A DNA stretch of 63,632 nt, the filler included, from Welwitschia mirabilis (taxonomy: Eukaryota), in the NCBI GenBank assembly GCA_051453625.1. It is 5 parts of one record of this genome, joined end to end, with 100 filler letters (N's around TTAATTAATTAA, not from the genome) between each part and the next. Parts side by side here need not be neighbours in the genome. Positions count along the whole stretch, not along the records: positions 39,816 to 56,218 come from JBOZIK010000001.1; 4 more parts are not named here. The stretch is one strand, 5' to 3'. The notes below the pieces were generated by a model, which saw nothing but the letters and a program-made list of their open reading frames with translations, was not told where the DNA came from and searched no databases. This document shows, piece after piece, positions 1-63,632 of this stretch. The translations under genes and the position numbers were made by a program. Each line of letters starts with the position of its first letter. The first letter of the stretch is position 1.

Positions 1-1638
1 TAACCCCGAAAACATAAGTCCCTAAATCAAATGAAAAGGGGTTGACCAAATCCTTATGGGGTTGATCAATTTTGAGGACCTGATAAACAATATCCTTAGA
101 CTGAATGACAAGTGGTTAACTAGACCTATGATGGGATCAACCAGACCTAAGCACTGTGTAGCTGACACTCCGACACCAATTGTTAAGGGGTTGACCAGAC
201 CTATGAAGGGGTCGACCAAACCTGATGCTGAAAATGGGAAATAATTTTATCAAANNNNNNNNNNNNNNNNNNNNNNNNNNNNNNNNNNNNNNNNNNNNNN
301 NNNNNNNNNNNNNNNNNNNNNNNNNNNNNNNNNNNNNNNNNNNNNNNNNNNNNNNNNNNNNNNNNNNNNNNNNNNNNNNNNNNNNNNNNNNNNNNNNNNN
401 NNNNNNNNNNNNNNNNNNNNNNNNNNNNNNNNNNNNNNNNNNNNNNNNNNNNNNNNNNNNNNNNNNNNNNNNNNNNNNNNNNNNNNNNNNNNNNNNNNNN
501 NNNNNNNNNNNNNNNNNNNNNNNNNNNNNNNNNNNNNNNNNNNNNNNNNNNNNNNNNNNNNNNNNNNNNNNNNNNNNNNNNNNNNNNNNNNNNNNNNNNN
601 NNNNNNNNNNNNNNNNNNNNNNNNNNNNNNNNNNNNNNNNNNNNNNNNNNNNNNNNNNNNNNNNNNNNNNNNNNNNNNNNNNNNNNNNNNNNNNNNNNNN
701 NNNNNNNNNNNNNNNNNNNNNNNNNNNNNNNNNNNNNNNNNNNNNNNNNNNNNNNNNNNNNNNNNNNNNNNNNNNNNNNNNNNNNNNNNNNNNNNNNNNN
801 NNNNNNNNNNNNNNNNNNNNNNGGATGAAACAGAAGTAAAATTTTCTAGTCATTATATATCCATTATGTACCCATTAGATAGACATTTTCTAGCTATTTA
901 TAGATGTTGAAAGTGCATTTCAAATGAAATAAATTCTAAAAGCCTTAAAATATAAATAGTCAAGATATATATACTCATAGAATCTTTTTGAAACTATTTT
1001 TAATTGTGTTAATCTATTGGATCAAAGGAAAGAACACTATAATATTATAATATTCATTATTGTATCTTGGCATTTATACTTATGACCAAGGAAGATCTAT
1101 CATCTGTATCATCTTTACATTCAAGGTTAGATCTTATGCTTCATCTGGTTTTTACATCTATAGGAGAAGAGCTCCATCAAATCTACTAAGTCAAGAACGA
1201 GTGATATTTGTGAATATTTGGCATCATTACATCACAACTTTGCATTATAAAATGTTGAGACTAAGTCTTGAAAAATCCATTCAAAGGTTGAGACTAAGCC
1301 TAAAAAAGTCCATTTATAAAGGTTATAGGTGAAATTGGAATACTGGTGAACTAATAAAGATTCGAATCTATTTTGGGGATAAGCTAATAATTAAGAGTGG
1401 AGTAGGGGATTTTTTGAACCACTATAAATCATACATACTTCTCATCGGTACTTTTGTATTTTTAGTTATTATTCCTTTACTTCTATTATTTTCCTATTTC
1501 ATGCACATTTTAGATTAGTTAATTATTGTATGCATGTTTTATTCAAGATTGGATTCATTTAGAATATTATGTTGTATATTTTTAAAGAATCTATTTACCT
1601 ATTCTATAGGGTTCTTAATCCTATCATTTACTATTTCA
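1..1638 (+). repeat. 5' LTR of copia element (left end runs off window)
   Basis: Position 1 aligns to about 8502 of the 3' LTR (taacc..ga.aac.taagtcc). Shared tataaatag box (~951 vs ~9022) and shared end (aaagaa.ctatt...gttctt.atcctatca). Ends tttCA just before a PBS-like motif. Confidence 0.85.
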
Positions 1639-1641
1639 CTT

Positions 1642-1653
1642 CGGTTTCAGATC
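1642..1653 (+). promoter_or_regulatory. Degenerate primer-binding site (tRNA-iMet type)
   Basis: cggtttcagatc matches the canonical TGGTATCAGAGC at 9/12 and lies 3 nt after the LTR-terminal CA. Confidence 0.6.
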
Positions 1654-2322
1654 TTGCTTCTGAGTAGGTTAAGTCTTTTCTTAGATCTTAACTGATCTAG
1701 ACTTCAAAACCCCATAATGGATATTTACTTTGATGACTTTTCAAATATACCCTTCCTAGATACTTGTACTTTTATTTGTATATTTTGGATAACATATAGA
1801 TATATTTTCAAACAGATTGCAACTAGTGAAAACACATAGGAGTTAAGTAAAAATGACAAAAGAAATGTTCAAAAATCTAACAAATAAAGGGGAATTTCCT
1901 TTATGGCACTTGTGCCTCCTTTATAAAATATGCCTAATACATTNNNNNNNNNNNNNNNNNNNNNNNNNNNNNNNNNNNNNNNNNNNNNNNNNNNNNNNNN
2001 NNNNNNNNNNNNNNNNNNNNNNNNNNNNNNNNNNNNNNNNNNNATCTTGCTTCTGAGTAGGTTAAGTCTTTTCTTAGATCTTAACTAATCTAGATTTCAA
2101 AACCCCATAATGGATATTTACTTTGATGACTTTTTAAATATACCCTTCCTAGATACTTGTACTTTTATCTGTATATTTTGGATAACATATAGATATATTT
2201 TCAAACAGATTGCAACTAGTGAAAACACACAGGAGTCAAGTAAAAATGACAAAAGAAATGTTTAAAAATCTAACAAATAAAGGGAAATTTCCTTTATGGC
2301 ACTTGTGCCTTCTTTATAAAAT

Positions 2323-5300
2323 ATGCCTAATACATTAGATTATGATGACCTTGATGTGATCAATGAAGAAAAAGATGAGCTAGAAGACATCTCCCAAGAG
2401 TTATACCAAGAATGTAAAAAGCTGGCTAAAAGGATAAATGATTTGAATAAGATTATAAAATCTCTCACTAAGGAAAAGGAGGAAATGGAATCAAGTTTCA
2501 AAAGAATCAAATCAAAAAACTCAGATTTCACTCTACAAGTAAAAGAGTTATCTTATTTTGTTAATAAATTTTCAAGTGGATCTACTAAATTGAAACAGAT
2601 GCTTGAAGTTCACAAACCTGTTAATAATAAATCAGGTATTAGCTTCATCTCTTAAAAACCTCAAAGGTAGCAAAATCAGATAACTAGTGATGGTAACTTC
2701 TTTTCAAAAGCTACTTGTCATTTTTATGGAAGAAAGGATTACTCAAAACTTATATGTAATGTTAGAAAATTAATGTTATTTTCACACNNNNNNNNNNNNN
2801 NNNNNNNNNNNNNNNNNNNNNNNNNNNNNNNNNNNNNNNNNNNNNNNNNNNNNNNNNNNNNNNNNNNNNNNNNNNNNNNNNNNNNNNAGCTACTTGTCAT
2901 TTTTATGGAAGAAAGGATCACTCAAAACTTATATGTAATGTTAGAAAATTAATGTTATTTTCACACTCAGTTAGTACTTTTTCATTTAAATTTATTCCTA
3001 AAGAAGGTGTACCACATAAGTCTAGAAAGATTATGTTGGTAAACGATGATGATTTTAAAAATCTTTTAATGTAGATAGCTTTCAAGGTTTCATATAGCAT
3101 AAGTTGGTATCTCTATAGTAGGTGTTCAAGGCATATGACAGGAGAAAAATCTAGATNNNNNNNNNNNNNNNNNNNNNNNNNNNNNNNNNNNNNNNNNNNN
3201 NNNNNNNNNNNNNNNNNNNNNNNNNNNNNNNNNNNNNNNNNNNNNNNNNNNNNNNNCTTAAAAGTCTTTTAATGCAGATAGCTTTCAAGGTTTCATATAG
3301 CATAAGTTGGTATCTCTATAGTGGGTGTTCAAGGCATATGACAGGAGAAAAATCTAGATTCAAACAACTAAGCAACATTGATAGAGGAGGGGTAACTTTC
3401 AGGGACAATGGAAGAGAAACAATAAAAGGCATTGGAAGTATTAGTAGAGGTAACCTTTTTAGAATTAATGAAGTTTTGTATGTAAATGGTTTAAAGCATA
3501 ATTTATTGAGCATTAGCCAAATTTGTAACAAAGGTCATAAGGTAGTTTTTGATAAATTAAAATGTCAAATTTTGCATGGAAAATAGAATGATGTAACTCT
3601 TAGACTAAGTAGAATAGATAATGTTTATAACATAGATCAATTATTTTTTTTCATGTTATTTTTTAAATGTTCCTTAAGAAGAGCTATGGCATAAATGAGT
3701 AGGTCATGTTAATTATGATCAGTTGAAAATAATTATTCATAAAACCATCATGAAATGTATTCCTAAGATAGATGTAAAGAAAAGAGGCTTATGGAATGCA
3801 TTCCAAAAGGAAAAACAAATTAGGACTTCACATAAAAGCAAAATACAAATGTCCACATCCATGCCATTAGAGTTTATTCATATGGATCTAGTAGGCCCTG
3901 CTCAAACTTAAAGTCTAAGTAAAAAATGTTATTTTCTCACCATCATTGACAATTTCTCTAGATATACTTGGATAGCCTTTTTGACAAACAAATTTAAAGC
4001 TTACAAATATTGGATTGATATTTGCAATAAGATTCAAAATGAAAAGGGATATATGATAAAGAAAATAAGAAGCCATTATGGTGGTGAATTTGAGAATCAT
4101 TTTTTTAAAAACCACTGCATTGAAAATGGAATTAATCTTTAATTTTCAGCCATAAAAACACCACAAAAAAATGTATAGCTGAAAAAAAAATAGAGTTCTT
4201 CAAGAAATGGCACAAACTATGCTAAATGATAAGGAGGTTCCTAAATTATTTTCGGCTAAGGCAGCTAGCATAGCATGCCATATTATTAAAAGAGCATATC
4301 TTAGACTTGGAACTAACAAAACATCATATGAGTTATGAAAAGAAAGATAACCTAATGTGTCATATTTTAAAGTATTCGAAAGTAAATTCTATATGCTAAA
4401 AAATAGAGAACATTCGAGCAAATTTGAGTCTAAAGAAGATGAAGCTATTTTCTTGGGTTACTCAACTAGAAGTAGAGCCTATCGTGTTTTTAATGAAAGA
4501 AGCATAATGATAGAAGAGTCAATTAATGTGCAAATTAATGTAATTGATACAAAACCAAACCACATAAATGAAGAGAAAGTCATAACTACAAGTATTGCCA
4601 TAACCAATGAAGGTTCTACCAAAAGTAATGAAGTTCAAATAAATGAAGGCATACCAAAAAAACCCAAACTGCTTAAAGATAATCCTTTAGAATATATTAT
4701 TATAGAAGTTAACTCAAAAATAAAGACAAGAGGTTTTAATGCAAGATGAGCTACAAAAATTTAAAATAAATGATGTTTGGAAGCTAGTAGAAAGGCCAAA
4801 ATATAAAAATATCATTAGAACTAAATAGATTTTTAAAAACAAATGTGATGAAGAAAACAATGTAATTAAAAATAAGGTCATATTAGTAGATCAAGGCTAC
4901 AATCAAATAGAAGGCATTGATGTAGGAGATACTTTTACTTTAGTTGCAAGGCTGGCAAGTATTATAATGTTTTTGTCCTTTATAGCTTTCAAGAATCTCA
5001 AATTTTATAAAATGGATGTAAAGAGTGATTTTCTAAATGGTATGTTAATTGAAGAAGTTTATGTAGAACAATCACAAAGTTTTATTAATCCTCATAAAAA
5101 TAATCATGTATATAGATTTAACAAAGATTTTTATGGATTGAAACAAGCTCCAAAAGCTTGGTATTAGAAGCTAGATATCTTTTTAAATAAAAATGGATAT
5201 ATTCGAGGAACTGTAGACAAAACCTTATTTGTAAAGATCCTGAAAAAGGATGTTATTATTATACAAATTTACGTAAATGATATTATTATTAGTGACTCAA

Positions 5301-6790
5301 ATGAAAAGCTATCAAAAGAATTTACAAATATTATGAAAAAGCAATTTAAAATAAGTATTCTTGATAAAGTAAAGATGTTTCTTGAACTTTATATCAAGTA
5401 ATATAAAGATGGAATATTTATTTCTTAGTTCAAATACACAAGAGATTTAATCAAATGCTTTGAATTAGAAAATAAAAAACAATTGAAACTCCTATGNNNN
5501 NNNNNNNNNNNNNNNNNNNNNNNNNNNNNNNNNNNNNNNNNNNNNNNNNNNNNNNNNNNNNNNNNNNNNNNNNNNNNNNNNNNNNNNNNNNNNNNNCAAA
5601 ATATAAAAATATCATTAGAAATAAATAGATTTTTAAAAAAAAATGTGATGAAGAAAACAATGTAATTAAAAATAAGGCCATATTAGTAGCTCAAGGCTAC
5701 AATCAAATAGAAGGCATTGATGTAGGAGATACTTTTACTTCAGTTGCAAGGCTGGATAGTATTATAATGTTTTTGTCCTTTATAGCTTTCAAGAATCTCA
5801 AATTTTATAAAATGGATGTAAAGAGTGATTTTGTAAATGGTATGTTAATTGAAGAAGTTTATGTAGAACAATCAAAAAGTTTTATTAATCCTCATAAAAC
5901 TAATCATGTTTATAGATTTAAAAAAGATTTTTATGGATTGAAACAAGCTCAAAAAGCTTGGTATGAGAAGCTAGATATCTTTTTAAATAAAAATGGATAT
6001 ATTTGAGGAACTATAGACAAAACCTTATTTGTAAAGATCCTGAAAAAGGATGTTATTATTATACAAATTTACGTAGATTATATTATTATTAGTGACTCAA
6101 ATGAAAAGCTATCAAAAGAATTTACAAATATTATGACAAAACAATTTAAAATGAGTATGCTTGATAAAGTAAAGATGTTTCTTGAACTTTATATCAAGTA
6201 ATATAAAGATTTATTTCTTAGTTCAAATATGCAAGAGATTTAATCAAATTCTTTGAATTAGAAAATAAAAAACAATTGACACTTCTATGTCTACATCATG
6301 TAAAGTAAGTTTGGATGAAAATGACAAACTAGTGGATTAAAAAATTTACAGAAGTATGATTGGTAGTTTATTATATTTGAGTGCAAGTAGACTAGATATT
6401 ATGTTTAGTATTGGAGTATGTGCAAGGTATTAATCCCAATTCAAATAATCACATATTCAAGTAGTAAAAGGAATAATCAGATATGTAAAAGGCACATGTG
6501 ATTATAGCTTATGGTATCCCACTGAGACATCTTTCAAACTTGTAGGTTTTAATGATGTGGATTGGGCTGGACGCAAAGATAATATAAAGAGCACAAGTGG
6601 AAATGGATTTCTATTAGGTTCATGTTTGGTAAGATGGGCAAGTAAGAAATAAAACTCTGTTTCTCTCTTTATTGCAAAAGTTAAATATATTGTAATAGGT
6701 AGTTATTTCACTCATCTGTTATAAATGAAAGAAATGCTAAAAGATTTTGTTATTAATTTTGAACAAGTCCTTATTTTTTGTGATAATACT
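2323..6790 (+). pseudogene. Copia gag-pol remnant (coiled coil, zinc knuckle, protease, integrase, RT, RNase H) with many stops and frameshifts
   Basis: Decayed knuckle KATCHFYGRK..SKLIC (~2707-2757). Protease WYLYSGCSRHMTG...LKHNLLSISQIC (3308-3530). Integrase PLEFIHMDLVGP and AIFLGYSTRSRAYRVFN. RT YKMDVKSDFLNG, FYGLKQAPKAWY, YV(D/N)(D/Y). RNase H DVDWAG...KSTSG. Confidence 0.95.
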
Positions 6791-8220
6791 NNNNNNNNNN
6801 NNNNNNNNNNNNNNNNNNNNNNNNNNNNNNNNNNNNNNNNNNNNNNNNNNNNNNNNNNNNNNNNNNNNNNNNNNNNNNNNNNNNNNNNNNNNNNNNNNNN
6901 NNNNNNNNNNNNNNNNNNNNNNNNNNNNNNNNNNNNNNNNNNNNNNNNNNNNNNNNNNNNNNNNNNNNNNNNNNNNNNNNNNNNNNNNNNNNNNNNNNNN
7001 NNNNNNNNNNNNNNNNNNNNNNNNNNNNNNNNNNNNNNNNNNNNNNNNNNNNNNNNNNNNNNNNNNNNNNNNNNNNNNNNNNNNNNNNNNNNNNNNNNNN
7101 NNNNNNNNNNNNNNNNNNNNNNNNNNNNNNNNNNNNNNNNNNNNNNNNNNNNNNNNNNNNNNNNNNNNNNNNNNNNNNNNNNNNNNNNNNNNNNNNNNNN
7201 NNNNNNNNNNNNNNNNNNNNNNNNNNNNNNNNNNNNNNNNNNNNNNNNNNNNNNNNNNNNNNNNNNNNNNNNNNNNNNNNNNNNNNNNNNNNNNNNNNNN
7301 NNNNNNNNNNNNNNNNNNNNNNNNNNNNNNNNNNNNNNNNNNNNNNNNNNNNNNNNNNNNNNNNNAATTTTAATACTTGTCTCCATCTTAGAAATGAACT
7401 GGGGGTTATCTCACCATTCTATGGCTAATTGTAGGATGGTTAATGAGATCCTTAATTCAATCAACCAGAGAAGGTCTGTCGACTGGCTTTAAAACTCAGT
7501 TGTTTGGACCCTCTAAGTTCTATAGCTATCCTAGTGAAACTATAGAATGGGAATTTTATTGTTACTCCTTGCTTTCATCTCTGTATTCTATTTTTCTAAT
7601 TTCTTTTTATATGTAAACCTTTGTGCTCTCCNNNNNNNNNNNNNNNNNNNNNNNNNNNNNNNNNNNNNNNNNNNNNNNNNNNNNNNNNNNNNNNNNNNNN
7701 NNNNNNNNNNNNNNNNNNNNNNNNNNNNNNNTTCTTTTTATATGTAAACCTTTGTGCTCTCCTTTTTCATTAATGTTAAAAGGAGAAGAATTAGTTGTTA
7801 AATGGTTTTTCTTATGTAATGAAATCTACATGTACTTTTCTATTATACACTAAATTGCTTTTAATTGGTATCTCAAATATTTTTGTTCTTATGCAAATCA
7901 TATGTGCTTAGCATGTTTTTCATGTTTCTCTATTTATATCATATTTTAAAATCTTCTAATATTAGAAATGAATTCTAAAATATGACATCTGATCAAAGTG
8001 TTAAATAGTTTACATGATCAAATTATGCTTTCCATAAATTTGCACCATTAACCTTTCAAATATGCATATTAAATTTATTTCATTTCAAGCACAAAATTTT
8101 ATTGTTTAAAATGTCTTAACATGTTTAAAAAGGTGTATTATTTTGTAATAAGCATTTTGTAAGAATGATCTTTTCTAAGTCCATATGTTTCACAACTAAG
8201 TATTATTTGCCATTAATGTC

Positions 8221-8232
8221 AAAAGGGGGAGA
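8221..8232 (+). promoter_or_regulatory. Polypurine tract of copia element
   Basis: aaaagggggaga directly precedes the LTR-initial TG at 8234. Confidence 0.9.
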
Positions 8233-8233
8233 T

Positions 8234-9720
8234 TGTTAGATTATGTTGTATTAATTGATCTTAAACTAATGTTCTCTGTATAGCAAATTTTATGTATCCT
8301 AATTAAAAGATGTTAATTACTTGTAGGTTGAAAGGTGAAACCAAAACCATTAAATTCTGAGCATTGGAAACCTATCAGTATTTTACCTTATTGAGGGGTC
8401 GATCAAACTTTCAAGGGATTGACCACACCTAAAGCAAATAGACTAAAATGAACTGCATCTAGAGGGGTTGACTGAATTTCTTATGGGGTCGACTAGACCT
8501 GTAACCCTGAGAACCTAAGTCCTTAGACTAAATGAAAAGGATTCAACTGAATCCTTATGGGGTTAACTAGATTTGAGAACCTGATAAATAGTATCCCTAA
8601 ACTAAATAATAAGGGTTAACTGAATTTATGATGGGATCAACTTGACCTAAGTACTGTGAAGCTAATACTTTTAAGGGGTTAACTATACCTATGAAGGGAT
8701 TGACCAGACCTAATGCTAGAGACGAGAAAGAATTTTATCAGCATGAGAAAGTGACCAAATTATGTAGTGGGTGATTGGACTAGAGTCAACCAAATCCATA
8801 TGGGGTCAATTAAACATGAAGCTATAAGAAATTAAGGCAACCAAAATTCCCACTTGGGTAACCTGTGTAAGTCATGGCACTAGATGGAGTCACTGTACTT
8901 TTGAGGGGTCAACCAGATGGAGTCACTGTATTCATTATATAGCTATTTGATAGCCATTTTCTAGTCATTTATAGCCATTAGAAGCACATTTCAAATGTAA
9001 TAAATCCTAAAAGCCTTTTAATATAAATAGTCAAGAGATACATAACCATAGAACCTTTTTAGAACTATTTTTAATTGTGTCAATCTATTAGATCAAAGNN
9101 NNNNNNNNNNNNNNNNNNNNNNNNNNNNNNNNNNNNNNNNNNNNNNNNNNNNNNNNNNNNNNNNNNNNNNNNNNNNNNNNNNNNNNNNNNNNNNNNNNNN
9201 NNNNNNNNNNNNNNNNNNNNNNNNNNNNNNNNNNNNNNNNNNNNNNNNNNNNNNNNNNNNNNNNNNNNNNNNNNNNNNNNNNNNNNNNNNNNNNNNNNNN
9301 NNNNNNNNNNNNNNNNNTACTTTGCATTCTGAAAGGTTGTGATTAAGCCTTGAAAAGTATGTTTAAAGGTTGAGACTAAGCCTAGAAAAGTCAAATTATA
9401 AAGGTTACAGATGAACTTAGAATACCTAGTGGAGTAACAAAGATCTAGATCCTGTTTGGGAATAAGCTGATCATCAAGAGTGGAGTGGGAGATTTTCCAA
9501 ACCACTATAAATCTTATGTTCTTCTCATTGGTACTTTTTTACTTTTAATTATTATTTATTTACTTCTATTATTTTCCTATTTCATGTACATTTTGAATTA
9601 GTTAATTATTGTATGCAAGTTTTATTCAAAATTAGATTTATTTCGAACATTGTGTTGTCTATTTTTAAAGAACCTATTCATCCCCCTTTAAGGTTCTTGA
9701 TCCTATCAGTTTACTTTGAA
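8234..9720 (+). repeat. 3' LTR of copia element
   Basis: Starts TGTTAG after the PPT and is homologous to 1-1638. C-rich cctattcatccccct near the end. Exact end is ambiguous (9708-9720). Confidence 0.88.
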
Positions 9721-12191
9721 TTTAATAGATCTTTATNNNNNNNNNNNNNNNNNNNNNNNNNNNNNNNNNNNNNNNNNNNNNNNNNNNNNNNNNNNNNNNN
9801 NNNNNNNNNNNNNNNNNNNNNNNNNNNNNNNNNNNNNNNNNNNNNNNNNNNNNNNNNNNNNNNNNNNNNNNNNNNNNNNNNNNNNNNNNNNNNNNNNNNN
9901 NNNNNNNNNNNNNNNNNNNNNNNNNNNNNNNNNNNNNNNNNNNNNNNNNNNNNNNNNNNNNNNNNNNNNNNNNNNNNNNNNNNNNNNNNNNNNNNNNNNN
10001 NNNNNNNNNNNNNNNNNNNNNNNNNNNNNNNNNNNNNNNCCTTTAAGGTTCTTGATCATATCAGTTTACTTTGAATTTAATAGATCTTTATAGATTTTAC
10101 TTCTTTTACCTTTAACATCCTAGTATCTTATATATCTTAGATTCTATATATGCTCCATTTGATCCTCAAATAATACCATTTTACACCCTATGTATGATTC
10201 TATTTTTATTTTGGAGGAGAGTAATCATTTGAATTTTGGGTTGAGTGAATAAAATAGTGTTCTTTTTAAGATGACTCATTTGAATTTTGATTTCATAAAT
10301 ATTTTGGCTAAATAATGAGATAAATTTATTTTTGTAAATAAAATAGATACCCATAAGCATGGTGTGGCTACTTTCAATTTTGTAACTCCCTATTATGTTG
10401 CTTAAAGATAACTTATTACTTATTGCACCTTCCACCATGATCACTCTAGGAAGATTTCTTATTATGCCATATACTTAATCTCTTTTATTGAGGTATTTCT
10501 TGTGATTATGGCTCTACTATTTACTCATCTACATTAGCACAACTTATTCATCTTAAAAGAGGTAAATATAGGGGAACATATTTTAATGGTTATGTGTTTC
10601 TAAGACTGTACTTTATAAGAACTAGGCCTAGAAGATTTTAATCATATTTTTCTTCTTTATTTAATTCTTTTTTTTTTTTACTATCCTTAAAAAATGTACC
10701 TTATCAACCCTTACTTTATTCACACTCTTTTAGTGCAATGAAAAGAGAAGGTTTAAGTTCTTATAATCTTAGGAATTTTTTTGAGGGTACTTTCTCTATT
10801 TTATTTGAGGTAATGATTTTATTTTATTATTCTTTTAATAATAATATAACATTAGTTAGGGATTTTATTTGTATGGTGTGTAGATCAATAGAGTAATTAC
10901 TTCTAGTTCACAAGGCTTCTTACATCATCATGAGATTAAGGAAGTGGTGTAGCTAATTCCTTGTAAGATACCTGATAAGGATTTACCCCTTAGCTTTTAT
11001 CATCATACTTATATTCACAAGTATATTTTTATTCTTTATTATTTTATTATGAATGTGGCTTTATTTCTTGCCTATTTTCCTTTTAGAAAAAGTAAGTGCT
11101 CTTGATTCGTTTATAGGATTTAAAGACTTTGCCTATCACAAATGCGAAGGAGGTAAAGTTTGCTTTCTTACATGCTTTAGAAGATTTAAAATAGCTGAGG
11201 TAGCAAGATATTATAGTAAATTATTCCATATTCTCCTTTTCCTTCATCTTTTTAAGATCACTTTTAAACTTAAACCTAGATCTTAATAATGATATTTTGG
11301 ATTTCAATAATCTACTATCCTAGGGAAACATGTTATATTTCAATTTTTATTTTTCTTCTTCTATGTTGTAGTATCCATTGGTTATGAAACATGTTCTATA
11401 ATATTTTCCTTTCCCTCCTCTTATAGTTAGGAGCATAGCTAAAGTAATAAATCAAATCATGTACTAGACAAATTAGATGCTCTTAGTGCTAGGTTTCAAG
11501 CTCTTTAATATATGCTTTATACCAAATTTTTAGACCAAATTAGAAAGTTTCAAGCTCTTTAATATATGCTTTATACTTGAGTAACTCATTATTCACAAGT
11601 AGATGATGTTTATTCATTTCATCATTCTCATGCTACCAATTTTTCTTATGACTATAAAGGAGTTGTAGGAGTCATTTCATTCTTCATTTTACTCCCCAGT
11701 AAGAATGGTTATAGTAGGTAAAGAATTTTTATGATCTAACAGATATGATAAAATATTTCTACTACATGATCCACCATGGGATTGAGTAGCAAAAAACCAC
11801 AAATAACACCATTTTCATGCTTAAGATAATGTCATTTTCTCTGTATCTATCTAAATATAATATTTTTCTATTTATAATAGTCCTCTTTATTTTTGAAAAA
11901 TGAAGTAAGAAATTTATGCCTTTATGAAAAGAAATCAAGGATGGATACTTCTTAATTAACATCTTTGGAAGCCAAGCATGCAAAATTTTTGCATGGTTGA
12001 CAAAGAGCAAGTAGATGATTTGTACTTGTTTTAGTTATTTGACTTATACCATAGATGATATTATAGCCATATATATCATAGTGGTGAGCTACCTTGGAAG
12101 CATTTGTTAGATGCTTTAGTAGCCTAGAGTAAACTTTAAATGAAGTTATACTGGAAGCCTTTTCTAATTTCTTCTGAGTTAGATAAAGCAT

Positions 12192-13937
12192 TGTTGTAAT
12201 GCCAAATTATATGTATTTGATAAGGTATTCTGTATAATTTTGCAGTACATTAGACAAGTTTATTCTGAGTCTTGATGATAATGAAGAGCTAAGAAAATTA
12301 TCAAAAAAACATGCAATCTTCATTATATTTGATAGCATTTAAGGCAAATTGTAATAACTCTTATCTAAAGCAGAAATATGGTAATCAAAGAGGCTAATCT
12401 AATATAAGAAACATATTTATGAAGCCCATCATCCTCCCTATCATTTAGATGATAGTACAAATGATAGAAGAACTTATTCTTACTAGAACACTTACTAGAC
12501 CAAACTAACAACTGATGTGGATCCTATATGATATGGAATCATCTTATATAACTTCTAAATAACTAGTAGGATAACACCTAAAATAACTTTTTACTAGAGT
12601 TTATCAAACTTTTACCATGCATCCTGTTCCTTCTTATGTGGCCATTAAGGTTTTACTACATTTGTTAGTGTTTGCTATTTTTGGAGTCTTATTTATAATA
12701 AATAACTCCTTCATCCTCAACTTTAATTTTATCTTCTTTGGCATTAAAAATTCTTGTGATAAGAGATTGAAAGGTAGGAGATCCATCTTTTATTATTATA
12801 GAGAAACATATTCCTTAATGTTGGGNNNNNNNNNNNNAAATACTTCCTATCTAAAGTAGAAATATTGTAATAAAAGAGGTTGATTTGATACAAAACACAT
12901 CTTTAAAAAAGCCCATCATCCACATTATTATCTAGATGATAACACAGATGATAGAAGAACTCATGCTGACTAGGACACTTACTAGACCAATCTAGTAGTT
13001 GATGTGGATCTTGTATGATATTGAATTATCTCCTGTGATATCTGAACAACCAGTAAGATGATACCTAAAAATAATAGTTTATAAAACTTTATTAAACTTT
13101 TGCCATGTATCATGTGCCTTTTTGAATGACTTTTAGGGTTTTACCACATATGTGAGTATTTGCTATTTGTAGAGTCTTTGTTTGTAATAAATATCTCATT
13201 CATCCTTGACTTAAATTTTATCTTCTTTGGAACTAAAAATTAGTGGGATAGGAGATTAAAGAGTAGGAGATCCATCTTTTATTATTGTAGAGAAACATAT
13301 TCCTTAATGTTGGGTTGTGTATCCTTTATTGAGGTGCTACTACTTTGTAACATAGATGTGGATTCCAATATACCAGAAACTCTATTTTTCCTTTTGTATC
13401 TTTTATTATATACATATGTCTTATGGTTTATGTTTCTTATGATTTCATGATAGCTGCATTTATAATGTAGATTAAAAGGGAAACCTTCGTTAAGATTGGT
13501 ACTAGTAGTCTAGGTGCATTACATTTTATTTTCTAGATTAACTTGAATTGTTTTTATATTTTTTTAACGCAATATATAGCTTAGGTTAGTCTTGGTATGG
13601 TAATGGATTTCCTTAATTGATTAGGTTATACAGGGTTAATCTCTATGATAGGTTGATTTGGTAATTAAATAGATGTTGCATTTAGCTTAGTATTACATAT
13701 TGTTTTTATAGTATATTTACTTACATTGTTTACTTTGCATTATTATTTTGTTCTATTCATAAAATACATAAAAATTTTATTTGAGATCATTTCTCTTTAT
13801 TCTCTCTTGTGCCTTTAATGAGTTATGACATTCGAGTCACTTTCATCTATATCAATGTGTTGTGTTTTGTAATATATATTTGTTATTAATAGGATTTAAT
13901 AAGAATGTGAAAGACTATATACATACACACCACAACA
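12192..13937 (+). repeat. Athila-like LTR, family A, copy A1 (5' LTR; includes a diverged ~470-bp duplication across a 12-N gap)
   Basis: tgttgt...cacaaca inverted termini. Start is homologous to 45638 onward; 3' half is homologous to 16560-16933 plus 33170-33773. Followed by a PBS. Confidence 0.8.
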
Positions 13938-13940
13938 TAT

Positions 13941-13958
13941 TAGCACCATTACTGAGAA
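13941..13958 (+). promoter_or_regulatory. Degenerate Athila-type PBS
   Basis: tagcaccattactgagaa differs from TGGCGCCGTTGCCGGGGA only by G>A and C>T transitions and lies 3 nt after the LTR end. Confidence 0.7.
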
Positions 13959-14429
13959 AGGCTATAAGGAGTTTGAGGATTATCATTACCTAGATAAATG
14001 CTTTGAATTTCAATTTAGGTATTTGTTTGTGATATTATTATATTCTTATTACAAATATCATATTTTTTCTTCTTGCATTTTTCTTTTTTAAATTCGTGTT
14101 TTCTAAACTTATGATCCTGTCTGTCATCTAGAAGATATAGGGAATGATGATCTTCTTAGGTTTTTCTAAACTTGTGATCCTGTTAGGTTTTTTCTGATAT
14201 TTTTTTTAGTTTTTATTTTTTACCATAAAATAGCTTGCTATCATCTTCTTTGTCATTTAGATGACATAGGTGGATGACTATCAATTATTTTTTGCTTTAG
14301 TTCTATTACTGTTTTTCTTTATTCTTGGATTTCTATTTTCTATTTTGTATTTTTGGTTTTCTATGTAGTAGTCATCTAGGTAATTGTCCAGACGATGATA
14401 GAGATGATACTATAGAAACATCATTGAGC

Positions 14430-15340
14430 ATGCAAGAATGGGGTACACTCAAGTAAAAATATGAAGTATCAGAGGAACTAAAGACTAATTAAGGAAAATA
14501 TTAGAGAAGGTTTGGTTAACATCGAACTTAGCCTAAGTACATACACCTTAGATATGTAAAGACTTCCAAAAATTAAACAAACTTTTTCTAGCTTTCATTA
14601 TTTTAGAATCCAATTTTTTCAAAGAAAGTAACAGTGTGGGAGTGAATTATTTTTTTTTAAATCTATTTTAGATACAATACAAAAGCAAAAGCAAGTAGGA
14701 TCATCTAATACCCAATGATGATAAGAGCTTCTAATGTAAATACATCTAATGCAAATATTAAACTTAAAGATTTAATGGTCCATAGAAAACATGACATCCA
14801 AAACCCTTTTGACTTACTTTTCAATGATAAGGTAGAGTTAAAAAAATTTAAATATCTAACCAACATTTTTAAGACAACCTAATGAAGATCCTTTTCAACA
14901 TTTCGTTGACATAGAATAATTAGTGCTTATTTTAGGAAATAGAAAAAAACAAATTAGTGATAAAACCTACATGATTATGTTTCCTATCACACTTATAGAT
15001 AAAGCAAAACTTTAGCTTAAAACCATACCTTATAAAAGTATTAAAACCTGGAGTCAAGTATAAGATGTTTTTATCAAATGGTTCATGAGTGAGAGCACTA
15101 TGAGAAAAAGAAGAAAAGAAGTTACAAATTTCCAACCACAACCTAGTGAAGACTATGTCGTGATATATGAATAATTCATTATAACTACAAATTCCAAGTC
15201 CATTAATGAATTCCCTAAAGAGCAATTAATAGATTATTTTTATAGTGGGTTGATGGATGGTTATGTGGTGAAATAAATGCAAAAAATATTATAAAATAAT
15301 AAAAATAGTGCTAGAAAAATTTATAAACTATGCTGCTATT
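14430..15340 (+). pseudogene. Gypsy gag remnant of element A1
   Basis: PTF..PNEDPFQHF (~14860-14905) and QLIDYFYSGL (~15223-15252) resemble the gag at 20035-20520. Heavily disrupted. Confidence 0.7.
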
Positions 15341-16559
15341 AACCTTAAAAATATCACACCATTAGATAAAAATAATCAAAGGTTTACTAAAGAACTAGTT
15401 AATATTTAGCCATTTAGTTCAAAACGCATCATCACAATTATATCATAACAAAATTACTTGAACTAGTCAAGTTAGTTTATTACTACTAACTTGTTATGTA
15501 CATATATTATAATAAGAAGAAATGAAGAAAGTAATAAACCATGCTATAAATTAAATGAGATGCTAAACAATACTTATTTCTAATTGCTATTAATTATTCT
15601 AGTTTATGTTGAATTGCATAAATAGCAACAAATAGAAATAGTATTACCTTTTCAAGTAGTAGAACATGCACAAAATGATACTAGAAATATGATTTTTAGC
15701 TTAATACTAAAATATCAATTATTACATGAAGATGCAATATTGCGTTTACCTTTTTAGGTAATACTTTAGAGTATGGAAGATACTACTGCGCCCTTATTAT
15801 AATCCAAATTGTATGTTTTTAATGGGAAATTTTGAGTAGTTTTGTAAGAAATTTAGATAGGTTTAAGCACAAAACAACGATTATTGAGAGTTAAGGATAA
15901 AATTACAAAAATTCACAAATGCAAATTCTTTTGGATGAATTTAGGATTAATCCTAATAGTTCATATTTTCAGTAGAAAGTAANNNNNNNNNNNNNNNNNN
16001 NNNNNNNNNNNNNNNNNNNNNNNNNNNNNNNNNNNNNNNNNNNNNNNNNNNNNNNNNNNNNNNNNNNNNNNNNNNNNNNNNNNNNNNNNNNNNNNNNNNN
16101 NNNNNNNNNNNNNNNNNNNNNNNNNNNNNNNNNNNNNNNNNNNNNNNNNNNNNNNNNNNNNNNNNNNNNNNNNNNNNNNNNNNNNNNNNNNNNNNNNNNN
16201 NNNNNNNNNNNNNNNNNNNNNNNNNNNNNNNNNNNNNNNNNNNNNNNNNNNNNNNNNNNNNNNNNNNNNNNNNNNNNNNNNNNNNNNNNNNNNNNNNNNN
16301 NNNNNNNNNNNNNNNNNNNNNNNNNNNNNNNNNNNNNNNNNNNNNNNNNNNNNNNNNNNNNNNNNNNNNNNNNNNNNNNNNNNNNNNNNNNNNNNNNNNN
16401 NNNNNNNNNNNNNNNNNNNNNNNNNNNNNNNNNNNNNNNNNNNNNNNNNNNNNNNNNNNNNNNNNNNNNNNNNNNNNNNNNNNNNNNNNNNNNNNNNNNN
16501 NNNNNNNNNNNNNNNNNNNNNNNNNNNNNNNNNNNNNNNNNNNNNNNNNNNNNNNNNNN

Positions 16560-16933
16560 TACATGTTAACTAGGATGCTACTTGGATTGACATGGAGGTC
16601 AAATATTGACATGGCATTATCCCCACTATCATCTGGATGATACATAGGATGACAACTTAATTTGAGTTAATGTACCAAAATTTACCTAACTTGTGTAATG
16701 TACCATGCACTTTCTATGCATTGCTAGAGTTTTAGTTACATTAGTTAAATTTTCTATTTTTTAGTCTATTCTTACTTAATAAATACCAACTTTAGACTTG
16801 AATTCAATCATATTTATTTGTATCAAAAGTTCTTATAATAGAAAATCAAATGGCTAGAGGTCCATCCATTATTATTGTAGAGAGACATCTTCCTTCTTGT
16901 TGAACTGTGTATCCTTTATTAAGGTGCTACTAC
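16560..16933 (+). repeat. Family A LTR, copy A2, left part (interrupted by the family B element)
   Basis: tccat...attattgtagaga.acat...tgtgtatcctttatt.aggtgctactac matches 13271-13343. Homology resumes at 33170. Confidence 0.8.
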
Positions 16934-18638
16934 TATTGTGATCTTAAATTTTCATGTTTTAATAGTGTAATTGGTGATGTCTTACAGGGAATAGGAACTC
17001 AATTCAATCATTTTAAGGAATTTTATCGTGAAGTGATATAATAATCCAATTATACCCTTAAGTGCTATATTTTCATCCATAAAAATAGGAATTTAACTAA
17101 GGAGAAGAGTGGAGTAAAGAGAGGAAAAAAGCCTATTAAAATAACTATTGTCCCTTTATCATCTCCATAATAGAGGACATGAAGGGTTGTCATGTAATAT
17201 GTCATCCTCGTGACTACAGTAACATGACAATGCCATGAGGTCTTCTTAATTGGGTCAATTAAGGTCTAGTTTACACCTAATAATACTTCTTCGCTTGTAT
17301 TGATCTTCATGACCTATAACCATATTAGGAAAGATATAAAAACCACCATTTGGAATTATTTAATCATTTTTTGGTGTTGGAGGATTGGTGAGAAAGGTAT
17401 CTAAGGAGTCAAGGATCCATTTCAACATAAGAGAGATTATTCTTGATGATTAGGCTCTGCTTCTGACATTGAGGAGTCATTGCCTTGCTGAGGTATTTAT
17501 AAGACATTCATTTATTTAATAAAATATCTTTCTTCCTCNNNNNNNNNNNNNNNNNNNNNNNNNNNNNNNNNNNNNNNNNNNNNNNNNNNNNNNNNNNNNN
17601 NNNNNNNNNNNNNNNNNNNNNNNNNNNNNNNNNNNNNNTCTTCCTCAATTCTTATGATTTCTCTTATGGCTTGTGTTGAAGTTTGATTAATGCTATTTCC
17701 TAGATTAATTCTGAATTAAACATAGGTCATAAGGGCTGTGTTGGATGACAACAACTTAGAAACTTGGTCATCATAGGCTTGTATCTTATCTCTCTTTCAT
17801 TTTTGCATTGCACATTAGAATAGCTACATTGTCAATTTCCCTTTTTACATTACAAAAACATAAAATTTATCAAAAATATTGGATTGAAATTAAAGNNNNN
17901 NNNNNNNNNNNNNNNNNNNNNNNNNNNNNNNNNNNNNNNNNNNNNNNNNNNNNNNNNNNNNNNNNNNNNNNNNNNNNNNNNNNNNNNNNNNNNNNCAAAC
18001 TTTGTAACCTATAACCACCTTAGGAAAACTATAAAAACCCCCATTTAACATCATTTAGTCATCTTTTGAAATTGGAGGATTGGTTGAAAAGGCATCCAAG
18101 GAGTGAAGGACCCATTCTAGCATAAGAGAGATCATTCTTAATGATTAGGCTATGATTCTGATATTGAGGAGTCACTACCCTGCTGAGCTATTTGTAAGAC
18201 ATTTCATTTATTTAATAAAATTTATTTCTTCTTTAATTCTTATTATTTCTCTTATGGCTTATGTTTAAGTTTGATTAATACTATTACCTAGATTAATTCT
18301 GAATTAAACATAGGTCATAAGGGCTAAGTTGGATGATAACAACTAAGAAACTTGATTATCATAGGTTGCATCCCATATCTTTTTCATTTTTGCATTACAT
18401 ATTAGAATAGTTTCATTGTCAATTTTCCTTCTCACATTACAAAAATACAAAATTAATCAAAAAGATTAAACTAAAATTAAAGTTTTTATTCTTTATTGTC
18501 TATGTGCTTGATTAGAATATTATCTTATGCTCTCTAGATTATGAAATTCATTAGTTGAATTACTCTATACTAAGCCTAGTTGCAATTTCATTATTTCAAG
18601 AATTGACTATTCTTAAAGTGCAATTTAGGCCACAAACA
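16934..18638 (+). repeat. Family B 5' LTR (two overlapping diverged pieces across gaps)
   Basis: Starts tattgtgatc (TG decayed to TA), ends ggccacaaaCA, homologous to 31968-33169. Confidence 0.85.
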
Positions 18639-18641
18639 TTT

Positions 18642-18659
18642 TGGCACTATTGCTGGGGA
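18642..18659 (+). promoter_or_regulatory. Athila-type PBS (tRNA-Asp type)
   Basis: tggcactattgctgggga matches TGGCGCCGTTGCCGGGGA at 14/18; all mismatches are transitions at CG/CCG sites. Confidence 0.85.
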
Positions 18660-19937
18660 GCATCAAAACAAGCTATTAAGTACATTCAAACCAAAAGTAA
18701 ATGGATTGAATTTATACTATCATTACCTCTATTTGCTTTTGATTTTTATCTAATACCTATTAGTGAAATGTACTTACCTTGAGGAGATTACCTAAGGAGA
18801 TCTACTTGCCTTTTGATCAAAGGAATGGTTATCTCTAAGGTCTACCCCTATCTAAGTAATATTATTCACCTTTAGAGGGTAGCACATTGTTTCTACTTCT
18901 TGTTTATATTGTGTACCCTTTTTATTATAAATTGTCTCTTCTTTTCCTATTCTCTTTTTCATGCAATAATTTTCCCTTGATAGGCCTACCTTCTTACACT
19001 TTATGCAATCTGGAAGGATTAGCACATAGCAAAAAGCCTTTTTATGTCTTTTTCTTAGGTCCTAAGTGAAGATTCCAAGAAGAAACATCACTATTAATCA
19101 TTGGGTCTACTCCTTGCACTTTAATGTGATCCTGGAGATTACCTACAATGGTTTTGAGTTAAAAGGTTGGNNNNNNNNNNNNNNNNNNNNNNNNNNNNNN
19201 NNNNNNNNNNNNNNNNNNNNNNNNNNNNNNNNNNNNNNNNNNNNNNNNNNNNNNNNNNNNNNNNNNNNNNTGTTTATATTGTGTACCCTTTTTATTATAA
19301 ATTGTCTCTTCTTTTCCTATTCTCTTTTTTATGCAATAATTTTCCCTTGATAGGCCTACCTTTTTACACTTTATGCAATCTAGAAGGATTAGCACATAGC
19401 AAAAAGCCTTTTTATGTCTTTTTCTTGAGTCCTAAGTGAAGATTCCAAGAAGAAACATCACTCTTAATCATTGAGTCTACTCCTTTCACTTTAATGTGAT
19501 CCTAAAGGTTACCTACAATGGTTTTGAGTTAANNNNNNNNNNNNNNNNNNNNNNNNNNNNNNNNNNNNNNNNNNNNNNNNNNNNNNNNNNNNNNNNNNNN
19601 NNNNNNNNNNNNNNNNNNNNNNNNNNNNNNNNNNNNNNNNNNNNNNNNNNNNNNNNNNNNNNNNNNNNNNNNNNNNNNNNNNNNNNNNNNNNNNNNNNNN
19701 NNNNNNNNNNNNNNNNNNNNNNNNNNNNNNNNNNNNNNNNNNNNNNNNNNNNNNNNNNNNNNNNNNNNNNNNNNNNNNNNNNNNNNNNNNNNNNNNNNNN
19801 NNNNNNNNNNNNNNNNNNNNNNNNNNNNNNNNNNNNNNNNNNNNNNNNNNNNNNNNNNNNNNNNNNNNNNNNNNNNNNNNNNNNNNNNNNNNNNNNNNNN
19901 NNNNNNNNNNNNNNNNNNNNNNNNNNNNNNNNNNNNN

Positions 19938-21944
19938 CAACCAACTCTCAAAGATAAATATGGACCAAAACTTAGAGAAACTCATAATCCTTTTGACCTT
20001 CCTGTTGGGGATGACATAGAAATTAAAAATCTTAATGCCTATCCCTCTTTATATGGAGAAACTCATGAAGATCCTTATGAACACATCCCTGCCATTGAAA
20101 AAATTGATTCTCAGGTGTAATGAAAAGAAACCTATAACTGATGGAAACTATATGATAATATTTCTTTATACATTTAGTGGAAAATCAAAGAATTGGCTTA
20201 AAACCTTATCCTACAAAATTCTCAAGACTTGGAAGGATAGCAAAGAAAGCTTCATCAAATGATTCCTTAGTGAAAACACTTTGAGACAAAGACCTCGTGA
20301 GATAATAAATTTTCAATAGAAAGACAATGAGGATTATGTTTTATCTTGGAAAAGATTCTTAATTTTAGTTTTAACCAATTCCATAGATGAATTTCAATAA
20401 AAGGAATTAATCTATCATTTTTACAATGGCCTCATTAGTGCAAGAAAACAAATGGTAGATCTTTCTTATGAAGAGAGTTTATTTCAACACACAACTGATG
20501 AAGCATGGAAATATTTACAAGACTTATTTGAACTTATCCAAGCATGACCTAAGCTTAGAGAAAAGAAAACTCTCAAGTAATCTTTGAGAGAAATCCATCA
20601 TATCAAACATCGAGAGGACAAATAAAAATAACTCATTTATGAAGATGAAGATAGTAGTAACAATGAAAACCCACTTGTAAGGAGAATGGTAAAAGAAATC
20701 CAATAGGTGAAATTAGCAAAGGCCCATACCCTATCAAATCCTACTTGTGAATTATGTGAATAAAATCACTTAGTCACTAAATGTTCATTTTTCCCAACTT
20801 TGAAGGAAGTAGTAAGGGAATAAGTGTGCTATGAAAATCAATCAGATCCTAATTACTAAAAAGGACCTTACCATAATGAGAAAAAGCCTTACCATCAGTT
20901 AGGTCCTTCTTTTAAACCTAAGTATAAACCATCCTTTAAACAACCATATAACCCAAGATATGAAGGATACAATCAACATAAAGAGGATCTAATTAAGGAA
21001 GCTCTAACAGAGATAAAAATCATCCATGAACAAACACATAAAGAGTATTAAGTAAACACAAAAAAGTATACAAGATTTGACTAAAATCATATAACAAATT
21101 ATGTTAGCTAACCAAAGACCTCAAGGCACATTATTTTCTAATACATTTTTTAACCTCAACAATGTGAATAAGGATTGTAAGGTAGTCACTCAAAGAGGTA
21201 CTAATACTACACCTAAAGAGATATTTACAAATAATGATATTGAAGAAAAAAAGATGAATATGTAGAGATTCTNNNNNNNNNNNNNNNNNNNNNNNNNNNN
21301 NNNNNNNNNNNNNNNNNNNNNNNNNNNNNNNNNNNNNNNNNNNNNNNNNNNNNNNNNNNNNNNNNNNNNNNNAACACAAAAAAGTATACAAGATTTGACT
21401 AAAATTATACAACAAATTATGTTAGATAACCAAAGACCTTAAGGCACATTATTTTCTAATACATTTTCTAACCTCAACAATGTAAATAAGGATTGTAAGG
21501 TAGTCACTGAAAGAGGTACTACAACTACACCTAAAGAGATATTTACAAATAATGATATTGAAGAAAAAAGATGAAGATGTAGAGATTCTTAATGAGACAC
21601 ACTTTCCTTTCACTTCCATTCCAACCAATAAGAATGGATCACTAAACAAAGGAATAAAAAATCTTATCCTTGATTAAATAGACTCAACTATAATCCAACT
21701 TATAATGAGTATAATAAAATAATTATAAAAGATGTTAATGTCACACTACCATTTTGGAGCATACTTCATGATAAACCTAGGTATGCTAAAGTATGAAAGG
21801 ATCTTTGTATGAGGAAGTAAAAACATACATTGTAGAGTGTTTTTAGCTAATCTATAACCAACTTGATGATGTAAAAATGTCTAGAATTCAAATATTCAGG
21901 GGAGAAACCATTAGTATGATCTTAAAAAAAAACAAAAAGATTAA
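19938..21944 (+). pseudogene. Gypsy gag remnant of element B
   Basis: YGETHEDPYEHI, LYTFSGKSKNWLKTL...TWKDSKESFIK, SWKRF, ELIYHFYNGL, CELC..NH....C knuckle, P.YAK..KDLC. Confidence 0.85.
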
Positions 21945-21988
21945 NNNNNNNNNNNNNNNNNNNNNNNNNNNNNNNNNNNNNNNNNNNN

Positions 21989-22000
21989 TTAATTAATTAA
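21989..22000. other. Synthetic linker TTAATTAATTAA inside an N-run (also 39760-39771, 56263-56274, 60587-60598)
   Basis: Identical 12-mer centred in a 100-nt block with 44 N on each side; gives stop codons in all six frames. Confidence 0.95.
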
Positions 22001-22044
22001 NNNNNNNNNNNNNNNNNNNNNNNNNNNNNNNNNNNNNNNNNNNN

Positions 22045-25000
22045 ATTTTTGATGATATGAAGGAGTTTTCAACAATCTTAGGTAGTCTTAATTCCATCAA
22101 CCCTTGCGAACTTGAGAGTAATCTACAACCTTTGATGGAAGAAACATTTGAGGCCATCACCACCCAAGACATTGAGGAAGTAAGAGCCATAGAGATAACT
22201 TTTGATGAGGATGGTTATGCAACTCCAAATAAGCATGAAGAAATCAACTCTAAGATGAATTTGAAGGAGCTTAAAAAGGAATTAAAATAAATTTTTATCA
22301 ACAACAATCCTAAAAAGCCACTAATCATTAATAGTCATCTCTATCCCAGCAAGTCTTAGTATCACTTCTCACATCTAAATCTGAAGATTTTTCTTGGAGT
22401 CACAAGGACCTATATCCTATTCCAAAACATATTGTGCAATACAAGTTATACCTAGAGAATAATTCAAAATCCATAAGGTGACCTCAAAGACATTTAAATC
22501 CAGCACTAAAATAAGTAATTAAAGATGCGATCATTAAACTTTTAGATAATGACATCATTTATCCTATAAGCAATAGTGAGTAGATTAGCCCATTAACTGC
22601 AGTACCTAAGAAAGGTGGTAAGTGGAGAGTATGTATAGAATTTTGAAGACTTAATAAAATAACTAAAAAGGATCATTACTCTCTATCTTTTCTTGATCAA
22701 ATATTGTATAGAATACAAGGACATGCATTCTACTGTTTCCTTAATGATTCTAGTGGATACAACCAAGTATGTATTGCAAATGAAGATCAATGAAAAATCA
22801 CTTTCACTTCCTTTTTTGGTACTTATGCTTTTAGAAGGATGACTTTTGGTTTATGCAATGCTCTAGGTACCTTTCAACATGCTATAATGGGTATTTTTAG
22901 TGACCTTGTAGAAAACTCCATCAAAATTTTCATGGATGATTTTTTTAGTTTTTGGAGATTCTTTTGATTAAACTTTGAATTTGGAGATTCTTTTGATTAA
23001 ATTTTGAATCATTTAGCATAAGTCTTAGAATGATGTATTGAGAGTGTACTTCATCTTAGTTGGAAAAAGAGCCAATTAATGGTTAATTAAGTGATAGTTT
23101 TAGGACATCATATTTCAATGAGAGGTATACAAATAGACCCATCAAAAATTGATGTAATAAAAAATCTTTCACCACCTTATAACATAAAATAACTTTGATC
23201 ATTTTTGGAACATTGTGGACTTTATCATAGATTCATTTAAGGATATGCAAAAATTTGTAAGTCACTTCATCAACTTTTGAAAAAAGATGATAAATACGAA
23301 TGGAGTGATGAATGCCAACAAGCCTTTAAGAATCTTAAAATTTCCATTATCAATGAACCCATAGTAAGTGGACCAGATTGAAATAAGGACTTTCANNNNN
23401 NNNNNTATTAGGACAAAAACATAAGAAAGGAATGAAAGTAATTAACTATATTTGTAAAACCCTTTCTAGTGCTCAACTCAACTACACAACTACTGAAAAG
23501 GAGATGCTAGTAATTATATTATATTTAGATAAACTTTGATATTACCTCCTTGGTTTTCATACTTATGTTTATATAGATCATTCTTTCCTTAGATATTTAA
23601 TAATAAAGAAAGATTTTAGTACATGCTTGATGTAATGGATACTTTTATTACAAGAATTCAATTTGATGATAGTGGATAAAGCAAGAAAAAAATCNNNNNN
23701 NNNNNNNNNNNNNNNNNNNNNNNNNNNNNNNNNNNNNNNNNNNNNNNNNNNNNNNNNNNNNNNNNNNNNNNNNNNNNNNNNNNNNNNNNNNNNNAAAAAC
23801 ATAAGAAAAGGATGAAAGTAATTAGCTATATTAGTAAAACCCTTTCTAGTGCTCAACTCAACTACACAACTACTGAAAAGGAGATGCTAGTAATTATATT
23901 TTATCTAGATAAACTTTAATATTACCTCCTTGGTTTTCATACTTATGTTTATATAGATCATTCTGCCCTTAGATATTTAATGATAAAGAAATATTTTAGT
24001 ACATGCTTGATGTGATGGATACTTTTATTACAAGAATTCAATTTGATGATAGTGGATAAAGCAAGAAAAAAATCTAGTAGATGATCATCTTTCTAAAATT
24101 CCTTCAGATACTTATCCTAATTATTCTGATCAAAATATTTAAGATGGCTTCCTAGATGAACAACTTTTTATGGTTGAACCATTTGTGAATTTAAAACAAC
24201 CTACTTCTTAGTATGCTGATATCATGAATTATCTTTTCACACTTAAAACACCTTCTCATTAGAATAGAAACCAACAAAAATATTTCCTACATAGGATAGA
24301 TGACTATGAATGGATCGAACTACATCTGTATAGGAGATGCAAAGATTAAATCATGTGCAAATGTATTCCTGAATGGAAGCAAAAATACATCATTATTCTT
24401 TGTCATGATGGGATTCNNNNNNNNNNNNNNNNNNNNNNNNNNNNNNNNNNNNNNNNNNNNNNNNNNNNNNNNNNNNNNNNNNNNNNNNNNNNNNNNNNNN
24501 NNNNNNNNNNNNNNNNAAAAAAGACATCATTATTCTTTGTCATGATGGGATTCATGGAGGTCATTTTATTGGCCAAAATACTGCTATGAAAATATTATGT
24601 TCAAAATTCTATTGGCCTTCTGTATTGAAAGATGCCTTTGACTTTGCTAAGAAGTGTGATTCTTGTTAATAATCTAGAGGTCTTACTCAAACTCATGACA
24701 TGCCTTTTTTATGTATCTTATAATGTAAAACTTTTGATTCTTTAAGTATAAACTTTATAGATACTCTCAAACCCCCTTCATATGGAAAGCATTATATCTT
24801 AGTAGCAGCCGATTATGTAATGAAATGGATTGAAGCTATTCCTACACAGACTTATGATGTAAAAACTATTTGCTAATTTCTTATATCAAACATCTTTTAA
24901 AGATTTGAATTTCCTAGGATTCTCATTTTTGGTCAAGGTACTTACTTTATCAATAAGATCCTTAGGAAACTCTTACTTTCAATTTGGATTGAACATACAA

Positions 25001-25660
25001 TAGCTAACTCTTACCATTCATAATCAAATGGGTAAGCTAAAAATGCTAATTGCAAGATCAAGAAAGTACTCTTAAAACTCTATCACAAGTCTTCAAAATA
25101 ATGGACACTTCATCTTAATGATGTCCTTTGGGCTTATCATACAACTTGCCATAGTTATTTAGATTTCTTGCTTTATGAACTTGTCTACGAAAAAACATGT
25201 GTGCTTCCAATTGATGTGTGTTATAATTCTTACAACACAGTTCATCAACTTAATCTTGTTTCTCATGCTGACAATCTTTAAGCATGATTAACCCAATTAA
25301 ATTACCTTGATGAAAAGAGAATTCATGCTCTTCATCACCCACTTATAGTTAAAGCCCAAGCCAAACATGAACATGATAAAAACCTTGTGAATAAAGACTT
25401 TCACCCTGGTCAGTATGTTCTACTCTTTAATGCTAGAGTTTATTTCATTCATAACTAATTTAATTTTAGATAGTTAGATCCATATATAATTAAAAAAGTG
25501 CATTCCATGGTTTAATTGAGATTTTTAACCTAAAAACTAATAAATAATGAAGGTAAATAAACAACATTTTAAGCATTATCAGTCACCTAATGATTGATCT
25601 TACTCAGTCAACATGATAGAAGTAGTTAAGTTAGAGAATCCTCTCCTTGAAAAAGAGGAG
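22045..25660 (+). pseudogene. Gypsy pol remnant (RT, RNase H, integrase) of element B
   Basis: VPKKGGKWRVCIEF.RLN..TKKDHY, SGYNQV, FGTYAFRRMTFGLCNA, IFMDDF (~22925-22945), QLNYTTTEKEML, HGGHF, DYVMKWIEAIP, HLNDVLWAY. Numerous stops. Confidence 0.95.
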
Positions 25661-26872
25661 TCCCTTTTCTTTGTTATTGTCTAGATGAATTCTTATCTTT
25701 ATTCATCTTGGATTTGTTAGACAACTTGTTCATCTTTTACATGACTAATGCTTCATCATTAAGATTCATAATGTTCAACAAGTAATGAGTTTGACTTTAT
25801 TCAAACTTAAGGTATTTAAATACCTATGAATCTTTGATGCTCATCAATTACCTCATTAGAAAAATGAAAATACTTTCAAAAGAAAAGAAATAATGTTTAT
25901 TTCCATGGTGTACTACCACAAGTGCACCAAAGGAATAGTTGGCTTTTGGGTTCATTCTCATTTGGTAATGTGATATGGTAGCTGTGAAGACTTTAGCTAG
26001 GGAATAATTAGTCATGATCAGGTTTTTACTTGTGGATCCCTTCTTNNNNNNNNNNNNNNNNNNNNNNNNNNNNNNNNNNNNNNNNNNNNNNNNNNNNNNN
26101 NNNNNNNNNNNNNNNNNNNNNNNNNNNNNNNNNNNNNNNNNNNNNNNNNNNNNNNNNNNNAAAGCACTCAAAAATTTCTATGAGTACCTTTATGGTCATC
26201 TCTTCATAATCACTTACTTCAGAATCTATTATCTTTAAAGTATTATGTCATGTATATCTTTCACATTAATTCATCTGACAATTATTCTATATGGGTCTTA
26301 TCAGATTGGCATCTAGAATAAAGGAACCAACCTTCTTCATGTTATTTAAATCCATTTCTTTTATACTTCAATAGTTCAGTAAAAAATTCTCAAAATGAAA
26401 TTGTATTCATTTAAAATTCTTATTGGGTTTAATTCTTTAGTTAAATCAAGTTATCCATCATGAACTCTATGCATTTTATCATTCAACTACTAGCCTTGGA
26501 AAATATTNNNNNNNNNNNNNNNNNNNNNNNNNNNNNNNNNNNNNNNNNNNNNNNNNNNNNNNNNNNNNNNNNNNNNNNNNNNNNNNNNNNNNNNNNNNNN
26601 NNNNNNNTAGTTAAATCAAGTTATCCATCATGAACTCTATGCATTTTATCATTCAACTACTAGCCTTGGAAAATATTGTGAACATGCTAGGGATCAATTT
26701 TTTACATTTCATCTTTAATTTGTAATGTCCAGTTGTTATGTCCCTATTACCTCACAACCCATTTTTACCTTAAATTTCTATTTTGCCTAATTATTATTAA
26801 GCTTTTCTAATATTCATATGAGTACCTTATTTTAAAATTTAAATTTATATTATGCACATGCCTTTAAAGTAC

Positions 26873-27012
26873 CTATCATGCCTTATGTCATTTCCATGAT
26901 TAAGGCCACGATAGTTGTTGCAATATTGTCATGCCTCATGTCGTTACCATGACACAGGCCATGATAGTTGTTGTAGTACAGTCATGCCTTAAGTCATCCC
27001 CATAACATAAGA
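26873..27012 (+). repeat. ~53-bp tandem repeat (about 2.5 units) in the pol-env spacer
   Basis: Unit gtcatgcctcatgtcgttaccatgacacaggccatgatagttgttg.a.ta.., gap-free, with transition differences between units. Confidence 0.75.
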
Positions 27013-28458
27013 AATGACATCAAATTTCATATCCTTCTAAATTCACTACATAATTCATGACTCTAACCCTCCTCTCAGTTAGAAAACTTAAAAGCACTTA
27101 AATTTGGATCAGCTTAAAATTGAGAAATTGGCTAAAATATCAAAATTTTCTTAGACTTCTGCCTTCAAATGCTATTTTTGGCCACTTGGATAAATTAATC
27201 ATTTTCTTCACAAACCACTTAGCTAGGATCCATGATTTATTATTAACTTTGAGCCTAGTTTAATAAAAATTTAAAGGCCTACATTCATCATATTGGCATT
27301 TTCATAATTTCTGAGCACAATGTTAAATTTCATAAAAACTAAGTTTATGATTTAAATTCCCTCCATTATTAAGGTCTAACTTTAAAATCTAGATTCAATT
27401 TGAATCTAGGGAGGTTGTCATTTGGGATGTCCTCCCATGACATAGGGGACGATGACCGTAATTNNNNNNNNNNNNNNNNNNNNNNNNNNNNNNNNNNNNN
27501 NNNNNNNNNNNNNNNNNNNNNNNNNNNNNNNNNNNNNNNNNNNNNNNNNNNNNNNNNNNNNNNCATTATTAAGGTCTAACTTTAAAATCTAGATTTAATT
27601 TGAATCTAGGGAGGTTGTCATTTGGGATGACATAGGGAAAGATGATTGTAATTTGTGGTCTCAGGTTTTTTGTATGGTCATTCTTAGTGTCATTCACACG
27701 ACTAACCAAATGACACATATGTCATTGTTAACATTGTTCTAATGACATGAGGGATGACAACGTGACACATTTTTTATATATCCCTCTTTCTTCCTCATTT
27801 TTNNNNNNNNNNNNNNNNNNNNNNNNNNNNNNNNNNNNNNNNNNNNNNNNNNNNNNNNNNNNNNNNNNAGTAATTCAGTCATATTTTATTAAAATAAGAT
27901 AATTCTTCACCTTTTCCATGGTTTCAAATTTCTGAATTTTGCTTATTTCTTTTATCATAGGCCATATCAGATGATTTCTCTTCATACCGACCTATATTTT
28001 TGGCCAATCTATGCTTAGAAAATTATGGAATCAAATTTCATCTACTAAATTTAAAGCTATGAGTATTTTCTTTTAAAATTCTATGTTTTTTTACGTTTTA
28101 GNNNNNNNNNNNNNNNNNNNNNNNNNNNNNNNNNNNNNNNNNNNNNNNNNNNNNNNNNNNNNNNNNNNNNNNNNNNNNNNNNNNNNNNNNNNNNNNNNNN
28201 NCATCTACTAAATTTAAAGCTATGAGCATTTTCTTCTAAAATTCTATGTTTTTTACGTTTTAGATTTTTTTCTCATTATGCACTCAATTCATAGTATTTT
28301 TGTCATGTTAGGTGTCAAATCGATCCTTGTTTCATTAGCTATGATCTGGTTCTTATAGGAGAATATTTAATTGCCTATAAATAAAGTTATGAATATTTTT
28401 CCATTTTTTTTAAAGTGGAACATATATATTTTATTGGATTTCTTCATGTAGTAACATA

Positions 28459-29790
28459 GGTGCATCCTCTTTTCAAACCCACACATGCTCTATTGCTACC
28501 CAAGTAGCAGAATAATGGGAGCGAGAGGCTATTCTGTAGGAGCAAAGGGATATCCTTACTTCTACAATTTACCAGAGGGAGATGCATTTTGGTGATTATA
28601 TTTAGAGGCTTGAGCCTGACTTAGACCACATACTATAGGAGCTTGGTATTCGAGGCTGGTTATTACATATTCATAGCTCTTACTATGAGGTGGAGATTAT
28701 TCAGTTTTACTAGACCTTTGAGGTTATCTTAGCCACCAGAGAGGATAACTCACATTATGACTAGATCAGAGCCACTATAGGAGGATTTCACATATATATT
28801 AAGTCACAGCACCTTGCAGTAGTCACAGGAGTTCCCAAAAATGGGGAGAGGATTGATCCTAGTAGGAGTAAGTCAAAGAGATAAATCTATGTCGTCCAGC
28901 TAGAGTTACCATATCATGTAGGTGATGATCGATGAGGGGTCATTATGACATATTTGCCTTCATATTACCAAATCCTATTCTAACCCATTATCCATAACAT
29001 AGCTCTAGTTCATCATGAATTACATGCTATGATTGCCCATCTTTATATTTTAGCCCTTATTCATCATGTAAAGAGGATGAACTTAGCCATCTTCATTTGG
29101 CATTGATTAAGATGGATGAGTACCTAGTACTAATTTTTTACCATCACCTATTCCTGTCTACTAAGTACTTTCTTTTGACAATTTGAGACTCTCATTCCAG
29201 TAGAGACTCCTCACTTAGTTCATATCATAACTGATAATACTTATTTTAAGTAACTAGGAATAGAGATACCTAACATGGCTCTGCCAGCTCCTGGTGAGGC
29301 ACCTCCGACATAGTCACCCTCCCCTAGATAGCCTTAACCAGTTGGAGGCATTACCCTAGATTTATTTACTACATTATTAGGAGGAATGGAGTAGAGGTTA
29401 TTTCCATAGATAGAGGATTTTTATGGCACCATTACCACACAACTTGTTAGTTGGAGGCATACATTCACATTATAGAGGAGCAGGATCGAGATACCTTGGA
29501 GAAAGTGATCGATATTCAGTAGAATACTTCAGTGGACATCCTTGAGGTGGTCTATGTTCATCATAATGTGACCACANNNNNNNNNNNNNNNNNNNNNNNN
29601 NNNNNNNNNNNNNNNNNNNNNNNNNNNNNNNNNNNNNNNNNNNNNNNNNNNNNNNNNNNNNNNNNNNNNNNNNNNNCTCGTTACCTTTCAGATATTGAGA
29701 AGCCTATCATTGAGCCATCTATGGAGACATGTGGCAGGAGAGACATTGGCATGGAGGTTAAGTTTTGGTCCTCTCCACATAGGGATTCAT
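28459..29790 (+). pseudogene. Athila-type extra 3' ORF (env-like / plant transposon protein) remnant
   Basis: GC-richer. One frame reads ELGIRGWL..SYYEVEIIQFY*TF..IRATIGGFHIYIKSQHLAVVTGVPKNG; further on IIHNIA..LYILALIHHVKRMNLAIFIW. Stops are mostly TAG/TAA. Lies downstream of pol, where Athila elements carry this ORF. Confidence 0.7.
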
Positions 29791-30096
29791 GATTATTAAT
29801 GTAGTTATGAGTTTTATAAAAACTATGTTTCTTTCATATCATTGTACTTATGCATATTGTTTTTGGAATTGGTAATTGATACTTATATAATGATGATGAC
29901 TTTCTTTTATCTTAAATTATCAGTTTATCTAGACCTGTAATGTAATTTTTAATTTGATTTTAAGGTTTTATTTCCCTAGTAATTTGGCATTGCAAANNNN
30001 NNNNNNNNNNNNNNNNNNNNNNNNNNNNNNNNNNNNNNNNNNNNNNNNNNNNNNNNNNNNNNNNNNNNNNNNNNNNNNNNNNNNNNNNNNNNNNNN

Positions 30097-31967
30097 AATC
30101 AATTTCTAAATGATCAAAATCAAGTTAAAATCCATTAAAAACATTTAAATTATCTACTTCCAGTTGATTATTAAACGAAGTGGGTTTGTGAAGCATTAAC
30201 CACCTCTCTTTAAAGAGATGGTGCCATAAAAATAAAGTTGGCTTTATTTCTTATTTCACACTCAAATCATTTCCTAAATATTTTTCAGCTGTATTAAACA
30301 CTCTTATTAAAAACTTCTCATTTATTAAATAACACTCCATAAAACTTGTTCTTATATCTACAATATAGTGAACTATTGCACAAAAATCTATACCTAGAAG
30401 TAAAGGATAACTAGTGCTATTTTTGACTTCTATCACAACAACATCAATGGGGTAGAATGTTTCTTCAATTTAAATGACTAAGTTTTTAATCACATCTAAA
30501 GATTTCTTAATAGATGTATCCATCTATTCTAAGATAATCCTTTAGGATCTATTCTATTTTCCAATCTAATTCATTAACAAATGTGCAAGGTCATAATATT
30601 AACACTAGCTTTAATATTAATTAAAGATTTCTTAATCCTTCTATTTCCCTCTAAGGTGATACTAATAATTACTGCCCTTGGATCTTTAAACTTTAGAAAT
30701 TTCTATAAAACTAAGTTGTTAATTGATTATGCTAGAAAGACTTTACTAGGGATGATTCATTTTTGTTTCTTTCTACTTAGATCTTTTCACAACTTAGAAT
30801 ACTTATGTTTTCTTAGAAAAGTTTTCAAAATGGTAAATTAATACTTACATTTTTGCATTAGGTCTTTAAGATATTCATCAAAGATAGTATTTATGTTCAA
30901 TCTATCAAGCCAAGGGGTAGCAGGTTTTTTATGAGAATAATTTTTCCTTTTATTACTTAAAGGAGAGGGGAAGGATGATTTTCTAAAATTTCTATATCCT
31001 CTTATTCATCATTTTTATCACTTTGAGATGTTAAAGCCTTATGGGTAGGAGGTGTTATGTTATTTTTACTTCTTTTCACCACCTTATAATATTTCTTAAC
31101 TTTTTTTAGATTTAGCAAAGGTTGAGTGGTAAGTAACCCTTGTAGTCTTTAGTTAGTAAGCATTGTTTATTACAAAATGCTTACAAAATTTTGAATGGTA
31201 AAATTTGTTTTTTGTTGTGTTTTTCTTAATTCATCAATGGAATTTCTAAGTGGATCACCTTGGTTTTATGAGTTGGATAAGATTTCTTAATTATTTAAGT
31301 TTTTTATTAGAAATTTATATTCTTAAATATATTTTAAATGATTGAAAGTTAGGATGATTTGTTTGAAAATTTTTAAAATTAGGTTATCCATTCATCCTAA
31401 GTTGAAAATTGTTGTGATTTTGGATTTGACTTTGGTTTTGGTTTTAATTGAAGTTTGAAGACCATTGGTTGAAGGAAACACTTCTTCATAGACTCTTTTT
31501 TTACATGTTGGAAGTAAAAGGCACTCTTTCATAACATAATAGTTATCTTTTCATAAATCACAAGTTGGGGTTAAAGCTACACTCTTCTATATTGCTACCT
31601 TTGCATCTAAAATCATCTGCATGTATTTTTCTCAAGTTAAGGTAAAATCCTTAATAATATTTGTTGAATTATTTTCAGTTTTTATTTCTTCTTTTTCTTT
31701 CTTAAACTCTTTAAGATCTTTAATGATTTGATCTATAGTTTGATTTTCTCTAAATAAGAATTTAGACCAAGTTCGACTTATTTCTACTAACTCTTCTAAT
31801 ACTTTTTAAGCATTTTCTAAAGTAAGGTTCAACAAATTTCCTTTACATGAAAAATAAACTAGTTACTTTGTTTAACTATTGAGTTCACTATAAAAGTACT
31901 CTACCAATTCTTCTTAAGAAAAAGCATTAACAGGATTTAAATGTAAAGTAAAAAAAATCTCTCATAC
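30097..31967 (-). pseudogene. Minus-strand gypsy gag-protease fragment (element C)
   Basis: ELVEYFYSEL, KFKDPR, SLINIKASVNIM, FYPIDVVVIEV..SYPLLLG..FC. Homologous to 54549-56036 and to the gag of B. Confidence 0.85.
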
Positions 31968-33169
31968 TATTGTGATCCCAAATTATCATGTTTTAATAGT
32001 GTAATTGGCAATGTTTTATAGGGAACAGGAACTCAATTTAGTCATTTTTAGGCATTTTGTCATGAACTGATCTAACAATCCAATTATGACCTTAAGTGCC
32101 ATATTTTCATCTAGAAAAACAAGAATTTAACTAAAGAAAAAAGTGGAGCAAAAAGTAGAGAAAAAGCCTAACAAAATGACTATTGCCCCTGTTATCATCC
32201 CCATGACATAGGGCATGACCACAAGGTTAAAGGAATTTAAAGGAGGATTATGGAGATTGGCTTGATGAGGCTAATGTAGCAAGTTGACATGGCTATCGTG
32301 GCCTGTGTCATCCTCATGACATGAGAGACAACATATCCATTAAGTTTTAAATTCAAATTTCAATGAGTTTTTGATGTGCGAGCTATGATTGGAAGATGAA
32401 GGGGTGTCATGTCACATGTTGTCCCCACGATGATAGTAACACGATAGTGCCATAACTTCTTCTTAACCAAGTTAATTAAGGTCTAGTTTATTCCTAATAA
32501 AGTCTCTTTGCCTGTACTAATCTTTCTAACCCGTAACCACCTTAGGAAAGCTATAAAAATCTATAAAAAGCTCCATTTGACATCTTTTAGTCATATTTTT
32601 GGCATTGGAGGATTTTTGACAAAGGAATCCAAGGAGCCAAGGGTCCATTTCAGCATAAGAGAGGTTGTTTATGATGATTAAGCTATGCTTTTAAATTGAG
32701 AAGTTACTACCTTACTGAGGTATTTGTAAGACATTCAGTTTATTTAATAAAACATCTTTCCTCTTCAATTCTTATGATTTCTCTTATGGTTTGTGTTGAA
32801 TTTAATTAATGCTATTTTTTATATTAATTCTAAATTAAACATAGGTCATAAGAGTTGAGTTGAGTAATAATAACTTAGAAATTTGATTATCATAGGCTTG
32901 CATTTCATATCTCTTTTATTTTTGCATGTGCATTAGAATAGTTGCATTTTCAATTTCCCTTTTTGCATTATAAAAACACAAAATTGATTAAAAACATTGG
33001 ATTGAAATCAAAGTATTTATTCTTCTTTATTTATATGCTTCATTAGAATGTTATCTTATGCTCTCTAGATTATGACATTTATTGGTTGAATCACTCTATA
33101 CTAAGCCTAGTTGCAATTTCATTATTTCAATAATTAACTATTTTTAAAGTGTAATTTAGGCCACAAACA
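31968..33169 (+). repeat. Family B LTR, gap-free, ~1.2 kb, with no upstream PPT
   Basis: tattgtgatc...ggccacaaaCA; colinear with 16934-18638. Confidence 0.9.
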
Positions 33170-33773
33170 ACTGCTTTATAACATAGATGTTGGTTTGATT
33201 CTAATCAAAACTCTATTTTTCTTTTGATATCTTTATGTTGTGCATGTTTCTTATGGTTTATGTTGCTTCTAATTTTATGGTATCTTTTTTAATAATATAG
33301 ATCATAAGGGAAACCTTTATTAAGATTGATATTATTAGTTTCAAGTATTATATCTCCTTTTCTAAATTAACTTTGCATTATTTTCATATTCTATTTGATG
33401 TACCTAATAGCTTAGGTTGATCTTAATTTGGTAATGACTTTTATTGGTTGATCTAGATTATATAAGGATGACCTATGTGATAAGTTGATTTGGTAATGGA
33501 ACGAAAGTTGCATTTAGTTTATCCTTGCACTTCATTTACATAGAGTATTTGCATTAGTACTTCTGCATTATTATTTCATTCTACTTTTAAGAATACTTAC
33601 TGTTTCATTTCTGAAATTGGTTCTCTTTCTTCTTATTTATACCTTTAATAAGAACATGACATTTGGGTTACTTCCATCTATATTAGTGTATTGTGTTATG
33701 TAAAATTTACATATATTTATGTTGATAGGATCTATTTAAAAATGTAACATTTACACAAATATGCATCAAAACA
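33170..33773 (+). repeat. Family A LTR, copy A2, right part, followed by a decayed PBS and leader
   Basis: Colinear with 13339-13937. Downstream 33790-34200 is colinear with the A1 leader at 13958-14420. Confidence 0.8.
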
Positions 33774-34199
33774 TCTTAGAGTGATTACTAAGGAAGGTCA
33801 TAAGAAGTTTAAGGATTGTCATTACCTAGATAAGTGCTTTAGATTTCCATTCAAGTATTTTTTTGTAGTAGCATTGTATTTTTATTGTAATTATCACAGT
33901 TTTTTTCTTTCTTTTTTTTTTCGCATTTTTCATTTTTTAATTTGCATTTTTTAATGCTATTATCCTATATATCTTTAAAAAAACACAAGCGGACAACAAC
34001 CTAGGGTTAGATTTTTCAATTATTTTTTTCCTACAGATTTGTCTTTGATTTTTCATCATGTAATAAGTTGATATCATCGACTCTATCATCTGAATGACAT
34101 AGGAAGACAACTAAAGTAGGTTTCTATTCTAGTTTTTAATAATTCTATTTTCCATTTTTCTTATTCAAGAAATCATCCAAACAACACATGAGACAACAA

Positions 34200-37100
34200 A
34201 TAGACAAACATTTTGCTAAGAATGTAGGAATCTGATAAAATTTGATGACAAGTTGAAATATGTAAGTGAGTAAAGCTTAATCAGAAAAATATCAAAAAAT
34301 GCGTACTCAATAAAAAATAAAATATAGGTATGCATATCCAAGGTACATAATTTTCAAAGATGTAAAGAAACTTTTTTTTCGCTTTTGTGATTCTAGAACG
34401 AAATTTTTTCAAATAGCAATGGTGAAAACAATAAAAATAGAAGAAAAATCATTTTATTCCCTTCTTATTAATGAGTAGCATCGCTTAATACAAACATGAT
34501 GAAACCTTTTAGTTTAAATGCAAACATGACCATAGAAGAGATAATTGCTAAAAGAAGATGTGAAAGACAAAAATGTTATAACTTTTCTTCTAATGATGAT
34601 CTAAAACTTAAAACCAAGAATTCTTCTTATTCATATTTCCCCTTTATTATTAAGAATAATGATAAAAGACCACTATGTGAAATACTGATTAAAATGAAAG
34701 CTAAAAAAAGAAGGAAAAAAACATAACAAGTCTAAGAACAATGAAAATAGAATGCTTAAAGAAATATTTCAAGAAAAACTTTGGGGACCTTCAAATGATT
34801 TTGAGACTAAGACCCCTTCATCTTTCCAAAATTATTATTTTTTTCCTTCGGTTTTAAATTTCAAATGAAAATGATAATGATAACTTGCAATATTTTAAGG
34901 ATTTCACCTCATCTAGTGAAACATCCTATAATAATTTTAGTGAATTCCAATCATCTTTTATGAGTTATTATAAAGAGAAACCATCTTATAAGAGCTATTA
35001 TGAAGAACAACCATCTTTTATAGATTAGTATGAAGAACAACCATCTTCCATCCATTATCATAAAGAAGAAGATTCATTTACCACAAGTTACTATGAAGAA
35101 AGAAATAACTCAATAACAAAAATGCTTAAGAAAATAAAAATGAAGAAAAAAAATATCAATAGTAACTTAGAAAATTTGATTAGACTATTTCAACAAAAGT
35201 TATTACAAATTCAATAATCTTAAGGTCCTTTATACAACAAACCTATCCTGCTACATTTCACTTTAATAAATATGAGGAGAACTTTGAAATAGAAAATAAT
35301 AATAATTCTTACTTTAACATAGAAAATGAAGGTATGGATCAATCTACAACATCAAACTTATTGGAATATGAATAACAAACAAAAATTAATAATGATTCAA
35401 CTTCAGTATTTGACAATAAGGATGAAGCTAATTATTTCTTAGATGATGAGCCTGGTTATAACCCCATTCAATTCCTATTAGCAAATAAAGGTAAAATAAA
35501 AGAATTAACTCATAAGAAATCTAAAAATTCTTTAAACCATAATAAACACAATGATCACATTTCTCCTTCTAATGAATCTAATGGATTAGAAAATAATAAC
35601 ATGCAACAAGATAATGAGAATCGTGAGAAGAAGATGATGATATTGAAATATTAGATCATATCCCTATATTTCACTTAGTTTGTGATGAAGATGAAAGAGT
35701 TAAACCTTTAAAAGAACTTTAATGTATGATATTAAGGAAGAATTTAAGTAATAAAAAAAAATGAAAAATTTACATTATAAAAAGAGTTATCCAGTACTAT
35801 CTTTTAGATAATATTCCAGTACAATAGTAAATACAGCACCTCAATAATAGAAAATAAGGATTATAGTTTAGAATTAATAGAATTACTTAATAGAGAGGAG
35901 GAAAATTCAAGTTAGAAAATATCAGAAAATCTTCCATTACACAATGAGAACTTTTCTTTTTATAATCTTTTTAATGATATTTTTGAGGAATTCACCCACT
36001 TAGAATACAATGAAGAAAGTAAAGAGAGCATTCAATCAAGTAATGATGAAGTTAATAATTAGAAAGATAGGAATAAAAGAGAATTAATTGAAAATAAAAC
36101 AAAATTAATGAAGAAAATAAACCAACTTAACGATTTTACTCATGTTTCTCCGTTACCTTCATTTGTACTTTCATGAAAAACCTTGAATCACATTCCTACA
36201 TTACCGTGTAATCCTGATAATGATAACCTTTCTCCCTCTCTCCCATTTGAAGATTAAAGTAATTCTTCAAATCACATACATCTTCTTGAATTTAATGAAA
36301 CACATCACTTTGAGGAGTCTAATCCAAAAATATTCATCCAAAAATCTCTCAATCTTTTTCTTTTAAAACTTTATATGCTACCAAATGTAACATCGTTTCC
36401 TCTTTTATAAAGTCAACTCTACCATATGCTTTTAAAGATTATTCTTTTTAAAAATAAGTATTGGGATATTCTATAACTCTAACTTGGGGTAAACCTTATC
36501 TTCTAGATCCAAATATAGGCTTAGAATTAAATGTTAAGGAGCTTCTTAAGTATGTTAAATGTCTTTTAATTACTCACTTAAGAAGTTTATTTTAAAGCCT
36601 TGGATTTTAAATACTACCATTAATGTCTTTCATGTTCAATATTAAGATTTAAATGAAATATATGTTTCAANNNNNNNNNNNNNNNNNNNNNNNNNNNNNN
36701 NNNNNNNNNNNNNNNNNNNNNNNNNNNNNNNNNNNNNNNNNNNNNNNNNNNNNNNNNNNNNNNNNNNNNNTTCATTCTTTTTATACACTTCTAAGAATAA
36801 TGATAATAGATCACTTTGAGAAATATTAATTAACATGAGAGCTAAAGAAATAAGGAAAAAATATAGAAGTTCTAATAATAATGAAAATAAAACACTTAGA
36901 GAAATATTTTACGAACAATTTTGAGAAACTTCAAATGATGTTGAGACTAGACCCCTTCCTCTTTTCAAAGTTTTTATATTTCCCCTCTTTCTTTTCAAAC
37001 TTCAAATAAAAATGACAATGATGATTTATAGTATTTTAGTAATTTTACCTCATCTAGTGAAATGTATTACAATTACTTTAGTAAATTCCAACCATCTCCC

Positions 37101-39715
37101 ATGAGTCATTATGAACAATAAACATATTTCATGAGCTATTACAAAGAGCAAACATCTCCCATCCATTATCATAAATAAAAAGATCGATCTACTATAAGTT
37201 ACTATAAAAAAATAACTTAGTAATAGAAATGATCAAGAAAATAAAAATGAGTAAATAAAATATCAATAAAAACTTAGAAATTTTGATTGGAATGTTTTAG
37301 CAAAATTTATTGCAAATTCAACAATCTCAAGATCTTTTATCTAGATCTATTCTACTACATCGCACCTTAAGAATCATGAGGACAACTTAGAAATAATAAG
37401 TAATAAGAATTCTTGCTTAAACATGGAAAATAAAAATATTGATTAACTTAAAAAATAAAACTTATTAGGATATGGACAACAAAATAAAAACAATAATTAC
37501 TCAACTCCATTATTTGATAATAAGGATGAAGATGACTATTTCTCAAATGATGAGCTAGGTTCTAACTCAATTTAGTTTCTTTTAGAAAAAAATGATGAAA
37601 CAAAAGAATTAATTTATGAAAAATATAAAAAATATTTAATCCATGATAAATATACTAATCTTATTTCTCCTTCTAATGAACCTACTGAATTAAAAAATAA
37701 TAACATGCAACAAAACAACGAGAATGGTAAGGAAGAAGATGATAATGATTATATTAAAATATTAGATCATACTTGTAGTTTTAACTTAGTTTGTAAAGAG
37801 TATGAAAGAGTTTAATATTTAAAAGAATTTTAAATTTATGTAATAAAACAATATTAATGGAGAACTTAAATTATAAAGGGAGTCATCCATCACTATCATC
37901 TAGATGATAATCGAAGATGATAGTCAGTAACAACAACTCAACAAAAAAAATAAGGATTATAATTTGAAATTAATAGGATCATTCAATAGAGAAGAACAAG
38001 AGTTAATTTAGGAAATATTAGAAAATATTCCATTACATAATGATAAATTTTCTTTTCATGACATTTTTAATGATCCTTAATCCAACAACTTAGAAAATTA
38101 AAATAATGCTTAATAAAATAATAATGAGTTTAATAAAGAAGAGAAAAATACAATCAATGATATTGATAAAAACAATAAAGAATAGAAAGATATTATTAAA
38201 GAACATAATAAAAAAGGTAAAGAGAGAACTCAACCAAGTAATGATGAAGTCAACAATCAGGAGAAGATAAATAAAGAAAAAGCAATTAAAAATCAAACAA
38301 ACTTAGTAGAGAATAGAGCTATAGTTTTCAATGAAATAAACCAACTTAAAGAGTCTTCACATGTTTCTTCATCTCTTTCACTTGTACTTCCATGCAAAAC
38401 CTCAAACGACATCCCTCCTTTAACTTCTACTTCTACATTATCTTGTGACTTAAAAATGATAACTTTTCTCTTTCTTTCCTATTTAATATTTAAATAATTC
38501 TTGAAATCACATCCCGTTCCTTGAATTTAATAAAACATGTTATCTTAAGAAGCATACTCCAAAAATATCTCAATCTTTTCCTTTTAAAACTTCATGTGCT
38601 ACAANNNNNNNNNNNNNNNNNNNNNNNNNNNNNNNNNNNNNNNNNNNNNNNNNNNNNNNNNNNNNNNNNNNNNNNNNNNNNNNNNNNNNNNNNNNNNNNN
38701 NNNNNNNNNNNNNNNNNNNNNNNNNNNNNNNNNNNNNNNNNNNNNNNNNNNNNNNNNNNNNNNNNNNNNNNNNNNNNNNNNNNNNNNNNNNNNNNNNNNN
38801 NNNNNNNNNNNNNNNNNNNNNNNNNNNNNNNNNNNNNNNNNNNNNNNNNNNNNNNNNNNNNNNNNNNNNNNNNNNNNNNNNNNNNNNNNNNNNNNNNNNN
38901 NNNNNNNNNNNNNNNNNNNNNNNNNNNNNNNNNNNNNNNNNNNNNNNNNNNNNNNNNNNNNNNNNNNNNNNNNNNNNNNNNNNNNNNNNNNNNNNNNNNN
39001 NNNNNNNNNNNNNNNNNNNNNNNNNNNNNNNNNNNNNNNNNNNNNNNNNNNNNNNNNNNNNNNNNNNNNNNNNNNNNNNNNNNNNNNNNNNNNNNNNNNN
39101 NNNNNNNNNNNNNNNNNNNNNNNNNNNNNNNNNNNNNNNNNNNNNNNNNNNNNNNNNNNNNNNNNNNNNNNNNNNNNNNNNNNNNNNNNNNNNNNNNNNN
39201 NNNNNNNNNNNNNNNNNNNNNNNNNNNNNNNNNNNNNNNNNNNNNNNNNNNNNNNNNNNNNNNNNNNNNNNNNNNNNNNNNNNNNNNNNNNNNNNNNNNN
39301 NNNNNNNNNNNNNNNNNNNNNNNNNNNNNNNNNNNNNNNNNNNNNNNNNNNNAAAATAACGTATTTTCCTCTTTTAGAAAGTCCACTTTACCTTGTGCTT
39401 TTAATAATTACTCTTTTCGAAAACAAGACTTGGGATATCTTGGAACTCTAAGTTGGGGTAAACCTTATCTTCTTAATCCAAATCTATGCTTATAGTTAAA
39501 TGTTAAAGAGCTTTTTAAGTATATTAAACCTATCTTATTCACTTAATCTAAGAAGTTTCTTTTAATGCCTTAGATCACAATTTTTATTTTTTTAAGTTTT
39601 CTTTGGTATTTGCTTTTGATTTTATGATTGTTATGCTTTTTTATTTGGTTTTTACTTTCAGTAAATTAATCTCTAGATGATTTAGTTCTTATCTTTTAGA
39701 GAAAGTACATTTTTA
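34200..39715 (+). mobile_element. Internal region of non-autonomous element A2: two diverged copies of a ~2-kb purine-rich decayed ORF-like unit
   Basis: 34630-36600 is colinear with 36771-39570; both end ttggggtaaaccttatcttct..atccaaat. No pol motifs seen. Confidence 0.6.
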
Positions 39716-39815
39716 NNNNNNNNNNNNNNNNNNNNNNNNNNNNNNNNNNNNNNNNNNNNTTAATTAATTAANNNNNNNNNNNNNNNNNNNNNNNNNNNNN
39801 NNNNNNNNNNNNNNN

Positions 39816-42047
39816 GATGATAGATAGTAGAAAGTTTGAGGTGGATTTCAAATTTTGTTAAATGTTTCTTGAAGACTTCACTAGTGTAATGAGTTCCTTT
39901 ATAGATATGAGGCTTTGAGGGGTTCTAAACTGATAGATAACATTTCCAAGAAAAAGTTAACTACAATTTAGAAAGAATATTTAGACATAGCCTTCGCCTT
40001 AGCCCGTTTAGTGAAGTAATCAATATAAATCAAAATATATCTTTTTCTAAAGCATGAATGATTAATAGATCTGATAAAATATATTCCCTAAACATCAAAA
40101 AATTCAATTAACCAAATAAATTATTATGGCATTTCTAATCTCTAGCTAAATGTGTCTTTACTTTGACACTTATCACAATCTTAAATATAAGCATTTAAAT
40201 CTTTGAATATGGTGGGACAGTAGTTTTCCACATAGAGAATTTTCATCCTTATTCTTCTTGCATTATAATGTTCTCCTCGTCCTCCTTCATGAACTTCCTT
40301 TAAGATCTTACCTTGTAGGTTTTTTACTATATATCTTCTAATAACATGATCTTTGCATTTTCTAAATGACATCTTATCATGCCACATATAATATCTAGAT
40401 TCCCTTAGTAATCTTCTTCTTTTGTAGTAATTCATAAAATATGGTAATTTTTTGCTCACAAAAAAGTTAGCTATGTCAGCATACTATGGATTTGTTTTTA
40501 TCTAAAAAAGATGTTCAACTAGAAACTCATCACTTATATTTATTTTTTTCTTCATTTAAAAATTCTAACCTTGAGAGGTAATCTGCTACTAAATTTTCTA
40601 TCCCTTTCGTATCAATATTTTTAAGTTAAACTCCTACATCAATAGTATCCCTCTCATAGTTTTTGAGTTTGCTTCTTTCTTGTTTAAGAAAAATCTAATA
40701 GCACTATGGTATGTATGAAATTTTACTTTGTAACATAAAATATAATGCTTAAATTTATCTAATAGCACCACCACTACAAACAATACTTTCTCTGTTACTG
40801 TGTAGTTTTTATAATTGGTTTGAAGTTTTTAATAATATACACAATGGCAAATACGTATAAGCCATAATATGAAATAGTTTTGTCTAATCTGATCCTTACA
40901 AACTAGGTGTTGATAAAATTTGATCCTTTAAGGTTTAGTAAGCATTTTGACATTTATCAATATAGCCATATTTCACATCCTTTTGTAAACGATTACTCAA
41001 ACATTTAGCAATTTTATTGAAGTTAGATATGAATCTTCTATAATATTCAATATGTCTTAAGAAATATCTTAATTCTTTTAGCTTGGTTGAGGATGAAATA
41101 TATTTTATAGCTTTAATTTTCTATTTATTAGTTTTAATCCCTTTTTGAGATATCTTATGTCATAGCACTATGTCTTCTGTCACCATAAGATGACTTTTCA
41201 ACTAGCTAATTCTAAGGTGTTTTTCTTTACATCTCTATAAAACTTTTCTAGTCTATTGAATGAATCCCAAAAATCATTTTCAAAAGTTAAAAATCATCCA
41301 TAAATACTTTACTTGATCATCCTATCATATCTTAAAAATGCTATTTACTAATCTTTAAAAAGTAGTGGGAATACTACATAGTCTAAATGGTAATACCTTA
41401 TAAGAATAGGTACCCCAATGACAAGTGAAAGCCATTTTGGCTTGGTCCTCTAAAGTTATAGGGAATTTGTTATAGCCACTATATTCATCCCAAAAATTAT
41501 AGTATTAATATCCAAATACTCTTTCTAAGACTTAATCTATAAATAAAAGGGAAAAATGATCCTTCTAGTTTTCAACATTCAAAAGTCTATACATAATCTT
41601 AATTTATTTCTTTTATTTGATACAACTTTGATAGGACTAATTCATTTTAAATCAGATATAGAATAAATGAATTCCATATCTATCAGTTTAAAATTTTTTG
41701 ATTTAATTACTTATTGAATTTATGGGTTACATTTTCTTTCTAATTACCTACTCTCTTTGACAGAGGTATTTAAATAAATCTTATGTTAACATATTTTTGG
41801 ATCTATTCTTTTAAGCAAAAGATCCCTTCATTTTTTCCAACATCCTTTTAAGTTTTATATTTTAAAAATGAGTTAAATAACTATTTATGATTACAAATCT
41901 ATTTAGAGGTACTTTGATATACTCTAATTCTTTATTAGGTAGAGGCTTTTCTATTTCTTGAGTTGTTAAATTTTCCTCCTCATAGGTTTCTTCATTTTAT
42001 TTATTTAACATCATACTAACTTCCTATGTTAGAATTGCGTTGATTCT
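39816..42047 (-). pseudogene. Minus-strand gypsy pol remnant (RT, RNase H, integrase; element E)
   Basis: KVFMDDF (~41291-41310), SGYNK, WGTYSY..LPFRL, NYTVTEK, ENLVADYLSRLE, ILKEVHEG..G.HY. Confidence 0.9.
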
Positions 42048-42667
42048 CACTACAAAAAATACAAGGTTTTAAGGTATTTCTAAAATGCCTTACAAGATCT
42101 TAAAAAATGCCTTAAATGTTTTTAAGACATTCCTTCATAAAACACTTTAAAAAATATCATCTTAAAAGCTAATTAAATTTTAAGGCATTTTAATAATAAT
42201 TTCTTAAAATAGCTTTGAGGCATTTTCCAAAGGCATTTCTTTGAAAAAATGTCGGCCTTTTAAGGTGTTTCTTTGGAAAATGCCTTAAAAGCAGTTTTGA
42301 GGTGTTTATCAAATAAAAGCCTCAAAATGCATTACCTAGAAAAAAATAATAAAATAAATACATCAAATATTATTTTCTAATATGCAATCAATTATTTGTT
42401 TTTTAATTTTTTTATTTAAAATCTTTGTGCAAAGAATGAATGTAACTTTAACTGACATCTATTGATTTTATTAAGTAATATCCCTTTATTTTTAGTTTTT
42501 AATGGTCTTATTTATATCTTCAAGTGTTCAGGCTTATTTTCATAATTAAAAACTTTAAAAATAAAAAAGAATTAAAGATGGTTCTCACAAGCTACTTTAG
42601 TAAGATAACTAAAGCTAAAGCCAAAGCCAATCTACATTATTATAAAATAGATAGGAGTATCATCTAC

Positions 42668-42734
42668 CTAGCAAGAATTTATAACTATTTATAACTATTA
42701 TATCAGCCCCTGCTTCCATGTACTCCATGCGTAC
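42668..42734 (-). pseudogene. HMT: Captured exon of homocysteine S-methyltransferase
   Basis: After removing a 10-bp tandem duplication it reads VRMEYMEAGADIIVINSC* (57 nt), compared with the plant HMT motif VHLEYLEAGADIIITASYQ. GT donor intact; acceptor AG decayed to AA. Confidence 0.8.
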
Positions 42735-45637
42735 TTGAGATAATAATCAATAATCATAGTCATGTTTTAATAATCATAGTTAAATTTTCATATTAAAATT
42801 CATAAAGATAACAAAGTGCCTAATAATAATTCAAGAGAAAATATCATAAAGAGACATTATTATCACTAAGCAAAAAGGTGTCATTGCATTCAAAACCAGT
42901 AGGATATTTAAGAGAAATAACAAATCATCTATTTAATTGATTTAATATTAATAATTATAACTTTGTATCTTTATTACACATAATGGACATGGCCCATGAG
43001 GTTTATGCTCAGGTGCAATGTCTTTGGCTTATAAAACCTAAGACAAATCCATTACTATCCATTTATAAGCACGTTGATGATATGCCTGGGTAGTAAAGAG
43101 TAATAAATTTGAGAGTATTCTCCATTAGCATAGCTATGAAGAGCTCTAACCACTCACTATGACCACAACAATATGACTGTATACTTTAGACTATTTCTTG
43201 CAATGTTGTTGATCATGCCTGTAACCTAGATGCAAGACGTTATTTAGATTCCTTATAATGCTACGTTATAGGTTTTCACTTTCAATAATAAAAGAACATG
43301 GTTGATAGAGACTTGAGGTAAAGCTTATTTTAATAGGAGAGACACTCTTCAAGATAGAGAAAAAGCCATTAAACAATGGTTTAGGTTAGGTCGTTATCCA
43401 TAAAAATTCATGCTATGGTTATCAAAAGTTGTTAGAGCAATGATAGATAGAAAATCCCCATAGAACAAATATAAAAAAGATCTTCAAATAACATGCCTTA
43501 TAGAAGGATACTCATAAGCTCACACGGGGAATAACTAATGCATCTTCTTAAAACTCAAGTAGAGCTTCGACTTTAACCTATTCTCCTAAGAATTTAGTAG
43601 TTGATCAACATTAGATGAATCAAGATGAGTAATAATAAGAGGTTTTAAATAATTTTAGGACATTTCTAATTCTAATTTTAGTAACTAAATTTATTGAATC
43701 ACTTCTAGATAATATAGTTTTATCAATTTTTATTATATTTCTTATATTACCAAACTCAAAATAAACTTTCTTTTTTTAATTTTAATGAGTCTAGTTGACT
43801 ACTCAAGAATGTTCTTACCATCAAATGCCTCATGTCATCTACCATTTCTTAGAATCTGCTATGATGAGGGGGCTTTATAAGAAATCAAAAATCAGGAGTT
43901 GGAAAACCATGTTTTTAAACCTTAGATGTGTAATCCTAGAAGATAATGATAAGGAATACAACATTTCCAAGCCATCTACAAATTAAAAGGAAAAAAAATG
44001 TAATAGTTCATTTGAAATTAGATTCCTAAATGAAGAAACATTACTTAAAAAAGACTAGAGGATAATGAAGAACATACGATTCATGAAAAACAGCAATTAC
44101 GAAAAGGGATATAATTGTTCATTTGAAATCTATAAAAATATGATGGATTATTTGGTGAAATTTAAAAAATTATCATTGTTCCATTTATCTATCCCTCTTT
44201 CTTGTTTAGTGCTATTTTAAGTAGCAACATACTTTTCATAGCTAACATTAAAGTGTTATTACTAATATTCAATGTTAAAGTAGATGCTGCTTAGTAGTAT
44301 TTTTTGAAAGCCAAAAGTAAAAATGCTTAAATAGAAGTAAATTTATCTAAAGAACAACTTAAGAGGTGTTATAAGTATGTGTTTTATGAAGAGATGATAT
44401 AATCTTAAATTTTCATGTTTAATAACTAAGGAATTTCACTAAATTTAAAATGATTATAAAATAATTAGTACATAAATGACAATCAATGTCTCAAAATCTA
44501 GTTTTTCAGGGCATGTAAGAGGTAACACATTCTGAAAAAACATTTTAACTTGCTATTTACAAATAAGGAAATACTAAATATTAGCCATTTTATCCATGTT
44601 TTTATTTTATATCAGCTTACATAGAAGATATATAAGACCCTACCTAAAAGCACTAAGATTTTAAGGTCCATTATCTTATGATAGTTGTTTGCATTTTCTA
44701 TATACTTGTTTAGGAATCTCAGATATTTGTAATTTAATAAGCTACGTCCCATGCTACTAAGAACATTGATTAATGTCTATGCTACTAAGAACACTAATTA
44801 ATGTCTAAGGATAGTTATACAACTCTTCTAGTAAAGAATGATGACATTTTGATTTAAACTCAAAGCTGTTTAATCCAAGTAAAAGAAAAGATGTTCTAAC
44901 ACTCTATTGGTTTGTTATAACATCTATACTTAGGGGTTGTATCATAGTCATGGATCCTCTATAGATCTTAAAAGTTGTACTTGATTCCATACAAGGTAAA
45001 GCAATTTAGTGTCATCTCTCTACATCCTTTCATTTTCATTAAAGACCTATGAATGAAACTAATAAGAACATTAGAATTCAAATTCTTGGATCCCCTTCTT
45101 GTTGCCTTTTTTCTTAATAGGTATTTGTGAAATGGTTAGATTTAATCAGTTACCTACATCATCATGAGCATAAGCAAAAAGTACTATGGTATAATGGAAA
45201 AGTACATTAATGATACTATTTGCAATTTCACATCATTTGCAAGTTATTATCTATTTTTAATTTTTTATATAGCTAAAGTCTATACCTTATAATAAATTTT
45301 TCAAATATAATCAGAATGCCAAGTTTTTGTGCCTAGTTTGGCCTAAAAATGAATGAAGCTATTTGAGAGAAGGGCTTTTCACCATTAACATGGACTCGAT
45401 ATCTTTAACAAAATCCACTATGATATTAGTACATATGTTGTGTATCACTTATTTCCATATAATACACTATTACTTAGTTAAAGTAGTAAATACCATCCTT
45501 ATTTTTTAAGATTTTTCCATTCATTACTATATGTAACTATCTATTCATGTTATATAGCCACTACTATATAATAAGTATATATATATGTTTGAGAGATTAT
45601 TAAAGATTTGTATATATTTATTTATGTAATAGTTATA

Positions 45638-46087
45638 TGTTGTGACACCAACTTAAGTATATTTGATAGGGTATTTATAGATAAACTAATAGATAAATGC
45701 TCACTTCCTATGACAATTAAGAATCCAGAAGCACAAGACAAAAACATGAAGTTTATTAGATAATTCACGAGGATATTCTATAGATATGGATAAATTGTAT
45801 TTTTAGATGATTATTTCTGCAAACAACCAGATATCAAACTGACAGAAGATATATAGAAGACTGTCGTCCCCTATGTCATCCAGATGATAGTCAGGATGAT
45901 AACCTTAATTCGACAGATGATAGACTTAATTCCAAATAGACTTAATTCCAAATAGCTTGCAGTTGAAGTGAAGATCTTATTGTTAGACTCCATTGTCCAC
46001 CTAATCGTCTAGACGATACTTGTGGATGACATCTCCAAAATCAGTCAATAATAGTTTACATGAAGATCACAGATAGTTAAACTAGAA
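45638..46087 (+). repeat. 5' part of a family A-like LTR inserted within the CACTA element (ends at a gap)
   Basis: tgttgtgacaccaacttaagtatatttgatagggtatt resembles 12192 onward; contains (g/a)tcatc.agatgata motifs seen in the A LTRs. Confidence 0.6.
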
Positions 46088-46842
46088 NNNNNNNNNNNNN
46101 NNNNNNNNNNNNNNNNNNNNNNNNNNNNNNNNNNNNNNNNNNNNNNNNNNNNNNNNNNNNNNNNNNNNNNNNNNNNNNNNNNNNNNNGTAGTAAAGCCAT
46201 TGCTAGGTAAGTATTAGAGAAATCCCATAAAAATAGTGTGCTTCTACTTAAGCTAATCAAGCCTCTATTAAAGAGTTTATCAGAGGACCACTATGTGAGA
46301 GATGAAAGGAACACTATCTTTTATTAAAGGATCCCATTGTGTACAAGCCATTCAACATCTTCAGGTTGTACATAACATCATCTTCAAAGAAAATCTAGTA
46401 ATAGAGTATGCAGAGTACTTCCTCATCTTTGAAGTTATTAACCATGTGTGTTTTTTCTAGAAATATTCTTAGTGCAAAAATTATAATAATGGAATAGTAG
46501 TGCCTTTGAAAAATCAACCTGTGCCTATGAAAGTAAAGATACTACTACTTTAATGAAAACTTTGTTAACTCTTTATATTAATGCTACTCCAAAATGTGCT
46601 TTTTTATGATTTTTATGATGAATAATATCATTTTGTGAAAAGTAGTAGTAGAAAGTAAACTTATGAGAAACATAGTATTAACAAGTTTCTTTTTAATTAA
46701 AAAATTATAATAGTAATTCTAGAAAATAGACTTTCAAAGACATTAAAAATAAATCAATGTAGATAAATGTCTGGAGACAAAAGTCAAGGTGAGAATCTTC
46801 TTATAGTTTAACTTTTATGAGATAAGACAAATTGATACTCAC

Positions 46843-47013
46843 TTGTGTGGATCACCATGAAGCATTGGTATCTCAAGGTACCATTCTAATTTGAAAGCTT
46901 TATCATCCTTTACTATAAGTCTCTAGTGCTCTAAACCAGATTCATGTCGATCCTCTTTACTACCACTCATAACATGCAATCTTCCTTTTCAAAGTTGTAT
47001 GACTAGTGCATAT
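46843..47013 (-). pseudogene. Captured exon of a kelch-repeat protein (At3g27220/At1g51540-like)
   Basis: AG|..YALVIQL*KGRLHVMSGSKEDRHESGLEH*RLIVKDDKAFKLEWYLEIPMLHGDPH..|GTGAGT, compared with recalled YAPATQLWRGRLHVMGGSKENRH.PGLEHWSLAVKDGKALE.EWR.EIPIPRGGPHR. Both stops replace Trp codons. Confidence 0.85.
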
Positions 47014-48082
47014 CTATTAAATTAAAACAAAACTAAGAAAATGAAGAATTAACATTAAATGTTACATAAACTAGATGAGATTTATTAGAATAATTAACAT
47101 CTAAAGCTGAATTAGTGAAGTATCCTAATGCAAGAAATAGAAAAGCTTGGAATATAAACTTATCTTCTTCAGTAGGTAAAATGTAATTTATTGGATGACT
47201 GGTCCTGATCATGTAGCTTCATTTCTCTTAGCATGAAATGCATAAAAATGCCTATTGTCCAATATAACTTATAAAATAATCCAAATAGAAACATATTATG
47301 GAGATAATTAAATAGGTACCACACCATGGCTCCAGTTAGTAATAGAAGAGATGATTTGTTCACTTGTAAATTTGGAGGAATCCTCAGTTTTGTTCAATGG
47401 AAACTCAACCCCTATTCTGAAACCATGTTTCCCATAATTAATAAAATGAAATTCATTTCAAGAGAGTAAAATACATGGAGGTAACATGAATATTTTATTT
47501 TAGAAAATTGTTGGATAAATAATTAAAAATATAGTAATCTTATAAAATATAAGAAAAACTAAAAATAATACATATGAATTTAAGTAACTTACATATGGTA
47601 CATGTACATGTTCAAATAGTAAACCAAAGAAATCCTTGTACATGTTCATATACATTTCATTGGTCTTTTTTGGCATGCTTGTTACAAAGCACTTTGCATT
47701 TTCAAACTCATATGGAAAATTATTTCCATGTTTCTGATTCTTAAAAATCTGAATGAATTCTTAGCATGTTTGAATACTAACATTAGAGTTTTGAACTTCT
47801 TACTTAAGTGTCACTTTAATATAAACTTTCTGTTAACTAAAGGTTTTATCCAATCATATACTATAATATGGTAGCACATCTAGTATGTTTGTACTTGAAA
47901 GGAGCTTCATAAGCAACCCATCTAGAAGACATTAAGGTGTAACAGTTACTATAATACTATAATGAGATGGAAATCCATAGTTCTAATTTAAAGCATATGC
48001 TAGACTCACTTTTAGTTTGAGAAAAGCCTTCAAAGAACTAGTACTTACACACTTAAAGGAGAAAGTGGTAAAAAAGATATAC

Positions 48083-48431
48083 CTTGAGGAATCTCTTATC
48101 ATACAATCTGCACCCCAAGTCAACCATTCTCTCACAATACTTGGATAAGCTCCTTTAGTAGTAAGATATAGAGGGATGCTTCCAGGTTTTCTAAAATTAA
48201 TGGAAAAGATGGATCTAAGTGAAATTTATCCTCCATAAAAGTTGCTAAGAGAGATTATAAAGTAAGGAAGACTTTTTAATGTCATACCAATCAGGATGTA
48301 TTGATGCATAGACGAAGGACTCATTTTTAAGGAGAAGGTGAACGGTTTGGAGATGTCTCATTCTTGATGCAAGATGTAAGGAAGTTACTCCATATTCATC
48401 TTTTACATTAACATAAAATAAAAAACCCATT
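48083..48431 (-). pseudogene. XBAT31: Two exons plus a 97-bp intron of an XB3/XBAT31-like ankyrin-repeat RING E3 ligase
   Basis: Exon ~48431-48288: GFLFYVNVKDEYGVTSLHLASRMRHLQTVHLLLKNESFVYAS. GT..AG intron 48287-48191. Exon 48190-48083: KPGSIPLYLTTKGAYPSIVREWLTWGADCMIRDSS|GT. Compare XB3 GFARFVNIRDG.GATPLHLAARQ...PGSTPLHLAARGGSLDCIRELLAWGADRLQRDASG. Confidence 0.8.
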
Positions 48432-49633
48432 CATTCACATAACCAATTAGTTTATGCACTTATAGGCCACTTCTTCTTAAAATTTTTATGATAAATGTCA
48501 AACTCTATATGCTCTGGTTTATAAAAATAGGAAAACAATATTGGCAAAACTACTGAATAGCTTATCATTATTTTCAAAACCCTACATTTTTAAGAGGATA
48601 AATGAAAATACAATATAAAATAGTAGAAAAGGAAAAAACTCTAGCATATGAAAATTACCATGAATGTCGAATAATGCATTTGTATAAGTGATCAACATTA
48701 TAGGTTGAGGATTCAATGCTGCTAAGGCCATTGAGGCCATAGGAGTGGAATGAAAGAGAGGAAAAATTATATTCACCTTATAATTAAACATAATTTAAAA
48801 AAATAATCAATATTAAATTTAGAGACCCTTTACCTAGTATAAGAAAAGTCCAGTGTAGGATGGAAAATTTGTATTCTTAGCTTGTGTAAACAACTTTTAA
48901 TCTATTTTAATAAATAAGCTTCTTGTAGAAATACAAATGCATAAGAAGATCAAAGAAGAGAGGAAGCTAAAGATAGAAAAACTAACTCCTAAAAACATTT
49001 TAAAATAAATGCATTCAGACAAATTTAAGAAACTATGTTTCACTTGAAACATCATCAAAAGATACACTTCCTACGATGCTTTCAGAATTGTAAATTATTC
49101 ATATTGAAAGCTAAAACCAGTTATACTTTTAATACATAAATACTAGACTACAAGTGTTCTTCCATCTTTTAAATACCATGAGTGGAGTGATAATAGCTTG
49201 CCTAGTGATGTGTCAGTAACAAACAAGCAGAGCAGTAATTATGTATGTCACTGGATTCACAACATGAAATAATGTTCTCATGATAGTATGGGTTAGGTTT
49301 ATTGTTGACAACATGCGCATGGCTTTTTTTTTATGATCATAGATTTTACAGTGTTTATCTTATTACATGCCTTAGAAATCTAATACCTTTTATGATGTTT
49401 ATTCTATTAAGTGCCTTAGAAGACCATAAATATTTAAGGCATTGATTTATAAATGCCTTGAAAAACATTTAAGCGTGGGATTTTAAGGTGTTTATTTAGA
49501 AAATTCATTAAAATAATTATATGTTTTTGTTTCTAAGATGTTTATTGAAATAAAGGCTTTTAAGATCTTCTGAGGCATCATTGAAAAAGGTAAAGGATCT
49601 TTTGAGGCATCATCTACTAATTTTCTCTTAGTA

Positions 49634-49993
49634 TCTTTATCTTCATTATCTAGAGGATTGTCTATATTTGTGGCATTCTTCTCTAGTTCATATGTCACCT
49701 TCTATTTTCTAGATCTAGTAGTAACTTCTTTACTTGTTGCTTTTTTAGGATTTGGTTTAGGTTGAGCAAAGATTTTTATCATCTTTTTTCTCTACTATAA
49801 TTTTTCTCTCATGCTCTTGGAATCTCTATTTTTCTAATTTCCATAATAATCATATTACACTTAACATTTTGAAATAACATATTTTTATAATGGTCCTTCT
49901 ATTTATCTTCTCATTTTCTACTTTGATAAGGATATGATTTGTTTCTAGTTTTAGGTTAATTTCCTAAATTTAAATTTAATCTATTAATATCAA
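49634..49993 (-). pseudogene. Minus-strand gypsy gag C-terminal fragment
   Basis: AQPKPNPKKATSKEVTTRSRK resembles the PSQP..NPK...KAITTRSGK motif of gypsy gag. Confidence 0.55.
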
Positions 49994-51020
49994 TGTTGTG
50001 ATGCAAATTTATGCTTCTAATTCAAATATTCTAAAGATCAAGCTTAACTCAAAATATTTTAAAAGCTAATAATCTGATTACATACAATACACATTTATAT
50101 AATGGGATCAACTCAAATGTTGTGTACTTAGAGAATACTTCTAAAAGAGAATTTGGAACATTGATTTAGAGAGAAAAGAATGATATATTTGCTTAATAGA
50201 AAATAAAATTAAAGAATGTAAAGATAAAGATGGAATGCAATGTAATAAATGAAATTTTAATGTAATGGATTAATTAAACTTCCAATCTACTATCATTTAG
50301 ATTGGCCCTTATANNNNNNNNNNNNNNNNNNNNNNNNNNNNNNNNNNNNNNNNNNNNNNNNNNNNNNNNNNNNNNNNNNNNNNNNNNNNNNNNNNNNNNN
50401 NNNNNNNNNNNNNNNNNNNNNNNNNNNNNNNNNNNNNNNNNNNNNNNNNNNNNNNNNNNNNNNNNNNNNNNNNNNNNNNNNNNNNNNNNNNNNNNNNNNN
50501 NNNNNNNNNNNNNNNNNNNNNNNNNNNNNNNNNNNNNNNNNNNNNNNNNNNNNNNNNNNNNNNNNNNNNNNNNNNNNNNNNNNNNNNNNNNNNNNNNNNN
50601 NNNNNNNNNNNNNNNNNNNNNNNNNNNNNNNNNNNNNNNNNNNNNNNNNNNNNNNNNNNNNNNNNNNNNNNNNNNNNNNNNNNNNNNNNNNNNNNNNNNN
50701 NNNNNNNNNNNNNNNNNNNNNNNNNNNNNNNNNNNNNNNNNNNNNNNNNNNNNNNNNNNNNNNNNNNNNNNNNNNNNNNNNNNNNNNNNNNNNNNNNNNN
50801 NNNNNNNNNNNNNNNNNNNNNNNNNNNNNNNNNNNNNNNNNNNNNNNNNNNNNNNNNNNNNNNNNNNNNNNNNNNNNNNNNNNNNNNNNNNNNNNNNNNN
50901 NNNNNNNNNNNNNNNNNNNNNNNNNNNNNNNNATTTGCATAAATCCCTACAACAACCTGTTAATAGGACCTAAAAATGTACTTCACAAGGTATTAAATAG
51001 ATTAAGTTGACATCACAACA
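49994..51020 (-). repeat. 3' LTR of element D (its first part is repeated at 51743-51830)
   Basis: Perfect 10-bp inverted termini tgttgtgatg/catcacaaca. On the minus strand it is preceded by the PPT-like ttaagtgagggacta (51021-51035). Confidence 0.8.
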
Positions 51021-54000
51021 TAGTCCCTCACTTAATATTTGTTAGTTCCTAAAAGAGTAAGCAAATAACAAGTTGTGAGCTAACTATAAAAAAGAAATTC
51101 AAAACTTGTATATCATTTATCATTAAGAGTATAACATGTGAAATACATATATGAAAAAGCATAAGTAAAATTGATGTATATTATGAATCATTAAGTTTAA
51201 CATCATAGAAAAGTTGTATAAGTCATAAAGAAAAGGTAAATTATAGTAATATTTCATGATTGTAAGGTGAANNNNNNNNNNNNNNNNNNNNNNNNNNNNN
51301 NNNNNNNNNNNNNNNNNNNNNNNNNNNNNNNNNNNNNNNNNNNNNNNNNNNNNNNNNNNNNNNNNNNNNNNAAAAGATGATTTTGAATATTTATAGGTTG
51401 GGATAGGTTGCTAAAGGTGTGAAACAAAGAGTTATGAGTTAGATCCACCATTTCATAATAATTTGATTAAGTTTACAAATAATTTTAACCATCTTCTATT
51501 ATGTCATCCTCATGACAAAGAGGATGACACCTCAACTAATTCTTAGTACATGTTAAAAATGCTGACTGTCATCCTAATCGTCGTCTCCATGATACAAAGG
51601 ATGACCATATCCTCTTTTATTTCCATGACATGGAGGATGACTAATATATCTTCATCACATTCCTTTGGTTCATCAGCATTCAAAAATATCTTCTTATTTG
51701 GAAAATTATTACATCTTTTAACCTATATGAAATGTTTATAGAATTTGCATAAATCCCTAGAACAACCTGTTAATAGGACCTAAAAATGTACTTCACAATG
51801 TATTAAATAGGTTAAGTTGGCATCACAACATAGTCCCTTACTTAATATTTGTTAGTTCCTAAAAAAATAAGCAAATAACAAGTTGTGAGCCAACTGTAAA
51901 AAAGAAATTCAAAACTTTTATATCATTTATCATTAAGAGTATAACATGTGAAATACATATATGAAAAATCATAAGTAAAATTGATGTATATTATGAATCA
52001 TTAACATCACAGAAAAGTTGTATANNNNNNNNNNNNNNNNNNNNNNNNNNNNNNNNNNNNNNNNNNNNNNNNNNNNNNAAAGAATAGGTTATAAAAAGAG
52101 AGATTTTTAAAAGAAAGGAGAGCATCAATACTATCATGCGAAAGGATGGTCAAGGCAGAGATAAGAAACTAACTTTGAAAAGACAAACCCTCAAACTAAG
52201 ATAAGACAAAAAGAAAAATAGATAATATAGAACATGGATAAGATTAATATTTTGCCTTAAATTCAAACTTAGTAAAATTTCTTAGTATGGTTATAAAACT
52301 ACTTGCTATAGAAATGCATGATTCAATGTAGAACATCATAGAGTACAATTTGAAAGGGTAGTGATGATGACAATATCTAATGATTATATTTAGAAATTTA
52401 TCAAGTCATGTTTGGATTATGATTTAATCCCTCTTCAGCTATGACAATCATAGTACTTTGATAAGATATCATTCAATATCATATTTTCATGAAGTCTGTG
52501 CCTCAAAGTAATGGAAGTTTTAGTTAATAAGGTGTTAATCAATACTATTAATCATAATGAGGGAAGNNNNNNNNNNNNNNNNNNNNNNNNNNNNNNNNNN
52601 NNNNNNNNNNNNNNNNNNNNNNNNNNNNNNNNNNNNNNNNNNNNNNNNNNNNNNNNNNNNNNNNNNATGATTATATTTAGCAATTTATCAAGTCATGTTT
52701 GGATTATGATTTAATCCCTCTTCAGCTATGACAACCATAGTACTTTGATAAGATATCATTCAATAAGTAATAAGAATATTTTCATGAAGTTTGTGCCTCA
52801 AAGTAATGGAAGTTTTAGTTAATAAGGTGTTAATCAATACTATTAATCATAATGAGGGAAGTGCAACCACTGCCAAGAGAATAAGAACTTATAAGTTAAA
52901 GCTAGATCATGGCTAACTAATCCTCTAGTAGAGTTTCCACAACTACCATATCATACTGCTAAAGGCTACTCTTGGGAAAATTTACCTCGGTATGCTTGTA
53001 GTAGTACATCATAATATAATTGTAAGAGGATGATTTATTTTTCTTTTTCTTTTCTTTTCTTTTCTTTTTTTCATATTTCCCTTTTACTTTTCATTTTTTT
53101 ATTCTTTTTCATTGACTTAGAACTCTCATTTTTGATAGTATTGATTAATCATTAGAATGATAAGGTAGTAAGTATATGGCTAAAAGCAAGCATCTGATTA
53201 ACATAATTGATATTTTTTTATAAAATAACTAAGGAGATCGATTGTAGATATTGGAATATATTAGGATTAGCTGAATCTAATCTTTATCAGATGAAAAAGC
53301 CAAAGTAAAGAATTACTTAATCATTATAACACCTATGAGAGTCAAACATAAATCGAGTTAAAGATGATCAAGTAATCTCATAACTTAAACCAAGAAATAA
53401 AGCTAAGAAAACATTTAGTAGATGGCCAAGATAAGATCTTTCTTTTTGCAAAGAGGATCTTCCAAGTTAATTTTTTCTATCATGTTCAAGGTATAAAAAA
53501 AATCATCTAGAGATGTATAAAGTTTTAGCCTTTGTCCATTTAATCTTTGGATTTCTTGAGTTTGAAGATCAGAGATCTTAATAGAGCCATTAGAATATAC
53601 CTTTTTCATATAATAAGGACCAAGCCATTTGGAGGTTAGCTTGTTATGTATAGGATGTGCTCAAGTATTATGAAAAGGAACAAATTAACCTGTGTCTATT
53701 AGTTTAGTAATTTTATACTTAATTACTAGCTTAATGATAGAATTAAGTAAGGATTTTTATTGGGAAGGGTGAAGTTGAGAACGAATGATCAATGGCTTAT
53801 TATGAGTGTTATTTAAGAAAATGTATTTCAAGCCATTGGATAAGTCTTTATGTTGAAGATTATTTTCATCCTTCATGGNNNNNNNNNNNNNNNNNNNNNN
53901 NNNNNNNNNNNNNNNNNNNNNNNNNNNNNNNNNNNNNNNNNNNNNNNNNNNNNNNNNNNNNNNNNNNNNNNNNNNNNNNNNNNNNNNNNNNNNNNNNNNN

Positions 54001-56036
54001 NNNNNNNNNNNNNNNNNNNNNNNNNNNNNNNNNNNNNNNNNNNNNNNNNNNNNNNNNNNNNNNNNNNNNNNNNNNNNNNNNNNNNNNNNNNNNNNNNNNN
54101 NNNNNNNNNNNNNNNNNNNNNNNNNNNNNNNNNNNNNNNNNNNNNNNNNNNNNNNNNNNNNNNNNNNNNNNNNNNNNNNNNNNNNNNNNNNNNNNNNNNN
54201 NNNNNNNNNNNNNNNNNNNNNNNNNNNNNNNNNNNNNNNNNNNNNNNNNNNNNNNNNNNNNNNNNNNNNNNNNNNNNNNNNNNNNNNNNNNNNNNNNNNN
54301 NNNNNNNNNNNNNNNNNNNNNNNNNNNNNNNNNNNNNNNNNNNNNNNNNNNNNNNNNNNNNNNNNNNNNNNNNNNNNNNNNNNNNNNNNNNNNNNNNNNN
54401 NNNNNNNNNNNNNNNNNNNNNNNNNNNNNNNNNNNNNNNNNNNNNNNNNNNNNNNNNNNNNNNNNNTGAAGAAGTTTAAAGATTTAGGAATAATAGAAGA
54501 TTCTTCCTCATTCTCAAACAAGGTAGAGTTATGTAATGAAAGGGGCCTTTATTCTAAAGAATGATGTTGAACTAGCATGAATGATATAATGTTTTCTTCT
54601 ATGGCTAATTCACATTTCATGTCTTTTTCAATAGCATCAAATACTCTGATACTAAATGTTTTGTTTCCTATATGACATTCCATAATCCCTATGCGAGTAT
54701 CAATGACATACTGAGTTATTGTGCAAAAGGATCTTCCTAAAAATAAAGGGTATCCACTATTATGTTCAACCTCTATAATGACCAAATTTATGGGGTAAAA
54801 AGCTTCTTTAATTTAAATCACTAAATCTTTAATTATTCCTATAGGTTTCGTATTGATGCATTAGCCAATTACAACACTATTTTGGTAGGTTCAATTCTCC
54901 CTTCTAATCTAAGATTTTTTACAAATGTGCAAAGGCATAATATTGATACTTACTTCTATGTCTATTAGAGCTTTTTGGATTTTCTTATTTCCTTCCAAAA
55001 TAACACTATTAGTATCTACCCTTGGATCTTTAAACTTAGGACATTTTTGAGAAATTAAGTGGGAAAGAGATTGTGTAATGAATGCTTTACTTGAAGTTAC
55101 TCTCTTTTATTTTATTTTTACTAGTTCCTTCCAAATTTTATTGTACTTGGGATTTTCTTGAAGGATCTTCCAAAAGTATGGTTGATAGTAACATCATTCA
55201 TAATTACTTTCAAACACTCATAATAGGTTAAATTGTTGTTTAACATTTCTAGCCATGGGGTAGTCTTTTCCTTGAGATATTGGTTGTTGTTGTTTCATTT
55301 AGAAAATTTTAACTAATCAAGAATTTCAATATCATCTTTTTGAGGTTTTTCTTTATAGATAAAATTTAAATATTTCTCATGAGGAATAGTGTTATGTCTA
55401 CTTCTAGTTAATACTTTCCAATCTTTCTTTACATCATTTGAATTTAAAATAGTTTGAGTGGCAAGTGATTCTTAAGGTCTTTAATTTCCTAACATGTTTT
55501 GATAAAGGAGGCCAATCAAATTTTATAAGTTTTTATTCTAATTTTCTAAGATTTAATTGATGGTATATTATGTCTTTTTGAGTTCCTCCATCATTTCTCT
55601 ATAAGTATCATTTTTATTATAGTTGGAAAAATTGGGCTAAGAATTATAAACTTTGTATTTGTTATCAAATGAAGGTTGAAAAAATGTTGAAGATTCATTA
55701 TTTTTTGGTGGATATTTTTGGTTGCCTTAAAAGTTCTTTGTCTTTTGATTGAATGCATAACTTCATTGAATATGACCTCTCTACAAGTTCGCAAGGCTAG
55801 GCATTTCTTGATAGAATAATAGTTTTCATTACATATTTCGCAATGGTTGAGTTGATTTGACAATTTTGCATTAGTTAAAGATTTTGTATAACTTTTAAAT
55901 GTACTAGAAAGTTTACTAAGTAGGGTGTTAACCTTTGGTTGTTTTTCTTTATGTTACACTTTTTTTGAATCTCTAAGCATTTCATCTACAGTTCTAGTGT
56001 ATTTACATATAGTTTTTGGCCATTTTAAACTTCTTT
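49994..56036 (-). mobile_element. Internally deleted Athila-like element D (gag, protease, integrase tail, 3' spacer, PPT, 3' LTR)
   Basis: Gag knuckle CEICNENY....C, KFKDPR, KALIDIEVSINIMP, YPLFLGRSFC, integrase tail KLTSKWLGPY..KVYSNG....NGQRLKLY, then PPT and LTR. Confidence 0.8.
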
Positions 56037-56218
56037 CACTATAATAATTATATGCATTTAATGCATTTATTAGAATAAATGCCTTAATTAAAGAATTTTT
56101 AAGGTATTTTTTTGAATAAATTCCTTAAAATACTTCATAATGAAGTTTCTAAGGCATTTATGAAAAAGTACCTTAAAAATAAGTGGGATTTTAATTTGTT
56201 AAGGTGTTTAAAAAATAA
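56037..56218. mobile_element. Second CACTA terminus of the same family, truncated by a linker gap
   Basis: CACTATAATAA at the point where the gag of D stops, followed by aaatgccttaa, ttaaggtattt, taaggcattt, aagtaccttaa and ttaaggtgttt repeats. Confidence 0.7.
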
Positions 56219-56569
56219 NNNNNNNNNNNNNNNNNNNNNNNNNNNNNNNNNNNNNNNNNNNNTTAATTAATTAANNNNNNNNNNNNNNNNNNNNNNNNNN
56301 NNNNNNNNNNNNNNNNNNTAATAGTAGAAGCAAGAGCAGAAGAAGAAGGAGGAGGAGGGATATGAGAGGGTTTACTAATAGAATATTTTCCCTTTATTCT
56401 TATAGTAGGTGAAGAGTAGGGAGACGAAAGAGCTTAGGAAGGAGAAGGAGACTTACAAGGATATTCTTTTTCTTCTTTTTAAATCACTTCAAGACCCCTT
56501 AAAATTCAATCCTCATTGGTTTCTATGAAGGTCCTATCCCACCCCTCAAAGTTTAAAGTATGAGCTAGG

Positions 56570-57100
56570 GTATTATAAATCAAGTTAAAAGCTAAGTAAA
56601 GAAAAGGAAGATTACTCTTATGATCCATATTATTTACTATATTAGTAAAGAGGCATTTGACTATGTCAAAGGATTTTTTCTACATGCAAAAATTGACATT
56701 CTAAGCAAGTATAATTAATTAATTTAGTAGAGAGAAAAATATAAAAATGCATTATTTTATTACATATAAATGGTTTCTACTCTTTTTCTTAATTTTCATG
56801 AAATTATGGACATTCCCCTAACATGAGCTAGTTTGTTTCTGCATTATGGATATCATTGCAAAACCTTATAACAATTTAGTACCAAACAGTAGTGCTACTA
56901 GCTAGGACTACTAGCATTATTTGCCTTTTAAGGAAAACATGCATAAAACTCACTTTCCTATAATATTTTAGGGACTTAATTACATTGCACTTATGGTCTA
57001 AGCTAGAATTAATCCATAATAAATCTTCAAATCTAATAACACTTGGTAAAAGTATAAAATAACATGTCATGATGCAATGAGGATGATCACATAGAAGATA
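56570..57100 (+). mobile_element. Possible highly decayed LINE reverse transcriptase remnant
   Basis: KEAFDYVK.FFL (~56648) resembles KAFDRV.W.FL; weak GLRQGDP-like ggtctaagctagaattaatcca (~56995). Otherwise unrecognisable. Confidence 0.3.
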
Positions 57101-60100
57101 AATAATATGATACCATTGGCAATATCATGAGTATTCAGAGGATACATCATCACTATATTTGCATAAGAATACAAAGAATCTTTCCTTATGACTACATGCC
57201 AAAAATTATAACTTCCTCATTATTTAACTATCTTTATGTAATCTCCTTATGTAATCATCCACCTAATGCTTACTTAACATAATCATGACAAAGTTGCTCA
57301 AGCCTTTCCTCATCTAGAAAAGGGCCTTTATCCCTCATTATAAACATATTTTAGTTGTCTTAACATGGGAAACACTTAAAGGCTAAGATGTTATGGTGCT
57401 TTAATCATCTTTCTTCAGGGCAAAATATCCAAGGCTAGTTGAGGAATCTCTTTTCTTTGGCTTTCTCTATTTGATGTAATGTATATTCATTTCATATTGT
57501 AATATAACAATTGCTTTAAATCCTTTCATTACTATTTTAGAATTCATTTAGCACTAGAAATATTTAGGTAGGATTACTTTGTAAGTGGGTTTTATTCTTT
57601 TATCATTAATGAATAGGAATAGGTATTAGCAATCTTTAAGCAAAGCTTACTTAATTATCAAATTATTTCATACTAAGTGAGTTATTTAAGGTTACTTCTA
57701 GCCTATTATAGTTCCTATCATTTAACAAATCTTCTACACTTTTTTTCATACTTTTCATACTTATAAAAGGCTATGAAAAATCAGTAGGACTGGATAACTC
57801 ACCAACACTCATGTCGTAGATGAGATTATACCTCCACACAANNNNNNNNNNNNNNNNNNNNNNNNNNNNNNNNNNNNNNNNNNNNNNNNNNNNNNNNNNN
57901 NNNNNNNNNNNNNNNNNNNNNNNNNNNNNNNNNNNNNNNNNTTCATACTTATAAAAGGCTATGAAGAATCAGTAGGACTGGATAACTCACCAACACTCAT
58001 GTAGTAGATGAGATTATACCTCCACACGAAGCCTTAATGACTTGATAATTTAGTTTATATTTTAGAATATAGAATTCATTAGAGAAAAGGTGGAGAGTTG
58101 TATAAATTAGGTAGATCCTTAGAGCATTTTCATTCCCTTGCATCATTAATAAAATCTCATTTTTATTCTTATTTTATTTAATTTTTTATTGTAAGTAGAA
58201 TTAATTATTACCACTTATATCTTATGGAAGAATGATACTAAGTATTTCACTTAGTTCAATTTGGTCACTACTATACTCAGATCANNNNNNNNNNNNNNNN
58301 NNNNNNNNNNNNNNNNNNNNNNNNNNNNNNNNNNNNNNNNNNNNNNNNNNNNNNNNNNNNNNNNNNNNNNNNNNNNNNNNNNNNNNNNNNNNNNNNNNNN
58401 NNNNNNNNNNNNNNNNNNNNNNNNNNNNNNNNNNNNNNNNNNNNNNNNNNNNNNNNNNNNNNNNNNNNNNNNNNNNNNNNNNNNNNNNNNNNNNNNNNNN
58501 NNNNNNNNNNNNNNNNNNNNNNNNNNNNNNNNNNNNNNNNNNNNNNNNNNNNNNNNNNNNNNNNNNNNNNNNNNNNNNNNNNNNNNNNNNNNNNNNNNNN
58601 NNNNNNNNNNNNNNNNNNNNNNNNNNNNNNNNNNNNNNNNNNNNNNNNNNNNNNNNNNNNNNNNNNNNNNNNNNNNNNNNNNNNNNNNNNNNNNNNNNNN
58701 NNNNNNNNNNNNNNNNNNNNNNNNNNNNNNNNNNNNNNNNNNNNNNNNNNNNNNNNNNNNNNNNNNTTAATGACTTGATAATTTAGTTTATATTTTAGAA
58801 TATAGAATTCATTAGAGAAAAGGTGGAGAGTTGTATAAATTAAGTAGATCCTTAGAGCATTTTCATTCCCTTGCATCATTAATAAAATCTCATTTTTATT
58901 CTTATTTTATTTAATTTTTCATTGTAAGTAGAATTAATTATTACCACTTATATCTTATGGAAGAATGATACTAAGTATTTCACTTAGTTAAATTTGGTCA
59001 CTACTATACTCAGATCAGGTTTACTTTCTTGAATAATTTTAATCATAACAAGGTGACTACTATAGGCATTGATTATATGAGATATGAGAAAAACATTTTG
59101 AATAATAAATCTAAAATGTATAACTTGGTTTTTACAAAGGTATTTTCAAAGTAAGTTTTCTTCTCTATTTGGTGCATAGTCAATATTAAGTGTAGCACAA
59201 CAATAGCTAAGGGATTTGATAGGCATATAAGAATAGCTATTATGATGTATAAATCTTAATAAAGCTTCTATGTCATTAAGGAAAACAATAAAGGAAGTGT
59301 GATGAATAGAATAATGCATTACCCAAGGATCATATTTATTTATTGTTTCATTATGGTAGAACTTCAAAATAGCCTTTAAGAAGTAGTAGGTATCATCTTC
59401 CTTTAAAAAATAGTTCTAATTCCTTGCTTAAATTTTATCAAGATGGAAAAGTATAAACAAATAAAAGAAAGATTTAAAAATTCCTTCTTCCAAAAAAAGT
59501 CTTACTCTTCCACTTATGATGGTCTAACATGATAAAATAAAAGAAAGAAGAAGAAATGGAAATGAAAATGAAATGAAAGGGAAAGTTAAGAAAGTAAAAA
59601 ATGGATTGAAGGAAAAATAGATGAATTTTAGATGCAAATACATGCTTACAAATGTATTAGAAGGCAAGAGGAAGCCAAAATAGAGTTGCAAGAGAAAGTC
59701 AAATGCATTGAGAGAAAAATAGATGGTGGCATCAATGAGGGTAAACAATGGCATCAGTAGAATATAGAGACATAAGTGAGACAAACATGAAGAGATCTAT
59801 AACAATATGAAGATCACAAAAATTATGAGTTCTTGATGTGGATGTCTTAAAACTATTAGGTTTTCATAAAAAGTGGGTGATGCTTTAAATCGATTATGCC
59901 TTGGACATAGACATAAATAGATGGGTCAAATCATAAAAAACACAATGTATTTCTTGTTGTGTTCCTATATAAGGGAAAAACAAGGGAATATGGCTTAGTA
60001 TGGATGATCAAAGTGAATAGAAATAAGATAAAATAAATAAATGAAATATCAAACCCTATTGTAAATTTTATAAATAAATGAGACATGATTAATCAATTTA

Positions 60101-61249
60101 ATAATCTTATTTATTTACATAATTTTAGGTGAATATTTTACTAAGACAAAGAAAAGTGTAAATTAGTAAATCCTTTCAAATTTACAACTAGCTAAAGAAT
60201 CTAAAGCTTAATTTTTTAAAACAAGAAAAAAAATATCTCTCTAATTACATCTTAATTTCATTCCTTTCCCTTTATTTTCCATGGTAATCAAGTTTGAATC
60301 ATATGATCATACTGAGCTTTCAATGTTATAACACTTCCTTCTAATAGATTTAACATGTTGTATACAAAGAATTTAGTGCTACATGTCCAGCAAGCATCTA
60401 TAGCTTTAATGTAATTGAATGTATCATAAATGAATAGTTAGAGCTACATTACTAGTAGATGTCCATATCCTTTATATGGTTAACTAAACCTAATAGAAAT
60501 GATTATAAAAATGTACTAAAATAGCTTTAAGATTTTTCTTGANNNNNNNNNNNNNNNNNNNNNNNNNNNNNNNNNNNNNNNNNNNNTTAATTAATTAANN
60601 NNNNNNNNNNNNNNNNNNNNNNNNNNNNNNNNNNNNNNNNNNAGAAACCCGTCCTAAGAGAATATTAAAGAGGAAAACTACTATGGATGAAGCCCCTCAT
60701 TTTGAGGGGAATGTTAAACAAGGAAGTCCTAGCTCTTAGAGAAAGATGAATCTGTCCCTAGAACCTCAAACAAAAAAGTTGAATTCATCTCTAATGCAAG
60801 AATAGATAGCTTAGAAAAATTCTCCAACTAAACCCTAGGAGTAATCCCATGGTTATGATTAAAAGGATACCTAGCATGTGAGTAGTCCCAGTCACATCCA
60901 AAAGTCGACCACAGATTTTGCATCAGAAGAGAGGCATCATGATTCTCATAAAGAGATAAACATGGACATTACAAAAAGGGAGATTATTATTTCCATAATT
61001 TATGGACTAAAAAGATGCTAATTTGTGACTCTAGAAATCTCTCATAGAACTCTATCATAAACAATCAAGTCTAGCTACAGGAAGGAAATGCTTAGACTAC
61101 ACCCAAATAAGAATCAAGCAGGAGCTAAAGAGTTCAAGAAGTCAATTAGGATTTTAAGGTTCTATCAGATGAAATGAGATATTTCTTGCTAGAGTATAAT
61201 CATGATAACCTATTCCCATACTATAGGGGATATTGATTATTAATCTTTT

Positions 61250-61620
61250 TAGCTTATTTGATATGTTTAGTTCTAGCTTTTGCTAGTTATTCTTCTCAGG
61301 GGCGCTTTTGCCCTCAAGTTTGTTGTCTTTCTGGTCCTTCTCTGTGTCTACCATAAAATATTCTCCTTTTTATTGAATGGTTTCCATTTTTATATCAAGC
61401 TAAGGAATTCTCACCTTTTAATGTAAATTTAGAAATCCTTTCAGGTTATTTGCTAGCATAGTTCTAACTTGTTCTAGTTATTCTTCCTAGAGATGCTTTT
61501 GCCTTCAATTTTGGCCGATTTATAGCTTGACCCTGCATATTCTATAGAATATTATCCTTTTTATCAAATGGTTTACTTCTTCACATCAAGCTAGGGAATT
61601 TTCATCTCTCCATGTAAATT
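61250..61620 (+). repeat. Diverged ~190-bp tandem duplication
   Basis: ctagttattctt...gcttttgcc.tcaa...aatatt.tccttttt...aatggttt...atcaagcta.ggaatt.tca.ct...atgtaaatt occurs twice with no gap between. Confidence 0.75.
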
Positions 61621-61659
61621 CTCTAGTTTAATATAATTTCATTTCTTTCAAAAATGAAA

Positions 61660-62110
61660 AAAAATCCAATGTTTCTAAGATGCTTTAAGTGATCATATTC
61701 AAGCCATTTGTCTATATTTTCAAAATTAAAGTCTGATGAAAGCTCCAAAGAATTCATAATAAATCTATCAAAATTTTAAAATTAATGATCATATGACTCC
61801 TCTTTAATTCTAAGAGCTACTCTTTTATGGATTTTACCTTTGATCTTGAAATAAGAAGAAGATGATTTAAGAGAAAAGGATGTTATGATTGAATAAAGTT
61901 GATTAGGATGATATGCAAAATAAGATAAGTAGATGATAAGTTGAGTAATAACAAGATGGTTATTTGTAGTTGTTAAAAGTCTAAAGCAATAATGAATTAT
62001 ATTTAATTAAGAATTAGCAAGATTATAAGAGAATGATGGAATCTACTTAATGATTTTAGGTGATTAATTCATTATTCCATGAAATCATGACCTTTATAAA
62101 ATTTTAATTA
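61660..62110 (-). mobile_element. Possible LINE endonuclease-region remnant
   Basis: Minus strand gives DFME*, FDRFIMN and FENIDKWLE in the order expected for L1 ORF2 (..DF..FI, LDRFL.N, FRFEN.WL). Confidence 0.3.
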
Positions 62111-63632
62111 TCATAAATTGTTCAAACTAAATCTATAGTTAAGCTATACCATTAGTAACCTCATTTTCAATTATAGAAAAAAGCACTAAGGCCTAGTAAG
62201 GGTAAAGGATGTGTGTGGCTTCCATAGTATAGGGCAGATCTGAAACTCAGATGATTATAAAGTTTTTTCAATTGAATCTAGAATTACAAGTTATATGTTT
62301 TTTACAAATGAAATACTATCATAGTGTAAAAATGATTTACCTAGGAAATTACAACTAAGAATTAACTACTTTTGAAGGAAGCTCTTTTAGTAAATTTTAT
62401 GCCTTTATCATGCATCTTATAAAATTGTTAACTTAAATATTGATGATAAATAGTTAACCATTAAGAGAAATTAGCTACTAAAGAAATTCTTTAATACTTT
62501 AATTAAGCCTATTCCATAAAAAAGTTATTACATCCATATTTTTGAAGATCCAAGGATTTATTCCAAATAGTTAAATAAAAACTGAATCAAAATAATTTTA
62601 CTCATGTTGAGTCCTCTAAGATGATTTAATTGTTGCATTACTTATTTATTCTTTATTTATTAGCATATTATTATTTTTTTAGATGCAACTATTTACTTCC
62701 CTGTTTAATTAATACTTAATGGCTAAATTTGTGTTATATAAATATTTTTTTGTTTTCTTTTATAATTTTTGCATTTAATGTACCATGATTTGTATATTTT
62801 GTTAATTTCTCATTTTTTTCATTTTATTGCATAGAAACTATTCTTGTAATAGCTATCAGTATTAAGATGCATCATGTTACCTTATTTTAATATTTTATTT
62901 TAGTAGTGCATGCTAAATTAACAACCATAATTATGATATTCCTTTTTTTTAATTAATGGTAAACATGTATTCATTATAGAAATATTTATATGTGGAAAAT
63001 TTTTTTCTTAATGTTTCTATTGAAATTACTTGATAAATGTCTCATCTTGATTCTTTTTCTTAATAATTACAAGTAATGGCATGTTTTCAAAAATTTAGCA
63101 TTTTCCTTTAGATGGCTTATTTGAGGAAATATTACTAATTCTTTATCTATTCCAAATTATAAGATGTCATGTGACTAGAATTTATTGTCTTTATAGACTT
63201 TAAAATTATGTAACTTATGTATTAATGATGAAGGCATATTTTTCATAGTCATTATTTACTTATTATTGGTGAAATATTTTTGGCATATTGAGCATTTACT
63301 ATTATGATGATAAGATATTAAATGTACTCAGTGGCCATGCAAATTAATGCTTGAGGATTAGGGGATCATGACCATTTTTCAAGAAGAGTAATGGGTTGTA
63401 TGCATTCTATTAACATGAAAACATTGACATTTATGTCAAGTGTTTTAGGCCAATTTATTATAAATGAAGACATTAATTTAATTGTTTTAGTCATAAAATA
63501 TGTCTTATATCATTTTTAAACTAAAATTAAATGTTATATTTTTCTCCATATTAAATTGTAGATATTTAACCACTTTTGGAATACATGGTGGAATATGAAC
63601 ATAATTCCACACAAAATCACAGTGGCAATCGA

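Follow-up and report, generated by a model that had tools for sequence, protein, structure and literature searches.

A probable Pack-type CACTA transposon with host exon fragments in Welwitschia mirabilis

In the stretch of Welwitschia mirabilis DNA analysed here (63,632 nucleotides from assembly GCA_051453625.1, hereafter the window), the interval 42048-49633 is likely to be a decayed, non-autonomous Pack-type CACTA (En/Spm-type) transposon inserted in a Ty3/gypsy retroelement. The anatomy of its ends is of the CACTA type, the sequences next to them match, two families of host genes contribute cargo with exon-intron structure, and no transposase is detectable. Termini, 3-bp flank match, repeat clusters and lack of a transposase are together what a non-autonomous element of the CACTA type, carrying exon fragments of host genes, would show. 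This was also the core of a preliminary description of this DNA, which the ends, the flanks and two of the cargo families support.

Termini, target site and copy state

The left terminal inverted repeat, CACTACAAAAAA, lies at 42048-42059 on the plus strand and aligns at 8 of 12 positions with the reverse complement of the right one, a decayed repeat at 49622-49633 on the minus strand that reads TACTAAGAGAAA inward; three of the four mismatches are transitions. Compared with the exact left end, the right terminus is degenerate. The eight-letter word CACTACAA is by itself not beyond chance, with two occurrences in the window (40772 and 42048) for an estimated ~1.6 expected from composition, and searches of the whole window returned neither its reverse complement nor an intact TTGTAGTG. 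The terminus at 42048 counts because of its placement 21 nt outside a repeat cluster, not because of the frequency of the word.

Next to both ends stands the trinucleotide TCT, a putative target-site duplication with copies at 42045-42047 and 49634-49636, neither assigned to a strand. Two random 3-mers of the same composition would agree in an estimated ~3% of cases. A rule combining at least 8 of 12 identical terminal bases with TCT, fitted post hoc, holds at 11 of the 55,216 window positions. The empty-site joint 42047/49634 was not found among the 15 joints listed of a total of 175, and the flank junction has no second copy in the window.

Subterminal repeat clusters occupy 42060-42345 on the left, where a 12-bp unit of the AATGCCTTAA / TTAAGGCATT type is present, and 49335-49621 on the right (depth 400-790). 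Tandem Repeats Finder (TRF) reports the 12-bp unit AAAATGCCTTAA three times at 42082-42116. The motif was counted as the transition-tolerant 9-mer YYRAGGYRT or its complement, on both strands of the 55,839 non-N bases. It occurs 33 times in the window: 7 copies fall in 42048-42345, 6 in 49335-49633 and only 2 across the 7-kb interior, for ~0.09 expected per end, although P values derived from these counts are optimistic because the motif was picked after inspection of the sequence. In the end arrays, the 9-mer stands in both orientations. The CACTA terminus and the clusters at both ends that had been described earlier are borne out. Four further copies form a second, isolated cluster of subterminal type at 56050-56218. 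The two ends also have in common a 31-nt subterminal block with 25 of 31 matches, and the arm 49558-49586 is complementary to 42077-42105 at 83%.

The left flank (39816-42044, minus strand) is the decayed pol region of a Ty3/gypsy retroelement, the insertion target, in which a Pfam search of the minus read-through frame recognises RT_RNaseH (9.9e-09) and Integrase_H2C2 (1.4e-05). Its summed contig depth is 1,500-7,700, as against ~5 in single-copy pieces, and in public DNA runs the flanks reach 1,100-16,000; such summed values cannot be taken as copy numbers, and they may be too high owing to short AT-rich matches. When the nested repeat considered below is set aside, the interior has a summed depth of 10-160, compared with 3-7 for the locus's own pieces. 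The listed interior sites are each represented by 1-15 variant contigs in two DNA runs, with up to 11-15 at non-exonic sites. The interior exists in several diverged copies in the genome.

Host gene fragments in the interior

Cargo from three gene families had been proposed. Two of the assignments stand, to XB3/XBAT31 and to a kelch protein, while the third, to homocysteine S-methyltransferase (HMT), is left with a single match at the level of noise.

Three colinear minus-strand exons between 48427 and 47864 are matched by P0021 (tblastn E 8e-16) and by P0033. Exon a (48302-48427) contains an ankyrin repeat (Pfam Ank, E 2.3e-4) and is matched by residues 23-61 of P0021 and 146-187 of P0033. 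Exon b (48083-48198), also with an ankyrin repeat, is covered by residues 94-147 of P0021, which map to 48198-48052, and its ORF retrieved 37 ankyrin proteins when used as query. Residues 243-253 of P0033 map to 47896-47864 in exon c (47864-47923). Between exons b and c, a GT..AG intron is retained on the minus strand (48082-47924). P0033, a protein of 461 residues, has Ank domains plus a RING_XB3-XBAT31 domain (Pfam 6.9e-21), and the fragment spans only the ankyrin part, from residue 146 to residue 253. No RING exon of XB3 type is supported in the window (top candidate E 3.4), and no further XB3 exon was detected elsewhere in it. On these sequence comparisons, exons a-c are best assigned to an ankyrin-RING E3 ligase gene of the XB3/XBAT31 type, a choice of family made from the top matches and from the way in which donor RNA continues into XB3-like peptide.

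RNA reads 90-95% similar to the window cover the XB3-like exons and then enter sequence that gives XB3-like peptides on hand translation. Some are placed on 48357-48416, in exon a; others, on 47868-47898, add 25 letters to the joint at 48085, the RNA joint being 47898/48085. These reads derive from a donor gene with 90-95% similarity and not from the present copy of the element, and the XB3-like donor ligase is clearly transcribed. In two RNA runs, no read matched the window at 99% or above and two did so at 95-99%. No chimeric transcript was seen in these runs, and nothing points to the former chimeric transcript that had been suggested. At 23 of the 31 differences between RNA and window, the window has T/A and the donor C/G, with only one difference in the opposite sense. 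Decay of the transposon copy is thus directed towards fewer C/G, which fits the very low G+C (~25%) of this genome's repeats.

The kelch piece (46842-47015, minus strand) aligns with residues 243-300 of the L003 protein at 62% identity over 58 aa (tblastn E 1.7e-17). This protein bears Kelch_1/2/6 domains (Pfam 1e-13 to 1e-17), and its residues 243-300 form one discrete exon in six genomic-looking metagenome contigs. All nine confirmed metagenome loci show 63-65% identity to the kelch fragment across all 49 residues. Both splice sites are kept: on the minus strand, AG stands at 47015-47014 and GTGAGT runs from 46842. The exon holds two in-frame stops. By itself, it gives no Pfam match. With a custom HMM, no other kelch exon was found in the window. 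From these alignments, 47015-46842 reads as a single complete exon of a gene with kelch repeats and not as a whole propeller. A second kelch piece, considered at 46251-46394, found no support in Pfam, tblastn and custom HMM searches.

The kelch exon and the intron between XB3-like exons b and c have the splice sites mentioned in the preliminary description. Because this intron and the AG and GTGAGT borders of the kelch exon were kept, the cargo is of genomic and not cDNA origin, and capture of the Pack kind would have taken place at the DNA level.

The weak, putative HMT exon fragment (42663-42746, minus strand) consists of one 23-residue match, to profile positions 32-55 of 283 in Pfam PF02574 (E 0.009-0.014) and to positions 47-69 of 306 in NCBIfam NF007020 (E 0.015). 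Both scores are under the curated cut-offs, 16.3 versus 22 bits and 14.4 versus 215, respectively. With residues 50-72 of E. coli MmuM, the piece is the top tblastn match of the window (E 0.18 for the region, 1.5 for the window). When 117 ORFs were scanned blindly with Pfam, five unrelated families scored in the same range (E 0.004-0.041), and the EAGADII stretch of the piece is also matched by a designed TIM barrel. The segment 42746-42663 probably comes from a homocysteine S-methyltransferase gene. All three fragments, including this weak one, do lie on the minus strand as had been noted, but their common orientation is not significant: three fragments share one strand by chance in 1 case in 4.

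Continuity of the interval and alternative explanations

At 46088-46187, where it had been reported, a 100-N scaffold gap joins contig 39816-46087 to contig 46188-50313. It is reached from within the element by a very-high-copy repeat (45416-46087), either a nested insertion or a repeat-induced assembly break, whose summed depth is 15,000-89,000 per bin and rises to 300,000-560,000 at 45804. Contigs continue beyond 46087 with letters that differ from those at 46188 onward, no contig piece among those listed bridges the gap, and the window contains 44 N runs. The halves 42048-46087 and 46188-49633 are linked only via scaffolding over this gap, beside a hyper-abundant repeat. All these observations favour a scaffolding chimera, in which two contigs, the left one with the left end and the HMT-like piece, the right one with kelch, XB3 and the right end, would come from different members of one CACTA family or from different loci and would have been misjoined at 45416-46087. 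We nevertheless consider this unlikely. TCT is found on both outer flanks, which are both of very high copy, a left-type and a right-type end face each other in the expected orientation, and the depth of the interior is similar on either side of the gap. None of this is proof, but we infer that the left and right contigs belong together.

Autonomous CACTA elements measure about 7.6 kb or more. The interval spans 7.6 kb, the true length of the gap apart, and ~5 kb of its interior has no assignment in Pfam scans of six frames and 117 ORFs. It could accordingly be imagined that the element is, or formerly was, an autonomous CACTA that captured fragments, with its transposase genes in the gap or decayed past recognition. 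In line with the preliminary description, no transposase domain was found between 42048 and 49633 in six read-through frames covering both strands (Pfam, E up to 1-10), nor any transposase family among the 117 ORFs with a length of 28 aa or more outside the 100-N gap (E up to 0.1). Sequences decayed to a like degree are still recognised, namely the gypsy flank, with its integrase and with RNaseH at 1e-8, the Ank exon and the kelch exon. An autonomous origin therefore appears quite improbable.

Finally, host pseudogene debris may lie between unrelated CACTA end fragments that never formed a single mobile unit, an arrangement that corresponds, in the Catoni model, to the precursor of a jointly mobilised element. 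The chance frequency of CACTACAA, the poor right terminus and the existence of isolated subterminal clusters such as that at 56050-56218 are compatible with debris, which is however very unlikely given that the 3-bp flanks agree, that the ends are mirrored, that the variant contigs over non-exonic sites mean that the interior itself is repeated, and that single exons of unrelated genes, rather than whole genes in decay, stand within ~6 kb, no other kelch or XB3 exon having been found in the window. The whole interval would rather have moved as a single unit.

Proposed history and comparison with known elements

Taking the interval as a Pack-type CACTA transposon, it can be proposed that the terminal repeat and the arrays of ~12-bp motifs in both orientations are the parts recognised by a transposase supplied in trans. 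The interior would be host genomic DNA acquired in small pieces, comprising exons of XB3/XBAT31 type, of a kelch gene and probably of an HMT gene, with several kb more. This cargo-bearing unit would then have been amplified, reaching a handful of copies or perhaps a few tens, and later C-to-T and G-to-A decay would have produced the stop codons in the exons and the blurred right terminus. No present function of the element is evident. Least probable of all, and hardly to be expected, is that a small family with an XB3-kelch-HMT mosaic in one orientation yields small RNAs that dampen the donor genes, through read-through or antisense transcription of element copies, or once yielded a chimeric, exon-shuffled transcript.

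The element is one more example of exon capture by a CACTA-type transposon, and its value is mostly for annotation, since gene prediction on unmasked sequence would wrongly report three pseudogenes or a chimeric gene here. The single kelch exon with both splice sites, together with the XB3 intron, provides a clean example of capture at the DNA level, and the comparison of an expressed donor with its transposon copy gives a direct readout of directional decay.

Tgm-Express1 of soybean and Tpn1 of morning glory have En/Spm-type ends around several host gene fragments with introns. The Welwitschia element resembles them in having ends of this type around pieces of host genes with intron sequence retained. 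Further comparison draws on excerpts of two papers (Catoni et al., 2019, PMC6379663; Gisby and Catoni, 2022, PMC8903248). The first of these cites soybean and morning glory as examples in which CACTA elements have taken up pieces of host genes (PMC6379663). The packFinder criteria for Pack-TYPE elements are terminal inverted repeats (TIRs) with a target-site duplication (TSD), membership of a cluster, a BLAST match to a gene and no match to a transposase, the clustering step discarding singletons (PMC8903248). Maize Pack-CACTA elements have the highest number of distinct captured loci and form a low-copy family (PMC8903248); the Welwitschia element is likewise multi-gene and low-copy. The cargo combination had been put forward as possibly undescribed. 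Since multi-locus cargo is already common in Pack-CACTA according to the same excerpt, a new combination is expected and unremarkable. The rice and maize CACTA set has 5-nt TSDs (PMC8903248), unlike the 3-nt flank match seen here.

A close likeness is also seen to Pack-CACTA1a/2a of Arabidopsis, which have a 3-bp TSD, lack a transposase and contain host-gene DNA of differing chromosomal origin, part of the internal DNA being untraceable (Catoni et al., 2019). The Welwitschia element has in common with them CACTA-type termini, the right one degenerate, a 3-bp flank match, the lack of a transposase and a mixed host-gene interior with some untraced DNA, and its left terminus agrees in all eight letters with the TIR core of Arabidopsis CACTA elements, CACTACAA (PMC8903248). 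However, whereas its Arabidopsis counterparts are intact and can move in epigenetic recombinant lines (PMC6379663), the Welwitschia copy is heavily decayed, with a blurred right terminus and a subterminal motif of another sequence.

Termini and subterminal repeats

The left terminus of the element (42048-49633) is formed by CACTACAAAAAA, which starts at 42048; inward of it, 21 nt away, motifs of the AATGCCTTAA / TTAAGGCATT type are densely clustered. Its eight-letter core is found twice in the window and the complement not at all, against about 1.6 occurrences expected by chance (composition estimate), and by itself it is therefore no proof of a terminus. The window's one other CACTACAA, at 40772, lies inside a gypsy pol region without an adjoining repeat cluster and is consistent with chance. 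When the subterminal motif is scored as a transition-tolerant 9-mer, chosen after viewing the sequence, 33 matches are found in the window, including 7 in 42048-42345, 6 in 49335-49633 and 2 in the 7-kb interior. For this post hoc motif, the expectation is about 0.09 per end, against the 7 and 6 observed. TRF also reports a 12-bp unit repeated three times at 42082-42116. Thus, the CACTA terminus and the subterminal repeat clusters at both ends, which the preliminary description had claimed, are upheld.

Comparison of the left end with the reverse complement of the right end shows that 8 of the 12 terminal bases are equal, three of the four mismatches being transitions. Inward of these bases, an 18-nt insertion carrying one more motif copy is followed by a 31-nt block with 25 matched positions, and an inverted arm pair between the two ends is 83% alike over 29 nt. 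TCT stands directly before 42048 and directly after 49633. Agreement with the left terminus at 8 or more of 12 bases, combined with TCT, occurs at 11 of 55,216 window positions, so that a match at most about 60 nt from the outermost right motif would arise by chance about once in 100 cases. We take both ends to be real and the right terminus to be decayed. Four further copies of the subterminal motif occur within 169 bp at 56050-56218, a segment truncated by an N run and 72% similar, in reverse orientation, to 49430-49513; this segment probably represents a terminus from a further element of the same CACTA family.

Scaffold, flanks and interior

The window belongs to an AT-rich, heavily gapped draft scaffold (15-31% G+C per 2 kb; 44 N runs, many measuring exactly 100 or 44 N; 55,839 non-N bases out of 63,632). 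Since its contigs measure 0.25-6.6 kb, any feature exceeding a few kb depends on the scaffolding. An almost identical sequence of about 190 bp stands on either side of one 100-N gap (52379-52566 and 52667-52860), representing either a tandem duplication or redundant assembler contig ends. The element itself spans two contigs, 39816-46087 and 46188-50313, with 100 N between them. A hyper-abundant repeat occupies 45416-46087, with a summed contig depth of 15,000-89,000 per bin and of 300,000-560,000 at 45804, a measure that does not equal copy number and from which no copy count was derived. This repeat includes a 16-bp unit present 2.2 times at 45920-45955, carries a few RNA reads and has no Pfam or Rfam identity. 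Beside it, contigs extend past 46087 with letters unlike those from 46188 on. The gap at 46088-46187 is therefore a repeat-induced break, whose true length is not given by the 100 N, and 42048-46087 and 46188-49633 are putative halves of one element, linked by scaffolding.

On the left, the element is flanked by a degenerate minus-strand Ty3/gypsy pol (RT_RNaseH, 9.9e-09; Integrase_H2C2, 1.4e-05); no domain was found in the right flank. Summed contig depth of both flanks is 1,100-16,000 in two DNA runs. Within the window, neither the interior nor the flank junction occurs a second time, and Rfam gave no match on 39816-50313.

As the preliminary description had it, there is no recognisable transposase: Pfam detects none in six read-through frames of 42048-49700 (translated across stops), where only weak Ank matches appear, nor in any of the 117 ORFs, taken from both strands, that encode 28 aa or more. 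Besides a set of Ank matches, the ORF scan yields S-methyl_trans (0.014) and five unrelated families (0.004-0.041); with 117 queries, chance yields as much as these five families and S-methyl_trans. One ORF in 42048-49633 matches the Pep3_Vps18 beta-propeller at E 0.0041, more strongly than the homocysteine S-methyltransferase (HMT) match, about 0.5 such matches being expected by chance. A phmmer search of PDB with the three minus-strand read-through frames recovered designed ankyrin proteins only.

Captured exons

The XB3/XBAT31-like cargo consists of three minus-strand exons, a (48427-48302), b (48198-48083) and c (47923-47864). ORF 48248-48430 encodes an ankyrin repeat (Pfam E 2.3e-4), also matched by designed ankyrin proteins in PDB, and a full HMMER search with ORF 47986-48225 returned 37 proteins, every one a repeat-rich ankyrin protein. 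One of these 37 (P0033, 461 aa) combines Ank with Pfam RING_XB3-XBAT31 at 6.9e-21; its residues 146-187, 201-252 and 243-253 align to the element, the last at 47896-47864. A second ankyrin homologue, P0021, aligns to 48427-48311 and 48198-48052 with E 8e-16. RNA reads from two runs, 90-95% alike, fall on 47868-47898, 48085-48139 and 48357-48416, and one RNA joint connects 47898 to 48085 with 25 extra letters. These positions and the joint indicate that exons b and c are still separated in the window by a 159-nt GT..AG intron (48082-47924). Nearly all reads lie only partly on the stretch (177/179 and 28/28 in the two runs). Their overhanging ends, translated by hand, give TWGFAR before exon a, HLAARGGCL within exon b and LNPRFAGPL after exon c, in agreement with P0021 and P0033 at the matching places. 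Thus, the RNA comes from an expressed XB3-like donor gene and not from the element copy. No XB3 exon beyond a-c is supported: a candidate RING exon at 43010-42963 reaches only E 3.4, and the score of an upstream exon proposed in ORF 48585-48794 is equalled by 158 of 500 shuffles.

For the kelch cargo, 46842-46988 (one stop read as X) retrieved nine metagenome loci, all 63-65% identical across all 49 residues. One of them, L003, has a 459-aa frame from a TTG start, and its 416 aa from the first ATG match Kelch_1, Kelch_2, Kelch_6 and propeller families at 1e-13 to 1e-24; residues 243-300 align to 47015-46842 with 62% identity (E 1.7e-17) and two in-frame stops. In six genomic-looking contigs (L004-L008, L010), residues 243-300 form one discrete exon between flanking exons covering about 167-243 and 300-337. 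The window keeps the borders of this exon (acceptor AG, donor GTGAGT), and among 413 ORF pieces an HMM built from three homologues recovers only 47015-46842. The kelch cargo therefore amounts to precisely one exon, captured together with its borders. A second exon at 46251-46394, suspected by eye, is unsupported by profile, tblastn and HMM searches. In a word-indexed protein search, a 400-aa read-through of the kelch region gave no match at E up to 10, and no candidate had three words in common with the kelch 49-mer or with an HMT 41-mer.

The HMT-like stretch, at 42746-42678 on the minus strand (ORF 42663-42746), matches Pfam PF02574 at E 0.0093 and the NCBIfam homocysteine S-methyltransferase at 0.015. 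It is also the best tblastn match of the whole window to residues 50-72 of E. coli MmuM (E 0.18 for the region, 1.5 for the window), and the three comparisons align the same 23 residues at one family position. In the blind Pfam scan of the 117 ORFs its E-value is at noise level, and its EAGADII core is also matched by a designed TIM barrel, the sole PDB phmmer match. The 80 genome loci retrieved with MmuM are all enterobacterial and 81-100% identical, useless for a wider profile. On balance, the sequence matches favour 42663-42746 being an HMT exon fragment. Other HMT-like pieces (47378-47325, 47247-47215, 45448-45316 and 43185-43066) give tblastn E-values of 2-11 or nothing, with no Pfam or NCBIfam match. 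Hence, of the three gene families first named as cargo, XB3/XBAT31 and kelch (the latter with one exon) stand, and HMT is weak.

Two minus-strand ORFs between the XB3 and kelch exons, 47503-47760 (86 aa) and 47311-47457 (49 aa), are among the longest open frames. Neither is matched in Pfam, NCBIfam or PDB, and their ESM Atlas leads are weak, all below 0.9 (mRNA-capping/snurportin-like, 0.84; GH38 C-terminal, 0.88). Both could represent additional cargo or frames that are open by chance.

Copy state, decay and relation to Pack-CACTA elements

Contig pieces of the element's own locus have a depth of 3-7, several being without differences in runs of both organism codes, and interior bins reach a summed contig depth of 10-160. 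For the interior sites listed, among them the non-exonic 44078 and 44509, 1-15 variant contigs per run carry a letter differing from the window; the interior is thus present as several diverged copies. Between 47868 and 48416, 23 of the 31 differences between RNA and window are A>G or T>C (T/A in the window against C/G in the RNA), and one is the reverse (G>A). The element copy has lost C/G relative to its donor, and this one-directional pattern fits cytosine deamination in a silenced copy together with the G+C content of about 25% of the window repeats. In a quarter of each of two RNA runs, no read is 99% alike to the element and two are 95-99% alike.

The shared minus strand had been considered a possible sign of capture bias or of a former chimeric transcript; three fragments fall on one strand with probability 1/4, so it says nothing about capture bias. 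In a literature search, no CACTA element with homocysteine S-methyltransferase gene fragments was found, and nothing relevant to CACTA/XBAT31/kelch cargo was among the matches listed; the scope of both results excludes the captured-gene supplementary tables of PMC8903248 and PMC6379663.

The definition of a Pack-CACTA element calls for termini like those of CACTA1, a duplication of 3 bp and an interior of host DNA that is partly untraceable (PMC6379663). packFinder relies on TIR, TSD, clustering, a gene match and no transposase match; in maize, Pack-CACTA elements carry the largest number of distinct captured loci and are low-copy (PMC8903248). Of these features, 42048-49633 displays the 3-bp flank match, the host-derived interior and the lack of a transposase match. 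Its right end is a putative TIR that agrees with the left one at 8/12 bases, and in view of the diverged interior copies and the motif cluster at 56050-56218 it may have further family members. We regard the feature as genuine but unremarkable, and fairly probably a decayed element of the Pack-CACTA type.
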